Sequence record: NC_049438.1
Origin: Acinetobacter phage vB_ApiM_fHyAci03
DNA: 64,000 nucleotides
Reading direction: 5' to 3' (one strand)
The notes below the pieces were generated by a model. The model was not told where the DNA came from. It saw nothing but the letters and a program-made list of their open reading frames with translations, and made no database searches. The position numbers were made by a program, and so were the translations under genes. Positions within the stretch are counted from its first letter, which is position 1; the number at the start of each line of letters is the position of its first letter. Below are positions 1 through 64,000 of this stretch, one piece after another.

Positions 1-1
1 A

Positions 2-700
<699 letters not shown>

Positions 701-727
701 TTGAAAAATAAATAAACAGGAGTCAAA

Positions 728-2704
728 ATGGCTTTACTATCACCTGGTATTGAATTAAAAGAAAATACCACACAAAGTACAGTAGTACAAAATGCCACTG
801 GACGTGCAGCTATGGCTGGTAAGTTCCAATGGGGTCCTGCATATCAAGTAATTCAAGTAACAAATGAAGTAGAATTAGTAAACCTTTTTGGTCAGCCTAA
901 TAACATTACTTCAGAATACTTTATGTCGGCGGCAAATTTCCTTCAATATGGTAATGACTTACGATTAGTTCGCGTTGTTAATGAAGACGCTGCTAAAAAC
1001 TCGAGCCCTATTGCAGGCAACGTTAAATTCACTATTTCTTCTGCAGGTAATAACTATAAAGTTGGCGATAAGATACTAATCAAATACACGTCATCTGAAA
1101 TCGAATCTAATGCCCGTGTAACATCAGTTGATGCTGATGGCAAAATCAAAGGCATCTTTATTCCCACTGATAAGATTATTGCATACGCAAAATCAATTGG
1201 GCAATATCCTGCTCTAAGTGATGCTTGGACTGCTGAAGTTGTATCGTCAACTGGTATCCAAGGTGCAATCAATCTAGGATCAATTGAAACTGATTCTGGC
1301 ATCATTTTGACTGATCCTAATAATGCATCTGCCAAAATGACTTCTACTAAATTCCAAGAATCGTTAGCAAAATATGGTATGCCTGGTGTTGTTGCGCTTT
1401 ATCCAGGTGAAACAGGCGACCAACTAGAAGTAGAAATTGTTTCTAAGGCTGATTATGATAAAGGCTCGCCAGTTTTAAATATCTATCCTTCAGGTGGCAC
1501 AAGAGCATCTGTAGCTAAAGGTGTATTCGGATACGGGCCTCAAACCGATGATCAATATGCGTTTATTGTGCGTCGCAATGGTGAAGTTGTAGAATCATAC
1601 ATCCTTTCTACTAAGGAAGGTGAAAAAGACATGTACGGTAGCAACATTTTCCTTGATGACTATTTTGCTCGCGGTTCAAGTAACTATATTTTTGCTACAT
1701 CAACTGGCTTCCCTAAAGGCTTCTCAGGTATTATTCGCCTTAATGGAGGTTTATCTGCTAATGAAGCTGTAACTGCAGGCGATTTAATGCTTGGTTGGGA
1801 CAAATTTGCTGATGCAGAAGCATTACATGTCAATTTGTTAATTGCCGGATCATGCGCAGGCGAAGATGCGGAAGTTGCTTCTACCGTTCAGAAACATGTA
1901 GTTTCTATCGCTGATGAACGTAAAGACTGCCTAGTTTTAATTTCACCACCACGTGAGACAATTGTAAATATTGGCTTACCGAATGCAGTTGATAACCTAA
2001 TTGCGTGGCGTCAAGGTACCGGTGCTTATGACACTGCAAACATGAACATCAGTTCAACATATGCATTTATTGATGGCAACTACAAATATCAATATGACAA
2101 ATACAATGATGTTAACCGCTGGGTGCCATTAGCTGGTGATATCGCTGGATTATGTGCTCGTACTGATGATATTTCTCAACCTTGGATGTCTCCAGCAGGC
2201 TATCAACGTGGTCAATTGTTAAATGTTGTCAAGTTGGCTATCGAACCTCGTAAAGCACAACGCGACCGTATGTATCAAGATGCAATCAATCCAGTTATTG
2301 GTGCAAATGGCGGAGACGGATTCGTGTTGTTTGGTGACAAAACTGCAACAAAAGTTCCTTCACCATTTGACCGTGTAAACGTGCGTAGATTGTTCAATAT
2401 GCTTAAAAAGAATATTGGGGATTCATCTAAGTTCCGCTTATTTGAAATAAACGATGCATTCACACGTAGTTCATTCCGTATGGAAACTTCTCAATATCTT
2501 TCAGGCATTCGATCTTTAGGCGGTGTATATGATTTCCGAGTAGTTTGTAATGAGACTAATAACACACCGGCGGTTATTGATCGAAATGAATTTGTTGCAA
2601 CATTCTACATCAAACCGGCCCGCAGCATCAACTTTATTCAATTGAACTTTGTTGCTACTGCAACATCTGCAGATTTTGATGAATTGATTGGCAAACAACA
2701 ATAA
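728..2704 (+). CDS. 18: Tail sheath protein gp18
   Basis: 658 aa. The N-terminus MALLSPGIELKENTTQSTVVQNATGRAAMAGKFQWGPAYQVIQVTNEVELVNLFGQP is near-identical in pattern to T4 gp18. Synteny 17-18-19. Confidence 0.95.
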   Translation: MALLSPGIELKENTTQSTVVQNATGRAAMAGKFQWGPAYQVIQVTNEVELVNLFGQPNNITSEYFMSAANFLQYGNDLRLVRVVNEDAAKNSSPIAGNVKFTISSAGNNYKVGDKILIKYTSSEIESNARVTSVDADGKIKGIFIPTDKIIAYAKSIGQYPALSDAWTAEVVSSTGIQGAINLGSIETDSGIILTDPNNASAKMTSTKFQESLAKYGMPGVVALYPGETGDQLEVEIVSKADYDKGSPVLNIYPSGGTRASVAKGVFGYGPQTDDQYAFIVRRNGEVVESYILSTKEGEKDMYGSNIFLDDYFARGSSNYIFATSTGFPKGFSGIIRLNGGLSANEAVTAGDLMLGWDKFADAEALHVNLLIAGSCAGEDAEVASTVQKHVVSIADERKDCLVLISPPRETIVNIGLPNAVDNLIAWRQGTGAYDTANMNISSTYAFIDGNYKYQYDKYNDVNRWVPLAGDIAGLCARTDDISQPWMSPAGYQRGQLLNVVKLAIEPRKAQRDRMYQDAINPVIGANGGDGFVLFGDKTATKVPSPFDRVNVRRLFNMLKKNIGDSSKFRLFEINDAFTRSSFRMETSQYLSGIRSLGGVYDFRVVCNETNNTPAVIDRNEFVATFYIKPARSINFIQLNFVATATSADFDELIGKQQ

Positions 2705-2709
2705 TAAAC

Positions 2710-2723
2710 GGGCCTTCGGGCCC
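2710..2723 (+). terminator. GGGCC-UUCG-GGCCC tetraloop hairpin between genes 18 and 19 (partial terminator or RNA stability element)
   Basis: Perfect 5-bp GC stem with a UUCG loop 6 nt after the gp18 stop. Only a weak U-tract follows. Confidence 0.35.
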
Positions 2724-2741
2724 TCAATTTAAGGAAATATA

Positions 2742-3233
2742 ATGGAACTTACAGATTTACTCAGAGCATTTGAATCTGGTGACTTTGCACGTCCTAACTT
2801 GTTTGAAGTTGAAATTCCTTTCTTAGGCAAGAATTTTAGTTTTAAATGTAAAGCAGCTGCTATGCCACCAGCTAACGTCGATAAAATTGCAGTCGGCTTC
2901 CAAAACAGAAAGTTGCATGTAGCCGGCGACAGAACATTTGATGACTGGACGGTAACAATTTACTCAGATGACAAACATCAAACTCGCCAAGACATTTTAG
3001 ATTGGCAAAATCTATGTCATGGGCAAGGTGCAGAAATTAGTGGTGCAACCCCAGCCGATTATAAAAAGACTGCAATCATTCGCCAGTTTGGACGAGACGG
3101 CAAAACGATCACTAAAGAGTATACAATTTATGGTCTATGGCCAACTCTTGTAGGTGAAGTGCAATTAGACTGGGACCAAAACTCGGAAGTAGAAACATTT
3201 GAAACTACGTTTGCATTAGATTATTGGCTATAA
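2742..3233 (+). CDS. 19: Tail tube protein gp19
   Basis: 163 aa, the same length as T4 gp19. Position between 18 and 20. Confidence 0.9.
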   Translation: MELTDLLRAFESGDFARPNLFEVEIPFLGKNFSFKCKAAAMPPANVDKIAVGFQNRKLHVAGDRTFDDWTVTIYSDDKHQTRQDILDWQNLCHGQGAEISGATPADYKKTAIIRQFGRDGKTITKEYTIYGLWPTLVGEVQLDWDQNSEVETFETTFALDYWL

Positions 3234-3248
3234 GTGAAATCCGATTGG

Positions 3249-3256
3249 TATAAATA
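3249..3256 (+). promoter_or_regulatory. Late promoter TATAAATA for gene 20, embedded in an inverted repeat
   Basis: TATAAATA about 38 nt upstream of the gp20 ATG. It is flanked by the inverted repeat TCCGATTG(3238-3245)...CAATCGGA(3268-3275). Confidence 0.5.
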
Positions 3257-3293
3257 AACTTATATCAATCGGAACCACTCTGTAGGAGGATTT

Positions 3294-4847
3294 ATGCAAG
3301 ATGTGAACGATTTGAAAATGTTCGCTTTTTGGCAAAAAGTTGATACCGCAGAATACGATCAAATTATTAACAATAAAGCAGAGTCAATTACTGCTCCAAA
3401 ATTTGACGATGGTGCTACAGAAATTGAATCTACCGATGCAGCATACAACGGTGTATTTAGACAACTTTATGGTAATCAAGACCCTAACGTTACATCAACA
3501 AAAGAATTAATCAATACTTATCGAAGTATGCTTAATAATTATGAAGTTGATAATGCGGTTCAAGAAATTGTCTCTGATGCAGTAGTGTATGAAGATGGGT
3601 ATGATGTTGTATCATTGGACTTAGACCAAACAAAATTTTCAGAAAATATTAGAGAGAAAATTTTAGAAGAATTTAACGAAGTTCTCAACATGTTAAAATT
3701 CCAACGAAAAGGATCTGATCATTTCAGGCGTTGGTATGTTGATTCTCGTATATTTTTCCATAAAATCATTAATCCATCTCGTCCTAAAGATGGAATTATT
3801 GAACTTAGACGCCTTGACCCTAGACAAGTGCAATTTATTCGTGAAATCGAAACTGTTACTGAAAAAGGTGTTAAAGTTGTCAAAGGATATCGTGAATACT
3901 TTATCTATGACACACAAAATGATTCGTATAACTGTGGCGGCCAACATTTTGCAGCAGGGACAAAGGTTAAGATTCCTTACTCTGCAATGGTGTATGCCCA
4001 TTCAGGATTAACAGATTGTTGCGGCAAAAATATCATCGGGTATTTGCACAGAGCTGTAAAGCCAGCAAACCAGCTTAAATTGCTTGAAGACGCAATGATG
4101 ATATATCGTCTTACTCGTGCACCGGATCGTCGAGTTTTTTATATCGATACCGGTAATATGCCAGCACGTAAAGCTGCCCAGTATATGCAACACATTATGA
4201 ATTCTCACCGAAATAGAATTTCATATGACGCTTCAACCGGTAAAATTAAAAATCAAGCAAATATGATGGCCTTGACAGAAGATTATTGGTTGCAACGTCG
4301 TGATGGTAAAGCTGTAACAGAAGTTGATACTCTTCCTGGAATGTCTGGGATGAATGAAATGGATGATGTCCTCTATTTCAGAAAGGCATTATACATGGCT
4401 TTACGTGTTCCTCTGTCAAGAATTCCAGATGAACAATCACAAAATGTGTTTGATATGAGCACAGCTATTTCTCGTGACGAGCTTAGATTTGATAAGTTCA
4501 TAATGGAATTACAACACAAATTTGAAGAAGTTTTCCTTAATCCTCTCAAAAGCAACTTATTGCTTAAGAGAATCATCGACGAGGATGAGTGGGAGAATGA
4601 AATAAATAATATCAAAGTCGTATTCCACAAAAATTCCTATTTCACTGAAATGAAAGAAATGGAAATTATGGAACGCCGAGTCAATGCGCTGAATTTGGTT
4701 GAACCTTATGTTGGAAAATATATTTCTAATCAAACTGCAATGAAACAATTCTTGCATATGTCAGATGAAGAAATTGCAGCAGAGCGTAAGATTATTGACG
4801 AAGAGCTTAAAGATAAAGTATATAACCCACCAGAAGAGGAACTATAA
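3294..4847 (+). CDS. 20: Portal vertex protein gp20
   Basis: 517 aa (T4 gp20 is 524 aa). Synteny 19-20-67-68-21. Confidence 0.9.
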
Positions 4848-5047
4848 TGGATGATATTATCAAAGCCATTGCTTCCAACGACCTAGTAAAATTTAAGCGT
4901 TGCTTTAATGAAGCTATGGCAGCAAAAGTTGGAAACGTTTTGGCAGAAGAAAAATTAAAAATTGCCAAATCAGTCATGATTGAAGGCGAAGATAAAGTCG
5001 TTGATGATGAAGATGATGACAATGACGACGATGAGGACGAAGAGTAA
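4847..5047 (+). CDS. 67: Prohead core protein gp67
   Basis: 66 aa: [28 protein letters not shown]... with an acidic [14 protein letters not shown] tail, as in T4 gp67. TAATG overlap with the gene 20 stop. Confidence 0.8.
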
Positions 5048-5475
5048 TGTTGATTATTGTTGAAAACGAATTAGTTTTTGATAATGTTTCAAATCTTTTA
5101 CCTGAGGCCCAAGAACGTTTAAATGGATTTTCAACAATTTTTGAAAAGGATGAAATTGTAAAGATTGTTGAAAATTTAGCAAAAACTGAGCCTGAACTTG
5201 CTGTAGCTATTGGTTCTCTCGTTGAAGATGTTCCTTTAAATGAATTCATGGTCAAACATGTAAGTGCTAAAGGTGAACTAACAAAAACTAAAGATCGTAA
5301 AACGCGCGAGCGTAATGCATATCAAACAACAGGTTTATCAAAATCTGAACGCCGTCGTATTGCACGCAAGGCAGTCAAAACGAAAAAGGCTAATCCTTCT
5401 GAACAAATTCGTACACAAAAGAAAATCAAAAGAGCTCGAGCTAAACGCAAGAGCATGTATGGACTTAAACCATGA
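5047..5475 (+). CDS. 68: Prohead core protein gp68
   Basis: 142 aa (T4 gp68 is 141 aa). Basic C-terminus. TAATG overlap with gene 67. Confidence 0.65.
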
Positions 5476-6119
5476 GCAATGAACCTCAATTGTTAATTGA
5501 GCATTGGGGACAGGCATCAGAAATTAATGATGTTTCAGCTTTTCAACTGGATGAATCAACAGGTAAAGGATTACCTCCTGGACTTTATATTGAAGGAATT
5601 TTCCTTCAAGCGAATGTTGTTAATCGCAACAAACGTTACTACCCAAAGGCTGTTTTAGAAAAAGCCGTTGATAAGTATATTAAAGAACAGGTCAGTACAA
5701 ATCAAGCATTAGGTGAATTAAATCATCCACCTCGTGCTAATGTTGACCCAATGCAAGCCGCTATTATTATCGAAGATATGTGGTGGTCAGGCAATAATGT
5801 TATGGGCAGAGCAAGAATTATTGAAGGCGATCAAGGAGCCGGCGATAAATTAGCTGCCTTGATACGTTCTGGGTGGAAGCCTGGAGTGTCTAGTCGTGGT
5901 CTTGGAAGTGTCAAAGATTCTGGGCGTGGATATAATATAGTCCAAGATGGATTCAGATTGACAGTTGGCGTCGATGTTGTTTGGGGCCCAAGTGCACCAG
6001 ATGCATGGGTAAAACCTTTAGAGATCACAGAAAGCGTAAATGAAGATGCAAATGTAGCACAACCTCAGAACGCTGATTCAGCATTCAAGACGCTTATTAA
6101 CAACTTGAGTGCATTATAA
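5472..6119 (+). CDS. 21: Prohead core scaffold protein / prohead protease gp21
   Basis: 215 aa (T4 gp21 is 212 aa): [14 protein letters not shown]... ATGA overlap with gene 68. Confidence 0.85.
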
Positions 6120-6121
6120 AT
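6114..6121 (+). promoter_or_regulatory. Late promoter TATAAATA for gene 22
   Basis: Exact TATAAATA overlapping the gp21 stop, about 28 nt upstream of the gp22 ATG. Confidence 0.5.
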
Positions 6122-6148
6122 AAAATTATATTAAAACAGGAAATCAAA

Positions 6149-6982
6149 ATGCTGAAAGAACAATTACTTAAGGAAGCTCAAGAAATTGAAGTTTCCGTAG
6201 AATTAGACGGTATTTTTGAATCAGTAGAACTTTCTGAAGAAATGCAACAGAATTTTAAAACTGTATTCGAAGCTGCTGTTAAGAAAAATGCCGCAACTTT
6301 AGCTGAAGCGCATATTACACAAATCGCCGAAAAGGCTGATGAACGTGTTAATGAAGCAGTCGAAGAGCGTTCTAAGGCTATCGAAGCTAAACTTGTTGAA
6401 TGTGCTGATAAATTATTTGAGCATACTGCAAAAGAATGGCTTGCTGAAAATAAAGTCCAAGTTGAACGTGGTATCAAGGCAGATTTATTCGAATCAATGT
6501 TTGAAGGTCTCAAAGCTTTGGTTGTAGAACATAATGTTGTTTTACCTGAAGAATCAGTTGATGTTGTAACTGAAATGGAAGAAGAACTCCAAGAACATAA
6601 AGAAGAAAATTCAAAATTGTTCAGTGCCTTAACTGAAGCTCAAGATGAATTAAAAACTTTGAAACGCGAAATTGCCGTAAATGAAGCAACAAGTGAACTT
6701 ACTGAAAGCCAAAAAGAAAAAGTTCATGGCTTAATTGAAGGCCTTGAATACGGCGATGCATTTGAAGCCAAACTACAAGCTATTGTTGAAATGGCAACTA
6801 CCTCTAAGCAACCCGCTACAATTGTTGAAAGCACAAGCGACACCAATGAAGCCGAAATAAATAATACTAATAGCGAAGCAGATGGATTAAACTACATTGT
6901 GGAAGAGCATAAAGAGCCTGAAACATCTCCAGTACCAAATGCAAAAATCAACTCATATGTAGCAGCTGCAAAACGCTTCTAA
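6149..6982 (+). CDS. 22: Prohead core scaffold protein gp22
   Basis: 277 aa, acidic, coiled-coil rich. Position between 21 and 23. Confidence 0.8.
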   Translation: MLKEQLLKEAQEIEVSVELDGIFESVELSEEMQQNFKTVFEAAVKKNAATLAEAHITQIAEKADERVNEAVEERSKAIEAKLVECADKLFEHTAKEWLAENKVQVERGIKADLFESMFEGLKALVVEHNVVLPEESVDVVTEMEEELQEHKEENSKLFSALTEAQDELKTLKREIAVNEATSELTESQKEKVHGLIEGLEYGDAFEAKLQAIVEMATTSKQPATIVESTSDTNEAEINNTNSEADGLNYIVEEHKEPETSPVPNAKINSYVAAAKRF

Positions 6983-7011
6983 TAAAAAATTATTCATAAA
7001 GGTAATAAAAC

Positions 7012-8592
7012 ATGTCTCAATTCAAACAAAAAACTAAAGAACAATTAATGGAAACTTGGGGTGATTTGCTCACTGCTGAAGGTTTACCAAAAATTGATGA
7101 AAGCCGCCATGTAGTAATGGCTAAAATCTTCGAAAACCAAGAAGCGGATTTTGCTACTGGCACTGAATACCGTGATCCTGAAATTGTTAAAGCATTTAGT
7201 GGTTTCTTAACCGAAGCAGAAATTGGTGGTGACCATGGTTATGATGCAACAAATATTGCAGCAGGTCAAACTTCTGGTGCTGTAACTCAAATCGGTCCTG
7301 CGATTATGGGTATGGTACGCCGTGCAATTCCTAACTTGATTGCTTTTGATATTTGTGGTGTACAACCTTTAAATGGTCCTACGGGTCAAATCTTCTCGTT
7401 ACGTTCAGTGTATGGTAAAGATCCTCTAGCAGCTGGTGCTAAAGAAGCTTTCCACCCAATGCTATCTCCTGACACAATGCATTCAGGTCAAGGTGCTGCT
7501 GAAGCATTTGAAAATGTTAAAGCTGGTGACACATTAGCAATTGGTGATATTAAACGTCATGACTTTGCTGACACAGGTCGTGTATATATCCAAGCAATTA
7601 AAGCAGTAACAGTTGATGCTGATGCTACTGATGCAGAAAAACTTGATGTAGAAATCAAAAAATTAATGGCCTCAGGTTCAGTTGCTGAAATTGGCGCTGG
7701 TATGGCTACATCAGTTGCAGAATTGCAAGAAGGTTTCAATGGTTCACAAAATAACCCTTGGAACGAAATGGGATTCCGTATCGACAAACAATCAGTTGAA
7801 GTTAAATCTCGTCAATTGAAAGCACAATACTCAATTGAACTTGCGCAAGATTTAAAAGCTGTACATGGTATGGATGCTGATGCCGAATTAGCAGGTATTC
7901 TTGCAACAGAAATTATGCTTGAAATCAACCGTGAAATTGTTGATTGGATCAACTTCTCAGCTCAAATCGGTAAAACTGGCTTCACACAAACAAATGGCTC
8001 TAAAGCAGGTGTATTTGACTTCCAAGATCCGATCGATGTAAAAGGTGCACGTTGGGCTGGTGAAGCGTATAAAGCGCTTTTAATCCAAATCGATAAAGAA
8101 GCTTCAGAAATTGCTCGTCAAACTGGACGTGGTATCGGTAACTTCATCATCGCATCTCGTAACGTAGTTATGGCACTTGCACAAGTTGATGAACGTGTCA
8201 GCCCTGCTGCTCAAGGTCTTGCTTCTGGTATGAACTACGACACTACTAAAGCAACATTTGCTGGTGTACTTGGTGGTCGTTACAAAGTGTATATCGATCA
8301 ATATGCACGTGAAGATTATTTCACAGTTGGTTTCAAAGGTTCAAGCGAACTTGATGCTGGTATTTACTACAGCCCATACGTTCCATTGACTCCATTACGT
8401 GGTTCTGATCCTAAGAATTTCCAACCAGTGATGGGCTTCAAAACTCGTTATGCAGTTGGTATCAACCCATTCGCAGATACAGTTGCACAAGCTCCAGCTG
8501 GTAACAAGCGTATTAGCAATGGTATGCCAACCATCGAAAATTCAGCTGGTAAAAACGGTTACTTCCGTAAAGTCTATGTTAAGGGAATCTAA
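7012..8592 (+). CDS. 23: Major capsid protein gp23
   Basis: 526 aa. Long stretches identical to T4 gp23, for example AEIGGDHGYDATNIAAGQTSGAVTQIGPAIMGMVRRAIPNLIAFDICGVQP and GFRKVYVKGI at the C-terminus. Confidence 0.97.
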   Translation: MSQFKQKTKEQLMETWGDLLTAEGLPKIDESRHVVMAKIFENQEADFATGTEYRDPEIVKAFSGFLTEAEIGGDHGYDATNIAAGQTSGAVTQIGPAIMGMVRRAIPNLIAFDICGVQPLNGPTGQIFSLRSVYGKDPLAAGAKEAFHPMLSPDTMHSGQGAAEAFENVKAGDTLAIGDIKRHDFADTGRVYIQAIKAVTVDADATDAEKLDVEIKKLMASGSVAEIGAGMATSVAELQEGFNGSQNNPWNEMGFRIDKQSVEVKSRQLKAQYSIELAQDLKAVHGMDADAELAGILATEIMLEINREIVDWINFSAQIGKTGFTQTNGSKAGVFDFQDPIDVKGARWAGEAYKALLIQIDKEASEIARQTGRGIGNFIIASRNVVMALAQVDERVSPAAQGLASGMNYDTTKATFAGVLGGRYKVYIDQYAREDYFTVGFKGSSELDAGIYYSPYVPLTPLRGSDPKNFQPVMGFKTRYAVGINPFADTVAQAPAGNKRISNGMPTIENSAGKNGYFRKVYVKGI

Positions 8593-8616
8593 TTCCTTTC
8601 CATTCTTTGAAAAAGT

Positions 8617-8648
8617 AAAGGGACTCATTTGAGTCCCTTTTTTGTTTT
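8617..8648. terminator. Bidirectional rho-independent terminator: gene 23 on the + strand, endonuclease gene on the - strand
   Basis: AAAGGGACTC-ATTT-GAGTCCCTTT hairpin with a T-run on the + strand and an A-run upstream. The last codons of the - strand ORF (KKGLK*) are encoded inside the hairpin. Confidence 0.6.
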
Positions 8649-10055
8649 GTATAATATGTTACCACAGTCCCATATTCTCCGTAAACCGTTTGCATAGCAA
8701 TTTTCAGATTCAGATAGTTCTTCATCAAATATTTCTAACTTGTCTTTAAGGACATGCTTCATGTAACCTGAACGATGTTTGAGTTCTCCATCAACAATAT
8801 AAAAATATCCAGGCTTTGTTACTCCGACTTTCTCCATTCCCATTTGTTCATATACATTTCCGAAACTCCAGCGTCGATTTGCATATGAAATCAAATTCAT
8901 TCCTTTAAGAAGTTTTGATGCACCGCCAACTACACAGGTATATTTTTTAGAACATAGTCTCAATAGTTCCATGTCATATCCTTTATTAAATCGTGGCTTG
9001 CCAAACGTTGCAACTTGAACAAGTTCGCCGTTATAGAACAGACCTTTAGCTGATGCCGCACCACATTTGCCTTGTAGATGGTTCTCTTCACAAAATTCAT
9101 GCGCTATTGAAACAGAGATATCTCTAATGTCACATTTTCGAGCATAGATTGATTTTGATTTGCCCAATTTGTGTGAAATGACTGATTTCCAAATTTCACG
9201 TTTGATTGGATTTCGCCATTCATTTTCAAAAATGTGCAATAAGTGGATACCTTGCTTTTCACATTCTTCGGTTTTTGAAATGTGAGAATTTCTAATGTGT
9301 TTATCGTCAGCAGAATCTCCTGAACTATGCCAGAAAATACCATTGTACTCTATTGCGAGCTTATGCGAAGGAATATACAGATCTAATTCTCTTGGAGGTA
9401 TTATGTCTCTTCTATTAATATCCACTGTAGCGCCTAGGCTTGTTATAAATTCATATAGTTCATCTTCTGCAATTGATCTACTTTTGGTACGAACACCATG
9501 ATCAAGAGAAATCCTATACATGAATGTATAATGGCACCCAATAATTTTAACCAAATCATCAAACCCATGTGTCTCATACATTTTAGTGAATTGGGCTTTA
9601 TCATATACCCAATCTGGTATATGATCTCTGCTTGGTTTTCTCGCCTTTATGGATTTGATGCCTTCTTTGGTGGTCCCGACATCACCATAACGTTCTCTGC
9701 GAGTATCCCAAACCTTTTGATGATAGTCATTTCGTCCTTTGAGAGCTGAAGAGATTTTCTTTGTCCTTGCCTCAACATCAGTGTTGCTTACTTTCTTTTG
9801 CTTGACTTCAGGATCGTTAGCCGAACATTTTCTACTACAATACAATGATCCAATGGGTGCTGGATTAGAGCATACTTTACATTTAGGCAGTTCTGTTAGA
9901 CCTAGCATTGCTAGTTTCATAACCGTGCTATCATCAAGACTGGCGTCGTACGCTGAACGATCAAACTTATCTGGATTATTCTGCACTAATTTCCGCCAGT
10001 TTGGGTTTAGTTTGCCCTTTGCATTCTTAAAAAAATCTATGTCTATCATCATCAT
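8625..10055 (-). CDS. Freestanding multidomain endonuclease, putative homing endonuclease (Zn-ribbon + Vsr/DUF559-like PD-(D/E)XK domain + unknown C-terminal domain)
   Basis: 476-aa ORF on the opposite strand, inserted between genes 23 and 24 (the T4 segD position). It has a Cys cluster CKVCSNPAPIGSLYCSRKCS. The motif LDLYIPSHKLAIEYNGIFWHS...IHLLHIFENE resembles DUF559/Vsr-like endonucleases. Confidence 0.6.
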   Translation of the reverse strand: MMMIDIDFFKNAKGKLNPNWRKLVQNNPDKFDRSAYDASLDDSTVMKLAMLGLTELPKCKVCSNPAPIGSLYCSRKCSANDPEVKQKKVSNTDVEARTKKISSALKGRNDYHQKVWDTRRERYGDVGTTKEGIKSIKARKPSRDHIPDWVYDKAQFTKMYETHGFDDLVKIIGCHYTFMYRISLDHGVRTKSRSIAEDELYEFITSLGATVDINRRDIIPPRELDLYIPSHKLAIEYNGIFWHSSGDSADDKHIRNSHISKTEECEKQGIHLLHIFENEWRNPIKREIWKSVISHKLGKSKSIYARKCDIRDISVSIAHEFCEENHLQGKCGAASAKGLFYNGELVQVATFGKPRFNKGYDMELLRLCSKKYTCVVGGASKLLKGMNLISYANRRWSFGNVYEQMGMEKVGVTKPGYFYIVDGELKHRSGYMKHVLKDKLEIFDEELSESENCYANGLRRIWDCGNILYKTKKGLK

Positions 10056-10097
10056 CCACTCAATAGAAGTGTATAGGTATAATTATATATCATCGCA

Positions 10098-10105
10098 TAT
10101 AAATA
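10098..10105 (+). promoter_or_regulatory. Late promoter TATAAATA for gene 24
   Basis: Exact TATAAATA about 32 nt upstream of the gp24 ATG. Confidence 0.5.
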
Positions 10106-10136
10106 GTAAATATACGCGTATAAAAGGAACCAATTT

Positions 10137-11408
10137 ATGAATCAAAAACATATTGATAAACTTATGATTGAATCTGTTCAATCTTCTGATAGCTTAATTG
10201 ACAAGCCAGCATTATTAGGACTAACACGAGCTACAACAAATTTAGTCTATCATGACTTAGTTGCAACTCAATACACTGATAAGCCTATCGCTGCTCTATT
10301 TGGTGTAAAGTACCTTAATCCAAATAAAGAATTAACATTCGTTACTGGCGCAACCTATGGCGGTGCTTACGGAGAAAAAGAACGTGCATCTATGGTAGAA
10401 GCAACCATTGGTATGACTCCATTAAAAGGCACCGAATTTAAGCACAATAATATTGTATACAAAGTACTAGTTGACGATCCATTTGCAGGCATTACTGAAA
10501 CAGAATTAGATGACATTATCGCAGAAGCAATCATTCTATCAACGATTAGACTCGCATCTGAAGCGGCAGAAACATCAAAATTTGAAGCAGAAGATTCATC
10601 AATTTCTGATTCTCGGTTTGAGATCAATCGTTGGCAGGCTAATGTCAAGTCTCGTAAGTTAAAAACTGAATTGTCAGTTGAGCTTGCACAAGATTTAGAA
10701 GCCGCAGGTTTTGATACTGCCGAGTTGTTAGAAGATCTATTAGCTACACAAATGGCAGAAGAAATTAACAAAGACATCATGCAGTCGTTGATTACTGTTT
10801 CACGTAGATTCAAAATTGATGGTGCAGAAAATGCTATCCTAGATTTATCTGCAGTAGGAAGTTCAGTCGATCAAGCTCGTAATTTATATCGCTATGTATG
10901 TGAAATGAATGCGAATATTCAAAAAACTACTGCATATAGCGCTACATTTGTACTTGCTTCTGCTCGTGTTGCGGCTCTATTATGTTCGTCTGGATGGGTT
11001 AAAGCAAATGCAGATGAAACACCAGATGCATCGATGGGTGTCCTTAAAAATGGTCTTGCACTATATTCAGATAACAACAGTCCAGTAGATTATATTATTG
11101 TTGGTGTAAAATCATCATTTGGCGAACAAGAAAATGTTGGGTCATTATTTTACGCTCCATATGTTGAAGGACGTCCCGAAGGCTCTGATCCGACCGACCA
11201 TGTCGGTGCATACAAGGTCATTAATGATCCGAATAGTTTGCAACCAAAAATCATGTTACTTATTCGATATGCGTTATCTGTGAACCCTTATACGGTCGGA
11301 CTCACTGATGCACAGGCAAAAGTTGTTGATTCTACAAATTTAGATAACTTCGCGGGTCAAAGTGATATGTCGATCATACTCGGTGTCAAATTGCCAAAAT
11401 TAAAGTAA
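10137..11408 (+). CDS. 24: Head vertex protein gp24 (gp23 paralogue)
   Basis: 423 aa (T4 gp24 is 427 aa). It shares a motif with gp23 (SRKLKTELSVELAQDLEA versus SRQLKAQYSIELAQDLKA). Confidence 0.9.
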   Translation: MNQKHIDKLMIESVQSSDSLIDKPALLGLTRATTNLVYHDLVATQYTDKPIAALFGVKYLNPNKELTFVTGATYGGAYGEKERASMVEATIGMTPLKGTEFKHNNIVYKVLVDDPFAGITETELDDIIAEAIILSTIRLASEAAETSKFEAEDSSISDSRFEINRWQANVKSRKLKTELSVELAQDLEAAGFDTAELLEDLLATQMAEEINKDIMQSLITVSRRFKIDGAENAILDLSAVGSSVDQARNLYRYVCEMNANIQKTTAYSATFVLASARVAALLCSSGWVKANADETPDASMGVLKNGLALYSDNNSPVDYIIVGVKSSFGEQENVGSLFYAPYVEGRPEGSDPTDHVGAYKVINDPNSLQPKIMLLIRYALSVNPYTVGLTDAQAKVVDSTNLDNFAGQSDMSIILGVKLPKLK

Positions 11409-11435
11409 CATTTCTACTGAGATAAATTACACACA

Positions 11436-11464
11436 AAAAGGGAGCCAAATGGCTCCCTTTTTGT
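11436..11464. terminator. Bidirectional terminator between convergent gene 24 and hoc
   Basis: AAAAAGGGAGCC-AAAT-GGCTCCCTTTTTG. Confidence 0.6.
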
Positions 11465-11465
11465 T

Positions 11466-12551
11466 TTAATATATGATTCCGGCATCCAATGCAGAACGAT
11501 GAACAATACGTCCATGTCTAGATTCTTGGACATCCACTTCCGGGAAATCTTTAATCATTTTAGCTAAAGTTAACAAATGATAGTAGTATGGATTATCTTC
11601 CGGAGGTTGTTTCCAATCACCACCAGTTTTTGTAATCTTTTCAATTTCATCCATTACCCACCAACCAGCCCAAATATATGCAGAATTACGATGTGGAAGA
11701 GGATGGACATATTGTCGTTTATCTTCAGGTATAACGATTTCTTTTTCTGCAACATTAACCGATGTACTTTTCTTAACAGTGAACGGCAAATAATTTGCAT
11801 GTGTTGCAGTTAATGTACATTCATGGTTAACTGTACCAACGCTTGAAGCCGTTACATTAATTTTTGCTGTTGTCTCTCCAGTATTCCAAGCGTAAGCATA
11901 AGTAACACCAGCTGGGCCGCCTGAGGCAATAGCATCAACAGAATAAACATCACCAACTTTAACATCAGAACTATCCGCCAACACGTTAAAATTGACACCA
12001 GTCATTGCAGTTTTATTAACTGTGATTGTTAATTCATTCGAATCAATAATCTTATCAGTATAATCAGTTGCTTTGACTGTGATCTTACATGTAAGCTTTA
12101 CTGGTCCAGGAGCAGTTGGTGTTTTAGTTGTAGTTGCAGTAGTCGAACCATCCGACCAAAGATATGTTATTGTTGCGCCAGCTGGTTGACCTGCAACAGT
12201 TGCTGTTGCTGTATAAGATTCACCAAAATTAATAGTAGGTTTCGATGTAGCAATAGAACCGGTAGTAGTCTGGGTAATTTTAGTTACAGTTAAGTTCGTT
12301 GTTGCCGTTTTAACATCATCGGCTTCGCCTTCGACTTTAGTTGTCGATGTAACTTTAATTACATTTGTGCCTACCTTTGTAGTTACATAGTCTAACGTAT
12401 TAGTTGTTGAAGTTTGAGCAACTCCATCGACTTCCCATTTATATTCAACAGTCGAACCTTCTGGCGCACCAGTAACAGTTGCAGTAAACTTTTGAGTTTT
12501 CCCTTTTTCGACAGAAGGGTTAACTGGGGATATTTGTAATGTTGTTGCCAT
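11466..12551 (-). CDS. hoc: Hoc, highly immunogenic outer capsid protein (tandem Ig-like domains + C-terminal capsid-binding domain)
   Basis: 361 aa. Thr/Val-rich tandem ~90-aa repeats (TATVTGAPEGSTVEYKWEV..., TATATVAGQPAGATITYLWSD..., AIASGGPAGVTYAYAWNTGE...) followed by a Trp-rich C-terminal domain. Position 24-hoc-inh as in T4. Confidence 0.85.
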   Translation of the reverse strand: MATTLQISPVNPSVEKGKTQKFTATVTGAPEGSTVEYKWEVDGVAQTSTTNTLDYVTTKVGTNVIKVTSTTKVEGEADDVKTATTNLTVTKITQTTTGSIATSKPTINFGESYTATATVAGQPAGATITYLWSDGSTTATTTKTPTAPGPVKLTCKITVKATDYTDKIIDSNELTITVNKTAMTGVNFNVLADSSDVKVGDVYSVDAIASGGPAGVTYAYAWNTGETTAKINVTASSVGTVNHECTLTATHANYLPFTVKKSTSVNVAEKEIVIPEDKRQYVHPLPHRNSAYIWAGWWVMDEIEKITKTGGDWKQPPEDNPYYYHLLTLAKMIKDFPEVDVQESRHGRIVHRSALDAGIIY

Positions 12552-12560
12552 TAGTTGTCC

Positions 12561-13271
12561 TTAGCTTAAAGTCACAAAACTTGAATTTCGTGTTTCACGA
12601 ATACGGACAGAGCCGTCACGATTGATGTAATAAATTAAACTTTTCAGTACATCTAATCCATGGTAATGCGGGAAAGCATTTGGGTTAGATTTCCAGTCAG
12701 GATTTTGTGTGATCCATTCATAGATCCACCATGGTAGTGTGTAATATCCTGGCGCAGGACCAATGAGTTCAAATGCAGGTTTAAAATTATCCGGCAAAAC
12801 TGATTTTGGCGATTCAATATCTTGAGGCACAATTTCCGCTGAAAGCTTAATTTCTTGTACAGGTGTTATAGGTTTAATAACAACATCGGCTACAACTTTT
12901 TCACCAAGCTCACCAGTTTCAGTTCGAACATCGATAATTTTAAAATCTTCAACCACAGGTGAATCAATTAACAATTTTTGTGCTTGTTCTTTGACTTCAT
13001 CAAAAACTAGTTTGCCATCTGAGCTATCAGCCGCAGTGATCAAATCATTGATTGTCAAGCCTTCATTTTCTTCAGGCAGTGGCTCATTAGCCAATTCAGC
13101 GAGTCCGGCTTTAATATCAGCTACAATTGAATCAAACGATTTTGTCTTTTTAATTCTGATGCCAAACGTTGCTGCGTATTCTGCTAACTTCTCTTTGGCA
13201 AGACGCTTGTCTTCAACTGAAATTTGCTCTAACTCTTTTATATAATCATGATCTAACATGTATTTCTCCAA
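12561..13271 (-). CDS. inh: Inh-like protein (inhibitor of prohead protease), assigned by synteny
   Basis: 236 aa. Located between hoc and uvsW as T4 inh is. Confidence 0.5.
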   Translation of the reverse strand: MEKYMLDHDYIKELEQISVEDKRLAKEKLAEYAATFGIRIKKTKSFDSIVADIKAGLAELANEPLPEENEGLTINDLITAADSSDGKLVFDEVKEQAQKLLIDSPVVEDFKIIDVRTETGELGEKVVADVVIKPITPVQEIKLSAEIVPQDIESPKSVLPDNFKPAFELIGPAPGYYTLPWWIYEWITQNPDWKSNPNAFPHYHGLDVLKSLIYYINRDGSVRIRETRNSSFVTLS

Positions 13272-13289
13272 TATGGGATTAATTTATTT

Positions 13290-13311
13290 TATTTATACTT
13301 GCGTATAAATA
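13290..13311. promoter_or_regulatory. Divergent late promoter pair: TATAAATA on the - strand (13290-13297, for inh/hoc) and on the + strand (13304-13311, for uvsW)
   Basis: TATTTATA at 13290-13297 is the reverse complement of TATAAATA. Exact TATAAATA at 13304-13311. Confidence 0.4.
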
Positions 13312-13340
13312 TCTTTATACTAAAGCTTAGGTAAAGAATC

Positions 13341-14855
13341 ATGAGTGACATCAACGTAATGTTTTACGATTATAGCCACATCAAGATCAGTACCCAGCAG
13401 TCGATATTCAGAGAACTAAGAGATTACTTCTCATTTTATGTGGATGGATATCAGTTTTCGCCTAAATATGTTTATGGTACTTGGGATGGAAGATTAAAGA
13501 TGCTTGGAACTGATGGCTTGCTACCATTTGGCCTTTTAGGACAAGTAGTAAAATTTGCGCAGAATAATATGCTATCAATTGCTATCCATCCAGATGTTTC
13601 AGCTAAAACTGAAATGACACGTGACGCCTTCAATGATTGGATTAGTTCTAAGACGTATTATTCTGGCTCAGAAGAAATCTTCCCATATTGGTATCAACTC
13701 AATGCAGTATATGAAGCCATTGTTAACAAGCGCAGAATTTTGAATTTGCCTACATCAGCCGGTAAATCGTTAATTCAAGCCTTATTGTCAAAATATGTCA
13801 TAGAAACATCAGATCGTTCAGTTTTAATTTTAGTGCCAACAACTTCTCTTGTAACTCAGATGAAAGATGATTTTGTTGATTATCGATTGTTTGAAGAAGA
13901 TGAGATTGCAGAAGTTCGTTCAGGCAAGCGCCAAAAGCATGAACGAATTGTTATTTCTACATGGCAATCAGCTATCAAAAAGCCAAAGGAATGGTTCAAT
14001 CAATTCAATATGTTATTGTGTGATGAAATGCATTTAGCCATTGGCAAATCTATTTCAGAAATCATTAACAAATTAAACTACTGTGAATTCAAAATAGGCT
14101 TGTCTGGATCACTACGTGATGGCAAAGCCAATTTAATGCAGTATATTGGATTGTTTGGTGAAATCTATAGCCCAGTTAGCACAAAGGACTTAATGAATGA
14201 TGGACAAGTTTCACAACTTCGAATTAACGCGTTATTCTTGAAATACCCAGAAACAGTTTCAAATGCAATGGCTAAACATGACTATGCAACAGAAGTTAAG
14301 TTCATTACAAACTTAGCCAAACGAACACAATGGATTTCAAATCTATCATTACGACTTGCAAATAGATCAGAAAATGTTTTTGTCATGTTTAAAAATATTG
14401 AGCACGGTAAAGCGATTTATGACAGCATAAAATCTAGTGGTCATGAACATGTGTATTATGTTTCAGGTGAAGTTAGTTCAGATGAACGAACACATTTGAA
14501 GAAAATGGCTGAAGAACACACAGGTGTAATCATCATTGCTTCATACGGAGTTTTCTCTACAGGTATTTCCGTTAGAAATCTACATCATGTCATTTTAGCT
14601 CACGGAGTAAAATCAAAGGTTATAGTCCTGCAGACAATCGGGCGTGTTTTGCGAAAACATTCTAGCAAAAAGGTTGCACAGATTTGGGATCTAATTGATG
14701 ATATGTCTATTACTGTCGAACGAGACGGAGCAAAACAACGTAAAAATGTTAATTATTTGTTGAAACACGGTATAGACCGTGTTGAACGGTATGCTGCAGA
14801 GCAATTTGACTATATTATGAAGGACGTTTACTTTTTAGAGAATAACCGCTCATGA
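13341..14855 (+). CDS. uvsW: UvsW RNA-DNA and DNA-DNA helicase
   Basis: 504 aa. MSDINVMFYDYSHIKISTQQSIFRELRDYFSFYVDGYQFSPKYVYGTWDGRLKML parallels the T4 UvsW N-terminus. Walker A motif NLPTSAGKS. Confidence 0.9.
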   Translation: MSDINVMFYDYSHIKISTQQSIFRELRDYFSFYVDGYQFSPKYVYGTWDGRLKMLGTDGLLPFGLLGQVVKFAQNNMLSIAIHPDVSAKTEMTRDAFNDWISSKTYYSGSEEIFPYWYQLNAVYEAIVNKRRILNLPTSAGKSLIQALLSKYVIETSDRSVLILVPTTSLVTQMKDDFVDYRLFEEDEIAEVRSGKRQKHERIVISTWQSAIKKPKEWFNQFNMLLCDEMHLAIGKSISEIINKLNYCEFKIGLSGSLRDGKANLMQYIGLFGEIYSPVSTKDLMNDGQVSQLRINALFLKYPETVSNAMAKHDYATEVKFITNLAKRTQWISNLSLRLANRSENVFVMFKNIEHGKAIYDSIKSSGHEHVYYVSGEVSSDERTHLKKMAEEHTGVIIIASYGVFSTGISVRNLHHVILAHGVKSKVIVLQTIGRVLRKHSSKKVAQIWDLIDDMSITVERDGAKQRKNVNYLLKHGIDRVERYAAEQFDYIMKDVYFLENNRS

Positions 14856-15646
14856 ATTACAAAAGAATATACGATGAACTTATTAATAATGCGCTAAATC
14901 GTGCTAGTGTCAAATCTAAAGCTGCTCCTGGAGAATTAGAAACGCATCACATCGTGCCTAAATGCATTGGCGGCACTAATGATACTACGAATTTAGTTAA
15001 TCTTACCACCAGAGAGCATATTATCGCGCATCTTTTGCTTGCTAAAATTCATGGCGGGAAATTAGTACGAGCCGCCATGGCAATGCATATGGGGCGCCCT
15101 TTATATAAATCGTCACGAGGCTTGGCAGCAATACGAAGTGAGTTTTCAAAACAACGAAAGGAACAAATGAAGGGAAATACATTTGGCTCTTATGTTTGGA
15201 CACCTGAACGCAAAAATATACACAAACAAGCGATGAGCTTGGTAGGGTATACTGATGCTAAACGTAAAGCTCTAGAGAAAGCGTGGGCTAAAAATACCGG
15301 GTCCAAGCAAACACCTGAAAGTAATTTTAAGCGTTCAAATAGTATGAAATTATTAGGGTTTGTCCCGGTTAAAGCAGGAGACTTTAAGACTTGTTCTAAT
15401 GCTGGCAAAGCCAATAAAGGTGTCAAGAAATCATTTAGGTCTGAGTCACATAGTGAAAATTGGAAACGGTCATTTAAACAAAGGTACCCTATTTGGGAGT
15501 ATGAAGACCAGATACGAGAAATATGGTACGCCCATGATAAACCTAAAGTAGCAACTTTAAGAAAGATCGCTACGGCTAAAGGCATACCAGAAGGACACCT
15601 CGGTAAAATGTGTGCTAACTTTTTTAAACAAGATGGGACCAAATAG
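14852..15646 (+). CDS. HNH homing endonuclease (freestanding)
   Basis: 264 aa. HNH motif ETHHIVPKCIGGTNDTTNLVNLTTREHIIAH followed by a basic C-terminal half. ATGA overlap with the uvsW stop. No counterpart at this position in T4. Confidence 0.8.
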   Translation: MNYKRIYDELINNALNRASVKSKAAPGELETHHIVPKCIGGTNDTTNLVNLTTREHIIAHLLLAKIHGGKLVRAAMAMHMGRPLYKSSRGLAAIRSEFSKQRKEQMKGNTFGSYVWTPERKNIHKQAMSLVGYTDAKRKALEKAWAKNTGSKQTPESNFKRSNSMKLLGFVPVKAGDFKTCSNAGKANKGVKKSFRSESHSENWKRSFKQRYPIWEYEDQIREIWYAHDKPKVATLRKIATAKGIPEGHLGKMCANFFKQDGTK

Positions 15647-15654
15647 GTCCCTTT
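15635..15654. terminator. Bidirectional terminator hairpin between the HNH gene and convergent - strand ORFs
   Basis: GGGACC-AAATA-GGTCCC followed by TTTG. It overlaps the HNH gene stop codon. Confidence 0.4.
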
Positions 15655-15660
15655 GTGCTA

Positions 15661-15930
15661 TCAATAATTTTCGTCACAGTCTTCACACATTTTGCGATCA
15701 GCTATTTCATTGTAGACACGAATTTCAACTCGTCGCCAATGATCACACTCTTCACAACAAAACACACGAGTTTCTAAGTTGTCAATAAAGATGACTGAAT
15801 GCTTTAGATTCGGATCTAAATTCATTTCGATCAAATTTTTCTCTAGCGCATTACCCCAAGTTTCTTCTAAACCGTCTAGGCGTTCTGCTAGCCCATCCAT
15901 TTGGATATCGTCTGGTTGCTCAAATTTCAT
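15661..15930 (-). CDS. Hypothetical small Zn-ribbon protein (uvsY.-2-like position)
   Basis: 89 aa with a CCEEC...CEDC motif. Confidence 0.5.
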   Translation of the reverse strand: MKFEQPDDIQMDGLAERLDGLEETWGNALEKNLIEMNLDPNLKHSVIFIDNLETRVFCCEECDHWRRVEIRVYNEIADRKMCEDCDENY

Positions 15931-16192
15931 AAGGCTTACTCCAAAATGTTAAAAATCTATTGCGCATTTCATCATCGCATAAGTTGAAAATAATCAAACA
16001 AATCGAATCATGGTCTTCTTCATCAAAAAACTTGACTAGGCCTGTCATAGATTTTTTAGATCCATCAGAAAATGCTAAACATTTTCCATCTTTATTGCGC
16101 AGTATTATTTCTTGGCACCAGTTATGCACCTCAAGTTTAAATATTTTGCCATTAGCGTTTATTGTTACAATAGATGTAGGTAAAGTAACCAT
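15920..16192 (-). CDS. Hypothetical protein
   Basis: 90-aa ORF. Its end overlaps the neighbouring genes. Confidence 0.45.
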   Translation of the reverse strand: MVTLPTSIVTINANGKIFKLEVHNWCQEIILRNKDGKCLAFSDGSKKSMTGLVKFFDEEDHDSICLIIFNLCDDEMRNRFLTFWSKPYEI

Positions 16193-16509
16193 TATTTGTA
16201 CTCCTTTTCATCTACATAAAATTCGATGAATTTGTCGACATCCTTGGATGTTGCGTATGCTGTTACAACCCCACGTTCAAAGTCAAAACTTTTAACTAAT
16301 AAACGTTCATGCCATGGATCAACTGCCCAACCAAATGGATATTTACGATACGGACAAACATAATGGACATTACATTCTTCAACGCCATTGAACATTAAAC
16401 CAGGAGATCCAACAAATTGAACTACCCATCGTTCAGATGTGTTACGTACAGTAGGCGTATCGCATGTTAATTTAGTAGTTTCAGCGCGAAATGAATTAAC
16501 TTTGCCCAT
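16192..16509 (-). CDS. Hypothetical protein (no similarity to UvsY)
   Basis: 105-aa ORF. Confidence 0.5.
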   Translation of the reverse strand: MGKVNSFRAETTKLTCDTPTVRNTSERWVVQFVGSPGLMFNGVEECNVHYVCPYRKYPFGWAVDPWHERLLVKSFDFERGVVTAYATSKDVDKFIEFYVDEKEYK

Positions 16510-16584
16510 GATATTTTACTCATATCGTTTAATATGTATGCATTATATACCACAAAAGGACCATAGTAAATAGTCCTTTGTAGA

Positions 16585-16752
16585 TTATTTTAGCTTTTTA
16601 TCAGTGTACTTGCAACAAGGTACAAAATGAGAAATATAAACTCCTTGTTCATGACATGGACATCCACATTTTTTAATAATCTCATTCTGCTGTGCTGTTA
16701 GCACAGGTTTCCCAATTTTAAGAATTTTGTTTAGTACTTTTACTAATTTCAT
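16585..16752 (-). CDS. Hypothetical small Cys-rich protein (55 aa), not in the provided ORF track
   Basis: Hand translation of the - strand: MKLVKVLNKILKIGKPVLTAQQNEIIKKCGCPCHEQGVYISHFVPCCKYTDKKLK. ATGA overlap with the upstream small ORF. Confidence 0.35.
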   Translation of the reverse strand: MKLVKVLNKILKIGKPVLTAQQNEIIKKCGCPCHEQGVYISHFVPCCKYTDKKLK

Positions 16753-16916
16753 AACAATAACTCTGTTTCTAATAGCATGTCACCATTAGATTCTAGAACT
16801 GGCAAATCTTGAATGTGCTGCAAGCAGTGTCCAGGATGGACAGGTCCTTGATCAGTCTCAACTACCAATGCTTCATCAATCGGCATCTTACATACCGAAC
16901 ATATACGTGTTTCCAT
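16749..16916 (-). CDS. Hypothetical small Zn-ribbon-like protein (55 aa), not in the provided ORF track
   Basis: Hand translation: METRICSVCKMPIDEALVVETDQGPVHPGHCLQHIQDLPVLESNGDMLLETELLL. The stop TGA overlaps the ATG of the next small ORF. Confidence 0.35.
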   Translation of the reverse strand: METRICSVCKMPIDEALVVETDQGPVHPGHCLQHIQDLPVLESNGDMLLETELLL

Positions 16917-16994
16917 TATTATTCTCCAAATGTGTATAGATGTATTTATAGATCTTTGAACAGCTGATATATCAGATACATCTAAACCATCAGT

Positions 16995-17075
16995 CCCCTA
17001 TCTTCTCCGACCGAATAGATATAATTAGAGCGGTGAACCGGTAGAACCATTATACCATCAAAATTTTATAAAGCA
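16995..17075 (+). repeat. Copy A of a dispersed ~80-bp intergenic element (identical 36-bp core at 17019-17054: ATATAATTAGAGCGGTGAACCGGTAGAACCATTATA)
   Basis: 36/36 identity, plus the shared flanks TCCGACC upstream and CATCAAAATTTT...AAATGT downstream, with the copy at 48191-48270. Confidence 0.7.
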
Positions 17076-17121
17076 AATGTGTGCTTATACATAAGGCGTT
17101 CAACAGATCAAATTTTGATCA

Positions 17122-17520
17122 TCACTGATGTCTAGCGCCACTAAGTTGTAGCTTTAGTTGTTCAAGTGTATCCGGGTTATCTAAGATGCTAAACATAACA
17201 GTTACAATAATAGCATTATTATCATATTGTGCTTGCACTGTCACGCCTAGCCTAACAATTCTTGGCTCATATGCACGAATAGCTGATGTTATGCTTTTTT
17301 CTACTGTACTAACTGTAAGTGGAGACATGTTTTCAAATAAAGCATCGCCAATTTCACAGCCGAATTCTGGGTCAAATGGACGAGAGCCTTTAGGTGTTGT
17401 AATAATTCCTAAAAGAGAATTTTTAACTGCACGTGCGCCAACAGATGCAGCTACATCCTTATTCCATGCACGTGCCATTTCAGGTGATATGTCTGTATAC
17501 ATATCATTAATATTTTGCAT
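17122..17520 (-). CDS. 25: Baseplate wedge subunit gp25
   Basis: 132 aa, exactly T4 gp25 length. GPW/gp25-like sequence. Synteny 25-26 divergent from 51-27. Confidence 0.85.
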   Translation of the reverse strand: MQNINDMYTDISPEMARAWNKDVAASVGARAVKNSLLGIITTPKGSRPFDPEFGCEIGDALFENMSPLTVSTVEKSITSAIRAYEPRIVRLGVTVQAQYDNNAIIVTVMFSILDNPDTLEQLKLQLSGARHQ

Positions 17521-18164
17521 TATAGCACCTCAACAAATTCTTTAAAGCCTTTTATAATATGTACATGAGACTTGCCACACTTAGGACATTTGATTGGCAC
17601 AACCAGCACAGGTTGTGGAGCTAATAAAAATGATTTGATATAATTAATATCATCTTCAGTTATTGCATTGTATAGATCTTCTAATTCAAGCTCATTTAAA
17701 TCTTCTACATAAATTCGTTCATCACCTACATAAATCGATTCTATAGATTTTGCAATCATTAATGGCACATTGTCGTCATCCCAGAGTTCAGGCCATCTAA
17801 ATGCCACTTTAAACTTTTTGAATGGATACAATGTCTCGAGATTACTATTGCCGTAATCTATCTGTGCTTTAGAGACATCTAACTCTACATCATGTACATG
17901 CCCGCATTCACATGTATATTCTTGTGTGACCTTTCCAAAATGTTCGCTATTTGCGATTAAATTGATTAGAACTAATTCGGCATCATGTTTCGGTAAATTC
18001 ATGAGCCCGGTACACTTCTCAATGATTGACGAGTATACCTTCTTCATATTATCGGAGATTGTCGAATCTTTAGAAATTATAAGGCTTGTATAATCTCTCA
18101 ATGAATATGATTTACATTCTACAACGCTAGAGCCTAACTTAACATTGAATTTCTTTTCAAACAT
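17520..18164 (-). CDS. 26: Baseplate hub subunit gp26, assigned by synteny and size
   Basis: 214 aa (T4 gp26 is 208 aa). ATGA-type overlap with gene 25. Cys pairs CECGH...CPKCG. Confidence 0.6.
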   Translation of the reverse strand: MFEKKFNVKLGSSVVECKSYSLRDYTSLIISKDSTISDNMKKVYSSIIEKCTGLMNLPKHDAELVLINLIANSEHFGKVTQEYTCECGHVHDVELDVSKAQIDYGNSNLETLYPFKKFKVAFRWPELWDDDNVPLMIAKSIESIYVGDERIYVEDLNELELEDLYNAITEDDINYIKSFLLAPQPVLVVPIKCPKCGKSHVHIIKGFKEFVEVL

Positions 18165-18197
18165 AATTTAGTAGCCTACTAAAAGTTTTATTAAGAG

Positions 18198-18209
18198 TAT
18201 TTATAAATA
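18198..18209. promoter_or_regulatory. Palindromic bidirectional late promoter TATTTATAAATA (TATAAATA on both strands) between gp26 and gp51
   Basis: 18202-18209 reads TATAAATA on the + strand (gp51 ATG 23 nt downstream). 18198-18205 reads TATAAATA on the - strand (gp26 start at 18164). Confidence 0.5.
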
Positions 18210-18231
18210 TTTTTAATAAAAGGAGGCTTAT

Positions 18232-18987
18232 ATGGCTAATATTATAAGATGTAGACTTCCTGACGGTATTCATCGGTTTAAGCCCTTTACAGTAGCTGAC
18301 TATAGAGATTTCTTACTTATCAGAAATGATATGATTTCTAAAACTGATTCAGAGCAAGAAGAACTTGTTAGCGAATTGGCAGCAGATTATTTTAATGAAT
18401 ACCCTAAGACATGGCAACAATATTTGTTCTTAAACGTTTTCACTGGATCTGTAGGTAAAACAAAGGTGCCAATTGTGTTTCAATGTCCTACTTGTGGCAA
18501 ATCTCAAAAGCGTTTGTTTAATATTGCTCAGGATGATTTAGTTGCTCCAAAAATACAACTAAATGATGAAACAGAACTGTCATTCAAATTTCCTGATGAG
18601 ATTTACACTGATTCTGCACTATTGGCCCTAGACAACATTGAAAGTGTATCACACAAAGGGGCTGAATACCTTTGGCAAGATTTAGATAAAGAAACACAAG
18701 ACAATATAATCGAGATGCTGGACTTTGAGAAGTTTGAGATGCTTGTTAAAAAATTAAAGCCTATTCATTTTGAAATGAATATAAGCTGCTGTGAAAAGCA
18801 TACAATTGTATTTGAAGACTTAGCATCTATTTTCAAATTGTTAATTAATCCAGACGAAGTATTTCCATTTTATGAAATTAACAACATTCTGATTAAAAAT
18901 AACTATGATTGGAATTCTATCATGGCGATGCTTCCAGCTGAACGCAGTATAGCACTGTCAATGATAGAAAGGGATAGCAAAAGATGA
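18232..18987 (+). CDS. 51: Baseplate hub assembly catalyst gp51, assigned by synteny and size
   Basis: 251 aa (T4 gp51 is 249 aa). CPTCGKS Zn-ribbon-like motif. Immediately upstream of gp27 with an ATGA overlap. Confidence 0.6.
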   Translation: MANIIRCRLPDGIHRFKPFTVADYRDFLLIRNDMISKTDSEQEELVSELAADYFNEYPKTWQQYLFLNVFTGSVGKTKVPIVFQCPTCGKSQKRLFNIAQDDLVAPKIQLNDETELSFKFPDEIYTDSALLALDNIESVSHKGAEYLWQDLDKETQDNIIEMLDFEKFEMLVKKLKPIHFEMNISCCEKHTIVFEDLASIFKLLINPDEVFPFYEINNILIKNNYDWNSIMAMLPAERSIALSMIERDSKR

Positions 18988-20567
18988 CACAACAAAGACC
19001 AGGGTATCCTAACGTCAGTATCAAGCTATATGAAGATTATGACGCATGGAAAGAAAATAGATTTATTGAACTTGCAGCAACATTTACTACACTTACTCTT
19101 CGTGATAGCTTGTATGGCACAAATGAAGGCATTCTTCAATTTTATGATTCAAAAAATTTACACGCCAAATTAAATGGCGAACAAATAATTCAAATATCAC
19201 TTTCGAATGCAAACTCCAAGGATGTAATTACACGCATCTATGGATGTAATGACACATCAGTTTCAGTTGATGAAAAGGGCGATAATATTCTTGCATTCAA
19301 CCTCCGTCCTTTACACACGGTAGAAAATGTTAAATTCAGCCGTGCATTCTTTGCTAATGCAACAGAATCTATTGAAACTATGATAAAGTCAATCTACAAC
19401 AATAAAGCACAGCTTGCGCCTAAAGTTAAAGGATTGAATGTTTATGTTCCTCGTGTAGCATGGGTAAACACAATTGAAGATTATTTTGAATATGTTAGAG
19501 AAGTTGGCTTATCTGTTGAATCAGAAACACATGCATTCGTTTGGGAAGATTTTACCGGCATCAATATTTCGGATTACAAATTCATGATTGATCAGAAACC
19601 AAGAGTAATGGTAGTTGGTGATCCCGCACAAATTGGATCATATATCTCCAATATGAAAGAGCAATTGGCATATGACTTTACTTGGCTCGCTAAAACAAAT
19701 CGAAATGTACGAAACCCATTAGAGAATGTGACAGTGTATAGCCATTCATTCAACGACAAAGAAATTCAAAGAATTTCAATAGGCGAAGGCACTAACTCTG
19801 TTGTCGTATCTAGATCTGGCGGCTATTCTGAAATGACATATCGCAATGGATACGAAGAAGCATTTAGATTGCTTACTATGGCTCAATATGATGGTTATGC
19901 CACATGTAAAGTTATTGGTGACTTTACGCTGACACCATTGCAGAAAGTGATTTTCGGTGACAAAAAGGGACAATTCAAAACTGAATTTTATATTGATGAA
20001 GTAATTCATGTCATCACAAACAATTCATCTGAAACTCATTTATACTTGTTCACAAATGGTAAAGATCTTGTGCCAGTAAACATCGAAAAAATTAAAAATG
20101 AGATTGAGACCATTACACCACCATCAGATACAGTTCAACCTGAAGCATCAGCCGACAGGAAAGGTGCACAATGGGATCTTGATAAGTTATCAGAAGTAGT
20201 TTTGAAGAATGCACAAGGAAGAAAATCTACGGGTGAATGTGCATTGTATGTTCGTAAAGCGTTACAAGCAGCGCAATTACAAAGTTTCTTCGCTGGTGGA
20301 CTGGGTAATGCAAATGAAATGCCATCACGTCTAACACAGATGGGATGGATCGCAGTAGGCCAAAACGTTAAAAATGTCAAGAAAGGCGACATTGCAGTGT
20401 TCCAACGAACTAATACACGCCTTGGACAGAAATATGGTCATATTTGTATTTTTACCGGATCACAGTGGGTATCAGACTTTATCCAATCTAGTGTACAACC
20501 TAACAGAAATGATAATTTAACCTATACAGTATATAGAGCCCGTTATGGGTATAGTGCAGGAGCATAA
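18984..20567 (+). CDS. 27: Baseplate hub subunit gp27 fused to a C-terminal CHAP/NlpC-P60-like cysteine peptidase domain
   Basis: 527 aa. Residues 1 to about 390 align closely with T4 gp27 (MTQQRPGYPNVSIKLYEDYDAWKENRFIELAATFTTLTLRDSLYGTNEGILQFYDSKNLH..., SRSGGYSEMTYRNGYEEAFRLLTMAQYDGYA). An extra ~140 aa carries TGECALYVRKAL...KKGDIAVFQRT...YGHICIFTG, a Cys...His signature typical of CHAP domains. Confidence 0.9.
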   Translation: MTQQRPGYPNVSIKLYEDYDAWKENRFIELAATFTTLTLRDSLYGTNEGILQFYDSKNLHAKLNGEQIIQISLSNANSKDVITRIYGCNDTSVSVDEKGDNILAFNLRPLHTVENVKFSRAFFANATESIETMIKSIYNNKAQLAPKVKGLNVYVPRVAWVNTIEDYFEYVREVGLSVESETHAFVWEDFTGINISDYKFMIDQKPRVMVVGDPAQIGSYISNMKEQLAYDFTWLAKTNRNVRNPLENVTVYSHSFNDKEIQRISIGEGTNSVVVSRSGGYSEMTYRNGYEEAFRLLTMAQYDGYATCKVIGDFTLTPLQKVIFGDKKGQFKTEFYIDEVIHVITNNSSETHLYLFTNGKDLVPVNIEKIKNEIETITPPSDTVQPEASADRKGAQWDLDKLSEVVLKNAQGRKSTGECALYVRKALQAAQLQSFFAGGLGNANEMPSRLTQMGWIAVGQNVKNVKKGDIAVFQRTNTRLGQKYGHICIFTGSQWVSDFIQSSVQPNRNDNLTYTVYRARYGYSAGA

Positions 20568-20568
20568 A

Positions 20569-21117
20569 ATGGGAAATGTAAAATTAGAATTAGAGCCAAA
20601 GTCTAAAGTGATTGAAGTTAATGGCAAAACTATCAAAGTCCCAAAACTTGGACTTAAACATAGACTATTGATGAAAGAAGGTATTAGCCATGAAGATGCA
20701 ATGAAGGTGCTCCTAAACTATATTCAACCTAATTTATCATTAGCTGAAAGAGATTTATTGACACTTCACTTATTAGAATATAATGGTAGAATTCGTTCGC
20801 AAGTTAAAGCTGGTGAATTCTTGTATGACATAAACAACGCATACATATGTCAACAATTAAAATTTAATTATGAAGATTATGAATTTAAATTCAGATCTCC
20901 GACAATGGAACTTATGAAAGGCCCATTAGACATTCTTTTGAAAGAGTGTTGTGTAAGTGTCAAGAAATCAGGTGAAAAAATTCCTGTACCGGATTTCATG
21001 GATATGCCAGCATTTGTCTACAGATGGGCAGATATGATAACAAATACTGTTGCCATTGATGGTCCATTTGGGCAAATCAGAGGCTTGTATAAAGTAGTGG
21101 AGTTATTCAGTGAATAA
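20569..21117 (+). CDS. 28: Baseplate hub distal subunit gp28, assigned by synteny and size
   Basis: Start chosen at MGNVKLELEP (GGAG Shine-Dalgarno upstream; the gp27 stop is at 20565-20567). 182 aa versus T4 gp28 at 177 aa. Confidence 0.6.
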   Translation: MGNVKLELEPKSKVIEVNGKTIKVPKLGLKHRLLMKEGISHEDAMKVLLNYIQPNLSLAERDLLTLHLLEYNGRIRSQVKAGEFLYDINNAYICQQLKFNYEDYEFKFRSPTMELMKGPLDILLKECCVSVKKSGEKIPVPDFMDMPAFVYRWADMITNTVAIDGPFGQIRGLYKVVELFSE

Positions 21118-22834
21118 TACATTTTCATCATCTAAACCTGCATCTGAGCAAACTACACTTAGACGCCCTCCAAAGCCAATAGCCGAAGAAGCTCCAGCAA
21201 ATGATGAAGTTTTTGATGCAGGCCCAGAAGGAGCAAAAGAAGAAACATTAAGTAGTATCGATACTAATACGCAGGAACAAGTTGGCATACAACGACAACA
21301 ACTTGGCGCAGCCAATCTTTCGCTAGGCATACAAGACCTTCAAAATCAAAAGCTAGAAGAAATATCTGCTTCTACATCTGAGATCTCGTCTAAGCTTAGT
21401 GCGCTAAGCGATAAACTAAAGCAAAAGTATGAAGCCGCTGCACCAGTAAGTGAAGCACCTATTCAAAATGCCGATTCAACATCAGAGATTCTTGCCAATA
21501 AACTTAATGCTAAAGATTCTTCTGCGCAGGCGCCTGAGCCGGTAAAAATAGTTCCCGATGAGAAGAAACCATCTGAAGATTTATTATCTAAACCTTCAGA
21601 GGTTAAAGGTGCGCCAGACAATACAGCATCAATGATAGTTGGTGCTGTAAAGGGAGTCCAAGGTGCTATAACTGCTGGATTCAAAAGGACCACTAGCATC
21701 GCAGATAAAATTTCTGGGATGTTGCTAAAGTATACAGTTACCCAAGCTGTTCAAGCAGCTAAACTCGCATTAGCCGTATTTGCTATTATTTTTGCAATTG
21801 ACATGTTGAAAATTGCATGGCAGGTTTGGGGTGACAAAATCATGGCAAAGTTTGAAGAATGGAGCCAAACGTTCGGAAAATGGTGGGACAATTTTAAACA
21901 ATGGTCATCATATTTCTCTGACATGAAAAATTCATTCGAAGGCATGAAAGGCGACTTAATGGGCATCCGAAATGCATGGGAATCTGGTGATTGGCCGGCA
22001 CTTGCATCTGCAATAGGAACTGCATTTATAGATGGCATCAAAACACTTAGTGGTATGTTAGATCGTGTAATTACAAAACTTGTTGCTACGCTATTAGACA
22101 AATTAGGCTTTAGTAAAGCAGCCAAGGCAATAGAAGCTGAAGGTCTTCAAAACTATCAAAACATGACTAACAATAGATTGTCCCCAGAAAATCAAAGGAA
22201 ACTTGCAGAAGAGCAAATTAGGCGTGAAGAGAAAGATGGGCTTACTCCTACTCAACGAGGCAAAACATCATTCTTACCGGATTCATGGCGTAAGAATCTT
22301 GGCTTAATTTCTGCCGATGAATATAACCAAATCCAAGCAGAGAAAAAGGACCAAAACGCAAGAAGAGGCTTAAGTCACGAAGATAATGTTAAAGCAGTAG
22401 CTGCTACAAATGAAGCACGCGAAGCTATAGCTCGCTTCAAAAATATTGCGGATAATGTTAATCCTAATAACCCTGCACAAGTCGCAGAAGCAGATAAATA
22501 CAAAAAGGAAGCACAACAATACATCAATAGTCCTGGCCTGGCATTGGTTCCAACAGTAAAAGCTGAATTACAGAATCAATTAGATAGCTATAAGCCTAAG
22601 AACAATGTAAAGGCATCTGTTCAGCCGGACAAGTCAACACCATCTAAAGATACACAATTAGTGCAAAATATTAAAGTTGCAGAAGCAAATAAAGTTTCTA
22701 GATCTGCTGCACAAGCTTCAACAACTGCAAATATTAATACTAATATTGTTAAAACTAATAAGAGTTATAACGTGCAAAGTCCTATAACTGGAACTCGTGC
22801 GCCAGGTGTATTTAAGGCTACTTCAGTTAATTAA
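21110..22834 (+). CDS. 29: Baseplate hub subunit and tail length determinator gp29
   Basis: 574 aa (T4 gp29 is 590 aa). Low-complexity, Ala/Gln/Lys-rich with a central hydrophobic segment. Synteny 28-29-48-54. Confidence 0.7.
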   Translation: MNNTFSSSKPASEQTTLRRPPKPIAEEAPANDEVFDAGPEGAKEETLSSIDTNTQEQVGIQRQQLGAANLSLGIQDLQNQKLEEISASTSEISSKLSALSDKLKQKYEAAAPVSEAPIQNADSTSEILANKLNAKDSSAQAPEPVKIVPDEKKPSEDLLSKPSEVKGAPDNTASMIVGAVKGVQGAITAGFKRTTSIADKISGMLLKYTVTQAVQAAKLALAVFAIIFAIDMLKIAWQVWGDKIMAKFEEWSQTFGKWWDNFKQWSSYFSDMKNSFEGMKGDLMGIRNAWESGDWPALASAIGTAFIDGIKTLSGMLDRVITKLVATLLDKLGFSKAAKAIEAEGLQNYQNMTNNRLSPENQRKLAEEQIRREEKDGLTPTQRGKTSFLPDSWRKNLGLISADEYNQIQAEKKDQNARRGLSHEDNVKAVAATNEAREAIARFKNIADNVNPNNPAQVAEADKYKKEAQQYINSPGLALVPTVKAELQNQLDSYKPKNNVKASVQPDKSTPSKDTQLVQNIKVAEANKVSRSAAQASTTANINTNIVKTNKSYNVQSPITGTRAPGVFKATSVN

Positions 22835-22843
22835 GGAATTAAA

Positions 22844-23935
22844 ATGAATTTTAAAGAACTAGACGATGATTTCTTAGCAAAGGCTGGCTCAATTATATCT
22901 GCTGGCCAGAGCCAAAAATCCAAAGAAACGCAAGTAAAAACCTTGACCGCTCAGTATCCTGCTGAGCGTGCTTCAGGATACGATAGTACCGGAGATTCAA
23001 GAGAATTTGACCAACTCTATCAAAATGGCTTGCTTTTTACTGCATATGAATATTCATCTAGAACAACACCTAACTTACGTGATATGCGTACTACTATGCA
23101 AAAATCATACAAGTTATTAAATGCTATAGATAAAATCACGTCAGCAGTCAAAAGTGTCAAAGGCGGTTTAACGTCAGCACAAAAAGATATGACAAAAAAG
23201 CCAGTTGCCAATATATTGCTGCCTAGATCAAAGAGTGATTCAGATGTAACAAGTCATAAGTTTAATGACGTAGGTGAATCATTATTAACTCGTGGCAACA
23301 ACACCATTACAGGTGTCCTAAGTAATATGGCATCTACTGCAGTGTTTGGCGCAATAGAATCTGTGACACAGGGTGTTATGGCTGACCATGGTGAACAAAT
23401 TTATAACACTGCTCGTTCTATGTACGCTGGCGCTGATAATAGAACTAAAATTTATACATGGGAATTTACACCAAGAACACCAGATGATTTAAATCAAATC
23501 TTAAAAATTTATGAGATTTTCAATTTCTTTTCATATGGCGTCACTGGTAACTCACAATTTGCCAAAGATGTTAAAAAGCACATTGATGATTGGTATAAAA
23601 ATACTATTATTAATAAAGTAAATGAAGAAGTTGGCGCAAAAACCCAGAAAACATTTATGGAATCTGTCACATCATTTTTGTCAAATGTCATTACAGTTTC
23701 TAACCCTACTGTATGGTTCATCCAGAACTTTGGCACACAATCAAAATATGATGGGTTGGCTGACATTTTTGGGCCTGCTCAAATTCAAAGTATTCGTTTC
23801 GATAAAGCGCCTGATGGAAATTTTAACGGTCTTGCAATTGCTCCAAATATGCCATCAACATTTGTTCTTGAAGTAACATTTAGAGAAATTTTGACGCAAA
23901 ATAGAGCATCTATTTATGGAGAAGATGTACTATGA
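22844..23935 (+). CDS. 48: Baseplate tail tube cap gp48, assigned by synteny and size
   Basis: 363 aa (T4 gp48 is 364 aa). Confidence 0.7.
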   Translation: MNFKELDDDFLAKAGSIISAGQSQKSKETQVKTLTAQYPAERASGYDSTGDSREFDQLYQNGLLFTAYEYSSRTTPNLRDMRTTMQKSYKLLNAIDKITSAVKSVKGGLTSAQKDMTKKPVANILLPRSKSDSDVTSHKFNDVGESLLTRGNNTITGVLSNMASTAVFGAIESVTQGVMADHGEQIYNTARSMYAGADNRTKIYTWEFTPRTPDDLNQILKIYEIFNFFSYGVTGNSQFAKDVKKHIDDWYKNTIINKVNEEVGAKTQKTFMESVTSFLSNVITVSNPTVWFIQNFGTQSKYDGLADIFGPAQIQSIRFDKAPDGNFNGLAIAPNMPSTFVLEVTFREILTQNRASIYGEDVL

Positions 23936-24810
23936 AGAATACTGCTATTGCGTTAACATTAGATGAATTTAATAGCCAAATCGCTAATAAAGATTTTCAA
24001 CGCACAAATATGTTCTCTATGCATTTTGCGACTAGACCTTCTTCAAAATCACAAGAGTACATTGGGCAACTATCACGCAAAATTGATGATAGCATTGCTT
24101 CAACATTAGATGCCTTAGGAGTAACTAATGAAAATATCCAAAATGCAATTTCAACTATAGTTACAATTGGAACTCAAAAAGTAGTTAGAAAGGCTGGTGT
24201 AACAAAGGTCTTGATGGGTGCAATGACAAATAGGGTGGTGCAATCATTACTCGGTGAACTCAAAGTCGGCACCTATCTTTTAGAATATTTTGATTTAGCC
24301 TTTCCAACATCAGGATTGTTAGTACAATCATGTAAAATTCCGGATAACCATCTTAACTATGAGATGGACCGACAACATAATGCACCTAGTGTAAAAATTA
24401 CGGGACGTGATTATGAGCCTCTTGTAATTACATTTAGAATGGATGCCGAATCAGCTAATTATCGTGCAATGATGGATTGGGTAAATGCAGTAGAAGATCC
24501 TATTACTGGGCTCCGAGGCTTGCCTATTGATGTTGAGGCAGACATTCAAATCAATTTGCATGGACGTAATGGTTATCCACACACCGCATATATATTCTCT
24601 GGATGTATCCCTATGGTAGTCGGTGGTCCGCAGTTGTCATATGAAGACAATAACCAAATTACCACATTTGACGTTACATATGCATATCGTTCGGTCCAAG
24701 TAGGTGCAGTAGGATTAAACGAGGCAAAAGAGTGGATGGAAAATTCTGCTATTGGCATAGGAAAAGGCCAATTTGACCCTACTATGAATTTTACTTCAAG
24801 ATTGTCATAA
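23932..24810 (+). CDS. 54: Baseplate tail tube initiator gp54, assigned by synteny and size
   Basis: 292 aa (T4 gp54 is 320 aa). ATGA overlap with gene 48. Confidence 0.7.
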   Translation: MKNTAIALTLDEFNSQIANKDFQRTNMFSMHFATRPSSKSQEYIGQLSRKIDDSIASTLDALGVTNENIQNAISTIVTIGTQKVVRKAGVTKVLMGAMTNRVVQSLLGELKVGTYLLEYFDLAFPTSGLLVQSCKIPDNHLNYEMDRQHNAPSVKITGRDYEPLVITFRMDAESANYRAMMDWVNAVEDPITGLRGLPIDVEADIQINLHGRNGYPHTAYIFSGCIPMVVGGPQLSYEDNNQITTFDVTYAYRSVQVGAVGLNEAKEWMENSAIGIGKGQFDPTMNFTSRLS

Positions 24811-24833
24811 ATAAAATCATTAGGAGAATACTT

Positions 24834-26915
24834 ATGTTAGAAACATTAACAGAAGCACAATTAAATGAAGTGCTTGAAACTGAAGGCAATAATTATGATG
24901 TGGTAGATTTGATGCCTAAAGCCAAAACACCGCAAATGTTTTTGCTAAAAGGTGATGGCATTGACAATTTAGTTGTTCGTTTAATGGCACAAAAGGAAGG
25001 CGGTGATACACTACGCAATCTTATGCCTAATGATAAAAATGTTGTAGTGTTTATCATGACACTAAATGATAAAGGTAACTTAGCTGAACTTAAAGGCGGT
25101 CTTGGCGCTAATCCACTTAAAGCACTTACTACAATTTTTGATACTGTTTATAGCGCAATCAAGCCATCTGTGGTAGAAACTGTTATGTTCAGATTCCCTG
25201 CAAAGAAAATGGCAGGTCAAGAACGCGGTATACGACGTGTATTGGAACGCCTTATTCAGGTACGCGGTAAAAATCGTTTTGTAGTTTTATCTGAAATGGC
25301 AAGCTTCTCTGCCAAATATTCATACGTAGTTGCGCATAAACGAAATTTAGAATTGACCGACATCCCTGGTGCATCAATTGACACTGAGCGTTATAAGAAA
25401 GTTGATACTAAGGTCGGTGAAGTGTATATTGACAATGAAACAGGTAAAGACGTATCAAAGGCAGAAGCTATTGCACAGGCTGTTTCTACTGCAGCTAGTA
25501 AATTAACTACACAATCAGTTATCGCAAAGTCTAAAATCAGCCGCCGTGAAGCAATGGCAGCGATGTATTCATCAAGTGAATTTAGTGGCAAACCTGACGC
25601 ACGTCGCCAAAAATATGATGATAGCCATGCAGTTGTGCCGGCAACAGGCAATAAAACTCTCATTCAACAAAACATTAACAATATTGATCTAAAGAGCATT
25701 GGTCAAACGCTGATGGAGTACGAGCATGCAACATGGGAAGATGAAACAAAATCAAGAATTGCTATTACTCCAATAAGAAATATTGTTGTTCCGATGATCA
25801 ATGATGTATTCGGTCACAGATCTACGAGCAAAGAAGGCAAAGCAATGGCTTCTAATATCATTAGAGGCATTGGTACCATCATTGCTGATGCTAACCCTAA
25901 AGATTTGCAGTCAATGATGGTAAAAATTTCAGAATTCATCTCGACTACAAGTTTTGGTGAACTTGACAAAACTGGGAGAATTAACTTCACTAGAGGTATA
26001 ATTTTTGGATTGTTAAATGGACCAATTGGTGGCAGAATACGTATTGCATATGAAGATGATGAGGCTGAACATAAGATTCGTCGTCAATACACTGAAGATC
26101 AGGTTGAGGCCATTAAAGCCTATACAGGTTCAGATTTTTCTGACATTAATGGATTCCTTATTGGACACTATGGCACATACCCAGGCCTAGAAGAAACTAT
26201 TGCACATTTAGATGAAGCATTCAAAAATGGGACCACTCTAGAACGCGGAACAATATTATACCGCGGTCAAAGTGTTAAGTATGGCCAAATGAAATCAATT
26301 ATGGATACAAAAATGATGTATTTTAGAAATTTTGTATCTACATCGTTATATCCAGTGATTTATGGTGGATTCGCAAATGCAGTTGCAAATATTGAACCTA
26401 CTGCACAAGATCAAACCCATTTCACATCTGCAGATTTATCAAAATCTACATCATATACAGGTGATGCACATGATGCGATGAATGCTGGTACAATCGAAGA
26501 TTCCAATTATAGCGTATCAGTAGCTATGGTGATCAAAGGAGCTGATAAAATCAACGTTATCGTTCCTGGCAATATGTCTTCATATCCAAACGAATGCGAA
26601 GTAATTTTACCTCGCGGCACAATACTTAAAATTAATAAAGTTGTTGGAGAATCATTTGACTTTGGAGACTCTAATAACTCTATGCTAATGGAAACAACAG
26701 TAGTTGGTCCTGATCAGATCGATGAAAATACAGAAATGTATGATGGTGACCTATTTTTAAGTGAAGGGCGATTAGAAGTCATAAAACCAAGTATTGGCGC
26801 ATTTTATAATAATGAAGTTATAAATGAAGCCGTTATCCCTAATAATGATGATGCAACATCCATATTATTATCATTGATTGATTTTACTGGTATGCCGCAA
26901 AAGTTCATTGATTAA
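24834..26915 (+). CDS. alt: Alt ADP-ribosyltransferase (packaged head protein that modifies host RNA polymerase)
   Basis: 693 aa (T4 Alt is 682 aa). Conserved blocks such as YFRNFVSTSLYPVIYGG and the C-terminal ...MPQKFID (T4: NLPEQFL). Follows gene 54 as in T4. Confidence 0.85.
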   Translation: MLETLTEAQLNEVLETEGNNYDVVDLMPKAKTPQMFLLKGDGIDNLVVRLMAQKEGGDTLRNLMPNDKNVVVFIMTLNDKGNLAELKGGLGANPLKALTTIFDTVYSAIKPSVVETVMFRFPAKKMAGQERGIRRVLERLIQVRGKNRFVVLSEMASFSAKYSYVVAHKRNLELTDIPGASIDTERYKKVDTKVGEVYIDNETGKDVSKAEAIAQAVSTAASKLTTQSVIAKSKISRREAMAAMYSSSEFSGKPDARRQKYDDSHAVVPATGNKTLIQQNINNIDLKSIGQTLMEYEHATWEDETKSRIAITPIRNIVVPMINDVFGHRSTSKEGKAMASNIIRGIGTIIADANPKDLQSMMVKISEFISTTSFGELDKTGRINFTRGIIFGLLNGPIGGRIRIAYEDDEAEHKIRRQYTEDQVEAIKAYTGSDFSDINGFLIGHYGTYPGLEETIAHLDEAFKNGTTLERGTILYRGQSVKYGQMKSIMDTKMMYFRNFVSTSLYPVIYGGFANAVANIEPTAQDQTHFTSADLSKSTSYTGDAHDAMNAGTIEDSNYSVSVAMVIKGADKINVIVPGNMSSYPNECEVILPRGTILKINKVVGESFDFGDSNNSMLMETTVVGPDQIDENTEMYDGDLFLSEGRLEVIKPSIGAFYNNEVINEAVIPNNDDATSILLSLIDFTGMPQKFID

Positions 26916-26920
26916 ACCGC

Positions 26921-26947
26921 AAAAAGGAGCCATTTGGCTCCTTTTGT
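26921..26947. terminator. Bidirectional terminator after alt
   Basis: AAAAAGGAGCC-ATTT-GGCTCCTTTTGTG. Confidence 0.6.
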
Positions 26948-26948
26948 G

Positions 26949-27131
26949 TTATAACGTGTGTGCTATTCGATTAACTTCAATACCATTAACATTTTCATAT
27001 GTTATTAGACCATCTATAAACTTATCACGTTTAAATGTGCTGTCAAAATTAATCAGCGTCGTAGATGTAGATATTGCTACTTCTTGTCCTATGCATATTT
27101 TGCTATGAATTTCTAAAAGAACTTGGTACAT
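26949..27131 (-). CDS. Hypothetical small protein
   Basis: 60-aa ORF immediately upstream (on the - strand) of the ligase gene. Confidence 0.3.
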   Translation of the reverse strand: MYQVLLEIHSKICIGQEVAISTSTTLINFDSTFKRDKFIDGLITYENVNGIEVNRIAHTL

Positions 27132-27132
27132 G

Positions 27133-28623
27133 TTATACCTCGATCACGTTTAATGCTTCAGGGAACATGTCTTCAAGAGTATTAGTTTCATCTTTATCTC
27201 GACGAAGACATTCGATTACTGGCAAGAATAATGATACATATTCAGTACGTCCTTCGGCAGCAATCCATCCATTACACTTGATAGATACTACAGTACCAAT
27301 AAGATCATCTTGTTCTAACCAAAGTTTACTACGATTTAATTCGTCTAATTGATCATATGGAATAGGAATCCATTCACCTTTAACTTTGACCGCATTTGTA
27401 TCGGTGAATCCAGAACCACATTTAACGCGAATTAAATTATCATCAGATCGCAAGAATACTGCACCAAGTTTAGTTGGGTCTTTGCTATGTTCCTGAACTG
27501 ATACTACACGAAGATCAATGATAATTTCTTCTTTAAATTTGACCTGATTTTTAGAACGTTTGTTTTCCCAAAGTGCAAAAGTATTTTTAAGAATGATGCC
27601 TTCGAGTCCTTGCTCAACATATTTTTTATAGATCGCTTTAGCTTCATCCAGGTTGTGTACAAGTGTGGATTCAATAAGAAGAACACGATTTGAATGTTTT
27701 AGAATTGAAGTTAAATCAGCAAAACGTTCAGTGTACTTTTTACTAGTTTGTCCATCATAAACCACGTTTAATGGAACTAAATCCCAGACTTGGAAACTTA
27801 ATGTTTCAGCTTCTTGTTTAGAAATAGTACCTTTAAGAGATTTATTTGCAAGCCCATTTGATTCGGAACGAAGTACAACATTTTTCTGGTCGACTTTAAA
27901 ATCCTCATCAACTTCTTGTGCATCGCCAAACAAGTCTTCAAGGTCAACTTTATTTTTGACTGGACGACTAACTGCAACTAATTCACCATCAACCATTACA
28001 GGGCCATGTTCTTGGCGATACGAACGAGTTGCTGCAATTAATTCTCGAGCAATATTATCTAAACCTTTATATTCATTACCTGCACGACTTAAGAATTTTA
28101 CATCTTCAATGTTATCACCACGAATTTCAGCGAAGCATCGGGCACCATCAGCTTTAAGTTGGGCAATTGCAGGAAATTTAATGAAACTTAAAGCCTTTTC
28201 ACTCATCGATGATGCCAACATTTGTGGTTGTGATGGAATTAAACCTTTCCATACTTTATTAGCAATTGTTGCTGATGCACCACATTCAAGATCACGTTTA
28301 ATAATACGACAAACAACTTCAGAATCTTCAGGTTGGAGTGCTGAAAGTTTTTGTGATAATGCGCCAATCGCAGTATTGCCAGTAAGTACACGAGTCGCTA
28401 GATCACGTTCTAAAAATTCTAAAACCGAATCTAATTCAACGTCTACCAATTTGCGAGAATTGTCATAGTCTGGAATTTTTTTGATGCCATATTGCAAACG
28501 AGGATGATATGCCATACGATACACATTTTTAAGTGTTTCATTATCGGCATTTGCCTTTAAGATTGCAAGTTTTTCGTTTGTTGAATCTGTCGATTCGATT
28601 GCTTTTAAAATATCTAAAATCAT
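27133..28623 (-). CDS. 30: ATP-dependent DNA ligase gp30
   Basis: 496 aa. Extended identity with T4 ligase (MILDILKAIESTDSTNEKLAILKAN..., KFPAIAQLKADGARCFAEIRGDN..., GLEGIILKN). Confidence 0.95.
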   Translation of the reverse strand: MILDILKAIESTDSTNEKLAILKANADNETLKNVYRMAYHPRLQYGIKKIPDYDNSRKLVDVELDSVLEFLERDLATRVLTGNTAIGALSQKLSALQPEDSEVVCRIIKRDLECGASATIANKVWKGLIPSQPQMLASSMSEKALSFIKFPAIAQLKADGARCFAEIRGDNIEDVKFLSRAGNEYKGLDNIARELIAATRSYRQEHGPVMVDGELVAVSRPVKNKVDLEDLFGDAQEVDEDFKVDQKNVVLRSESNGLANKSLKGTISKQEAETLSFQVWDLVPLNVVYDGQTSKKYTERFADLTSILKHSNRVLLIESTLVHNLDEAKAIYKKYVEQGLEGIILKNTFALWENKRSKNQVKFKEEIIIDLRVVSVQEHSKDPTKLGAVFLRSDDNLIRVKCGSGFTDTNAVKVKGEWIPIPYDQLDELNRSKLWLEQDDLIGTVVSIKCNGWIAAEGRTEYVSLFLPVIECLRRDKDETNTLEDMFPEALNVIEV

Positions 28624-28653
28624 AGGATACTCCAGTTTATAGAGACTATTATA

Positions 28654-29313
28654 TCACACTTCATCAGAAATTAAAACTGAATTTGGCAAAATATGTGCTA
28701 AATAGTGTAAACGAACTTCATGCAAATCCTCAACTTGGATATGGTCAAACTTTGGACGAGGGCGTGGACCTCTACATAAATGATAGCGTGGAATTGAATC
28801 ATCAATTGATGCACAGGCGTCAAGATTTTCTGCTAAGTCATCGATAAACATCACTGCATTGTATTGTTCAATTGCTTTACATAAGATTCCGCGTTTTGAT
28901 TCTCCTGGACCACAAACAAGAATATCTTTGAAAGCACCTGGAAATAATGCGTTGAGATTGAATGCACGATTCATGATTGTTTCTTTGTCTGTACCAAGAG
29001 CAGTTACTGCAACGAAATCCCAGTGTTGTTTCATTTCGTTGATCATTTCTAATGCATCATCATAAGGCGCAAGATACTTAATAAATTTGGACTTGTTGTA
29101 GTCCTTTAAAAATGTCATTGAAACTTCACGACTCATGCCAAATAGTTCTTCTGGGCTAATGAAAGCTTCATCTATCATCATATCAAGTGCACGTTGAGCT
29201 GGGATGTTATGCTTTGCCATATAATATGGCAGCCCGGATTGCCATTTAACACATACGCCATCAACATCAATTAATACCACTGGGCGTTTAGATTCATCAC
29301 GATTAAAATTCAT
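28654..29313 (-). CDS. HAD-superfamily phosphatase, probable 5'(3')-deoxyribonucleotidase
   Basis: 219 aa. HAD motif I VLIDVDGV near the N-terminus and a C-terminal DD motif. Typical phage NT5C-like architecture. Confidence 0.6.
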   Translation of the reverse strand: MNFNRDESKRPVVLIDVDGVCVKWQSGLPYYMAKHNIPAQRALDMMIDEAFISPEELFGMSREVSMTFLKDYNKSKFIKYLAPYDDALEMINEMKQHWDFVAVTALGTDKETIMNRAFNLNALFPGAFKDILVCGPGESKRGILCKAIEQYNAVMFIDDLAENLDACASIDDSIPRYHLCRGPRPRPKFDHIQVEDLHEVRLHYLAHILPNSVLISDEV

Positions 29314-29314
29314 T

Positions 29315-29797
29315 TCATTTGCCTGAATAAGTAAGTTCTAGATAAGGAGTGTATTCATCACGAATCCTGTTCAGAATTCCGATAAATTCTGCTTCGGTAA
29401 GAATAGTATCAAATGGATCTGATTTCCCAATTGAATGTTTTAAAGTTTTGCCAATAGTTTTGTACAAAGCTTCTTGGTAGTTTACATTTTGCGCAAAACA
29501 ATGCATGTATGCTTTGTACAATAGTTCTTGATAAAATTCCGAGTGCCTATCAAATGGTTTACCTTGCCAATATAATGTTTGATTCTTAATTGCGCAATCA
29601 CGACCTGCTTTCTTCGCAGGAATTCCATGCATTGCAAAGATTTCTTTTTGGCGTTCAGGATTGCTCTCTCGTAATCCCTGCAAGAACCCTTCAGTTGAAC
29701 CAAAGAACATATCATCCATTATAAAAGGATTTTGTGTTAAGTTGCTGAGTTGTCCTGCTGGACCAGGCAATCTAAAGTATATATCTACAATATCCAT
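29315..29797 (-). CDS. Hypothetical protein (position and size consistent with a T4 30.3-like protein)
   Basis: 160-aa ORF directly downstream of the nucleotidase gene. Confidence 0.45.
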   Translation of the reverse strand: MDIVDIYFRLPGPAGQLSNLTQNPFIMDDMFFGSTEGFLQGLRESNPERQKEIFAMHGIPAKKAGRDCAIKNQTLYWQGKPFDRHSEFYQELLYKAYMHCFAQNVNYQEALYKTIGKTLKHSIGKSDPFDTILTEAEFIGILNRIRDEYTPYLELTYSGK

Positions 29798-29859
29798 AAC
29801 AATCTCATGTTATTTTGATAGATTAATTATACCACATATCGAGGAGGATGTAAACACCA

Positions 29860-29883
29860 CAAAGGGCACAATGTGCCCTTTTT
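29860..29883. terminator. Terminator-like hairpin
   Basis: AAAGGGCACA-ATG-TGCCCTTTTT. Confidence 0.45.
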
Positions 29884-29885
29884 AT

Positions 29886-30122
29886 TTAAAGCTCCGTATG
29901 AATTTTATTATCAATTTCTTGGACTTTTGCAAGTAAATGAGAAACTAAAATACCGATATCTGTATAAACTCGTTTCTCATTAGGAGTTTTTACCGTTTTT
30001 TGCTCTTGACTAACATCTCGCAAAAATGATTCAATCGATTTTCTAAGATTTGCACTTTTGCTAACTAAAGTAGATTCATTTAATTGTTCTGATTCTACTA
30101 CAATTTGTTTAAATGATTTCAT
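29886..30122 (-). CDS. Hypothetical protein
   Basis: 78-aa ORF. ATGA-style coupling with the upstream gene. Confidence 0.4.
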   Translation of the reverse strand: MKSFKQIVVESEQLNESTLVSKSANLRKSIESFLRDVSQEQKTVKTPNEKRVYTDIGILVSHLLAKVQEIDNKIHTEL

Positions 30123-30442
30123 TATAATGATCCAATGTATGTTGCTGATTGTTCTGGGATATGAATTGATACCCAGAGTTTACGATATAATTCTACTGAT
30201 TCAAAATGTACTTCATTTGCATTTTCTTTGTGTGCATACTGAAATAATTCAGGATCATTGCGTAAAATAAAACTTCCTTCTAATTCAGAGCCGTCTGAAA
30301 TAATAACAGTTTCACCTGGTTGGCGTGTTTGATTCATTTCAACAAACACATAATCCTTTGGCCCTAATTTTCTAGGCGTCTCAAGAGTAGTGTTATAGCC
30401 TGCATCTTGGCTATCTTCTTTAATTTGTTGATATGTTTTCAT
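30122..30442 (-). CDS. Hypothetical protein
   Basis: 106-aa ORF. Confidence 0.45.
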   Translation of the reverse strand: MKTYQQIKEDSQDAGYNTTLETPRKLGPKDYVFVEMNQTRQPGETVIISDGSELEGSFILRNDPELFQYAHKENANEVHFESVELYRKLWVSIHIPEQSATYIGSL

Positions 30443-30451
30443 TTGGCTTCC

Positions 30452-30724
30452 TTATTTTAACGTTACCACTAAACGCCGAACTTCTTTGTTTGCACGCGAG
30501 CATAAGGGCTTAGCGTACTTAATCGAATCAATTTGATTGATAGATTCTAATAAGCGTTTTTGTGCAGGGTTGAGATGATTGAACCGATCTAAAATGGCTT
30601 TTGCTGCACCTAAGATGTCAAGCTCTGTGCCATAATTTTCATGTCCTTTATTCCAGGCTTCTCGTTGAATCATCAATATTTTTCTGATGTCCATGTTTTT
30701 CTCGTTTATTAATAATGTTAACAA
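30452..30724 (-). CDS. Hypothetical protein
   Basis: 90-aa ORF. Confidence 0.4.
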   Translation of the reverse strand: MLTLLINEKNMDIRKILMIQREAWNKGHENYGTELDILGAAKAILDRFNHLNPAQKRLLESINQIDSIKYAKPLCSRANKEVRRLVVTLK

Positions 30725-30770
30725 TATTTATAAACGCGAATGGCATGCTTAGCATGCCATTTTTAATGAA

Positions 30771-31100
30771 TTAAAGATTTTTATATACACACGCAATATT
30801 ACTAAAGTGTGTAGTTATATACTTGTCATCGCGATCTTTAGCTTCGCAAATACCTGCAACAACATCAGGATGAGGTACATTTAATTTTTCGCCTAATGGA
30901 AATGGCGTCTTGTCACCAATTTCAAATAATCCAAATGGAACTGTAGGCCCAATAGCAAAGATTTCACACATATTAGGGATTTCACTTTCTTGCTTTGGAG
31001 GCAAAATAATACCTGATGCAGTTTTTTGTGCTGCACCTGCAGATTTAGCGACAGCTTTAAGAATTACATTACTTCCGAGTGCTACGATTTGTCCAGCCAT
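30771..31100 (-). CDS. 31: Head assembly co-chaperonin gp31 (GroES analogue)
   Basis: 109 aa (T4 gp31 is 111 aa). Shared blocks SGIILP, NVPHPDV, and a C-terminal ...CVYKNL comparable to T4 CLYK. Confidence 0.85.
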   Translation of the reverse strand: MAGQIVALGSNVILKAVAKSAGAAQKTASGIILPPKQESEIPNMCEIFAIGPTVPFGLFEIGDKTPFPLGEKLNVPHPDVVAGICEAKDRDDKYITTHFSNIACVYKNL

Positions 31101-31441
31101 TAGATTGTTTCCTCTTCAAGATTAATTTGAGCATGTTTTAATAACGTATTGATATTTATACCATCGATGCCAATCAAGTTGTCCAATTTGAATGAGCGCC
31201 AACCAGAGGATGTTTTATCGAATACTGAAATTGCTTCAACACTCGTACGGGATGAGGGTTTGTACCCGTAGCATTCAGAACCTAATTCTTCCGTAAGAAC
31301 TGCAGAATCTAGTGTACCTTGCAATACTCGAATATCACCATTGACCTTTTGAAAAACGATTTCATGTGTACCAGAACGAAGCAATGTTGATAAGTAAGAA
31401 TGAAGTTTTGTATAACCGTGTTTAGTTAAATTTAAACTCAT
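31100..31441 (-). CDS. Hypothetical protein (31.1 position)
   Basis: 113-aa ORF between cd and gene 31. Confidence 0.45.
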   Translation of the reverse strand: MSLNLTKHGYTKLHSYLSTLLRSGTHEIVFQKVNGDIRVLQGTLDSAVLTEELGSECYGYKPSSRTSVEAISVFDKTSSGWRSFKLDNLIGIDGININTLLKHAQINLEEETI

Positions 31442-31989
31442 TGTTCAACTCCATAGTTAGTAATATTTGACCAATCGAGATTTTTTAACGATTGTTTGTT
31501 GATTTGAAATACATTGATTCCTGCCGCTTCGAGAATTTTTTCCCAGCCTGGCAAGTTTCTATCATATGTCTCTGAGTAGACCAATTGTTTAATGCCACTA
31601 TTGGCAATAGCTTTTGCGCAATCTGGACACGGGCTAAGAGTGACGTACATTGTAGCACCGTCAATCGACGTGCCATTTTTTGCTGCATATAATATTGCAT
31701 TAAGTTCTGCATGGATTTCATTAACTTTGGACCATTCTGAGTGAGCGTTCCGACATTCGGCTTTGAGAAGTACTTTGTTGATGTGTGGAGGTTTCGGATT
31801 GTATTGGTTAATTGTCCATCCTTCTTGTTCGGCATGATCACAGCAATTTACTCCTCCGGCTGGTGAACCGTTATACCCAGTTGAAATAATACGTCCATTT
31901 TTGGCAATAACTGCGCCAACCTTCCAAGACATACATTTTGATTCTTGTGAAACTAAATATGCGATTTGCATAAACGTAGATGATTTCAT
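31438..31989 (-). CDS. cd: dCMP deaminase
   Basis: 183 aa. Zinc-binding deaminase motifs HAELNAI and SPCPDCAKAI. Position next to gene 31 as in T4. Confidence 0.9.
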   Translation of the reverse strand: MKSSTFMQIAYLVSQESKCMSWKVGAVIAKNGRIISTGYNGSPAGGVNCCDHAEQEGWTINQYNPKPPHINKVLLKAECRNAHSEWSKVNEIHAELNAILYAAKNGTSIDGATMYVTLSPCPDCAKAIANSGIKQLVYSETYDRNLPGWEKILEAAGINVFQINKQSLKNLDWSNITNYGVEQ

Positions 31990-32072
31990 TTCATTACCTC
32001 ATAGAATAAGGCTATTATATTTCAAATAGCCTCATAGAATAAGGCTATTATATTTCAAATAGCCTTATAGCT

Positions 32073-32387
32073 TCATCCAATACACAAATAACGAGAATTA
32101 CGTGTTTCGACTAATGTGAATTCACTGTCGATAGATGAAACTGATTTAACTATTGATGTACGAATCATGTCGCCATCATCAAAGCGTTCATGTTTATCAA
32201 AGAAGATTCGACCGCCAAACGAGAAGCCAGGCACAACCAAGATTAAGCCAGTACAGTCATGCTCTTTAATGAATTTTTCAGCACGCCCATCAGCTTTAAG
32301 TAAATCGATCATTTCATCGACACTTGATTTAGAAGGCACTTGGTTTAAGGTAACATCAATTGCTTTTAATTTTTGATAAAGGTTCAT
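32073..32387 (-). CDS. Hypothetical protein
   Basis: 104-aa ORF. Confidence 0.45.
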   Translation of the reverse strand: MNLYQKLKAIDVTLNQVPSKSSVDEMIDLLKADGRAEKFIKEHDCTGLILVVPGFSFGGRIFFDKHERFDDGDMIRTSIVKSVSSIDSEFTLVETRNSRYLCIG

Positions 32388-32911
32388 TGTATTTCCTCAA
32401 CGTGGTGTACGTAATATTGTCCAGCAGAAGCTACAAGAAACTTCTTGATTGCTTCTACTGCTGAAGTTGCATAAAATTCATCTTGTGGTGGATATTTTAG
32501 TTTAGTGTCATGAGTGTACCAAATTTGGTATTTTTTAATATATCCAAAATGAATTAAAGCATCACGATTATATTTGCCAAATGTGCCTTCCATTAGCTTA
32601 TCTGCAGTAACCCATTCCACTAAACCTGTTTCAGATTCAGCTAAAGGCTGATAAGGTTTCATGCTTGATGGAATTGCATGAAATGTGCTAACTTCAAATT
32701 CACCATCAATTGCAATGTATGGGTCACTTAAATCAAGAACTGTAGGCCAGATGCCGGTCTCTTCAAGGCATTCACGTTTAGCACCTTCAACAATTGTTTC
32801 GCCTAAATTGACTTTACCGCCTGGTAAACCAAAATCAGTTAGGTCATCTTTGCGACTTACTGCAAGGAATTTTCCATTATTTTCAATAAGTACACATGCT
32901 GCATAACGCAT
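32384..32911 (-). CDS. Nudix hydrolase
   Basis: Nudix box GLPGGKVNLGETIVEGAKRECLEETGI. Start placed at MRYAACV (ATG at 32909-32911) to avoid a 200-nt overlap with pseT. The track ORF extends to 33112. Confidence 0.8.
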   Translation of the reverse strand: MRYAACVLIENNGKFLAVSRKDDLTDFGLPGGKVNLGETIVEGAKRECLEETGIWPTVLDLSDPYIAIDGEFEVSTFHAIPSSMKPYQPLAESETGLVEWVTADKLMEGTFGKYNRDALIHFGYIKKYQIWYTHDTKLKYPPQDEFYATSAVEAIKKFLVASAGQYYVHHVEEIQ

Positions 32912-32912
32912 A

Positions 32913-33845
32913 TCAAAACTCTCCGAAGTTAACTTGACAACAATTGACACCAATTCGTCGCCATAACTCACAGACTCTGTCGCGATCGTCAAAGGCGCAT
33001 TCAACGTTATAGTTGTCCGCAATATGAGTCCAGAAGATTTCTTCCTTAGTGACATCATCTTTGCGTCGATCATCATGAGCTCGCATATATAAATTGTCCC
33101 ATGGGATAGCATTATACGACAACCAATCCGCAGTCATGTTATAGTACTTTAGATTATCATCTTTAGTACCAGAGTTACGTCCGGATACACACAAAATTTT
33201 GTACCCATTTTGTTTGTACATTTTAAGAATATTGACCACGAATTCTACTGGAGTATCTTTATCGAGTTTCCAGTATGCAAATGCATCACGATGATCGTTA
33301 TTAGCTAATGTGCCATCAAGATCAAAAATGACTGCCTTTGGTAATTCAGGATTTGGCACATATTGACGGTGCTTTCCTAAGTACTTTTGCATACGTAAAT
33401 ACATGTCACGAAGTACTGGTTTTGGAACGGCTTTGTTGCCACGCGTCAAATTACGTTTTTCGAGTTCTACCCATGGCACATCAAATGGCATTTCTTCATA
33501 TGTGATTTTGCCATCATGGTGCTCTTGTTCTTTAATCAAGAAATTATAAATTGACTTGCGTGTTGATTCATTCAGGTTTGTATCTGCGATAATGATACGA
33601 TCTGTAACTTTGTCAGCTAATGCAAGTTTTAAAGTGTGCATTAAGGATTGAGTTACTAATGCTTCGTTTTCACGAGAGTATTTGTATTTGCCACCAAATA
33701 GTAATGCTCGCATATCATCACGTGTTAATGTGATAGTTTTATTACCCTTTCGAGACTTTTCGACTTGTTCTAGGGCCCAAGTAGATTTGCCAGAGCCAGG
33801 TGCTCCTACTGTAAGAATTACTTTCTTATCCATCATTTGCTCCAT
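32913..33845 (-). CDS. pseT: Polynucleotide 5'-kinase / 3'-phosphatase
   Basis: 310 aa. P-loop ILTVGAPGSGKSTWA, HAD phosphatase motif VIFDLDGTLA, and the C-terminal ...WRRIGVNCCQVNFGEF as in T4 Pnk. Confidence 0.95.
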   Translation of the reverse strand: MEQMMDKKVILTVGAPGSGKSTWALEQVEKSRKGNKTITLTRDDMRALLFGGKYKYSRENEALVTQSLMHTLKLALADKVTDRIIIADTNLNESTRKSIYNFLIKEQEHHDGKITYEEMPFDVPWVELEKRNLTRGNKAVPKPVLRDMYLRMQKYLGKHRQYVPNPELPKAVIFDLDGTLANNDHRDAFAYWKLDKDTPVEFVVNILKMYKQNGYKILCVSGRNSGTKDDNLKYYNMTADWLSYNAIPWDNLYMRAHDDRRKDDVTKEEIFWTHIADNYNVECAFDDRDRVCELWRRIGVNCCQVNFGEF

Positions 33846-34132
33846 TCAATACATAAAAGGCCTCGAGAAAGGTATGCAGAATACCCAAGTGCTTGAAGTT
33901 GTCGTGTAACTTCATTTTGAACATCGAGAGGAGTGTTTTGTGATATTTCAGGAATGTTTTTTGATGCACAAACAATCACATTGTAATTGCAAACAGATTC
34001 ACCCTGTCGAGCACGAAATTCTATACACTTATCGATATTTTCCATGGTTAACGCAGCAAGCTTTTTGAGTTCTGCTTCTTTAGCCACCAGTGCAGCATTT
34101 GTTACAGCTTTGCGTTCTTTGGCGGTAATCAT
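33833..34132 (-). CDS. Hypothetical protein
   Basis: 99-aa ORF. Confidence 0.4.
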   Translation of the reverse strand: MITAKERKAVTNAALVAKEAELKKLAALTMENIDKCIEFRARQGESVCNYNVIVCASKNIPEISQNTPLDVQNEVTRQLQALGYSAYLSRGLLCIEWSK

Positions 34133-34213
34133 TTTGATTTCCTCATTTGATGATGTGATAATTATATCACAAACTATTGCTCATGTAAAACTTTCTTGCG
34201 AAATTAATTGATG

Positions 34214-34534
34214 TTACCATGACACTTTGATCTGGCGATATTCTTCATCTATTTGGATTTCATAACCATCCATATCAAACTTTTTGAGGAAATATGAACG
34301 ACGTTTTGCAGATAGTTCACGTTGTTTATCTGTGAGTTCGGTTAGACTTTCAACCGTTTCAAAAACATACTCAGGTAAAGCAGATTCCTTTATGATTGAA
34401 TAGCTCTTACCGTTGTAAGCATCGGTGTAAATACACTCTTTAATCAACTCGTAGTAATCATGATTCACAATAGAGTATAAATTAACTGGGTCCCAATACG
34501 AGTCACGAAGAGCTCGAATTTCAGCAATTTTCAT
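34214..34534 (-). CDS. Hypothetical protein
   Basis: 106-aa ORF. Confidence 0.4.
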   Translation of the reverse strand: MKIAEIRALRDSYWDPVNLYSIVNHDYYELIKECIYTDAYNGKSYSIIKESALPEYVFETVESLTELTDKQRELSAKRRSYFLKKFDMDGYEIQIDEEYRQIKVSW

Positions 34535-34728
34535 TATTTAGTTCTCATACAGTTGTATTTTGCTTTTGATACAAACCGAACAGTATTTTCTTCTTTAAAC
34601 TGTTCACCTGCAACCTGACACATTTGAATAGATTTAAATCCTTCGATTCGTGTGACTACCTTGTCATCAGTGAACCAGCCGAATGTGGTCAATACTAAAA
34701 CTAATGTGTACATATCAGTTACCTGCAA
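34534..34728 (-). CDS. Hypothetical small protein with a hydrophobic N-terminus
   Basis: 64-aa ORF. Confidence 0.3.
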   Translation of the reverse strand: MQVTDMYTLVLVLTTFGWFTDDKVVTRIEGFKSIQMCQVAGEQFKEENTVRFVSKAKYNCMRTK

Positions 34729-35251
34729 GTAATTCGATTAATTGAGCGGCTTCTTCAAGATCAAGATTGTTAAATAGTGCATGGCGTGGTGAAGTTGACT
34801 GGCGAGCTTCTCGTTCAGCGAGTTGAACAATTTCGTCAAACGTTAAATCTTTATGTGTTACCCCAAGGCGAATTTTAGGAGTTGCTCCACAAATAATATA
34901 GAACTTTGACCCGTTTAAATGAACATTAGGCTGTGTTTCATTGATGAACACATGTGCATTCTTAAGGCGGTCTTCAAAGAAGCGTTTAGTTTCACGAATG
35001 TTATCATTCAGCATTAATGAGTCATGGAATTTTTTACGTTCCTTTTTATCGGCTAGAGCTTGACGTTTCAGGACCTCTTTACGCAAGTCTGAAAAATAAC
35101 CAACTCGTTTACCATTTTTCAGCACACTGCACCAGTCTTTGTCATCTCCAAACATTTCAACCAAAACTTCTGGCGTTAATGTGTGTACTGTATGTTTCAT
35201 AATATTCTCCTCATATGCGATATTTGATATGACTATTATACCAATAGTCAT
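34715..35251 (-). CDS. Hypothetical protein (occupies the alc-like position between pseT and rnlA; identity not established)
   Basis: 178-aa ORF. Confidence 0.4.
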   Translation of the reverse strand: MTIGIIVISNIAYEENIMKHTVHTLTPEVLVEMFGDDKDWCSVLKNGKRVGYFSDLRKEVLKRQALADKKERKKFHDSLMLNDNIRETKRFFEDRLKNAHVFINETQPNVHLNGSKFYIICGATPKIRLGVTHKDLTFDEIVQLAEREARQSTSPRHALFNNLDLEEAAQLIELLAGN

Positions 35252-35263
35252 ATCAATTGTAAA

Positions 35264-35539
35264 CTACTTTATCCAAAAATTTATTGCAATTTTCTCAAAG
35301 CCATTAAACTTCAAATTTTTGCATTGGCGTATGATTGGCAACGGATTTTTAATACGATTGAGTTCATTTGAAACTCTATAAAATTCCATCGTCTTGCAAA
35401 AGACCTCATATTTGAGCTTTCTGATAAGTGCACGTTGCCTATTTACTCGCTTCATATAAAAGATTAATGCAACAACAAGTAGTATTACTAGGCCAAGCAT
35501 ATTAATTACCTGAGAACTCTGGGACTTTGAATCGATCAC
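35264..35539 (-). CDS. Hypothetical single-pass membrane protein
   Basis: 91 aa. Hydrophobic segment LGLVILLVVALIFYM. Confidence 0.4.
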   Translation of the reverse strand: MIDSKSQSSQVINMLGLVILLVVALIFYMKRVNRQRALIRKLKYEVFCKTMEFYRVSNELNRIKNPLPIIRQCKNLKFNGFEKIAINFWIK

Positions 35540-36648
35540 AGTTCTTTAAAAAACACTTTATTGATCTCTTTAACTAGATCATCTTGTGACATGTTACCAC
35601 CAAATTGTTGCATAGAGATTCCAAATAATTCAGGCTTAGCTAGTGATTGGAAATATGCTTGAGATGTGATTGCATAGGTTTTACGATCTGAGCCCGCATG
35701 AATTTTATTAAATGAATTAAGTTCCTGCAATGACTCGCGTAAGTAATCAAAGAAGATTTTCTCATATGCCTCTATTTTATTTCGAGAGTAATCGTCTTCA
35801 AATAATGATTTCAAATCATCTGAACCACCATCGACAATTACTGCAAATAAGTCTTTATCATTATTGATGGTATCCTTTACACGATGTAGATTAGAGTACC
35901 AAGCAGTCTTGAGCTTGAATGTCAATCCATCTTCCATCACGAATACATAACCTTCAATGTCTTCTGATGCACGAATCTCTTCTACCATCACTGAACGATC
36001 GACTGTATCTGATAAAGGAAAGCTTTCAACGACATAACGACGAAGAACTGGATCACGAATCAATTCACTGTATGGCACATATTCGCCGGTTTCATTATTT
36101 CGTACATTGAGCAAGATGAGTGCACGTTCAGGATATGCAATAACAATACGGTTGCCAGGTGAAACATACTCAAAGTTGCAAGTGAAGCCTTCATTTGCTA
36201 GCTCAAGACAACGATTATGTAAATCAACATGGTCAATGTTGGATAATAACATTTGAGCTTCAATTGCTTGTGTAGAGAAAATCGATGTCTTAGATTTAGT
36301 ACGTAAATATCCTTTGTCAACATATGTAGAGATTAATGAACCATCAGCTTTGACCATGCCGTATGCAATTTTGTTTAAATCTAAGTTCTGAGTAAATGGG
36401 GTTTCATCTAAATTAAAGAACTTCTGCATTGGCCGTGCCATAATGCAGACCGGTTTGTCGCCATCCATTTCGAACATTATACCACGACACTCTAAAGCAT
36501 CATCTTGTAACCAATCGGTGTATGACGCATAGTTGTATGAAAAAATACGGACTTGAGTACCCATATTAGTAGTAAAATCTTTGTAAAAAAATTTTGAGAA
36601 ATCATTTGGGTCTACTAACGCCATAAGATTTTCGAAAAGTTGTTCCAT
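35536..36648 (-). CDS. rnlA: RNA ligase 1 (gp63, tail fiber attachment)
   Basis: 370 aa. Extensive identity with T4 RnlA (RIFSYNYASYTDWLQDDALECRGIMFEMDG, KADGSL lysine nucleotidyltransferase motif). Confidence 0.95.
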   Translation of the reverse strand: MEQLFENLMALVDPNDFSKFFYKDFTTNMGTQVRIFSYNYASYTDWLQDDALECRGIMFEMDGDKPVCIMARPMQKFFNLDETPFTQNLDLNKIAYGMVKADGSLISTYVDKGYLRTKSKTSIFSTQAIEAQMLLSNIDHVDLHNRCLELANEGFTCNFEYVSPGNRIVIAYPERALILLNVRNNETGEYVPYSELIRDPVLRRYVVESFPLSDTVDRSVMVEEIRASEDIEGYVFVMEDGLTFKLKTAWYSNLHRVKDTINNDKDLFAVIVDGGSDDLKSLFEDDYSRNKIEAYEKIFFDYLRESLQELNSFNKIHAGSDRKTYAITSQAYFQSLAKPELFGISMQQFGGNMSQDDLVKEINKVFFKEL

Positions 36649-36699
36649 GGTAATCTCCTAATTTATAGAATTCATTATAAACAACAATTGTTATAGCAC

Positions 36700-36950
36700 A
36701 TTCTGTTGTAAGTGGCGAGCCACGTTTCTGTTTTCTTTAGACAAAAAGAAAGGAGCATATCAGCTCCTCAAAATCCATCAGCATCATCAGTCAGACTGGT
36801 CCGGTCCCCGGACCAGATAACCAACGTTAATAACAAATAACGTTGTTATTTATAACTTTTTTTCGATTGACTTCCAAATCGAATCTCAAATATCAATAAC
36901 TTATAAAGGTTCGGTTACAAAAATATCTAAAAAATTGTAACCGAATTTTA
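36700..36950. other. 300-bp non-coding, hairpin-rich spacer between nrdB and rnlA
   Basis: Stem-loops GTGGCGAGCCAC, GGAGC-ATATCA-GCTCC (followed by a T-run on the - strand), CTGGTCCGG-TCC-CCGGACCAG (9-bp GC stem), AACGTTA-ATAACAAA-TAACGTT plus a T-run, and TTCGGTTACA-16nt-TGTAACCGAA plus TTTT. Confidence 0.4.
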
Positions 36951-36954
36951 ATAA

Positions 36955-38106
36955 TTATTTACGTTTTGGCAAATACTTATCACGGAATTGAGCAATAACA
37001 TTATCATCAACATCATTGTCAATTTGAGAGATTAAGTATGAACTTAATTCTGCTTCTTGTTTAGCAACTTGAACTGAAGAAGCTTTTAAGTATTTGTTGA
37101 TCCATGGAAGTGGGTGCCGTTTAGGGCGTTCAATTGGGCATGTTAAACCGACGTTATTCATTGATGGTACTAATTGATAATCAATGAAGTCCCAAACTAA
37201 TTCAACTGTCAAGCCATCTGGGCATCCATTACGATAAACATACTGAGCCCAAGCACGTTCTTGTGCACGAACTTCCATGAATAATTCTTCGGCTTCTTCT
37301 TTACATTCAAGCGCAATTTCACGCCATTCTGTGCCATCGATGCCTTTATTCATTTGTTGAAGAATATATCGTGTACCTTGATGGTGCAAGTTTTCATCTC
37401 GTGCAATGAACTGCATGATTTTCATGTTACCTTCCATGATTTTCATATTTTCAAAGAAGTTCCATGTAGAGATGAATGAAACATAGAAACGAATAGCTTC
37501 TAAAGCATTAATTGCATGTAAACACATATACAATGCTTTTTTAACTTCACGTAATTGTTCTTTGGTTTCGACACCACGAATTTTATCAGCTTGATATAAA
37601 ATTACTAATTCATGCAATTTATCATATCGTTCACAAATCGCTGTAGCACGAGCCATAATTTCTTTATTAGCAACAACACCGTCAAAGATTTTAGAAGGAT
37701 CAGAGTACAAATTACGAATAATATGAGTATATGAACGAGAGTGAATTGTTTCACTGAATGTCCATGTCATAATCCATGTTTCTAATGCAACATCAGAACA
37801 TATTGATGCTAAAACAATCGCAGGTGCTCTTCCTTGTACCGAATCCATAAGGATTTGATAACCTAAATTGTTTGTAAAGATTTCTTGCAGGTAACCTCTG
37901 CCAGTCTCCCAGAGTTTATCAAATTGCGCTTTGTCAGTGGTTAGATTTACCTCTTCAGGGCGCCAGAAAAATGAGAGTTGCTTTGTGGTTAGCTCTTCAA
38001 ATTTTTCATGTTTAACTTCTTCGTAACGTGCTACGCCAGTGTCTTCGCCAAAGAACATCGGCTGAATCATATGATTTGCTAATTGGTTAAAAACAGTATT
38101 GCTCAT
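36955..38106 (-). CDS. nrdB: Ribonucleotide reductase class Ia beta subunit (uninterrupted, no intron)
   Basis: 383 aa (T4 NrdB is 388 aa). Di-iron ligand motifs, continuous ORF. Confidence 0.95.
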   Translation of the reverse strand: MSNTVFNQLANHMIQPMFFGEDTGVARYEEVKHEKFEELTTKQLSFFWRPEEVNLTTDKAQFDKLWETGRGYLQEIFTNNLGYQILMDSVQGRAPAIVLASICSDVALETWIMTWTFSETIHSRSYTHIIRNLYSDPSKIFDGVVANKEIMARATAICERYDKLHELVILYQADKIRGVETKEQLREVKKALYMCLHAINALEAIRFYVSFISTWNFFENMKIMEGNMKIMQFIARDENLHHQGTRYILQQMNKGIDGTEWREIALECKEEAEELFMEVRAQERAWAQYVYRNGCPDGLTVELVWDFIDYQLVPSMNNVGLTCPIERPKRHPLPWINKYLKASSVQVAKQEAELSSYLISQIDNDVDDNVIAQFRDKYLPKRK

Positions 38107-38165
38107 TTAAAATTCCTTGAATATGTGGACCTCGTAAGAGGTCCAGGTTAATATCATATCACAAA

Positions 38166-40577
38166 TTATAGTTTGCAAGCATCACAATCGGCTTGAGATG
38201 CATCGTCAGCACCAGAACCATCATCAGTGTTGTGATAGTACATATTCTTGTTACCGTAGTAGAAACAGAATAACATATCGTCCATCATTTGTGACATAGG
38301 AACTTTAGCATTTTTATAGCTATTAGGTGCATAATAAGTATTGATAGAAATAGCTTGGTCAGTCCATTTCTGTTCAATAGCCATTTGAGTTAAATAGCCT
38401 TTGTTGCCATGAGTAGCAGCAGATTGCCATGCAAAGTCATAGAATAATTGATTAACTTCATAGTTAGGAACTACTTGGTTAAATGAACCATCTTTTGACT
38501 GTTTGTATGAGACAGGTTTTAATGGCTTCTCAACGCCATTTGTTGAGTTAGATACTTGAGATGACGATTCACAAGGCATTTGAGCTGACAATGTAACGTT
38601 TCGCATGCCGAATTTTTTGAGATCAACTCGTAATGCTTCCCAGTCAAGAACATAAACCGGAGCTACTAGCTCATCAACATTTTTACAGTACCAATCAATA
38701 GGCAATTCACCACGCCCATATCTTGTTTTCCAAAGCTGTGGCGAAGGGCCTTTTTCTTTGGCTAACTCAATTGATGCTTTGATTAGAGCATATTGTAAGC
38801 GTTCAAACAATTCATGCGTAAGTTCATTGCCATCTTCATATGAAGCTGCATTTGAAGCTAACCATGCTGCGTAGTTTGTAACACCGATACCTAGTGAACG
38901 ATATTCTTTTGCCTTAAGTGCATTTTTATGTGGATAGTCTTGATAGTCTAGCAAGTTATCAAGAGCACGTACCATTACCATGCCGATACGATTGATTTCA
39001 TCTTGATTTTTCCAATCAAAATTGTCAAGTACCCATGCACTTAATGTACATAAAGCAATTTCACCAAGATCTTCTTCAACATTAAAAGCATATTCATTTT
39101 CAGTTGGTATGTAATCATCCGAAACACGTTTGAATAGATTTTCAACTGTAGGCAATACAACTCGGTTAGTGCCATAAGTTTCAATAAACTTAATGATGTC
39201 TCCTTTCGCTACTGCCAAACGTTGCTCTTTATATGTTCCTAAAGCAACAGTATGTAGAGCAATTTCTGCACAAAGGTTTGACATCTTAACTGGAGCGATG
39301 CTACGAATCCACGGTCCAAAGTTGTTTATATTGTCTACATGTGAAGGATATAAACGAGCGGTGTTTGCACGTTCAGTCATGAATAAGCCCATGAACAATT
39401 CAGATGCTTTGATACGTTTTTTGCGAACTGATGGATCTTTTTCTAGATTTTCATAAAGTTCGCGGAAAAGTTCTTCATCTCTGAAATATGCATCATATAG
39501 TTTGCCATCTAATATATCCGGGCTAAACAATGTAACATAATCATTAAGCAAATAACGTTCAATCATCAAATTGTTGATTTGAATGCCATAGTCCATGTGG
39601 CGAATACGATTCTCTTCGATACCCTTGTTGTTCTTAAGAACCATAAGGTTTTCGCATTCTAAGTGCCAAATAGGCCAGTATGCGGTAGCAGACCCTTTAC
39701 GAATACCTCCTTGAGAACATGAATGGACCGCTGCATTCTTGAGTTTCCAGAATGGTGTAACGCCGGTATGTTTGACTTCGCCTGGACCGATTTTAGAACC
39801 TTCAGCTCGAATTGCACCACCGCCGATACCAATGCCAGCACGTTTAGAAACATACTTAACAATGGCAGATGTACTTTCAGTAATTGAATCTAAGCTATCA
39901 CCTGTTTCAATCAATACACATGAACTAAATTGGCGTGTAGGAGTACGAACACCTGCAAGGATAGGAGTCGGCAAACTAATTTGTTTGAGTGATGCGGCAT
40001 CATAAAAATCTTTGATGTATTGCAAACGTACAGAAGGCTTTTCTTCTTGGTGCAAACACATCCCGATGAGCATATAAACAAATTGTGGAGTTTCATAGAT
40101 TTTGCCGGATGAACGATCTTTTACAAGATACTTGTCTTTCATCTGCATTGTACCGGCATACGTGAAATTAAAGTCACGATCATGATCAATCATTGCATTT
40201 AATTGTTCATATTCAACTCGAGAATATTTTGACAATAATTCTTGATCGTATACACCAGAATCAATTTTACTTACAACATGTTCATACAAGTGAGGTGGAT
40301 CAAATTGCCCATAAACCTCTTTGCGTAACCCAAACATTGCAAGATTAGAAGCAACATATTGATAATCAGATTCTTCAATTTGAATAGAATCTGCTGCAAC
40401 TTTTACGATAGCCCGTTGGATTTCGGATGTAGTCATCCCGTCTTTAAAGAATGGTTGGCAGCGCTCGTATAATTCATACGGGTTGATTTGAGTACCTTCA
40501 CATGACCATTCCAAAACTTGGATAATTTTGGCTTGATCGAATTCTTGTGCAATACCACTTGATTTGATAACTTTCAT
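38166..40577 (-). CDS. nrdA: Ribonucleotide reductase class Ia alpha subunit
   Basis: 803 aa. N-terminal ATP-cone and a C-terminal Cys pair (CDACKL). Confidence 0.95.
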   Translation of the reverse strand: MKVIKSSGIAQEFDQAKIIQVLEWSCEGTQINPYELYERCQPFFKDGMTTSEIQRAIVKVAADSIQIEESDYQYVASNLAMFGLRKEVYGQFDPPHLYEHVVSKIDSGVYDQELLSKYSRVEYEQLNAMIDHDRDFNFTYAGTMQMKDKYLVKDRSSGKIYETPQFVYMLIGMCLHQEEKPSVRLQYIKDFYDAASLKQISLPTPILAGVRTPTRQFSSCVLIETGDSLDSITESTSAIVKYVSKRAGIGIGGGAIRAEGSKIGPGEVKHTGVTPFWKLKNAAVHSCSQGGIRKGSATAYWPIWHLECENLMVLKNNKGIEENRIRHMDYGIQINNLMIERYLLNDYVTLFSPDILDGKLYDAYFRDEELFRELYENLEKDPSVRKKRIKASELFMGLFMTERANTARLYPSHVDNINNFGPWIRSIAPVKMSNLCAEIALHTVALGTYKEQRLAVAKGDIIKFIETYGTNRVVLPTVENLFKRVSDDYIPTENEYAFNVEEDLGEIALCTLSAWVLDNFDWKNQDEINRIGMVMVRALDNLLDYQDYPHKNALKAKEYRSLGIGVTNYAAWLASNAASYEDGNELTHELFERLQYALIKASIELAKEKGPSPQLWKTRYGRGELPIDWYCKNVDELVAPVYVLDWEALRVDLKKFGMRNVTLSAQMPCESSSQVSNSTNGVEKPLKPVSYKQSKDGSFNQVVPNYEVNQLFYDFAWQSAATHGNKGYLTQMAIEQKWTDQAISINTYYAPNSYKNAKVPMSQMMDDMLFCFYYGNKNMYYHNTDDGSGADDASQADCDACKL

Positions 40578-40903
40578 AAATCCTCTATACTAAATTCATC
40601 TTTAAACAATTTGTTGACTATCGTCGCAATGTAATCACCATGACACGGTTTTGGCTTACAAGTGCATCCTAATCGCTGTCCTCTTAAAACTTCTAAGTGG
40701 TTACGAGTTATTTTACCACTTCGTATTTGATTAGCAAAATATTCTTTGAACAACGGGATTGCTTGATCGCCATACTCTTTTGCTGAGTAGGGATTTCCCC
40801 AGATTGTGCCTCTTGCTATATTAACATCATACTCGGATGAATATTTATTAACAACTCTACAGACTTCGGAGCTTCTCCAAAGTCTGGCTTCATCAGAAAT
40901 CAT
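40574..40903 (-). CDS. DUF4326-like conserved hypothetical protein (nrdA.1 position)
   Basis: 109 aa. GNPY...CTCKPKPCHGD motif. ATGA overlap with the nrdA start. Confidence 0.5.
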   Translation of the reverse strand: MISDEARLWRSSEVCRVVNKYSSEYDVNIARGTIWGNPYSAKEYGDQAIPLFKEYFANQIRSGKITRNHLEVLRGQRLGCTCKPKPCHGDYIATIVNKLFKDEFSIEDL

Positions 40904-41112
40904 TTCATTTTATCTCTGGCTTCAGTGAACTCAATCAAGAAATAAACTGATGCAGCTACGAAAAACCCAACAAGTGCTAAAGTGTTACTTCCGTGAGTTG
41001 CGATGTATACTAATGCAGCTATTGCTCCTGCAATAGGGAGTCCTAAAAACCAGAACTCACTCATTGCAAGAAATAAAGCTTTAAACTGCCATAGGTGCTT
41101 TAATTGCTTCAT
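40900..41112 (-). CDS. Hypothetical small two-TM membrane protein; start uncertain
   Basis: Hydrophobic segments FWFLGLPIAGAIAALVYIA and LALVGFFVAASVYFLI. The track ORF begins with a TTG codon inside td. In-frame ATG codons occur at 41112 and 41064. Confidence 0.35.
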   Translation of the reverse strand: MKQLKHLWQFKALFLAMSEFWFLGLPIAGAIAALVYIATHGSNTLALVGFFVAASVYFLIEFTEARDKMK

Positions 41113-42028
41113 GATGTTTATATCCAATAAGATTAAAGTCTTGAACTGTAGCAGTTTCAAAATCCTTTAATGTTTTAAGATTTGGGTTGATCGTAAGAAT
41201 TGGCAATGGATATTCATCACGAGCTAATTGTTCTTTAACTTGCTCTATATGATTTTTGTAAATGTGAACATCGCCAAATTGCCCTGTCAAATATCGTGGA
41301 GTTTTTCCAAGAATTTGTCCAAGAATACGCAATAGAGTTGCATATGATGCAATATTAAATGGGCAACCCAAGAAGATGTCGAGACTTCTCTGCGTCCAGA
41401 TCATATCAATATAATCACCTGAAATATTGATTTGGAACCCAACATGACAAGGCGGCAAAATGGGTTTATCGATATCATATTCTTCAGTGTCAGATTTAAC
41501 ATCATGTTCCCAAATTAACTGTGGGTTCCATGCATAAACTAACAAACGACGAGAACCAGGATTTGTTTGGGCTTCTTTGATCATTTCAGCGAGCTGATCG
41601 ACTTTAGGCAAGTTATGGCAATATGTGCCACCAAAATCTTGCTCAACATAAACACCATTTAGCCCATAACGACGCCATTGAGTTCCATAAATGAGGCCAC
41701 AATATCCATCTTTATACCCAAGTTGCTTGCCTTGAACATTGTAGTTGTCGTCCCAAATAGTTTTCTTTTCGGTGTTGAATCGATTTTCTTCACCATGTGT
41801 CAATGCACGAAGATCATTGAGATTATCTGAACCGCGAATAAACCAAAGTAATTCTGCGATCATGGCTTTAAATGCAAGCTTTTTAGTTGTAACCGCCGGA
41901 AATCCTTTACGCATGTCAAATTTAATTTGTTCGCCAAACAAAGCTATAGTACCGACGCCTGTTCGTTCATTTGTAACTTCTTCGCCTTCATCAAGGACTT
42001 TTTGCAATAAATCGTGATATGCCTTCAT
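41081..42028 (-). CDS. td: Thymidylate synthase (uninterrupted, no intron)
   Basis: 315 aa. ThyA hallmarks (FIRGSDNLNDL, catalytic Cys context PPCH). Confidence 0.95.
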   Translation of the reverse strand: MKAYHDLLQKVLDEGEEVTNERTGVGTIALFGEQIKFDMRKGFPAVTTKKLAFKAMIAELLWFIRGSDNLNDLRALTHGEENRFNTEKKTIWDDNYNVQGKQLGYKDGYCGLIYGTQWRRYGLNGVYVEQDFGGTYCHNLPKVDQLAEMIKEAQTNPGSRRLLVYAWNPQLIWEHDVKSDTEEYDIDKPILPPCHVGFQINISGDYIDMIWTQRSLDIFLGCPFNIASYATLLRILGQILGKTPRYLTGQFGDVHIYKNHIEQVKEQLARDEYPLPILTINPNLKTLKDFETATVQDFNLIGYKHHEAIKAPMAV

Positions 42029-42068
42029 ATGATCTCCTTCCTAATATGTCAATTATATACTAGAACGC

Positions 42069-42305
42069 TTATAAGCATTCTAGCAGGTCTAAACCATTTA
42101 TAAGTGATGTTTGATTGATCACTGCTTGATCCATCGTAGACATATTAGTTACAATGTACCACGGTGTTGTAGATTTGTATGGATGCTTGCCGACCTTGTG
42201 TGAGATTTTAATTTGATCTCCTCGTCGAACATCTTCGAAAAATTTAGCTTTGGTTTTACGCTTAATTTTAACTACCGTAATAGTTTTGCTTAATTCAAAA
42301 TCCAT
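42069..42305 (-). CDS. Hypothetical protein
   Basis: 78-aa ORF between frd and td. Confidence 0.4.
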   Translation of the reverse strand: MDFELSKTITVVKIKRKTKAKFFEDVRRGDQIKISHKVGKHPYKSTTPWYIVTNMSTMDQAVINQTSLINGLDLLECL

Positions 42306-42841
42306 GGCGTTAGCTCATTGTTAATTAATACATTTTCGGTAATTGAAGTTGTTTCATCAATTCGATACCAATGACGTTCTACTTGTTCGCCATAGTACCA
42401 AATATCGTTGATGAATTCTTCATCCAGTGTTTGTGTTACTTCTGTACCTTGCATACGATCGTATGAAATATCTGTATGAATAATTCGTGAAGCATATGGG
42501 ATAGCCTGTTTAAGCAATGCAACTCCACCAATCACTGAGTAATGTTGCTCGCTATTTTTCCAGAGCTCTAGTTCTTCCTCTAGATTGTCAGGTGACACAT
42601 AATAGTCGGCCAATGATCCATTTTTGCATTTAGGCAAAGGGCGTGTGTTATCACTAACAACAATGTGCTTACGATCTGGCAGTGGAGCACGTAATGATTG
42701 GAACGTCTTTGCTCCCATGACTAACGTAGTGCCTAGTGTTCGTGCTTTAAAATTTTTAAAGTCTTGAGTAATGCGTGGCCATGGCATCCCATCATGAGAA
42801 CCAAATTCATTTCGAGCGTGAGCAAATACTAATTGAATCAT
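42290..42841 (-). CDS. frd: Dihydrofolate reductase
   Basis: 183 aa. MIQLVFAHARNEFGSHDGMPWP...LVMGAKTF DHFR signature. Confidence 0.9.
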   Translation of the reverse strand: MIQLVFAHARNEFGSHDGMPWPRITQDFKNFKARTLGTTLVMGAKTFQSLRAPLPDRKHIVVSDNTRPLPKCKNGSLADYYVSPDNLEEELELWKNSEQHYSVIGGVALLKQAIPYASRIIHTDISYDRMQGTEVTQTLDEEFINDIWYYGEQVERHWYRIDETTSITENVLINNELTPWILN

Positions 42842-42844
42842 TTT

Positions 42845-43156
42845 TTACATATCCACTAAAGTGATGTATCCACGTTTCTCTTCGATATGAGAAAAGAAAC
42901 ACCATACCAAATCGCTAATAGGACAATCTTCGATATGGTAATACTCATTAGTTGCCATATCGACAATAGCTATAACGTCAGCTTTGCCAAAGTTCTCTTC
43001 AACTTCTACAATTTTGAATTTTGCGCCTGGCTTAAAAATTGGCATGCGTTCACAGATTTCTGGGTTGCCTTTAATTTTAGTCCAGGCTTCAGTGACTTCG
43101 TAAATATTTCCGACTTCAATCATTAGAGGAACTTCCGAGATAAGTGTACATGGCAT
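42845..43156 (-). CDS. Hypothetical protein
   Basis: 103-aa ORF. Confidence 0.4.
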   Translation of the reverse strand: MPCTLISEVPLMIEVGNIYEVTEAWTKIKGNPEICERMPIFKPGAKFKIVEVEENFGKADVIAIVDMATNEYYHIEDCPISDLVWCFFSHIEEKRGYITLVDM

Positions 43157-43479
43157 GGAGTCAAATTCGATCCACGTTTCTTTATGATGACTTTAGCATA
43201 CTTTTCACTAAATTCACATGTGGTGTATTCACAAGAATATTTCTTGTTAAAATCATGTCCTTTAATTTTTGGGAACATTTTAATGCACCATAAAACTTTC
43301 AAAGACTTAGGCACTAACTTCAATAAAATAAATTTGCGAATTACGCCATGATTAAGTGCTAATTGGAATTCTTCGAACCATTTAACACAGTCTTCGTACA
43401 ATTCATCTTTAACGGATGGAAGTGCAGTAGGGCGCATTGTCGTGATTGCATCATTAATAGCTTTTTCGTGTTCGTTCAT
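43123..43479 (-). CDS. Hypothetical protein
   Basis: 118-aa ORF. Confidence 0.4.
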   Translation of the reverse strand: MNEHEKAINDAITTMRPTALPSVKDELYEDCVKWFEEFQLALNHGVIRKFILLKLVPKSLKVLWCIKMFPKIKGHDFNKKYSCEYTTCEFSEKYAKVIIKKRGSNLTPCHVHLSRKFL

Positions 43480-43940
43480 GATAATTCCTTCATATTCAAG
43501 TTGATAAAACTATTATAACATGTTTGAAGTTCTTTGTAAACTAAATTGTCAAAATCTTTTAATAAATTTTCGACCTTAAATTTTGCTACAACTTGTATGA
43601 TGTGCAAGGGCTGTTTAGAACGCCGAAGCATCAACTCATGATTTGACACTCTACTAAATGCCCACAAATCATTTAATGATCTATCACATGCTACAACGTC
43701 ATATACTACTAGATAATCATATCTCCCTGGAGCAAACTTAGAATTATTAAACATGCCATCTGCAACACGTTTTAAGAAATCTAAATTATCGGTGAACCAT
43801 TTAAAATTACCGCGCCAAGCGAGTGGAAACTCAGGTGTCACTGCATCAAATTCTTCTTTGCACATTAATCTATACAGACGCACGATGATGCTCCATGAAA
43901 AATTCATATGATAATTTAAGGATACGTTTCCATGTTTCAC
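43476..43940 (-). CDS. Hypothetical protein (start may be the internal Met at about 43907)
   Basis: 154-aa ORF that overlaps the upstream ORF by 70 nt if the first ATG is used. Confidence 0.4.
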   Translation of the reverse strand: MKHGNVSLNYHMNFSWSIIVRLYRLMCKEEFDAVTPEFPLAWRGNFKWFTDNLDFLKRVADGMFNNSKFAPGRYDYLVVYDVVACDRSLNDLWAFSRVSNHELMLRRSKQPLHIIQVVAKFKVENLLKDFDNLVYKELQTCYNSFINLNMKELS

Positions 43941-44429
43941 GCGGTTGGTGAGTTTCTTCCAAGTGATCAGTTACCTTACGAGTATAGTGTCTATATATTT
44001 CATACAAATCAGAATCTTCAGGGTTAAACTGTGATATCTCCATGATAGTCCAAAGAATTGTCAACAAATCTTCAGGACGTTGCCAACGCATATAATATGT
44101 TGTGTCGTTCTTGCCTATCCATGCAATGATTTGATTTGATGGATCAAATCCTACTTGAAACAATGACATTTCAGTTAAGAAAATCATTTTAGTAAGAATC
44201 ATATGTGATTCTACTTTGTAAAAATTTCGATTTGAGTCAAGGCGACTAACAAACCATTCAAGGCCCGCCCAATGAGTATCATTATTAAGCCAATCTAATT
44301 TTACAGGCGCAACACGATCAATTAATGGGTCTTCGCGTAATGCGGCTCGAAGTGCACGCTTGTCTTCGATTTTAATCAATTTTGGTTCAAATAACTTAGC
44401 CATTTCAATATTCTCTTGAGTATAAGTCA
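43870..44429 (-). CDS. Hypothetical protein
   Basis: Track ORF 43870..44472. The MTYTQENIEMAKLF start at 44429 is preferred. Trp-rich. Confidence 0.4.
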
Positions 44430-44510
44430 TATTATAACAAAAATTTTTAATTGTGTAAATAGCGTGCAACAAAAAAGAGAGCCGAAGCTCTCTTAATTTA
44501 TTTGTTTGAA

Positions 44511-45437
44511 TTAAAGGCCATTTAATAAGTCATTTAATTCTGGATCTTCTGCTTTTACTTCAGACTGAACTGGTTCAGGAGCAGCCTGTGAAGTTGTATC
44601 GGTTGCAGCATATTGAGCCATTTGTTTTTCAAAATCGGCAAGTTCATTTGCTACTGCATCAGCATTTTTAGAAGCTTCAGCGGCTGCACCACCAAGAGCT
44701 GCTGTACCCATTACACGATTGAATGATTCTAAGTTCTTTTCAAAACTGTTGAATTTATCTTTTGCAATGATTGAATCAATATCGAACATGTCTTCAATCA
44801 ATTTTGCTTGATAAGCTTCATCATCAATGTTAGGAATAGGCGATTGTTTTTGGAACTTACAGTCATCATAGTTACTGAAGCCTGATACTTTCTTCACTTT
44901 CATAATGAAGTTAGCACCATCGTAAGGACAAGTAACATCAACTGGAATTTCGCCAATATCGGTATCGACTTCAACCATAGAATTGATTTTATCCATGATT
45001 TTTTGTCCGAAACGATATTTGAATACTTTACCTTCATTTTCTGGGTGGGCTGGGTCTTTAATAACTAAGATATTAGACCAGAAAGAAGATTTACGTTTAA
45101 GTTTACCGTACAACGCATTGTCAGTGTTGTACAAATCATTTTCACTGATGTATTTACATACTGGACATTCATCGAATTTGCCATGTGTAGAAGTACAATT
45201 TTCGATGTACCATTTTGAACCGATTTTGAAGCCATGATTAATCAATTTGACAAATGGCATAGATTCAGGAGTTTTACCAGGCAAGAAACGAATTACTGCA
45301 GAACCATTGCCGGCGGTGTCGAGAGTTAATTTCCATTCACGACCATCTGCTTCATTAAAACTAGAACCACCTTTAAGTTCTTGTAATTGAGCAGCTAATT
45401 GAGATGGGTCACGACGAGTAAACATTGCAGTTGACAT
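44511..45437 (-). CDS. 32: Single-stranded DNA-binding protein gp32
   Basis: 308 aa. Near-identity blocks with T4 gp32 (GNGSAVIRFLP, ENEGKVFKYRFG, PVDVTCPYDGANF, acidic C-terminal ...LNDLLNGL). Confidence 0.95.
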   Translation of the reverse strand: MSTAMFTRRDPSQLAAQLQELKGGSSFNEADGREWKLTLDTAGNGSAVIRFLPGKTPESMPFVKLINHGFKIGSKWYIENCTSTHGKFDECPVCKYISENDLYNTDNALYGKLKRKSSFWSNILVIKDPAHPENEGKVFKYRFGQKIMDKINSMVEVDTDIGEIPVDVTCPYDGANFIMKVKKVSGFSNYDDCKFQKQSPIPNIDDEAYQAKLIEDMFDIDSIIAKDKFNSFEKNLESFNRVMGTAALGGAAAEASKNADAVANELADFEKQMAQYAATDTTSQAAPEPVQSEVKAEDPELNDLLNGL

Positions 45438-45566
45438 ATATTTTCCTTAAGATTAACAGTTGGCGATGTACCGTGTTTATTAAACTCTTATAAATTGTAC
45501 ACCTAAAATATAAGAGAGATTAACTTATATCAAATGATTTAAAGCAATTGATATAATTATTTATAC

Positions 45567-46217
45567 TCAAAATTTTGCAGCCTTTATTGCTGATATAAAC
45601 TTCGCCTTACATTCATCTGAAGACACAATGAAAATTTTTCTGTATGCTTTGAGGCGCACAGAATATGATGACCAGATGATGTTGTCATGTTTGTCGTGTT
45701 CCTCAATTATATTGAGGAAGCTATCAAGCATAACAAAGGTTTCAAAAGAAATAATTCCACTTTGAAGGAGTTTAAAAATATATGAAGATTGGATAGATTC
45801 ATTATAAACAAAAATATCATTAAGCGTCTTCACATTTACCTTTTGTGAAAAATAATAAATGTTCTTGACGTCATCTTCATAACGTGTCATAACTGTTCGC
45901 AATCGAGCAAGATACGTTTTGTAAAAATTGACTGCATCGGAATCACTGATTTCTCCAATCCAAGCATCTTGGTTAGCTACTAAGTTACTTATGAAGATCA
46001 GACACAATTCCTTCAAAGTGAATTTTTCAGACAATTTCTCAAAAAAGAACTTGTCTTTCCTCTTGGTGTATGATGCATCAGAAACTTTCATACGCCAATT
46101 GGATTTAATTACACAACGTCTGCCATTAAAATGGTTTTTCAGCTGGAGGTACAAGTTATATACGCTCTTTGCATCAATGCGAATGTTATTGTTTGGAGGC
46201 AACAACAACTTAACCAT
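45567..46217 (-). CDS. 59: Helicase loader gp59
   Basis: 216 aa (T4 gp59 is 217 aa). LKELCLIFISNLVANQDAWIGEISDSDA and SSYIFKLLQSGIISFETFVMLDSFLNII match T4. Confidence 0.9.
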   Translation of the reverse strand: MVKLLLPPNNNIRIDAKSVYNLYLQLKNHFNGRRCVIKSNWRMKVSDASYTKRKDKFFFEKLSEKFTLKELCLIFISNLVANQDAWIGEISDSDAVNFYKTYLARLRTVMTRYEDDVKNIYYFSQKVNVKTLNDIFVYNESIQSSYIFKLLQSGIISFETFVMLDSFLNIIEEHDKHDNIIWSSYSVRLKAYRKIFIVSSDECKAKFISAIKAAKF

Positions 46218-46509
46218 ATAAGAAATCTAATGTAGAGTACGTGTTTTGTTTAGCTATAGAAGGCTTTAACATGTTGTCTTCTAATGCCTCAGTCTTAAGG
46301 CGTTCAATAATAGTTTCAGGAATATACTTAGCAAACTGATTTTCAGGAATGCTTCGCTCTTCCATCCACCATGTTACTGCTTCAAGATATGTTAAACATT
46401 CAGTTCTAACAAGCTCTGCAATTTCATGAGCAGTAGTTTGTTTGTCATAGGCTGCGGCAGATTTCTGTTGAAGAACATCCACTAATTCATTATTTTCTAA
46501 AGACTGCAT
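46210..46509 (-). CDS. 33: Late transcription co-activator gp33
   Basis: 99 aa. ...SIPENQFAKYIPETIIERL...STLDFL matches the T4 gp33 C-terminal half. Confidence 0.8.
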   Translation of the reverse strand: MQSLENNELVDVLQQKSAAAYDKQTTAHEIAELVRTECLTYLEAVTWWMEERSIPENQFAKYIPETIIERLKTEALEDNMLKPSIAKQNTYSTLDFLYG

Positions 46510-46756
46510 CGTACTTCTCTAATAATTCTTCGTTTTCTGATTCAAGTTTTTCGCGTTCATCTTTGTGGAAGATTCGAAGCATTTGATTAAAATCTTTACC
46601 AGATACGCCGAGTTCTTCACATGCTGTTTTACGAATTTCACGAATGGCTTCATTTGCACCTTCGATGATTGCTTTATGATCCGAACACTGTTTAATGCAG
46701 TGTTTTAACTGTTCGCCGTGAATAGCTGCATTAAATTCAACTTTCTCTTTAGCCAT
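46490..46756 (-). CDS. dsbA: Double-stranded DNA-binding protein DsbA
   Basis: 88 aa. MAKEKVEFNAAIHGEQL...ELGVSGKDFN...YDAVFRK parallels T4 DsbA. Confidence 0.8.
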   Translation of the reverse strand: MAKEKVEFNAAIHGEQLKHCIKQCSDHKAIIEGANEAIREIRKTACEELGVSGKDFNQMLRIFHKDEREKLESENEELLEKYDAVFRK

Positions 46757-46814
46757 TTCAATTACCTCTTAAGTATTTGGTATGAGTATATTTTAATATA
46801 AGAAACATAAAGCA

Positions 46815-47045
46815 TTAAACTTTATGTTTCATTTCCATTTCTTGGCGGTGGCGACAGACATCAGGTGCTCTGCCATAAGGCGCGTCTTTAAAATGCTGGT
46901 ACATGTCTTCCATAATAGGAAAATCACGAGACATCCACTGGGTGTACTCATTAAAGTACGCACGATGTATCCACGCTCGTTTTAATTCATCTTCTAGGAC
47001 CCACCAAGCAAAGCCATAGAATAATTTCTTAACAAATTTTTTCAT
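46815..47045 (-). CDS. Hypothetical protein
   Basis: 76-aa ORF. Confidence 0.35.
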   Translation of the reverse strand: MKKFVKKLFYGFAWWVLEDELKRAWIHRAYFNEYTQWMSRDFPIMEDMYQHFKDAPYGRAPDVCRHRQEMEMKHKV

Positions 47046-47052
47046 GTTTATC

Positions 47053-48135
47053 TCAGAACCCGTTAAGGTCCTTTAGCAATTTTGTCAATTGATTTTTGAC
47101 AAGATATGGATAGATTTTGCCGCGAGGAGCAGGTTTGTATTCTTTATAATGATTGATGATAGATTCACGAATATCGTCTCGAATATAATCAAAATCGATT
47201 AAAATACGATTACGTTTGAAACGATGGAATTGCAAATCTGCGATTTGCTTTGCCATTGCCATGGCATCAGTTCTATATTGTTCAAGAATTTCACCATCTT
47301 CATCTTCAATTTGAACACCTTGGAGTTTGAGTAATTTGTGACATTCAGCCACACCTGTTTTTTTATTTTTAGCCTTTTTCATGATTTCTTCGGTTAAAGC
47401 TTCATAAACTTCATCATCTGATTTGCCGACTAATTTTGTAACAAATGCTGCCGTTGTAGATGGAGTGCGTTCGTCTTCTTCATAATTTAACCAGAAGTCG
47501 CCACGAACTTTGATAGATGCTACACAGTCTTTGCGATCGCCTTTGAGAACTTTTGTTAAACAATCTTCTTGTGGCGAGCCAGTTTTGACTTTAACAAATT
47601 TTTTCTGAATAGGAGAATATTGATCTACGTCTTCAAGTTTATGTAACTGTGTAAAGTCGCCATCTGATGAAATGATACGAACTTTATATCCTTGTTTTGA
47701 TAAATAAGATGACAAGACTGCAATACAATCATCGGCCTCACAATGACGAACATCAACTACAACCCAAGGCATGTTGTCTTTAAGTTCTTGAATTACAATA
47801 CCAAGTGCATTGAAATAACCATCCCAGTCAAATGATTCTGCTTCCTTAGCTGCGTCACGTGCTATCGCACGGTTTCGTTTGTAATAATCTTCTTCTTGAC
47901 GACGCCAATAGCCATAACGTGCATTATCAATAGCGATAATAACATGGTCATACCCGTCAGATTTAAATTTCAGTGCATTATGTTTAATTGTCGACAAAAC
48001 TAACTGTCGAACAATTGGAACAGTGAACTTCATACCTGGTTCATATGTAACTGCCACAGTGGCTAAAGCGATTTGTGACAAATCGATAAGTAAAGCACCT
48101 GGCTTATCCTCACCGTAAAAATGGTCTAAACTCAT
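47053..48135 (-). CDS. rnh: RNase H (5'-3' exonuclease / flap endonuclease)
   Basis: Matches T4 Rnh (LIDLSQIAL, GYWRR, IISSDGDFTQLHK, PRGKIYPYLVK). Start placed at MSLDHFYGE (48135) by alignment with the T4 N-terminus. The track ORF starts at 48165. Confidence 0.9.
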   Translation of the reverse strand: MSLDHFYGEDKPGALLIDLSQIALATVAVTYEPGMKFTVPIVRQLVLSTIKHNALKFKSDGYDHVIIAIDNARYGYWRRQEEDYYKRNRAIARDAAKEAESFDWDGYFNALGIVIQELKDNMPWVVVDVRHCEADDCIAVLSSYLSKQGYKVRIISSDGDFTQLHKLEDVDQYSPIQKKFVKVKTGSPQEDCLTKVLKGDRKDCVASIKVRGDFWLNYEEDERTPSTTAAFVTKLVGKSDDEVYEALTEEIMKKAKNKKTGVAECHKLLKLQGVQIEDEDGEILEQYRTDAMAMAKQIADLQFHRFKRNRILIDFDYIRDDIRESIINHYKEYKPAPRGKIYPYLVKNQLTKLLKDLNGF

Positions 48136-48190
48136 ACTACTATCCTTCTGATAAATCAAATACATCTAATACATCTAAAACATTCAAATT

Positions 48191-48270
48191 CAGTCTATTC
48201 CGACCAAAGAAATATAATTAGAGCGGTGAACCGGTAGAACCATTATAACATCAAAATTTTGAGTTGTAAA
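48191..48270 (+). repeat. Copy B of the dispersed ~80-bp intergenic element (identical 36-bp core at 48213-48248)
   Basis: See the copy at 16995-17075. Located in the divergent rnh / gene 34 intergenic region. Confidence 0.7.
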
Positions 48271-48360
48271 TGTTGCTTTAATTCAAGTGTTTAATAAATA
48301 TACATAGAATCCAGAGCTCAGCTTTTAATAAATATATGATAAGATAACAAAGGAAATCGC

Positions 48361-51300
48361 ATGTCTGAAGTAAAAACAAGTTTCCGTGCGTCATACGGTC
48401 TAGACGCGGCTGGTGAGAAAGTAATTAATGTTGCAAAGGCTGACAAAACTGTCATGACCGATGGTGTCAACGTCGAATATCTCATTCAGGAAAATACGAC
48501 CCAACAATATGACCCAGAGCGTGCCTATGAAAAAGGATTCATTATAGAATTTAATGATCGTCTCTGGATTGCAGAACAAGACATCCCTAAACCTGCAGGT
48601 AGCTTCAATGAAGGGTACTGGCGCCCAGTACGTACAGACCCAAAGTGGAAGCCTATCGATTCTGGTAAATATCAGTTACATGTTGGTGATTATATCACTG
48701 TAGATACGCGTGCAGGATTAGCTGTAGAACTAACATTACCTACTAATCCTATACCGCAGGAAGGCGATACAATTGTTGTAAAGGATGTCGGCGGGCAACC
48801 AGGTTACACATCGGTGTTAGTCTTTGCACCTGTGCAGTCAATTATTGACAAAGGCGTAAGTATTCCACAAAAACGAATGACTATTCCATTTTCTGAATGG
48901 ACATTTGTATACACAAAGAGCCAATGGTCATTATATGATGGCGTAGAAGCTCCAGTAGCAAGAACTGTTACTACATCTGGTCCTACTCAAATCCAATCAG
49001 GCGATACGATTCTTAGAAACTATGATAAAGTAGCTCCTATTGTATTGACTTTTCCTAAATTTGCCAACAATGGCGACATAATTCATTTTGTAGGCATGAA
49101 TGAAAATACAGTGCCTTATTATCACTTAGAGCTTAATGCATTTGATAGCAATACAAGTATTGGTTCTCCGGGTAAGTCATCGCAAATTTTCTATCGTTCG
49201 CTAAGCGGGTATTTCATTTTTAATAGCTTGACTTCAACTTGGTATTTGTACGATTCAGATATGACAAATCGTCTTAGAACTGTTAGTACTGATACTGAGA
49301 TTTTCCCGAATGAAACTGTAGCAGTAGTAGGCAAAGATAATACCACTACACAGACTATTAAATTGACATTGCCACAAAACGTGCAACCTGGCGACCAGGT
49401 AACAATTTCATTAAATTATATTAGAAAGGGACAAACTGTTAACATCGTGCCTAAAGGCACCGATATGATTTTAACAAATCAAAATCTAACTCAGTTCCCT
49501 AAACGCTCAAGTTATCCACCTGCTGCCAATTGGGTTAACACTAATTTATTGTCATATAACGGTTCAAATGACTACCCGCCAGTATTAACATTTGCATACA
49601 TTGATATGGGGCCTATCAAACAATGGCTGATGGTAAGTTGTTTGCCTGTATTAGAGCGTGTTGATCCGTCAACAGATGATACTCGTACTCGTTTAGGTGT
49701 TATTGCTTTAGCAAATCAATCTCAAGCAAACTTAGACAAAGAAAATATTTCGGTTACTGCAAATCCATTAGCACGAGAAGTCGCTATCACGCCGGAAACT
49801 CTTGCCAATAGGACCGCTTTGGACAGCCGTCGTGGAATCGCAAGAATCGCAAAACAAGAAGAAGTAAACTTAACTACAGATGATGCTGCATTAGCATATG
49901 ATACTATTGTTACGCCTAAGACTCTTAATGGCAAAAAGGCTACAGAAACGATGGTAGGTTTGGCAGAAATTGCTACTCAAGCCGAAACCAATAGCAACAC
50001 TGACGATTCTCGTATCATCACTTCTAAGAAATTAGATGGACGACGCGCAACACCTGCTTTAGCCGGAGTCGCTAAACTTGTTGCTACAGGTGGCACTGCG
50101 CCTGTTAAAGGAGGTACAAATACGCGTGATACTGCTGGAACTGGCATTTATAATCATGCAGACTTTGAGAACATTGTTACACCTAAAACATTGAGAGAAT
50201 ATTATTCTACAGAAATGGCATTAGGTACAGTGTATCTTGCAAATTCTGCTGAAGTTATTTCTGGTGCAGCTACATTAGCTAAATATCCATTAGCAGTAAC
50301 TCCTGAAACTTTGCACACTAAGACCGCTACCGATGAGCGTATAGGCTTTTCACAAGTGGCTAAACAAGCCGAAGTTGATGCTGGAACAGATTATTTTAAA
50401 TTTGTTACACCGAAAACTTTAGCAGGAAGAATTGCACGAGAAGACTTAGCAGGTATCGCAAAATTAGCAACCCAAGGCGAATTTGACGCTGGTACAGCTG
50501 GATTAATTTCAGGTCCAGATAAAATTAAGACATTTTTCTCTCGCGCTGAAAGAACTATTGTCAATAATGCTGAAGGTTTAACACAATCTGGTAGCATTTG
50601 GACCGGGTTAAAGTTGAATATTCTTGCACCATCCGAGACCCAACGTGGTACAGCAAGATATGCTACGCAAGATGAAACAGATAAAGGTGTTGATGCCACA
50701 ACAATTGTGACTCCTGCAAAATTACATGCTAAGAAAGCCACTACAGATGCAGAAGGTATTGTCAGAATGGCAAATACTGCTGAGACGGTAGATGGTACTG
50801 CATATAATTTAGCAGTATCGCCTGGCAATCTAAAATATGTTGTACAATCAGAATTGACATGGGAGGCCACACCTGAACGTAGAGGTTTCATTAAACTTTC
50901 TACGGGTTCGACAACATGGCAAGGCAACACAGTTGATGGTAATGCAAATATCGACATTGAAACTCAATTTAACAAAAATGGTATGGCTGTTTCGCCGTAT
51001 GAGTTCAACCGTGTTTTAAGGAACTATTTACCTATTGGCGCAAAAGCAGTTGATTCTGATAAATTAGATGGATTGGATTCATCACAGTTTATTCGTAGAG
51101 ACATTGCCCAAGTTGTTAATGGCGCATTAACACTGACACAGCCTACAACTGCAACATACATTACTGCTTCTAATGATGTATCAGTCCAAGCTCTTTTATC
51201 TGCTAATCAGATTAACGTACGAAAATCTGGAACTCCTGATGATACGTCTGTTACAAAGAACGCTGGTATAAATTTGTATGGCGCTCCACAATCTGCTACA

Positions 51301-52305
51301 GGACGTCCGACCTATGGTATTCATTTTTCTAGTACCGGTGGCACAGACCCTAATGGGATACATGGCTATGGCGGCGGGACTTGGGGTACGTATTTTGCTC
51401 AAAGCATCTCTAGCGCAGCTGAACAACGTGCATGGTACTTCCAGCAGATTTTTAACGGTGCAGTTAAAAACGTTGGCTCTATCACAGCGCAAGGCGATGT
51501 TTGGTTTGATGGTGTTATTAACAGTGATAAAACATTCAGACTTAAAAATAGCGTCATAGCTGAAAAGGATTCAGGCGATAATCTAATTTTCGGTACGACT
51601 GATCAGCAAATGTACCTTCGTTCTAAAGCAGCAGATATAAAGGTTCAAGAAGTAGTTGGTGGAACTTCTTATCAAGTTATTACATCTAAAAACTTTGTTG
51701 ATGAAGGTAACAAAACTTATGTGAGAAAGACTGGCGATTCAATGACTGGGCGCCTCAATATTTCTCAACCTATAACTGCTACTATCAACCAATCTGCTGC
51801 GACACCAAATGCAGTTCCAAATGCCAGCAATTTTGGTACATGGACTATTGATATAACTGATCCTGCAATATATAATACTATGCGCCCATATGTTGTTGGA
51901 GTAAATGCAATCAATAAAGAGACAAGTGAAGTCTTGCCTTGGTTTGATAAGTACGAGGAGTTTAATGGGCCTGGTACATTGTCACAATTTGGATCTTCTG
52001 CTAGTAATGGTTCTGGTACATACCAAATCTGGGCGCCACGTCCGCCAGCAGATAAAGCGAATTTACCTGGGCATATTGCTGGCACAATGTGGACAAGACA
52101 GTGGAATCCTATTACAAATAAATGGGATGGCTGGGGCAGAGTATTCACAAATAACCATCCACCATTGCCTACAGACATTGGCGCTATGAGCAATAATGGT
52201 TCAGTTTTTGATTCTATGAGAATTAGAGATTGGATTCAAGTAGGTAATTTGAGAATTTATGCAGACCCATCTACAAAAACCGTTCGTTTTGATTGGATTG
52301 AATAA
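48361..52305 (+). CDS. 34: Long tail fiber proximal subunit gp34
   Basis: 1314 aa (T4 gp34 is 1289 aa). N-terminal MSEVKTSFRASYGLDAAGEKVINVAKADKTVMTDGVNVEYLIQENTTQQYDP and LDGLDSSQFIRRDIAQVVNGALTLTQ blocks are conserved with T4. Confidence 0.95.
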   Translation: MSEVKTSFRASYGLDAAGEKVINVAKADKTVMTDGVNVEYLIQENTTQQYDPERAYEKGFIIEFNDRLWIAEQDIPKPAGSFNEGYWRPVRTDPKWKPIDSGKYQLHVGDYITVDTRAGLAVELTLPTNPIPQEGDTIVVKDVGGQPGYTSVLVFAPVQSIIDKGVSIPQKRMTIPFSEWTFVYTKSQWSLYDGVEAPVARTVTTSGPTQIQSGDTILRNYDKVAPIVLTFPKFANNGDIIHFVGMNENTVPYYHLELNAFDSNTSIGSPGKSSQIFYRSLSGYFIFNSLTSTWYLYDSDMTNRLRTVSTDTEIFPNETVAVVGKDNTTTQTIKLTLPQNVQPGDQVTISLNYIRKGQTVNIVPKGTDMILTNQNLTQFPKRSSYPPAANWVNTNLLSYNGSNDYPPVLTFAYIDMGPIKQWLMVSCLPVLERVDPSTDDTRTRLGVIALANQSQANLDKENISVTANPLAREVAITPETLANRTALDSRRGIARIAKQEEVNLTTDDAALAYDTIVTPKTLNGKKATETMVGLAEIATQAETNSNTDDSRIITSKKLDGRRATPALAGVAKLVATGGTAPVKGGTNTRDTAGTGIYNHADFENIVTPKTLREYYSTEMALGTVYLANSAEVISGAATLAKYPLAVTPETLHTKTATDERIGFSQVAKQAEVDAGTDYFKFVTPKTLAGRIAREDLAGIAKLATQGEFDAGTAGLISGPDKIKTFFSRAERTIVNNAEGLTQSGSIWTGLKLNILAPSETQRGTARYATQDETDKGVDATTIVTPAKLHAKKATTDAEGIVRMANTAETVDGTAYNLAVSPGNLKYVVQSELTWEATPERRGFIKLSTGSTTWQGNTVDGNANIDIETQFNKNGMAVSPYEFNRVLRNYLPIGAKAVDSDKLDGLDSSQFIRRDIAQVVNGALTLTQPTTATYITASNDVSVQALLSANQINVRKSGTPDDTSVTKNAGINLYGAPQSATGRPTYGIHFSSTGGTDPNGIHGYGGGTWGTYFAQSISSAAEQRAWYFQQIFNGAVKNVGSITAQGDVWFDGVINSDKTFRLKNSVIAEKDSGDNLIFGTTDQQMYLRSKAADIKVQEVVGGTSYQVITSKNFVDEGNKTYVRKTGDSMTGRLNISQPITATINQSAATPNAVPNASNFGTWTIDITDPAIYNTMRPYVVGVNAINKETSEVLPWFDKYEEFNGPGTLSQFGSSASNGSGTYQIWAPRPPADKANLPGHIAGTMWTRQWNPITNKWDGWGRVFTNNHPPLPTDIGAMSNNGSVFDSMRIRDWIQVGNLRIYADPSTKTVRFDWIE

Positions 52306-52314
52306 GGAGATAAT

Positions 52315-53445
52315 ATGGCAACTGCTACCTTTATGGCAGCATTCAATAAAGGCGTCGTAGAAAGCGACGTCTTTTCTGAAACAGATTCTGTCACATATAA
52401 ATTAGATGTTGCTGGTGCCACAAATTTTTCTGGGGCGCCATATCTAAAACGAAATGACATTAACATTGCAGGTACTGTTACTGATGGACTAAATCTAAGG
52501 GGAGTCAATAATCCAACCGACACAGGTGAAGTAAAATCATTTGTTTTGACTTCAACCGATTCGTCGGCCAATAGCTCCTTTATTCAATATATGAATACAG
52601 TAACGCACAAACTTATTGTTATTTTCTCTGGTAAAAATTTGCGTTCAACGCCTGCAGTTGATGCATGGTTTGCTTCTGTGGGCTCAGTGAATTGGCCGGG
52701 CTCATTTTTATGCAATAACTATTCTGCTGGTTATGTTGGATTTTATAATCCATCGATCAGGAAAATCGTTGCAGAAGCAATGATAACTTCTGATGGTGTT
52801 GAAAAAGGTTATGCAAATTATATTGCAGTGTATGACACATTTGATGACATCGGATCTTTAGGATTTCCATCTAGAGTAATATACGATACTGCTACATATG
52901 CGGCTAGCACCGGGTATGAATATAAACGGTTTCCTACAGACAGTATAACAAATAAATTGTCTGATTACGGACTTCGACAAGGTTCAAATATTATGCTTCA
53001 AGCCGATTTAGTCCACTCTTCGCAAATGGCTTCTGCAGGAATGAAAACTCGGATCAACTTACGTTGGCTTCAAGGAAGCACGATTAAAGATTCGAGCACT
53101 ATACTTGAATCTGACGGAGTCAATTGGGTTAATAAAACTGCATATAGCAAAGTGCCAGCAGGTGCAGATGGATTTACTGTCGTTGTTTCTAGATTTCCAA
53201 GGAATGACACATTATCAGGAAATTCAATGGTACGAAATGTGGTTATGAGTGAAATAACTCGTGATGGAAGCAAATCGGGCTCTAACGCCGCAGTTGGTGT
53301 CAATGGTATTAAGGCCGGAGAATTCAAAGAAGCTCAAGTAGCCAATCATTTGATGGATCTTAAAATGGATGTTGATGCATTCAATAACATTGTGCCAGTT
53401 GTTGGTATCAAAGAAGGCGATTCCGGGACTCCACCACCGCCATGA
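52315..53445 (+). CDS. 35: Long tail fiber hinge connector gp35
   Basis: 376 aa (T4 gp35 is 372 aa). Synteny 34-35-36-37. Confidence 0.7.
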   Translation: MATATFMAAFNKGVVESDVFSETDSVTYKLDVAGATNFSGAPYLKRNDINIAGTVTDGLNLRGVNNPTDTGEVKSFVLTSTDSSANSSFIQYMNTVTHKLIVIFSGKNLRSTPAVDAWFASVGSVNWPGSFLCNNYSAGYVGFYNPSIRKIVAEAMITSDGVEKGYANYIAVYDTFDDIGSLGFPSRVIYDTATYAASTGYEYKRFPTDSITNKLSDYGLRQGSNIMLQADLVHSSQMASAGMKTRINLRWLQGSTIKDSSTILESDGVNWVNKTAYSKVPAGADGFTVVVSRFPRNDTLSGNSMVRNVVMSEITRDGSKSGSNAAVGVNGIKAGEFKEAQVANHLMDLKMDVDAFNNIVPVVGIKEGDSGTPPPP

Positions 53446-53448
53446 GTT

Positions 53449-53470
53449 AAGGACCGCAAGGTCCTTTTCG
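53449..53470 (+). terminator. Terminator hairpin with a GNRA (GCAA) loop after gene 35
   Basis: AAGGACC-GCAA-GGTCCTTTTCG. Confidence 0.5.
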
Positions 53471-53472
53471 CG

Positions 53473-53480
53473 TATAAATA
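53473..53480 (+). promoter_or_regulatory. Late promoter TATAAATA for gene 36, immediately after the terminator
   Basis: Exact TATAAATA 21 nt upstream of the gp36 ATG. AGAGGA Shine-Dalgarno. Confidence 0.55.
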
Positions 53481-53500
53481 TTGAAATAAGAGGACATACT

Positions 53501-54214
53501 ATGGCAGATTTAAAGGCCGGAACAACTATTGGGGGTACACTTGTTTGGACTCAAGGTAACTTCCCGTTGTTCCCTACAGGCGACACACTTTTATACAAAA
53601 CATACAAAGTCTATTCAGAAAAAGATAAACCTCAAGCTATTGACAACGATTTTGTGTCAAAGGCCCAAGGAGGTACTTATAACTCGACAGTCGGTTTTAA
53701 TAAAAATATTGTTTTACGAGCTGCCGGCGGCACATCAGGCAATTTGACATCTATTAATCTTTATGGAGACCTTGGCGATGGTGCTATGCCAACATATGGT
53801 TTTTATGTCGGAAGTACGGTTGATGCGTCAAACGGTAAACACGGCTCCGTGGTAGGTAACTGGGCGGTCTATAACGTTGCTACAAATGGCGGCTGGATTT
53901 TCAGAACACAAACAAAGAATGTTGCGTCTATTAATACTGAAGGAATCGGCTCATTTAATGCGGTTAATGTGGATTTGCAACCTACTGTAGACTCCCATGT
54001 TACTCGTAAAGATTATGTTGATCGCTTAATAAATACCGTTACGGATAACGCAAATAGTAAAGTTTCTAAGACAAATCCTAATGGCGATACAATGGTAGGC
54101 CCATTAACTGCTCCAAACTTTATTTCAACAAAGGTCGCTACTGCGCCAGCACAAGTTCCTCAATTAGGACAAGTTGTTCAACGGGGCGTAATTCTAGATT
54201 ATGGAACATTTTAA
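53501..54214 (+). CDS. 36: Long tail fiber distal connector (small distal subunit) gp36
   Basis: Start at MADLKAGTTIGGTLVWTQGNFPL (T4: MADLKVGSTTGGSVIWHQGNFPL). The track ORF begins earlier, at 53369, inside gene 35. Confidence 0.9.
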   Translation: MADLKAGTTIGGTLVWTQGNFPLFPTGDTLLYKTYKVYSEKDKPQAIDNDFVSKAQGGTYNSTVGFNKNIVLRAAGGTSGNLTSINLYGDLGDGAMPTYGFYVGSTVDASNGKHGSVVGNWAVYNVATNGGWIFRTQTKNVASINTEGIGSFNAVNVDLQPTVDSHVTRKDYVDRLINTVTDNANSKVSKTNPNGDTMVGPLTAPNFISTKVATAPAQVPQLGQVVQRGVILDYGTF

Positions 54215-54226
54215 GGAAATTATCAG

Positions 54227-57200
54227 ATGGCATTAGATCCAAATATTAACAGAATTAAATTTTTACGATCTTCTACTGCTGGAGCTAAACCTACTACTGC
54301 AGCGATTCAACCAGGCGAAATTGCTATCAATTTGGCAGATAGAACTCTTTACTCAACCGATGGTAATGCTATTATTGATATCGGTTTTGGTTTGGGTGGA
54401 AGTGTCAATGGGCCAATAAATGCAACAGGACAAATCAGTACCAATGACTTTTTATATTCAAAGTACGGATTTTCTGTAAATTCAGAAACTGCAGATGGCC
54501 GCGGTATTTCTCTTTACGGAAATGGATATACCGCATCAAACGGTCTGCCGTCATACGGTCTTGCGATGGCTGCTACAAGTAAATATGGTACATTTGGTGC
54601 TGTGTCAGGTTCGCACGCAACTTACCTTACTACAAACTCAGGTACTGACCGTGGTTGGATTTTTAACTATAACGGAACTACCAATGTAGCTTCAATTTCG
54701 GGAACTGGCATTGCGACATTTGCTCGTGTAGATGCTCCGTTAAACGGTAATGCTAATACAGCAACTAAACTTCAATCAGCTAGAAACATTAATGGCGTGT
54801 TGTTTGACGGCACATCGGATATTAATACACCAGCTATAACTGACGTCGTTTCATTTGATAATAGAACTGTTAAACCTTCTGATGTTAGAAATAAAGCCAT
54901 GGGTGTTTATTTTACTTCAAAAGCAGGTTTAAATGGCGCGGCTGATACCAATTATGGTGATTTTTTATCTCTAAGCACTTATCAAGATGGCACTGGAGGA
55001 AAGGTAAACGGTTTATATTTCAATAAATTATCTCGAGAAATATTACATTACCAGACAGATTTAAATTCAAATTCGTGGGGAACTCCGAAAACGATTGCGT
55101 ATACAGATAGTTCTATTACCGGCAATGCTGCATCAGCAACACGCTTACAGACAGCAAGAACTATCAATGGTACTGCATTTGATGGTACTGCGAATATCAA
55201 TGTCAATGCTACATATTCGGAATTTATTCCTGATGGTGCGAATTTAAATGATTATAAAACTCCAGGGCTATATTATTGTCCTACTGATGCTGGTGCAGCG
55301 ACTCAATTAAATTTACCGTTTAGTAATGCGTATTCGTTGTTTGTTGAGAGACATGCTGGAATTAAACAGACTATTACCCAATATGCGACAAATAAAACTT
55401 TTATTCGTAAATTTTATAATGGTTATTGGGATAATTGGCGTCAATTAGCTTTCTTAGACCCAAGTGATCAGAAATTTACAGAAAATATCACTTTGGAAAA
55501 AGCTTCTTCTGACGTAGCAATCAACATTAAAACTACTACTGATAATACTTCTGAACTTGTTTTAAGCAATAGAAATAAAACAGCGTCTGTAAGTCTTGTA
55601 TCAGACGGTACTTTTTTATTATGGGATTCAAATAGACAAACATCATTCATGTCATTTACACCAAATGGTGTACAATCGACATTAAATTCTAAGTTGTTGA
55701 TTAATACTCCAGCATCGCTAAATGTTACAGGCGGAGAAACATTTGCTGTTACGGGTGGAGAAAGTTCTCCAATCAGATTTAAAATTAACCGCGGTGGGGC
55801 AATCACTACTAACTCGCCTGTTACTGGTGTTTCTTCTATTCCCCATGCTATATCATTTAACTGGTATAATACAGAATGGCAAATAGGTAACGTTCGTGAT
55901 GGTTCTACCGGTACCGTTGGTTTTGGTATTACTAAATTCAACGATACGTTAGTATGGCGCCATGATGGTAATACTATGACCAACTACGGTAATATTAGTA
56001 ATACGGGTTCGATCAGTACACAAGGAGATATTTCATCTAATGGTAACTTGCGTACTGCAGGTTCGATCAGTACACAAGGAGATATTTCATCTAATGGTAA
56101 CTTAACTACCGCAGGTTCAATCAGCGGAGATAGTTTAATCACTAGAACTGGTCGTATCGGTGCGCCAACATCTACGTATCACTATCTCGATATCGGTAGA
56201 GATGGTACAGATATTACTACGGTCGGTCAATATGGGGGTGCATTTAGAGTTGTTGATACAGCTATCGGCAAAAATACATTCAGCGTTGACCAAAATACAG
56301 CTATTTTCGCTGGAAGAATTGTCACAAAGCCTGGTGCATTTTATCAAAATATAACAGACTTGGGTAATTCTACTGCAGCTATTACAGTTCCAGTTGTGAC
56401 GGCTCCACAAAATACTACAGGATATGTTCCGTTCATTCATGGATCAGTTCAAACGAATGGCCATGGTTATAGAACTAACGTATCTATTGGTGCTTTTAGA
56501 GGTTCTAATACTTGGTCAGCTTCAGGTGCTTATATTGCTATCGGAGGAAACGATAACCATACGACAGAAGATTTTAGATTTATGTCTGGTGGTTATATTG
56601 GAACAAGTAGCGGCACATTGAATATTTTAGGCACTTTGGTTGCACCTACAGTAAATAGTAATACTTTTAATGTTGATGCCATCAACAGCACATCTGTAAA
56701 TGTGGCTTCCAATATTTATTTTTCTACTGCTTTTGGCATAAACGGAATCTACAATGGTAATGGCGATGGAGCTACTTTAGCTACTGCTAACTTAGATATC
56801 AGAGCGCATTACGGTTTGGGTATTCTTGATAACTTGGGTAATCGCAATATTGTCTTTAATTCAAGAACTGGTGAAATTGGAACAAGAGGCGTACAGATTT
56901 ACTTAGGTAACACTACAAGTGCGGAAACTAGATTATTAACAAATGATAGTCATTTGCAGTTTCTTAAATCAGGCGGCCAAGCTAAAGGTATTGCTACTGG
57001 TGGCGTGTTAACTTCAGATTCGTACGCTGATTTTAATAAGGTTCCGACAAATGGCATCTACTCAAAAGGTGATATTAAAACTGCCGTATGGATGTATGCA
57101 TCTAAATTCACCGGTCCTACTGGATCAGGTGATGGTATGTTTGACGGTAATGCCAATACAGCAACTCGTTTGCAAACTGCAAGATCTTTCCAAATTACTG

Positions 57201-58006
57201 GTGGCATCACAACAAATGCAGTATCATTTGACGGGCAACAAAACGTTACATTGACTGCATCTAACGTCGATGGTTCAAAAGTTACAGGCAAAGTTCCTGC
57301 AGCCGCACAAGCAGATAATGCAACAAATGCTACTAAGGCAAACACATTAGATATTGCAGGGCAAAAGGAGGCCAAATTAGTTGCGACTTGGACTGGTGGA
57401 GTTTATGTTGGATATTCACAGACAGCAAAATATTATTCACCTACTCAAATTCAGATTGAACTTAGCTCGGGTACAGTAGTACAAGATCGAATTTCCCAAA
57501 TTAAAGTAGGATCTTTATTACACGGTGTGTTTGCTGGTTCTACCGGGTGGTCTAATGGATTGTCTACCGGAAGAATAGTACAAGTAACAACTAATCGAGT
57601 ATCCGGTGTTATTGATGCTATTGTTGAAATTCCTCATTCTATTTCCCGGGGTAATGTGACTTCGTTTAATGTTTTAGCTGTGACATATAACTCATCTAAT
57701 TGTAGTTTTATTGGTAATATTGCAGCATACGCCAAACAAGACCTAGGAGCAAATTCAGGTTGGTCTTGGTTATTACGTACATCTACTGCTATAAACAATC
57801 CATCTGTATCAATAAGTACCTCTGGTGATACTGCAAATATAGATGCTCGCCTTGATTTAGGTTGGTTCTTATCAGGTAAAAATCCAACAGCTGGTTCTGC
57901 AACTATGATTAACTCGAACACATGTAATTTTATTGTGTCAGATAATAATAATGATACGGCATCAAGTTGTGGTTATATATCAATACAAATTTGGGATGTT
58001 GTATAA
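54227..58006 (+). CDS. 37: Long tail fiber distal subunit gp37 (receptor-recognising)
   Basis: 1259 aa. N-terminal ...FLRSSTAGAKPTTAAIQPGEIAINLADRTLY parallels T4 [31 protein letters not shown]. Glycine-rich repeats. No gene 38 follows. Confidence 0.9.
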   Translation: MALDPNINRIKFLRSSTAGAKPTTAAIQPGEIAINLADRTLYSTDGNAIIDIGFGLGGSVNGPINATGQISTNDFLYSKYGFSVNSETADGRGISLYGNGYTASNGLPSYGLAMAATSKYGTFGAVSGSHATYLTTNSGTDRGWIFNYNGTTNVASISGTGIATFARVDAPLNGNANTATKLQSARNINGVLFDGTSDINTPAITDVVSFDNRTVKPSDVRNKAMGVYFTSKAGLNGAADTNYGDFLSLSTYQDGTGGKVNGLYFNKLSREILHYQTDLNSNSWGTPKTIAYTDSSITGNAASATRLQTARTINGTAFDGTANINVNATYSEFIPDGANLNDYKTPGLYYCPTDAGAATQLNLPFSNAYSLFVERHAGIKQTITQYATNKTFIRKFYNGYWDNWRQLAFLDPSDQKFTENITLEKASSDVAINIKTTTDNTSELVLSNRNKTASVSLVSDGTFLLWDSNRQTSFMSFTPNGVQSTLNSKLLINTPASLNVTGGETFAVTGGESSPIRFKINRGGAITTNSPVTGVSSIPHAISFNWYNTEWQIGNVRDGSTGTVGFGITKFNDTLVWRHDGNTMTNYGNISNTGSISTQGDISSNGNLRTAGSISTQGDISSNGNLTTAGSISGDSLITRTGRIGAPTSTYHYLDIGRDGTDITTVGQYGGAFRVVDTAIGKNTFSVDQNTAIFAGRIVTKPGAFYQNITDLGNSTAAITVPVVTAPQNTTGYVPFIHGSVQTNGHGYRTNVSIGAFRGSNTWSASGAYIAIGGNDNHTTEDFRFMSGGYIGTSSGTLNILGTLVAPTVNSNTFNVDAINSTSVNVASNIYFSTAFGINGIYNGNGDGATLATANLDIRAHYGLGILDNLGNRNIVFNSRTGEIGTRGVQIYLGNTTSAETRLLTNDSHLQFLKSGGQAKGIATGGVLTSDSYADFNKVPTNGIYSKGDIKTAVWMYASKFTGPTGSGDGMFDGNANTATRLQTARSFQITGGITTNAVSFDGQQNVTLTASNVDGSKVTGKVPAAAQADNATNATKANTLDIAGQKEAKLVATWTGGVYVGYSQTAKYYSPTQIQIELSSGTVVQDRISQIKVGSLLHGVFAGSTGWSNGLSTGRIVQVTTNRVSGVIDAIVEIPHSISRGNVTSFNVLAVTYNSSNCSFIGNIAAYAKQDLGANSGWSWLLRTSTAINNPSVSISTSGDTANIDARLDLGWFLSGKNPTAGSATMINSNTCNFIVSDNNNDTASSCGYISIQIWDVV
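56007..56114 (+). repeat. Perfect 54-bp (18-aa) tandem duplication inside gene 37
   Basis: GGTTCGATCAGTACACAAGGAGATATTTCATCTAATGGTAACTT occurs twice back to back, encoding GSISTQGDISSNGNL(R/T)TA twice. The copies differ only in the last 10 nt. Confidence 0.85.
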
Positions 58007-58016
58007 TTCAAAACAC

Positions 58017-58046
58017 CGAAAACAGGAGCCTTATGGCTCCTGTTTT
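58017..58046 (+). terminator. Rho-independent terminator after gene 37
   Basis: AAAACAGGAGCC-TTAT-GGCTCCTGTTTTC. Confidence 0.6.
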
Positions 58047-58048
58047 CA

Positions 58049-58056
58049 TATAAATA
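58049..58056 (+). promoter_or_regulatory. Late promoter TATAAATA for holin t, abutting the gene 37 terminator
   Basis: Exact TATAAATA 28 nt upstream of the t ATG. Confidence 0.5.
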
Positions 58057-58083
58057 TCTCTATTAAATCATAAATGACTAACT

Positions 58084-58815
58084 ATGAACACTTCAATCAA
58101 AGACCAACAACCCTCAGCACAGGCTGAAGATGGCACACTTACACCTGAAAAAAATGGAAATGATTCACATCGTAGCTCTCTACCTGGGTTTGATTTTATA
58201 TTTGGCTTATTGAATATACTATTCAAGGATGGAGCAACAGGAAAACTTCTCGCATCTCGAGTAGCAGCCCTTTTTGCAGTGTTTATCATGATAATGATTT
58301 GGGTGAAAGCTGATGCTATAGGAAAATTATACGTAGAGGCGTCATATGAAAAGTATGCTCAAGCTATCCAAGCTGAACGCACAAAGAGGTTTAACGCGAC
58401 CATTCAAGAGCAACTCCAAATAGCGCATGTCGCATCGGGCGCTGACTTCTCAGCAGTATACGTTTTCAGACCTAAAAACTTAAACTACTTTGTAGACTTA
58501 GAGGTTTATGAAGGGCGAATCCCACCTACAGTAGATCCGAAGAACATGGGCGGATATCCAGTCGATAAAACATCAAATGAATATATTGCTCATTTAAGTG
58601 GACAATCATTCACTACTGATTCAGAATTCGGTTATCTTCCGACTACAGAAGATGAGAAAGGCGTAACATTCATGTACAGTTGCCCATATTTTAATCTCGA
58701 TAACATTTATTCGGGTTCTGTTGCAATGTATTGGTATCAACATCCAAGAGTTGCCAAAAAGCGACTTGATTCAATATGTAACCAAGCCGCTAGAGCAATA
58801 GGGCGTGCTAGATAA
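58084..58815 (+). CDS. t: Holin T
   Basis: 243 aa (T4 T is 218 aa). Strong identity: GKLLASRVAALFAVFIMIMIW (TM segment), EQLQIAHVASGADFSAVYVFRPKNLNYFVD, GGYPVDKT, MYSCPYFNLDNIYSG, SICNQAARAIGRA. Confidence 0.9.
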   Translation: MNTSIKDQQPSAQAEDGTLTPEKNGNDSHRSSLPGFDFIFGLLNILFKDGATGKLLASRVAALFAVFIMIMIWVKADAIGKLYVEASYEKYAQAIQAERTKRFNATIQEQLQIAHVASGADFSAVYVFRPKNLNYFVDLEVYEGRIPPTVDPKNMGGYPVDKTSNEYIAHLSGQSFTTDSEFGYLPTTEDEKGVTFMYSCPYFNLDNIYSGSVAMYWYQHPRVAKKRLDSICNQAARAIGRAR

Positions 58816-59091
58816 TTAGAACTTAGCAGTGTTAGTGTACATTGCTAATTTTTTGTAGATCGGTGCATGTCCGACATTGAATTCATTGATAAGTTTTTCT
58901 TTTTGGCGAGTTGTAATGTCTTGTGTTAAGTTGAAAAGGTTGCCAGCGGTGACCTTTTTGCTGTTAATAGTGATGCCAAGCTCATTTAAAAATGCAATGA
59001 ATAAATTCTTGTCTTCAAGGATGTCATCATGCCCAAATTTGATAAGAATTGATACAACAGCAATGATTTCTGCAAGAGTTTCGTATACCAT
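58816..59091 (-). CDS. asiA: Anti-sigma70 factor AsiA
   Basis: 91 aa (T4 AsiA is 90 aa). AVVSILIKFGHDDILEDKNLFIAFLNELGIT versus T4 TVASILIKFSREDIVENRANFIAFLNEIGVT. C-terminal YTN. Confidence 0.85.
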   Translation of the reverse strand: MVYETLAEIIAVVSILIKFGHDDILEDKNLFIAFLNELGITINSKKVTAGNLFNLTQDITTRQKEKLINEFNVGHAPIYKKLAMYTNTAKF

Positions 59092-59102
59092 GATAGAGTT
59101 CC

Positions 59103-59732
59103 TTAAATGTTGAAGAATTTGATGATTGTGTCGATTAGAATTTCAATGTTCTCTAAAGAACGTGGCATATCAAAATATGTTTGTGCCGGAGCAGATCGAT
59201 ATGTCATTCCAATTGATGCAAATAAGTCTATAGTTTCTTGAGACGGCTTACGAATACAAACACGGATTTCAGGTTTGTTTTTAATTTCGATAGAGCCTAT
59301 ACCTTTGCAACGTTTCTCAAATATAATAAAGATGTTACTTCGGCTTGTTGTAACTTCTTTAATAGCAATTTTGCCTTTGAGATATTCAACTGCATGATCA
59401 CGACATGATTCCATGTCTTTGGTGATTTCGCGTTTTGTGGAGCCATTGCGTTTAACAAGTAGATCAGGACGTTCAGCAGCAACGAATAAATTCATTGCAG
59501 TTTCGACAAGTTCATCACCTAAAACTGAAATGATGTACATGTCATTTGATTCTTCAATGAGGCCACATTGTAACAATTCTTCCAGGTGATCACCTAATTC
59601 ATCTTTAGTATGGTATTGAGTACCATATAGTTTAAGTAATAATTTTAAACCTTGATCACTCGGTACGTTGCATAGATTTAACTGTTTAGACGCTTGTCTC
59701 AGATAAAACAATTTATCCATTTTTATTCCCAA
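59103..59732 (-). CDS. motA: Middle-transcription activator MotA
   Basis: 209 aa (T4 MotA is 211 aa). Block KEVTTSRSNIFIIFEKRCKGIGSIEIKN resembles T4 KKVEIYRSNYLAILEKRTNGIRNFEINN. Next to asiA. No arn-like ORF in between. Confidence 0.7.
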   Translation of the reverse strand: MGIKMDKLFYLRQASKQLNLCNVPSDQGLKLLLKLYGTQYHTKDELGDHLEELLQCGLIEESNDMYIISVLGDELVETAMNLFVAAERPDLLVKRNGSTKREITKDMESCRDHAVEYLKGKIAIKEVTTSRSNIFIIFEKRCKGIGSIEIKNKPEIRVCIRKPSQETIDLFASIGMTYRSAPAQTYFDMPRSLENIEILIDTIIKFFNI

Positions 59733-59780
59733 TTATTTGATAAGTCTATAATATCAAAAATTGCTATCAATGTAAACAAC

Positions 59781-59805
59781 AAAAGGGACCTTATGGTCCC
59801 TTTTT
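59781..59805 (-). terminator. Terminator after gene 52 (- strand)
   Basis: AAAAGGGACC-TTAT-GGTCCCTTTTT, palindromic with flanking A and T runs. Confidence 0.55.
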
Positions 59806-59807
59806 AA

Positions 59808-61151
59808 TCACTTAATTTTAGAAAGTTCATCTAAATCTTTTTTGTACTCCGCATAAGGAGTAGTTGATTGCCAGTATTCAACTTCAGCCTTAGCTTCATG
59901 TGCACGTTTCTTGAGATTTTCGACTTCATCATCAGTCATATGATAGATGTTCATTGATACCAGTTGATCTTCAAATCCAACAAACACCGAAGTTTTAGAT
60001 AACTCTTCTTTCAACTGAGCACGTGTTCTGCCTTTAACTGCAATGTTACCAAGATTGACTTCTTTGATAAACAATGCTTTGGCAATCGCGAGTTTGAATG
60101 TTTCTTCAGCTTTAGACTTCATGTACTCGATTCGTTTTGCGATAAACTTCAACCGAACTTTAACAAAGTGCTCGATTAATTGTGCAGCAGTTTCAAATTT
60201 GTCATTGAGCTTTCCATTTTCATCGATAACAACAATGTTTTGTGATACACGTTCAACCAATTTAAAATCACGTTTAATTTTTTCATCGGCTAAAACACTG
60301 TCACTCGGCAAATTATAATCTTTGCGGAACTTGACTTTAAATCCGAAACCTTTCTTCGAGCAGTCATCGTCGTATGAGATAAGACCTGCATCTTCAAGAG
60401 GATCAAGAACCTTTTCAACATATTTTGCACGATCCCATGAATATGGAATTTCAGAAATGTACATTTGAGTTTTTGAAGTTAATTCATAGACTCCGTGAAG
60501 TTCATATTTGCCCGGTTCAATATAACGAACTTCACCATTGAATTCTGGGAATGCTACTTCCGGTTCAATTTCAAGGTTACCTTCAAGAGCCATCTTTGTG
60601 CAATGTACTATTGATGAAAAACTATGTGGCAAGATAGAAGTCGAATAGCCTGTTGCAATACCACGTACACCATTTAAAAGTACTGTTGGAATAACTGGCA
60701 AATAGAACTTAGGCGGAAGATGTTCTTTGTCTTCATGTTCTGGAGCAATTTCATGGTCTTTAAACACTTTATTAAAGTTTTCAGAAATTCGACAGAAAAT
60801 ATAACGAGATGCAGCAGATTCTTGTACAAGACGAGAACCAAAGTTACCTTGCCCATCTAAAAATGGGAAGTTGTTATTCCATGTGTTTGCCATTAAAGCG
60901 CCAGCTTCTTGAGCCGAATTTTCACCATGGTGATAACCAGCATCAGCAACTCCACCAGCAACTGAAGCAAGTTTATGCATTTTGTCCTTATTGCCTTTAG
61001 CTAGTTGAATTGCGCGATAAATCATGAATCGTTGAACTGGCTTAAAGCCATCAATCATATTAGGAATCGCACGATTCTCGACTGTGTACATCGCATAAGC
61101 TTTAGCTTCATGATTAACGATGTCAGTCAATTCACGTTCAGTGTTTTGCAT
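59808..61151 (-). CDS. 52: DNA topoisomerase II medium subunit gp52
   Basis: 447 aa (T4 gp52 is 442 aa). GyrA-like N-terminal region with NMIDGFKPVQR, and the active-site region around SRYIFCRIS. Confidence 0.9.
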   Translation of the reverse strand: MQNTERELTDIVNHEAKAYAMYTVENRAIPNMIDGFKPVQRFMIYRAIQLAKGNKDKMHKLASVAGGVADAGYHHGENSAQEAGALMANTWNNNFPFLDGQGNFGSRLVQESAASRYIFCRISENFNKVFKDHEIAPEHEDKEHLPPKFYLPVIPTVLLNGVRGIATGYSTSILPHSFSSIVHCTKMALEGNLEIEPEVAFPEFNGEVRYIEPGKYELHGVYELTSKTQMYISEIPYSWDRAKYVEKVLDPLEDAGLISYDDDCSKKGFGFKVKFRKDYNLPSDSVLADEKIKRDFKLVERVSQNIVVIDENGKLNDKFETAAQLIEHFVKVRLKFIAKRIEYMKSKAEETFKLAIAKALFIKEVNLGNIAVKGRTRAQLKEELSKTSVFVGFEDQLVSMNIYHMTDDEVENLKKRAHEAKAEVEYWQSTTPYAEYKKDLDELSKIK

Positions 61152-61231
61152 AGATTGGTTCCTCTGTATTTTTGTTCATTATAAACACAAAACTGGTTAA
61201 GCACAAACTTAACCAGCTAATTTGAAACGAG

Positions 61232-61390
61232 TTACTTGATTAATTTAAAACAAATAACAAATGTGATGATTGAAGTTAATGCCAAGCCAAACAAATATCC
61301 AGAATCCATAAAATCCATCGGTGGCATCATTTTATGTACTGTTGCATAACAGAACATTAACACAAGGCCTAAAAGTTGATTATTGCTCAT
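61232..61390 (-). CDS. Small hydrophobic membrane peptide (52 aa), Ac-like by position and size; not in the provided ORF track
   Basis: Hand translation: MSNNQLLGLVLMFCYATVHKMMPPMDFMDSGYLFGLALTSIITFVICFKLIK. Lies between ndd and gene 52, where T4 has ac (51 aa). Confidence 0.35.
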   Translation of the reverse strand: MSNNQLLGLVLMFCYATVHKMMPPMDFMDSGYLFGLALTSIITFVICFKLIK

Positions 61391-61401
61391 AGGTGCTCCA
61401 A

Positions 61402-61860
61402 TTAGTACTTCTGTGCGCGAAATTTAAAGTTGTCATTCAACATACGATTCATTTCTTCTAGATTTTGGAATGAATCTGCGTGTTGACGTGTTAGAGCTAA
61501 TGCGAGTTTGCCTTTGCCATAACCATTAGTAATAGCTTTCATTTTGTCTAGGCTAACATAATGAATATCAAATGAAGAGAATGATCCCATAATCATTTCA
61601 CCTGTTTTAGTGCGACGTAAGCGAATTTGTGACACGATGTTTCGTAACCCGGAACCGGTACGTTGACGTCCTACATAAAAACGTGCATAAACTTCTTGGC
61701 GGCTTGTGTGAACTAAAAAGTAGAAGCCAGGCTTTGTCAGATCTGAAACTGGTGGTTCAGTTGTATGAGGTTCATATAGAGCACCTTTAGCTGTCAATCG
61801 AGCAATAAATTGACTTTTAACTAAACGAAGGTCTTTAAGCATCATAAGAGATTTGTTCAT
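61402..61860 (-). CDS. ndd: Nucleoid disruption protein Ndd
   Basis: 152 aa (T4 Ndd is 151 aa). KPGFYFLV, ARFYVGRQR, GYGKGKLALALTRQHADSFQNLEEMNRMLNDNFKF match T4 Ndd. Confidence 0.85.
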   Translation of the reverse strand: MNKSLMMLKDLRLVKSQFIARLTAKGALYEPHTTEPPVSDLTKPGFYFLVHTSRQEVYARFYVGRQRTGSGLRNIVSQIRLRRTKTGEMIMGSFSSFDIHYVSLDKMKAITNGYGKGKLALALTRQHADSFQNLEEMNRMLNDNFKFRAQKY

Positions 61861-61922
61861 TTCATATTTCCTGTATCATATTTTGATAAGACAATTATAT
61901 ACACATTCATTTGTGTTGTAAA

Positions 61923-62543
61923 CTAAAATGTGTGAATATTTAACATGTGTTTCAAATGTCCGAGCGACTTATCGTTGATGTAGTAACCACCATTTCTAAA
62001 GTTTGAGCGATTAACTACACGTGGCCGTATTAGGGCGTGTCGATCACAAAGTAAACGAGGTGTCAGGCAGATGTCTTCAGGAGAATTTTCGATTGCATCA
62101 AAAATTACGATAACATCTGCAACGCCGGTTTCAAGGAATGGCCTCACGTTAACACCAGGGTACCCATTGTCCGAGAAGTATTGACCGCCTTTAGAATGGA
62201 TCGTAATGAAGTTTGATTTTTGATTCTGGTGTGTCTTTACTTCAACTCTAATACCGTTGTATTTGATATTACCTAACACATCAAATGCATAAGAAAGAGG
62301 ATCATCAGAGTTTTCGTTACCATGGTTCACCCATCCTTCAAGCCATTCTGCAACATATTGTTCAGCCAATTGGGCAATGGCACAACGAACTAAAACTTCT
62401 TGGCGATCTTGATTAGGGTCTAATCCCATTGAATATTCAACAGTGGCCATAATTTTAGCAACACTTTCTGTTGAAAGATGTTTATACGTCAATGAAACTT
62501 CTTTAAGTTCTGTTAATCTAATGTAGCCTGGATTGGTTTTCAT
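61923..62543 (-). CDS. Hypothetical protein in the denB position (adjacent to rIIB); start likely at MKTNPGY
   Basis: The first 11 codons of the track ORF (61923..62576) are encoded by the terminator hairpin. A GAGG Shine-Dalgarno lies 6 nt before the ATG at 62543. Confidence 0.35.
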   Translation of the reverse strand: MKTNPGYIRLTELKEVSLTYKHLSTESVAKIMATVEYSMGLDPNQDRQEVLVRCAIAQLAEQYVAEWLEGWVNHGNENSDDPLSYAFDVLGNIKYNGIRVEVKTHQNQKSNFITIHSKGGQYFSDNGYPGVNVRPFLETGVADVIVIFDAIENSPEDICLTPRLLCDRHALIRPRVVNRSNFRNGGYYINDKSLGHLKHMLNIHTF

Positions 62544-62554
62544 AGATACCTCAA

Positions 62555-62574
62555 GAGGAGCCTTACGGCTCCTC
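62555..62574 (-). terminator. Terminator hairpin after rIIB
   Basis: GAGGAGCC-TTAC-GGCTCCTC immediately after the rIIB stop. Confidence 0.5.
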
Positions 62575-62580
62575 ATTCAA

Positions 62581-63879
62581 TTAGTTAGCTTCACCAAGTA
62601 CTTCATATTTGCAAGTGCGCATTTTGGCATTGTTGTAGTCAACCGGAATTGATACTACATCACGTGGATGGACTTTAACTTTCATGACTTTGCAATCATA
62701 TGATGTTGCATAATGGTCTAGATACGACTTCGAACAAACATGTAAGCCATTTGAACAGGTTTCGTGATCGTTTTCATTTACCATATTTCGTGGCATCTCT
62801 ACAATTTTTCCAGGACTATTATCAATTGTGCCTGTATAGAGATCTTTAAAGTCCGATGAAACTTTCTTCCATGCAATAAAGTATCCATCATCCGTGATTT
62901 CGATATCATTTGCTTGCAAGAAGTCAAACAATCGAGTAACTGCACGTTCAGATGGATTAAGCATCAAGTTTTCTAAAAATGGCAAGTAGAATTCAAAATC
63001 TTCACCTGCTTGCATCGAATTGATGATTCGTGTTGTTAAACCAGAACGAACTTCAAATCCTTTGTAGAACAGCTGCCCATCCTTAATTTCAATGTTGCCT
63101 TTGACATATTTTGTTACTGCACTTTCGGTATTGATTAGATCAATTGCCGTTTCAACGTCACCGTCGATAAGCATTTGAAGTGCTTCTTGGAAATTGTCAT
63201 GCGACGAGTCTGCATTATATGTTTTGCGTCCTTTTACAATTGAGATAAACTTAGCTGAAGCAGTCCATGTAGCCTCTACATATTTGTCTTTAGAATCCTC
63301 TTCTTCAGGGACGTGAGTGGCATCAAATGGACCATTGGGCTCATATGCTGGATTATCCACCAATGCAAAGTTTTTGTCATCTTCAAATCTAACTTCAGGC
63401 AATGATGAATCTACAGTCGCAATATCTTTGATGTCTTCTTTACGGTGATATTCAGGCTCAATGCGAATAACAATTTTTCCGACACGAATCCGTTTCATTA
63501 CGCCAATGTCAGTGTCATAGAATGCCCAGTTCTCGAAATTTTCGTCATTCATCATTTCTCCCTCTTCAAGCTTTTCAGAGTAGAGGTCGTTTGCATAAAT
63601 GACGCCGTCTTTAGGATCACCGGTTACAATAAATTCATATGCACAAACTGTACCTTTTGCATAAAGAATTTTAGTTTTATCCGCTAATTCATAGAGTTCT
63701 TCACCTACAGTGCCATGAACTTTAACAAATAGTTCAAGCTGATCTGCGTATTTGTTTTGGATGCGACGAACGGTATCAACTGAGCAATTTAATGCAGATG
63801 CAATTGTCTTTTGCTTGACACCTGATGCACGTCCAATTAATAATAATCCAGCGATTTCATGTTTAACTAACTTAGCCAT
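62581..63879 (-). CDS. rIIB: rIIB protein (membrane-associated lysis inhibition / exclusion protein)
   Basis: 432 aa. C-terminal ~230 aa match T4 rIIB closely (GNIEIKDGQLFYKGFEVRSGL, EDFEFYLPFLENLMLNPSERAVTRLFDFLQANDIEITDDGYF, SNGLHVCSKSY, VHPRDVVSIPVDYNNAKMRTCKYEV). N-terminal HTH-like IASALNCSVDTVRRI. Confidence 0.85.
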   Translation of the reverse strand: MAKLVKHEIAGLLLIGRASGVKQKTIASALNCSVDTVRRIQNKYADQLELFVKVHGTVGEELYELADKTKILYAKGTVCAYEFIVTGDPKDGVIYANDLYSEKLEEGEMMNDENFENWAFYDTDIGVMKRIRVGKIVIRIEPEYHRKEDIKDIATVDSSLPEVRFEDDKNFALVDNPAYEPNGPFDATHVPEEEDSKDKYVEATWTASAKFISIVKGRKTYNADSSHDNFQEALQMLIDGDVETAIDLINTESAVTKYVKGNIEIKDGQLFYKGFEVRSGLTTRIINSMQAGEDFEFYLPFLENLMLNPSERAVTRLFDFLQANDIEITDDGYFIAWKKVSSDFKDLYTGTIDNSPGKIVEMPRNMVNENDHETCSNGLHVCSKSYLDHYATSYDCKVMKVKVHPRDVVSIPVDYNNAKMRTCKYEVLGEAN

Positions 63880-64000
63880 GACTTCTTTCCTATAAAAGAG
63901 TGTAGAATAATTATATAACTATTTGAGTGTAAAGTAAACTTCTTTACATAAAAATTCATATAGCCACCATGCGTAGAGCACTACGATGGTGACAATAAAA

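Follow-up and report, generated by a model that had tools for sequence, protein, structure and literature searches.

A repeated promoter-leader module, probably of the uvsY promoter family, and its possible link to replication origins in T4-like Acinetobacter phages

The window analysed here, a stretch of 64,000 nucleotides from Acinetobacter phage vB_ApiM_fHyAci03 (NC_049438.1), contains the same 36-bp sequence at two intergenic loci that lie 31 kb apart. Which function does this element serve, and what has kept its copies identical?

Copies of the element in the window and in related phages

The 36-mer ATATAATTAGAGCGGTGAACCGGTAGAACCATTATA has two exact matches in the window, both on the plus strand. 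The original prediction was correct about their identity, and the second match is located at 48212-48247, one base away from the interval first assigned to it (48213-48248). None of 100 dinucleotide shuffles of the window contained any 36-mer match, with 3 mismatches tolerated. The flanking motifs TCCGACC, CATCAAAATTTT and AAATGT were found at both copies. The similarity, which had been estimated at about 80 bp, is real but larger: it comprises a 62-bp block (17006-17067 versus 48199-48260, 93.5% identity) and a separate 22-bp patch (16964-16985 versus 48148-48169, 91% identity). Both copies have the same orientation and, by the coordinates of the neighbouring genes, are located in non-coding DNA. 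Copy 1 occupies the spacer between gp25 (17122-17520, minus strand) and a gene for a 55-aa DUF2685 protein on the same strand, and copy 2 occupies the spacer between rnh (minus strand) and gene 34 (48361-52305, plus strand). The features of both copies are listed in Table 1.

Table 1. Features of the two window copies and positions of the 36-mer in the AB-Navy97 genome
Feature	Location	Position	Strand	Remark
Whole module	Window, copy 1	16917..17121	-	From the gp25 stop to the start of the DUF2685 (uvsY.-2-like) gene
Upstream palindrome GATCAAA/TTTGATC	Window, copy 1	17106..17120	.	At about -60
MotA-box-like TGCTTTA	Window, copy 1	17069..17075	-	14 nt 5´ of the -10 element
Extended -10 element TGGTATAAT	Window, copy 1	17049..17057	-	Same as T4 PuvsY TGGTATAAT
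36-mer	Window, copy 1	17019..17054	-	-10 hexamer and predicted transcript from +1 to about +24; C-rich, G-poor
Predicted start A	Window, copy 1	17042	-	7 nt past the -10 element; placed by analogy with T4 PuvsY, whose start is mapped
Shared leader, CTATTCGGTCGGAGAAGATAG and then TAGATGTAT/GATATATC repeats	Window, copy 1	16964..17018	-	
TATAAATA inside the leader	Window, copy 1	16943..16950	-	27 nt before the ATG; seen in the sequence
First gene, 55-aa DUF2685 protein	Window, copy 1	16749..16916	-	T4 uvsY.-2 family
Module in the divergent rnh/gene 34 spacer	Window, copy 2	48148..48270	-	
Sigma-70-type promoter, TTTACA-17 nt-TGTTATAAT	Window, copy 2	48242..48270	-	11/12 match; TG present
36-mer	Window, copy 2	48212..48247	-	
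Predicted start A	Window, copy 2	48235	-	Placed by the same reasoning as 17042
Two tandem TAGATGTAT units in the leader	Window, copy 2	48160..48177	-	
rnh, RNase H/flap endonuclease	Window, copy 2	47053..48135	-	
36-mer	AB-Navy97	16116	+	Upstream side of srd; ORF-less
36-mer	AB-Navy97	46913	-	Inside the cassette splitting the DNA polymerase gene
36-mer	AB-Navy97	80243	+	Between genes 3 and 2; ORF-less
36-mer	AB-Navy97	118526	-	Equivalent to window copy 1
36-mer	AB-Navy97	149644	-	Equivalent to window copy 2

The window is 97-99% identical to the Lazarusvirus phages of Acinetobacter baumannii, which are T4-like and include AB-Navy97. The proposed search of complete and related genomes revealed five exact copies of the 36-mer in the complete AB-Navy97 genome (165 kb), which indicates that the window pair is not a unique duplication, and matches in 50 phage records at 5-6 places per record. 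Three of the five AB-Navy97 copies precede genes. The two copies on the plus strand are opposed to their neighbours, contain no ORF and are followed by strong hairpin terminators approximately 110-165 nt downstream. Because two of the five copies are ORF-less and terminator-ended, the module does not serve protein expression alone.

The presence of a sixth copy in certain records was considered as copy-number variation and rejected, since in KARL-1 the two ends of the record overlap by 115 bp, which accounts for the extra place. The AB1I1M-1 record also overlaps itself, in the rnh/34 copy, and these self-overlaps inflate the apparent copy number. Both linear records begin and end within a module copy, with self-overlaps of 82-115 bp. 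An origin of the core in the host, or mimicry of host DNA, was also rejected: no match to the core was found in 185,579 bacterial species genomes, and the lone metagenome match, inside a GC-rich ORF, is a chance match.

Several further observations concern the surroundings of the copies. A multi-ORF cassette interrupts the DNA polymerase gene of both AB-Navy97 (segment coordinates 44496-49183) and AB1I1M-1 (13397-19090); it is annotated as an 'intron' in AB-Navy97, and one module copy is its internal promoter. GC-rich hairpins, including the perfect palindrome GCTGCGCAGC, are located 3´ of three AB-Navy97 module copies (segment coordinates 16170-16200, 46840-46860 and 30355-30385). The sequence TGCGCAGC occurs eight times in the 165-kb genome, with six occurrences within modules. 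AB1I1M-1 retains twin hairpins of other sequence (GCAG-CUUG-CUGC and UCGAG-CUUG-CUCGA).

Promoter anatomy

The genes that either window copy could serve are all on the minus strand, and read on this strand the element is a promoter. Judged from its sequence, the 36-mer is composed of the -10 hexamer and the first ~24-30 bases of the predicted minus-strand transcript. Both copies contain the sigma-70 -10 element of a T4-type middle promoter (TAtaaT, often with TGn), TGGTATAAT in copy 1 and TGTTATAAT in copy 2. The -35 region of copy 1 is poor, and the MotA-box-like sequence tTTGCTTTA is present instead (TTGCTTTA-14-TGGTATAAT). Relative to the MotA box (a/t)(a/t)(a/t)TGCTTtA, copy 1 carries TTTGCTTTA, whereas copy 2 carries the -35 element TTTACA in its place. 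The start sites are predicted by equivalence with T4 PuvsY, the mapped start of which, 115371 (PMC2988021 Table 1), is the equivalent A in TATAATGAATCTA. The shared promoter module, one of the readings in the original prediction, is supported, and it has further genomic copies.

The spacing of the box differs from the canonical arrangement. The MotA box of T4 middle promoters is 12±1 bp from the -10 element (PMC2988021), whereas the spacing is 14 nt in every box-bearing copy of all three lineages examined (Lazarusvirus, Hadassahvirus and AB1I1M-1). In this phage, the remaining candidate middle promoters have a box spacing of 12-13 nt. Both motA and asiA are annotated in AB-Navy97 and AB1I1M-1, and the MotA dependence of the module promoters is putative. 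The palindrome GATCAAA/TTTGATC was observed in four of the five module copies and in phage Ac42, and is not present in the rnh copy.

Ancestry and concerted evolution

A homologous module is located directly upstream of uvsY in Ac42, which is another phage of the Twarogvirinae. Alignment of the copy 1 spacer with the Ac42 25/uvsY spacer gives a score of 38 (shuffle maximum 28), and the same comparison for AB1I1T gives 43 (shuffle maximum 33). Diverged ORF-less units are also present in the srd-side and gene 3/2 spacers of Ac42, and no module was found in its rnh/34 spacer. The two ORF-less units of Ac42 (segment coordinates 6700-6745 and 7345-7370) have an exact 24-nt block in common, GTGAAACTCGCGCAGCGATAATCG, together with CCTGGAAGGGGA. 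Their sequences suggest that they are a pair of paralogous small-RNA genes.

Members of the family were also identified in T4 and RB69. In T4, TGGTATAATGAATCTAAGTCC is found at PuvsY and in the srd/modA spacer (plus strand, antisense to modA), and the gene 3/2 spacer contains TATAATGGGTCTAAGTCCCTTCC on the plus strand; all of these T4 members are preceded, at 12-13 nt, by a MotA box of consensus sequence. The T4 ORF-less promoters at approximately 11,850-11,905 (+) and 75,960-76,010 (+) of NC_000866 face against their neighbours and combine a consensus MotA box, TGGTATAAT and an initial transcribed sequence identical to that of PuvsY/oriF (TCTAAGTCC.TCC). This pair is missing from the table of 58 middle promoters in a 2010 review (PMC2988021). 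PnrdC.7 (at ~53.3 kb) is a weaker fourth member in T4. In RB69, PuvsY and the gene 3/2 ORF-less unit (segment coordinates 745-830 and 3765-3850) have their own common variant, GGTTTTAGGTC; the lineage-specific form of these two promoters is TATAATGGTTTTAGGTC.

By sequence comparison, the founding copy is the uvsY promoter, which is oriF in T4, and the window repeat is best read as the core of a PuvsY-family promoter-leader module. Copy 1 resembles T4 PuvsY/oriF in its position in the spacer downstream of gene 25, in strand, in the start position relative to the -10 element, in promoter type (aTGCTTCA-13-TGGTATAATGAATCTA in T4 and tTGCTTTA-14-TGGTATAATGGTTCTA here) and in its C-rich, G-poor initial transcript, and the homology is traceable through Ac42. 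It differs in the absence of uvsY, in the leader of ~125 nt, in the presence of five sequence-identical copies and in its first 50 bp, which are not easily melted. A tblastn search of the whole AB-Navy97 genome with the UvsY proteins of Ac42 and T4 detected no uvsY homologue; the module has been retained nevertheless, and the gene next to gp25 is a homologue of uvsY.-2 (DUF2685). The possibility that the leader is a decayed remnant of the 5´ coding region of uvsY was rejected, since local alignments were no better than those of shuffles.

The kinds of element involved, namely T4 middle promoters, oriF and PmSL-like cassettes, are already known. In the searchable literature, in which older T4 work is under-covered, no description was found of a concertedly evolving five-copy family or of the T4 ORF-less members. 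The core sequence was likewise not found in a phage context in the literature searched, and the papers on these phages do not mention the repeat.

Comparison among lineages indicates how the identity of the copies has been maintained. Hadassahvirus phages (AbTZA1, PhT2 and Maestro) carry the module at the same five loci, with the core ending in TAAATTTAT where Lazarusvirus has TAATTATAT. AB1I1M-1, which represents a third lineage, has five copies at the same loci and in the same orientations with a different core (TATAATGGTTCTACCCCCTACCCTTCCAATATTATAT...), and a TGCTGT[AC] box is located 14 nt upstream in all five, including the rnh copy. From -10 to +45 the identity is 0.92 between paralogs and 0.78 between orthologs, and no such excess was observed in the flanks. 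This greater likeness of paralogs indicates concerted evolution, in which gene conversion appears to keep the copies identical within a genome while the core drifts between lineages. Leader segments are mosaic between copies. Constant across lineages are the promoter, the A start, a bias towards C and against G in the first 25 nt, an GGAGAAGATAG-type purine block and repeats of the GATGTAT type. That the element is a promoter-leader module under concerted evolution can be stated with high confidence, and the family provides a clean viral example of non-coding DNA whose copies evolve together. The identity over 36 bp, originally read as a sign of selection, is explained by homogenisation within the genome and not by base-by-base constraint.

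The same comparison bears on the symmetry of the core. In an operator or bidirectional-promoter model, a dimeric protein would bind at GGTGAACCGGTAGAACC between two -10 boxes. The ACCGGT palindrome and its two GGT.AACC half-sites are real in Lazarusvirus, in agreement with the original description, but they are not required: a 1-nt deletion destroys the palindrome in three of the five AbTZA1 copies, and in AB1I1M-1 the second half-site is wholly replaced by CCCCCTACCCTTCC. Of the -10-like boxes claimed for the two strands, that on the minus strand is TGnTATAAT. The plus-strand TATAAT, which is kept in Lazarusvirus and AB1I1M-1, has neither a -35 element nor TGn, received no promoter call in the promoter scan and is missing in Hadassahvirus (TAAATTTAT there). 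The palindrome is dispensable, and a palindromic operator or bidirectional promoter is extremely improbable.

A relationship to the promoter-stem-loop cassettes PeSL and PmSL (Arbiol 2010; Comeau 2014, PMC4122927) had also been suggested, and in spirit it holds. These elements are likewise repeated promoter cassettes in T4-like genomes for which recombination is implied, and the PmSL variant, known from phage nt-1, combines a TGCTT Mot box with a -10 element (PMC4122927). As a rival explanation, the module would be a mobile cassette that mainly mediates modular gene shuffling through recombination between copies. An 11-12-bp stem-loop across the Mot box of the srd-side and pol-split copies, the location of one copy within the insertion splitting gene 43, the mosaic leaders and the evident gene conversion are consistent with such a role. 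However, neither window copy has an upstream stem-loop; no inverted repeat is present at the box, and copy 1 has only GATCAAA/TTTGATC further upstream. Instead of many copies in hyperplastic regions near indels, just five were found, at identical fixed loci in Lazarusvirus, Hadassahvirus and AB1I1M-1. No copy adjoins an indel that separates the window from AB-Navy97, and the proposed comparison of breakpoints with copies showed no association. The conservation is centred on the transcribed region, which lies outside the PeSL definition, and the promoter is followed by a 100-125-nt leader or by no ORF rather than by an adjacent Shine-Dalgarno sequence and start codon. We therefore regard a primarily mobile cassette as very unlikely.

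Elsewhere in the window, a stretch at ~14826-15634 beside uvsW has no alignment to AB-Navy97 and holds a 264-aa ORF (14852-15646, plus strand) with weak, sub-threshold matches to HNH endonucleases. This stretch is probably a mobile homing-endonuclease insertion.

Transcript properties and a possible role at replication origins

The leaders are ~100-125 nt long. C accounts for 28-48% of the first 25 nt in the modules, compared with 13% (maximum 24%) in 19 ordinary early promoters, and this bias of the initial transcript is common to T4 oriF. No excess fold stability relative to shuffles was detected for the window leaders (z = -0.2 and +0.7), and RNAalifold on eight lineage representatives gave a consensus of 0 pairs over +1 to +50. 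A hairpin at +20 to +45 was rejected as a conserved element, since it is weak and differs between variants. A stable 5´ hairpin of a pyrimidine tract and a purine tract (z about -3.7) is present in the gene 3/2 RNAs of T4 and RB69, and is strong only there. Rfam gave no match at gathering score in the window, none at E≤1 in the surroundings of copy 1, and only sub-threshold terminator-like matches at an ORF-less locus. No complementary target of the leader was found in the phage genome. Peptide coding was also rejected: an ATG within the -10 element opens a short frame, but the 1-nt indel of Hadassahvirus shifts it.

These properties bear on a possible RNA-level signal, in which three mRNAs and two small RNAs would share a 5´ leader that is bound by a protein or nuclease of the phage or host, with the ORF-less units acting as regulators or decoys. 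The two ORF-less units of ~110-165 nt with strong intrinsic terminators, conserved in three lineages and in Ac42, the 24-nt block common to the Ac42 pair and the gene 3/2 hairpin of T4 and RB69 are consistent with this explanation. Conversely, the ordinary stability of the window leaders, the absence of a consensus structure over +1 to +50, where the local hairpin is weak and inconsistent, and the failure to find an Rfam match or a complementary target in the phage genome argue against it, and we consider it decidedly unlikely.

The position of the window copies suggests a different role. T4 PuvsY is oriF, and oriG is P34i, a middle promoter on the minus strand within gene 34 (PMC2988021); the T4 record annotates oriF in the 25/uvsY spacer on the minus strand, with the uvsY transcript as primer RNA, and oriG in gene 34 on the minus strand. 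At both origins, leading-strand synthesis is primed by the transcript, which persists as an R-loop within an unwinding element downstream. Origins of this type have a middle-mode promoter inside a minimal origin of ~100 bp; the modules contain a promoter, with the Mot-box reservations given above. Copy 1 is located in the spacer downstream of gene 25, as oriF is, and copy 2, which is on the strand that oriG uses, is ~2 kb away from the point equivalent to oriG. As with P34i/oriG, copy 2 is a minus-strand promoter near the start of gene 34 whose RNA is opposed to that gene. Unlike copy 2, T4 oriG is located within gene 34, at a depth of ~2.1 kb, and has no family motif; copy 2 is in the rnh/34 spacer, where it serves rnh as well, and has a -35 element in place of a Mot box. 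Three copies are within ~1.5 kb of the three cumulative GC-skew minima, and T4 oriE, oriF and oriG have been described near such minima.

We propose that copies 1 and 2 would act as middle-period promoters of the uvsY.-2 operon and of rnh, and that the untranslated part of the transcript could form an R-loop and prime leading-strand synthesis. Copy 1 would then be the counterpart of T4 oriF, and copy 2 that of T4 oriG. The module begins with the palindrome (except in the rnh copy), then has either a -30 box of MotA type (copy 1) or a -35 element (copy 2), and continues with TGnTATAAT, the predicted A start and a C-rich, G-poor, unstructured initial RNA. It is found at five fixed loci: on the srd side, within the interrupted DNA polymerase gene, in the gene 3/2 spacer, between gp25 and uvsY.-2, and between rnh and gene 34. 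A PuvsY-family promoter-leader module with R-loop origin function is the best explanation overall, although we hold it tentatively. Among further functions, that of an origin would be the likeliest for the two window copies, a plausible but slightly more tentative assignment, and the same function is less probable for the two ORF-less copies.

The stability of the duplex does not uniformly follow the T4 pattern. From +1 to ~+50 the values are -1.3 to -1.4 kcal/mol per step, more stable than the genome mean of -1.27, and in all five copies a low-stability stretch (~-1.1 kcal/mol per step) is found at +55 to +105, compared with from ~+20 in T4 oriF. R-loop formation in T4 needs no specific sequence, and the T4 origins have no common motif; the known origin mechanism therefore does not explain the conserved transcribed core. 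The module RNA is pyrimidine-rich, and stable RNA-DNA hybrids are usually favoured by other compositions. A primer-RNA origin of another type is that of ColE1 RNA II, which is also cited in PMC3016281. The modules resemble origins of this type in the dedicated promoter and in the untranslated RNA, which possibly stays hybridised and primes, and the ORF-less copies fit this arrangement; they differ in having neither a G-rich hybrid-forming segment nor a defined RNase H processing site.

In a broader version of the origin explanation, all modules would be replication starts, with five R-loop origins of matching sequence per genome that recombination would keep identical. The family, made up of the uvsY promoter and the conserved ORF-less promoters at the srd-side and gene 3/2 sites, would be ancient, and the T4 ORF-less pair would perhaps represent the true primer promoters of the poorly understood oriA and oriE. 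The T4 ORF-less copies (~11.9 kb and ~76.0 kb) point towards oriA and oriE, at a distance of 3-5 kb. The family motif was searched for in T4 oriA, oriE and oriG, and none was found. To our knowledge, the T4 ORF-less copies were not recovered in plasmid origin screens, from which only ori(uvsY) and ori(34) came out. Both points, like the 14-nt box spacing, also count against an origin role of the window copies. The broader version is unlikely.

A simpler explanation is that the copies are paralogous strong promoters only, the initial sequence of which serves promoter escape or strength and is homogenised by recombination, with no role beyond transcribing the downstream genes and two small RNAs. 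The clear promoter anatomy, the three of five copies that precede genes, the freedom of the core to change between lineages, as expected in the absence of a sequence-specific partner, and the lack of a conserved RNA fold all agree with this explanation. It does not account for the persistence of ORF-less copies, at two constant loci and in constant orientation, from T4 to the Acinetobacter phages, or for a composition that stays C-rich and G-poor even though the sequence itself changes. We consider it doubtful.

The possible origin role of the two window copies bears on how T4-like phages choose their replication origins. A family anchored at the oriF position, with co-evolving copies, some of them ORF-less, at loci conserved from T4 to the Acinetobacter phages, offers concrete, mutable candidates. 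The phages concerned are therapeutic A. baumannii phages, namely the AB-Navy phages, Maestro (the Patterson case) and others such as KARL-1. If the origin idea is false, a well-defined promoter class and two unannotated small-RNA units per genome still result.

Two minor observations concern other promoters. The sequence TATAAATA inside the copy 1 leader is the T4 late-promoter consensus. In ordinary early promoters of this phage (GTTTACA-N-TGnTATAAT), at many sites in AB-Navy97 too, the spacer is often complementary to the first transcribed bases, and the resulting inverted repeat of up to 11 bp brackets the -10 element, as in the series GATATGACTAT, TGGTATAAT, AGTCATATC; one example is located at 35221-35263 of the window on the minus strand.
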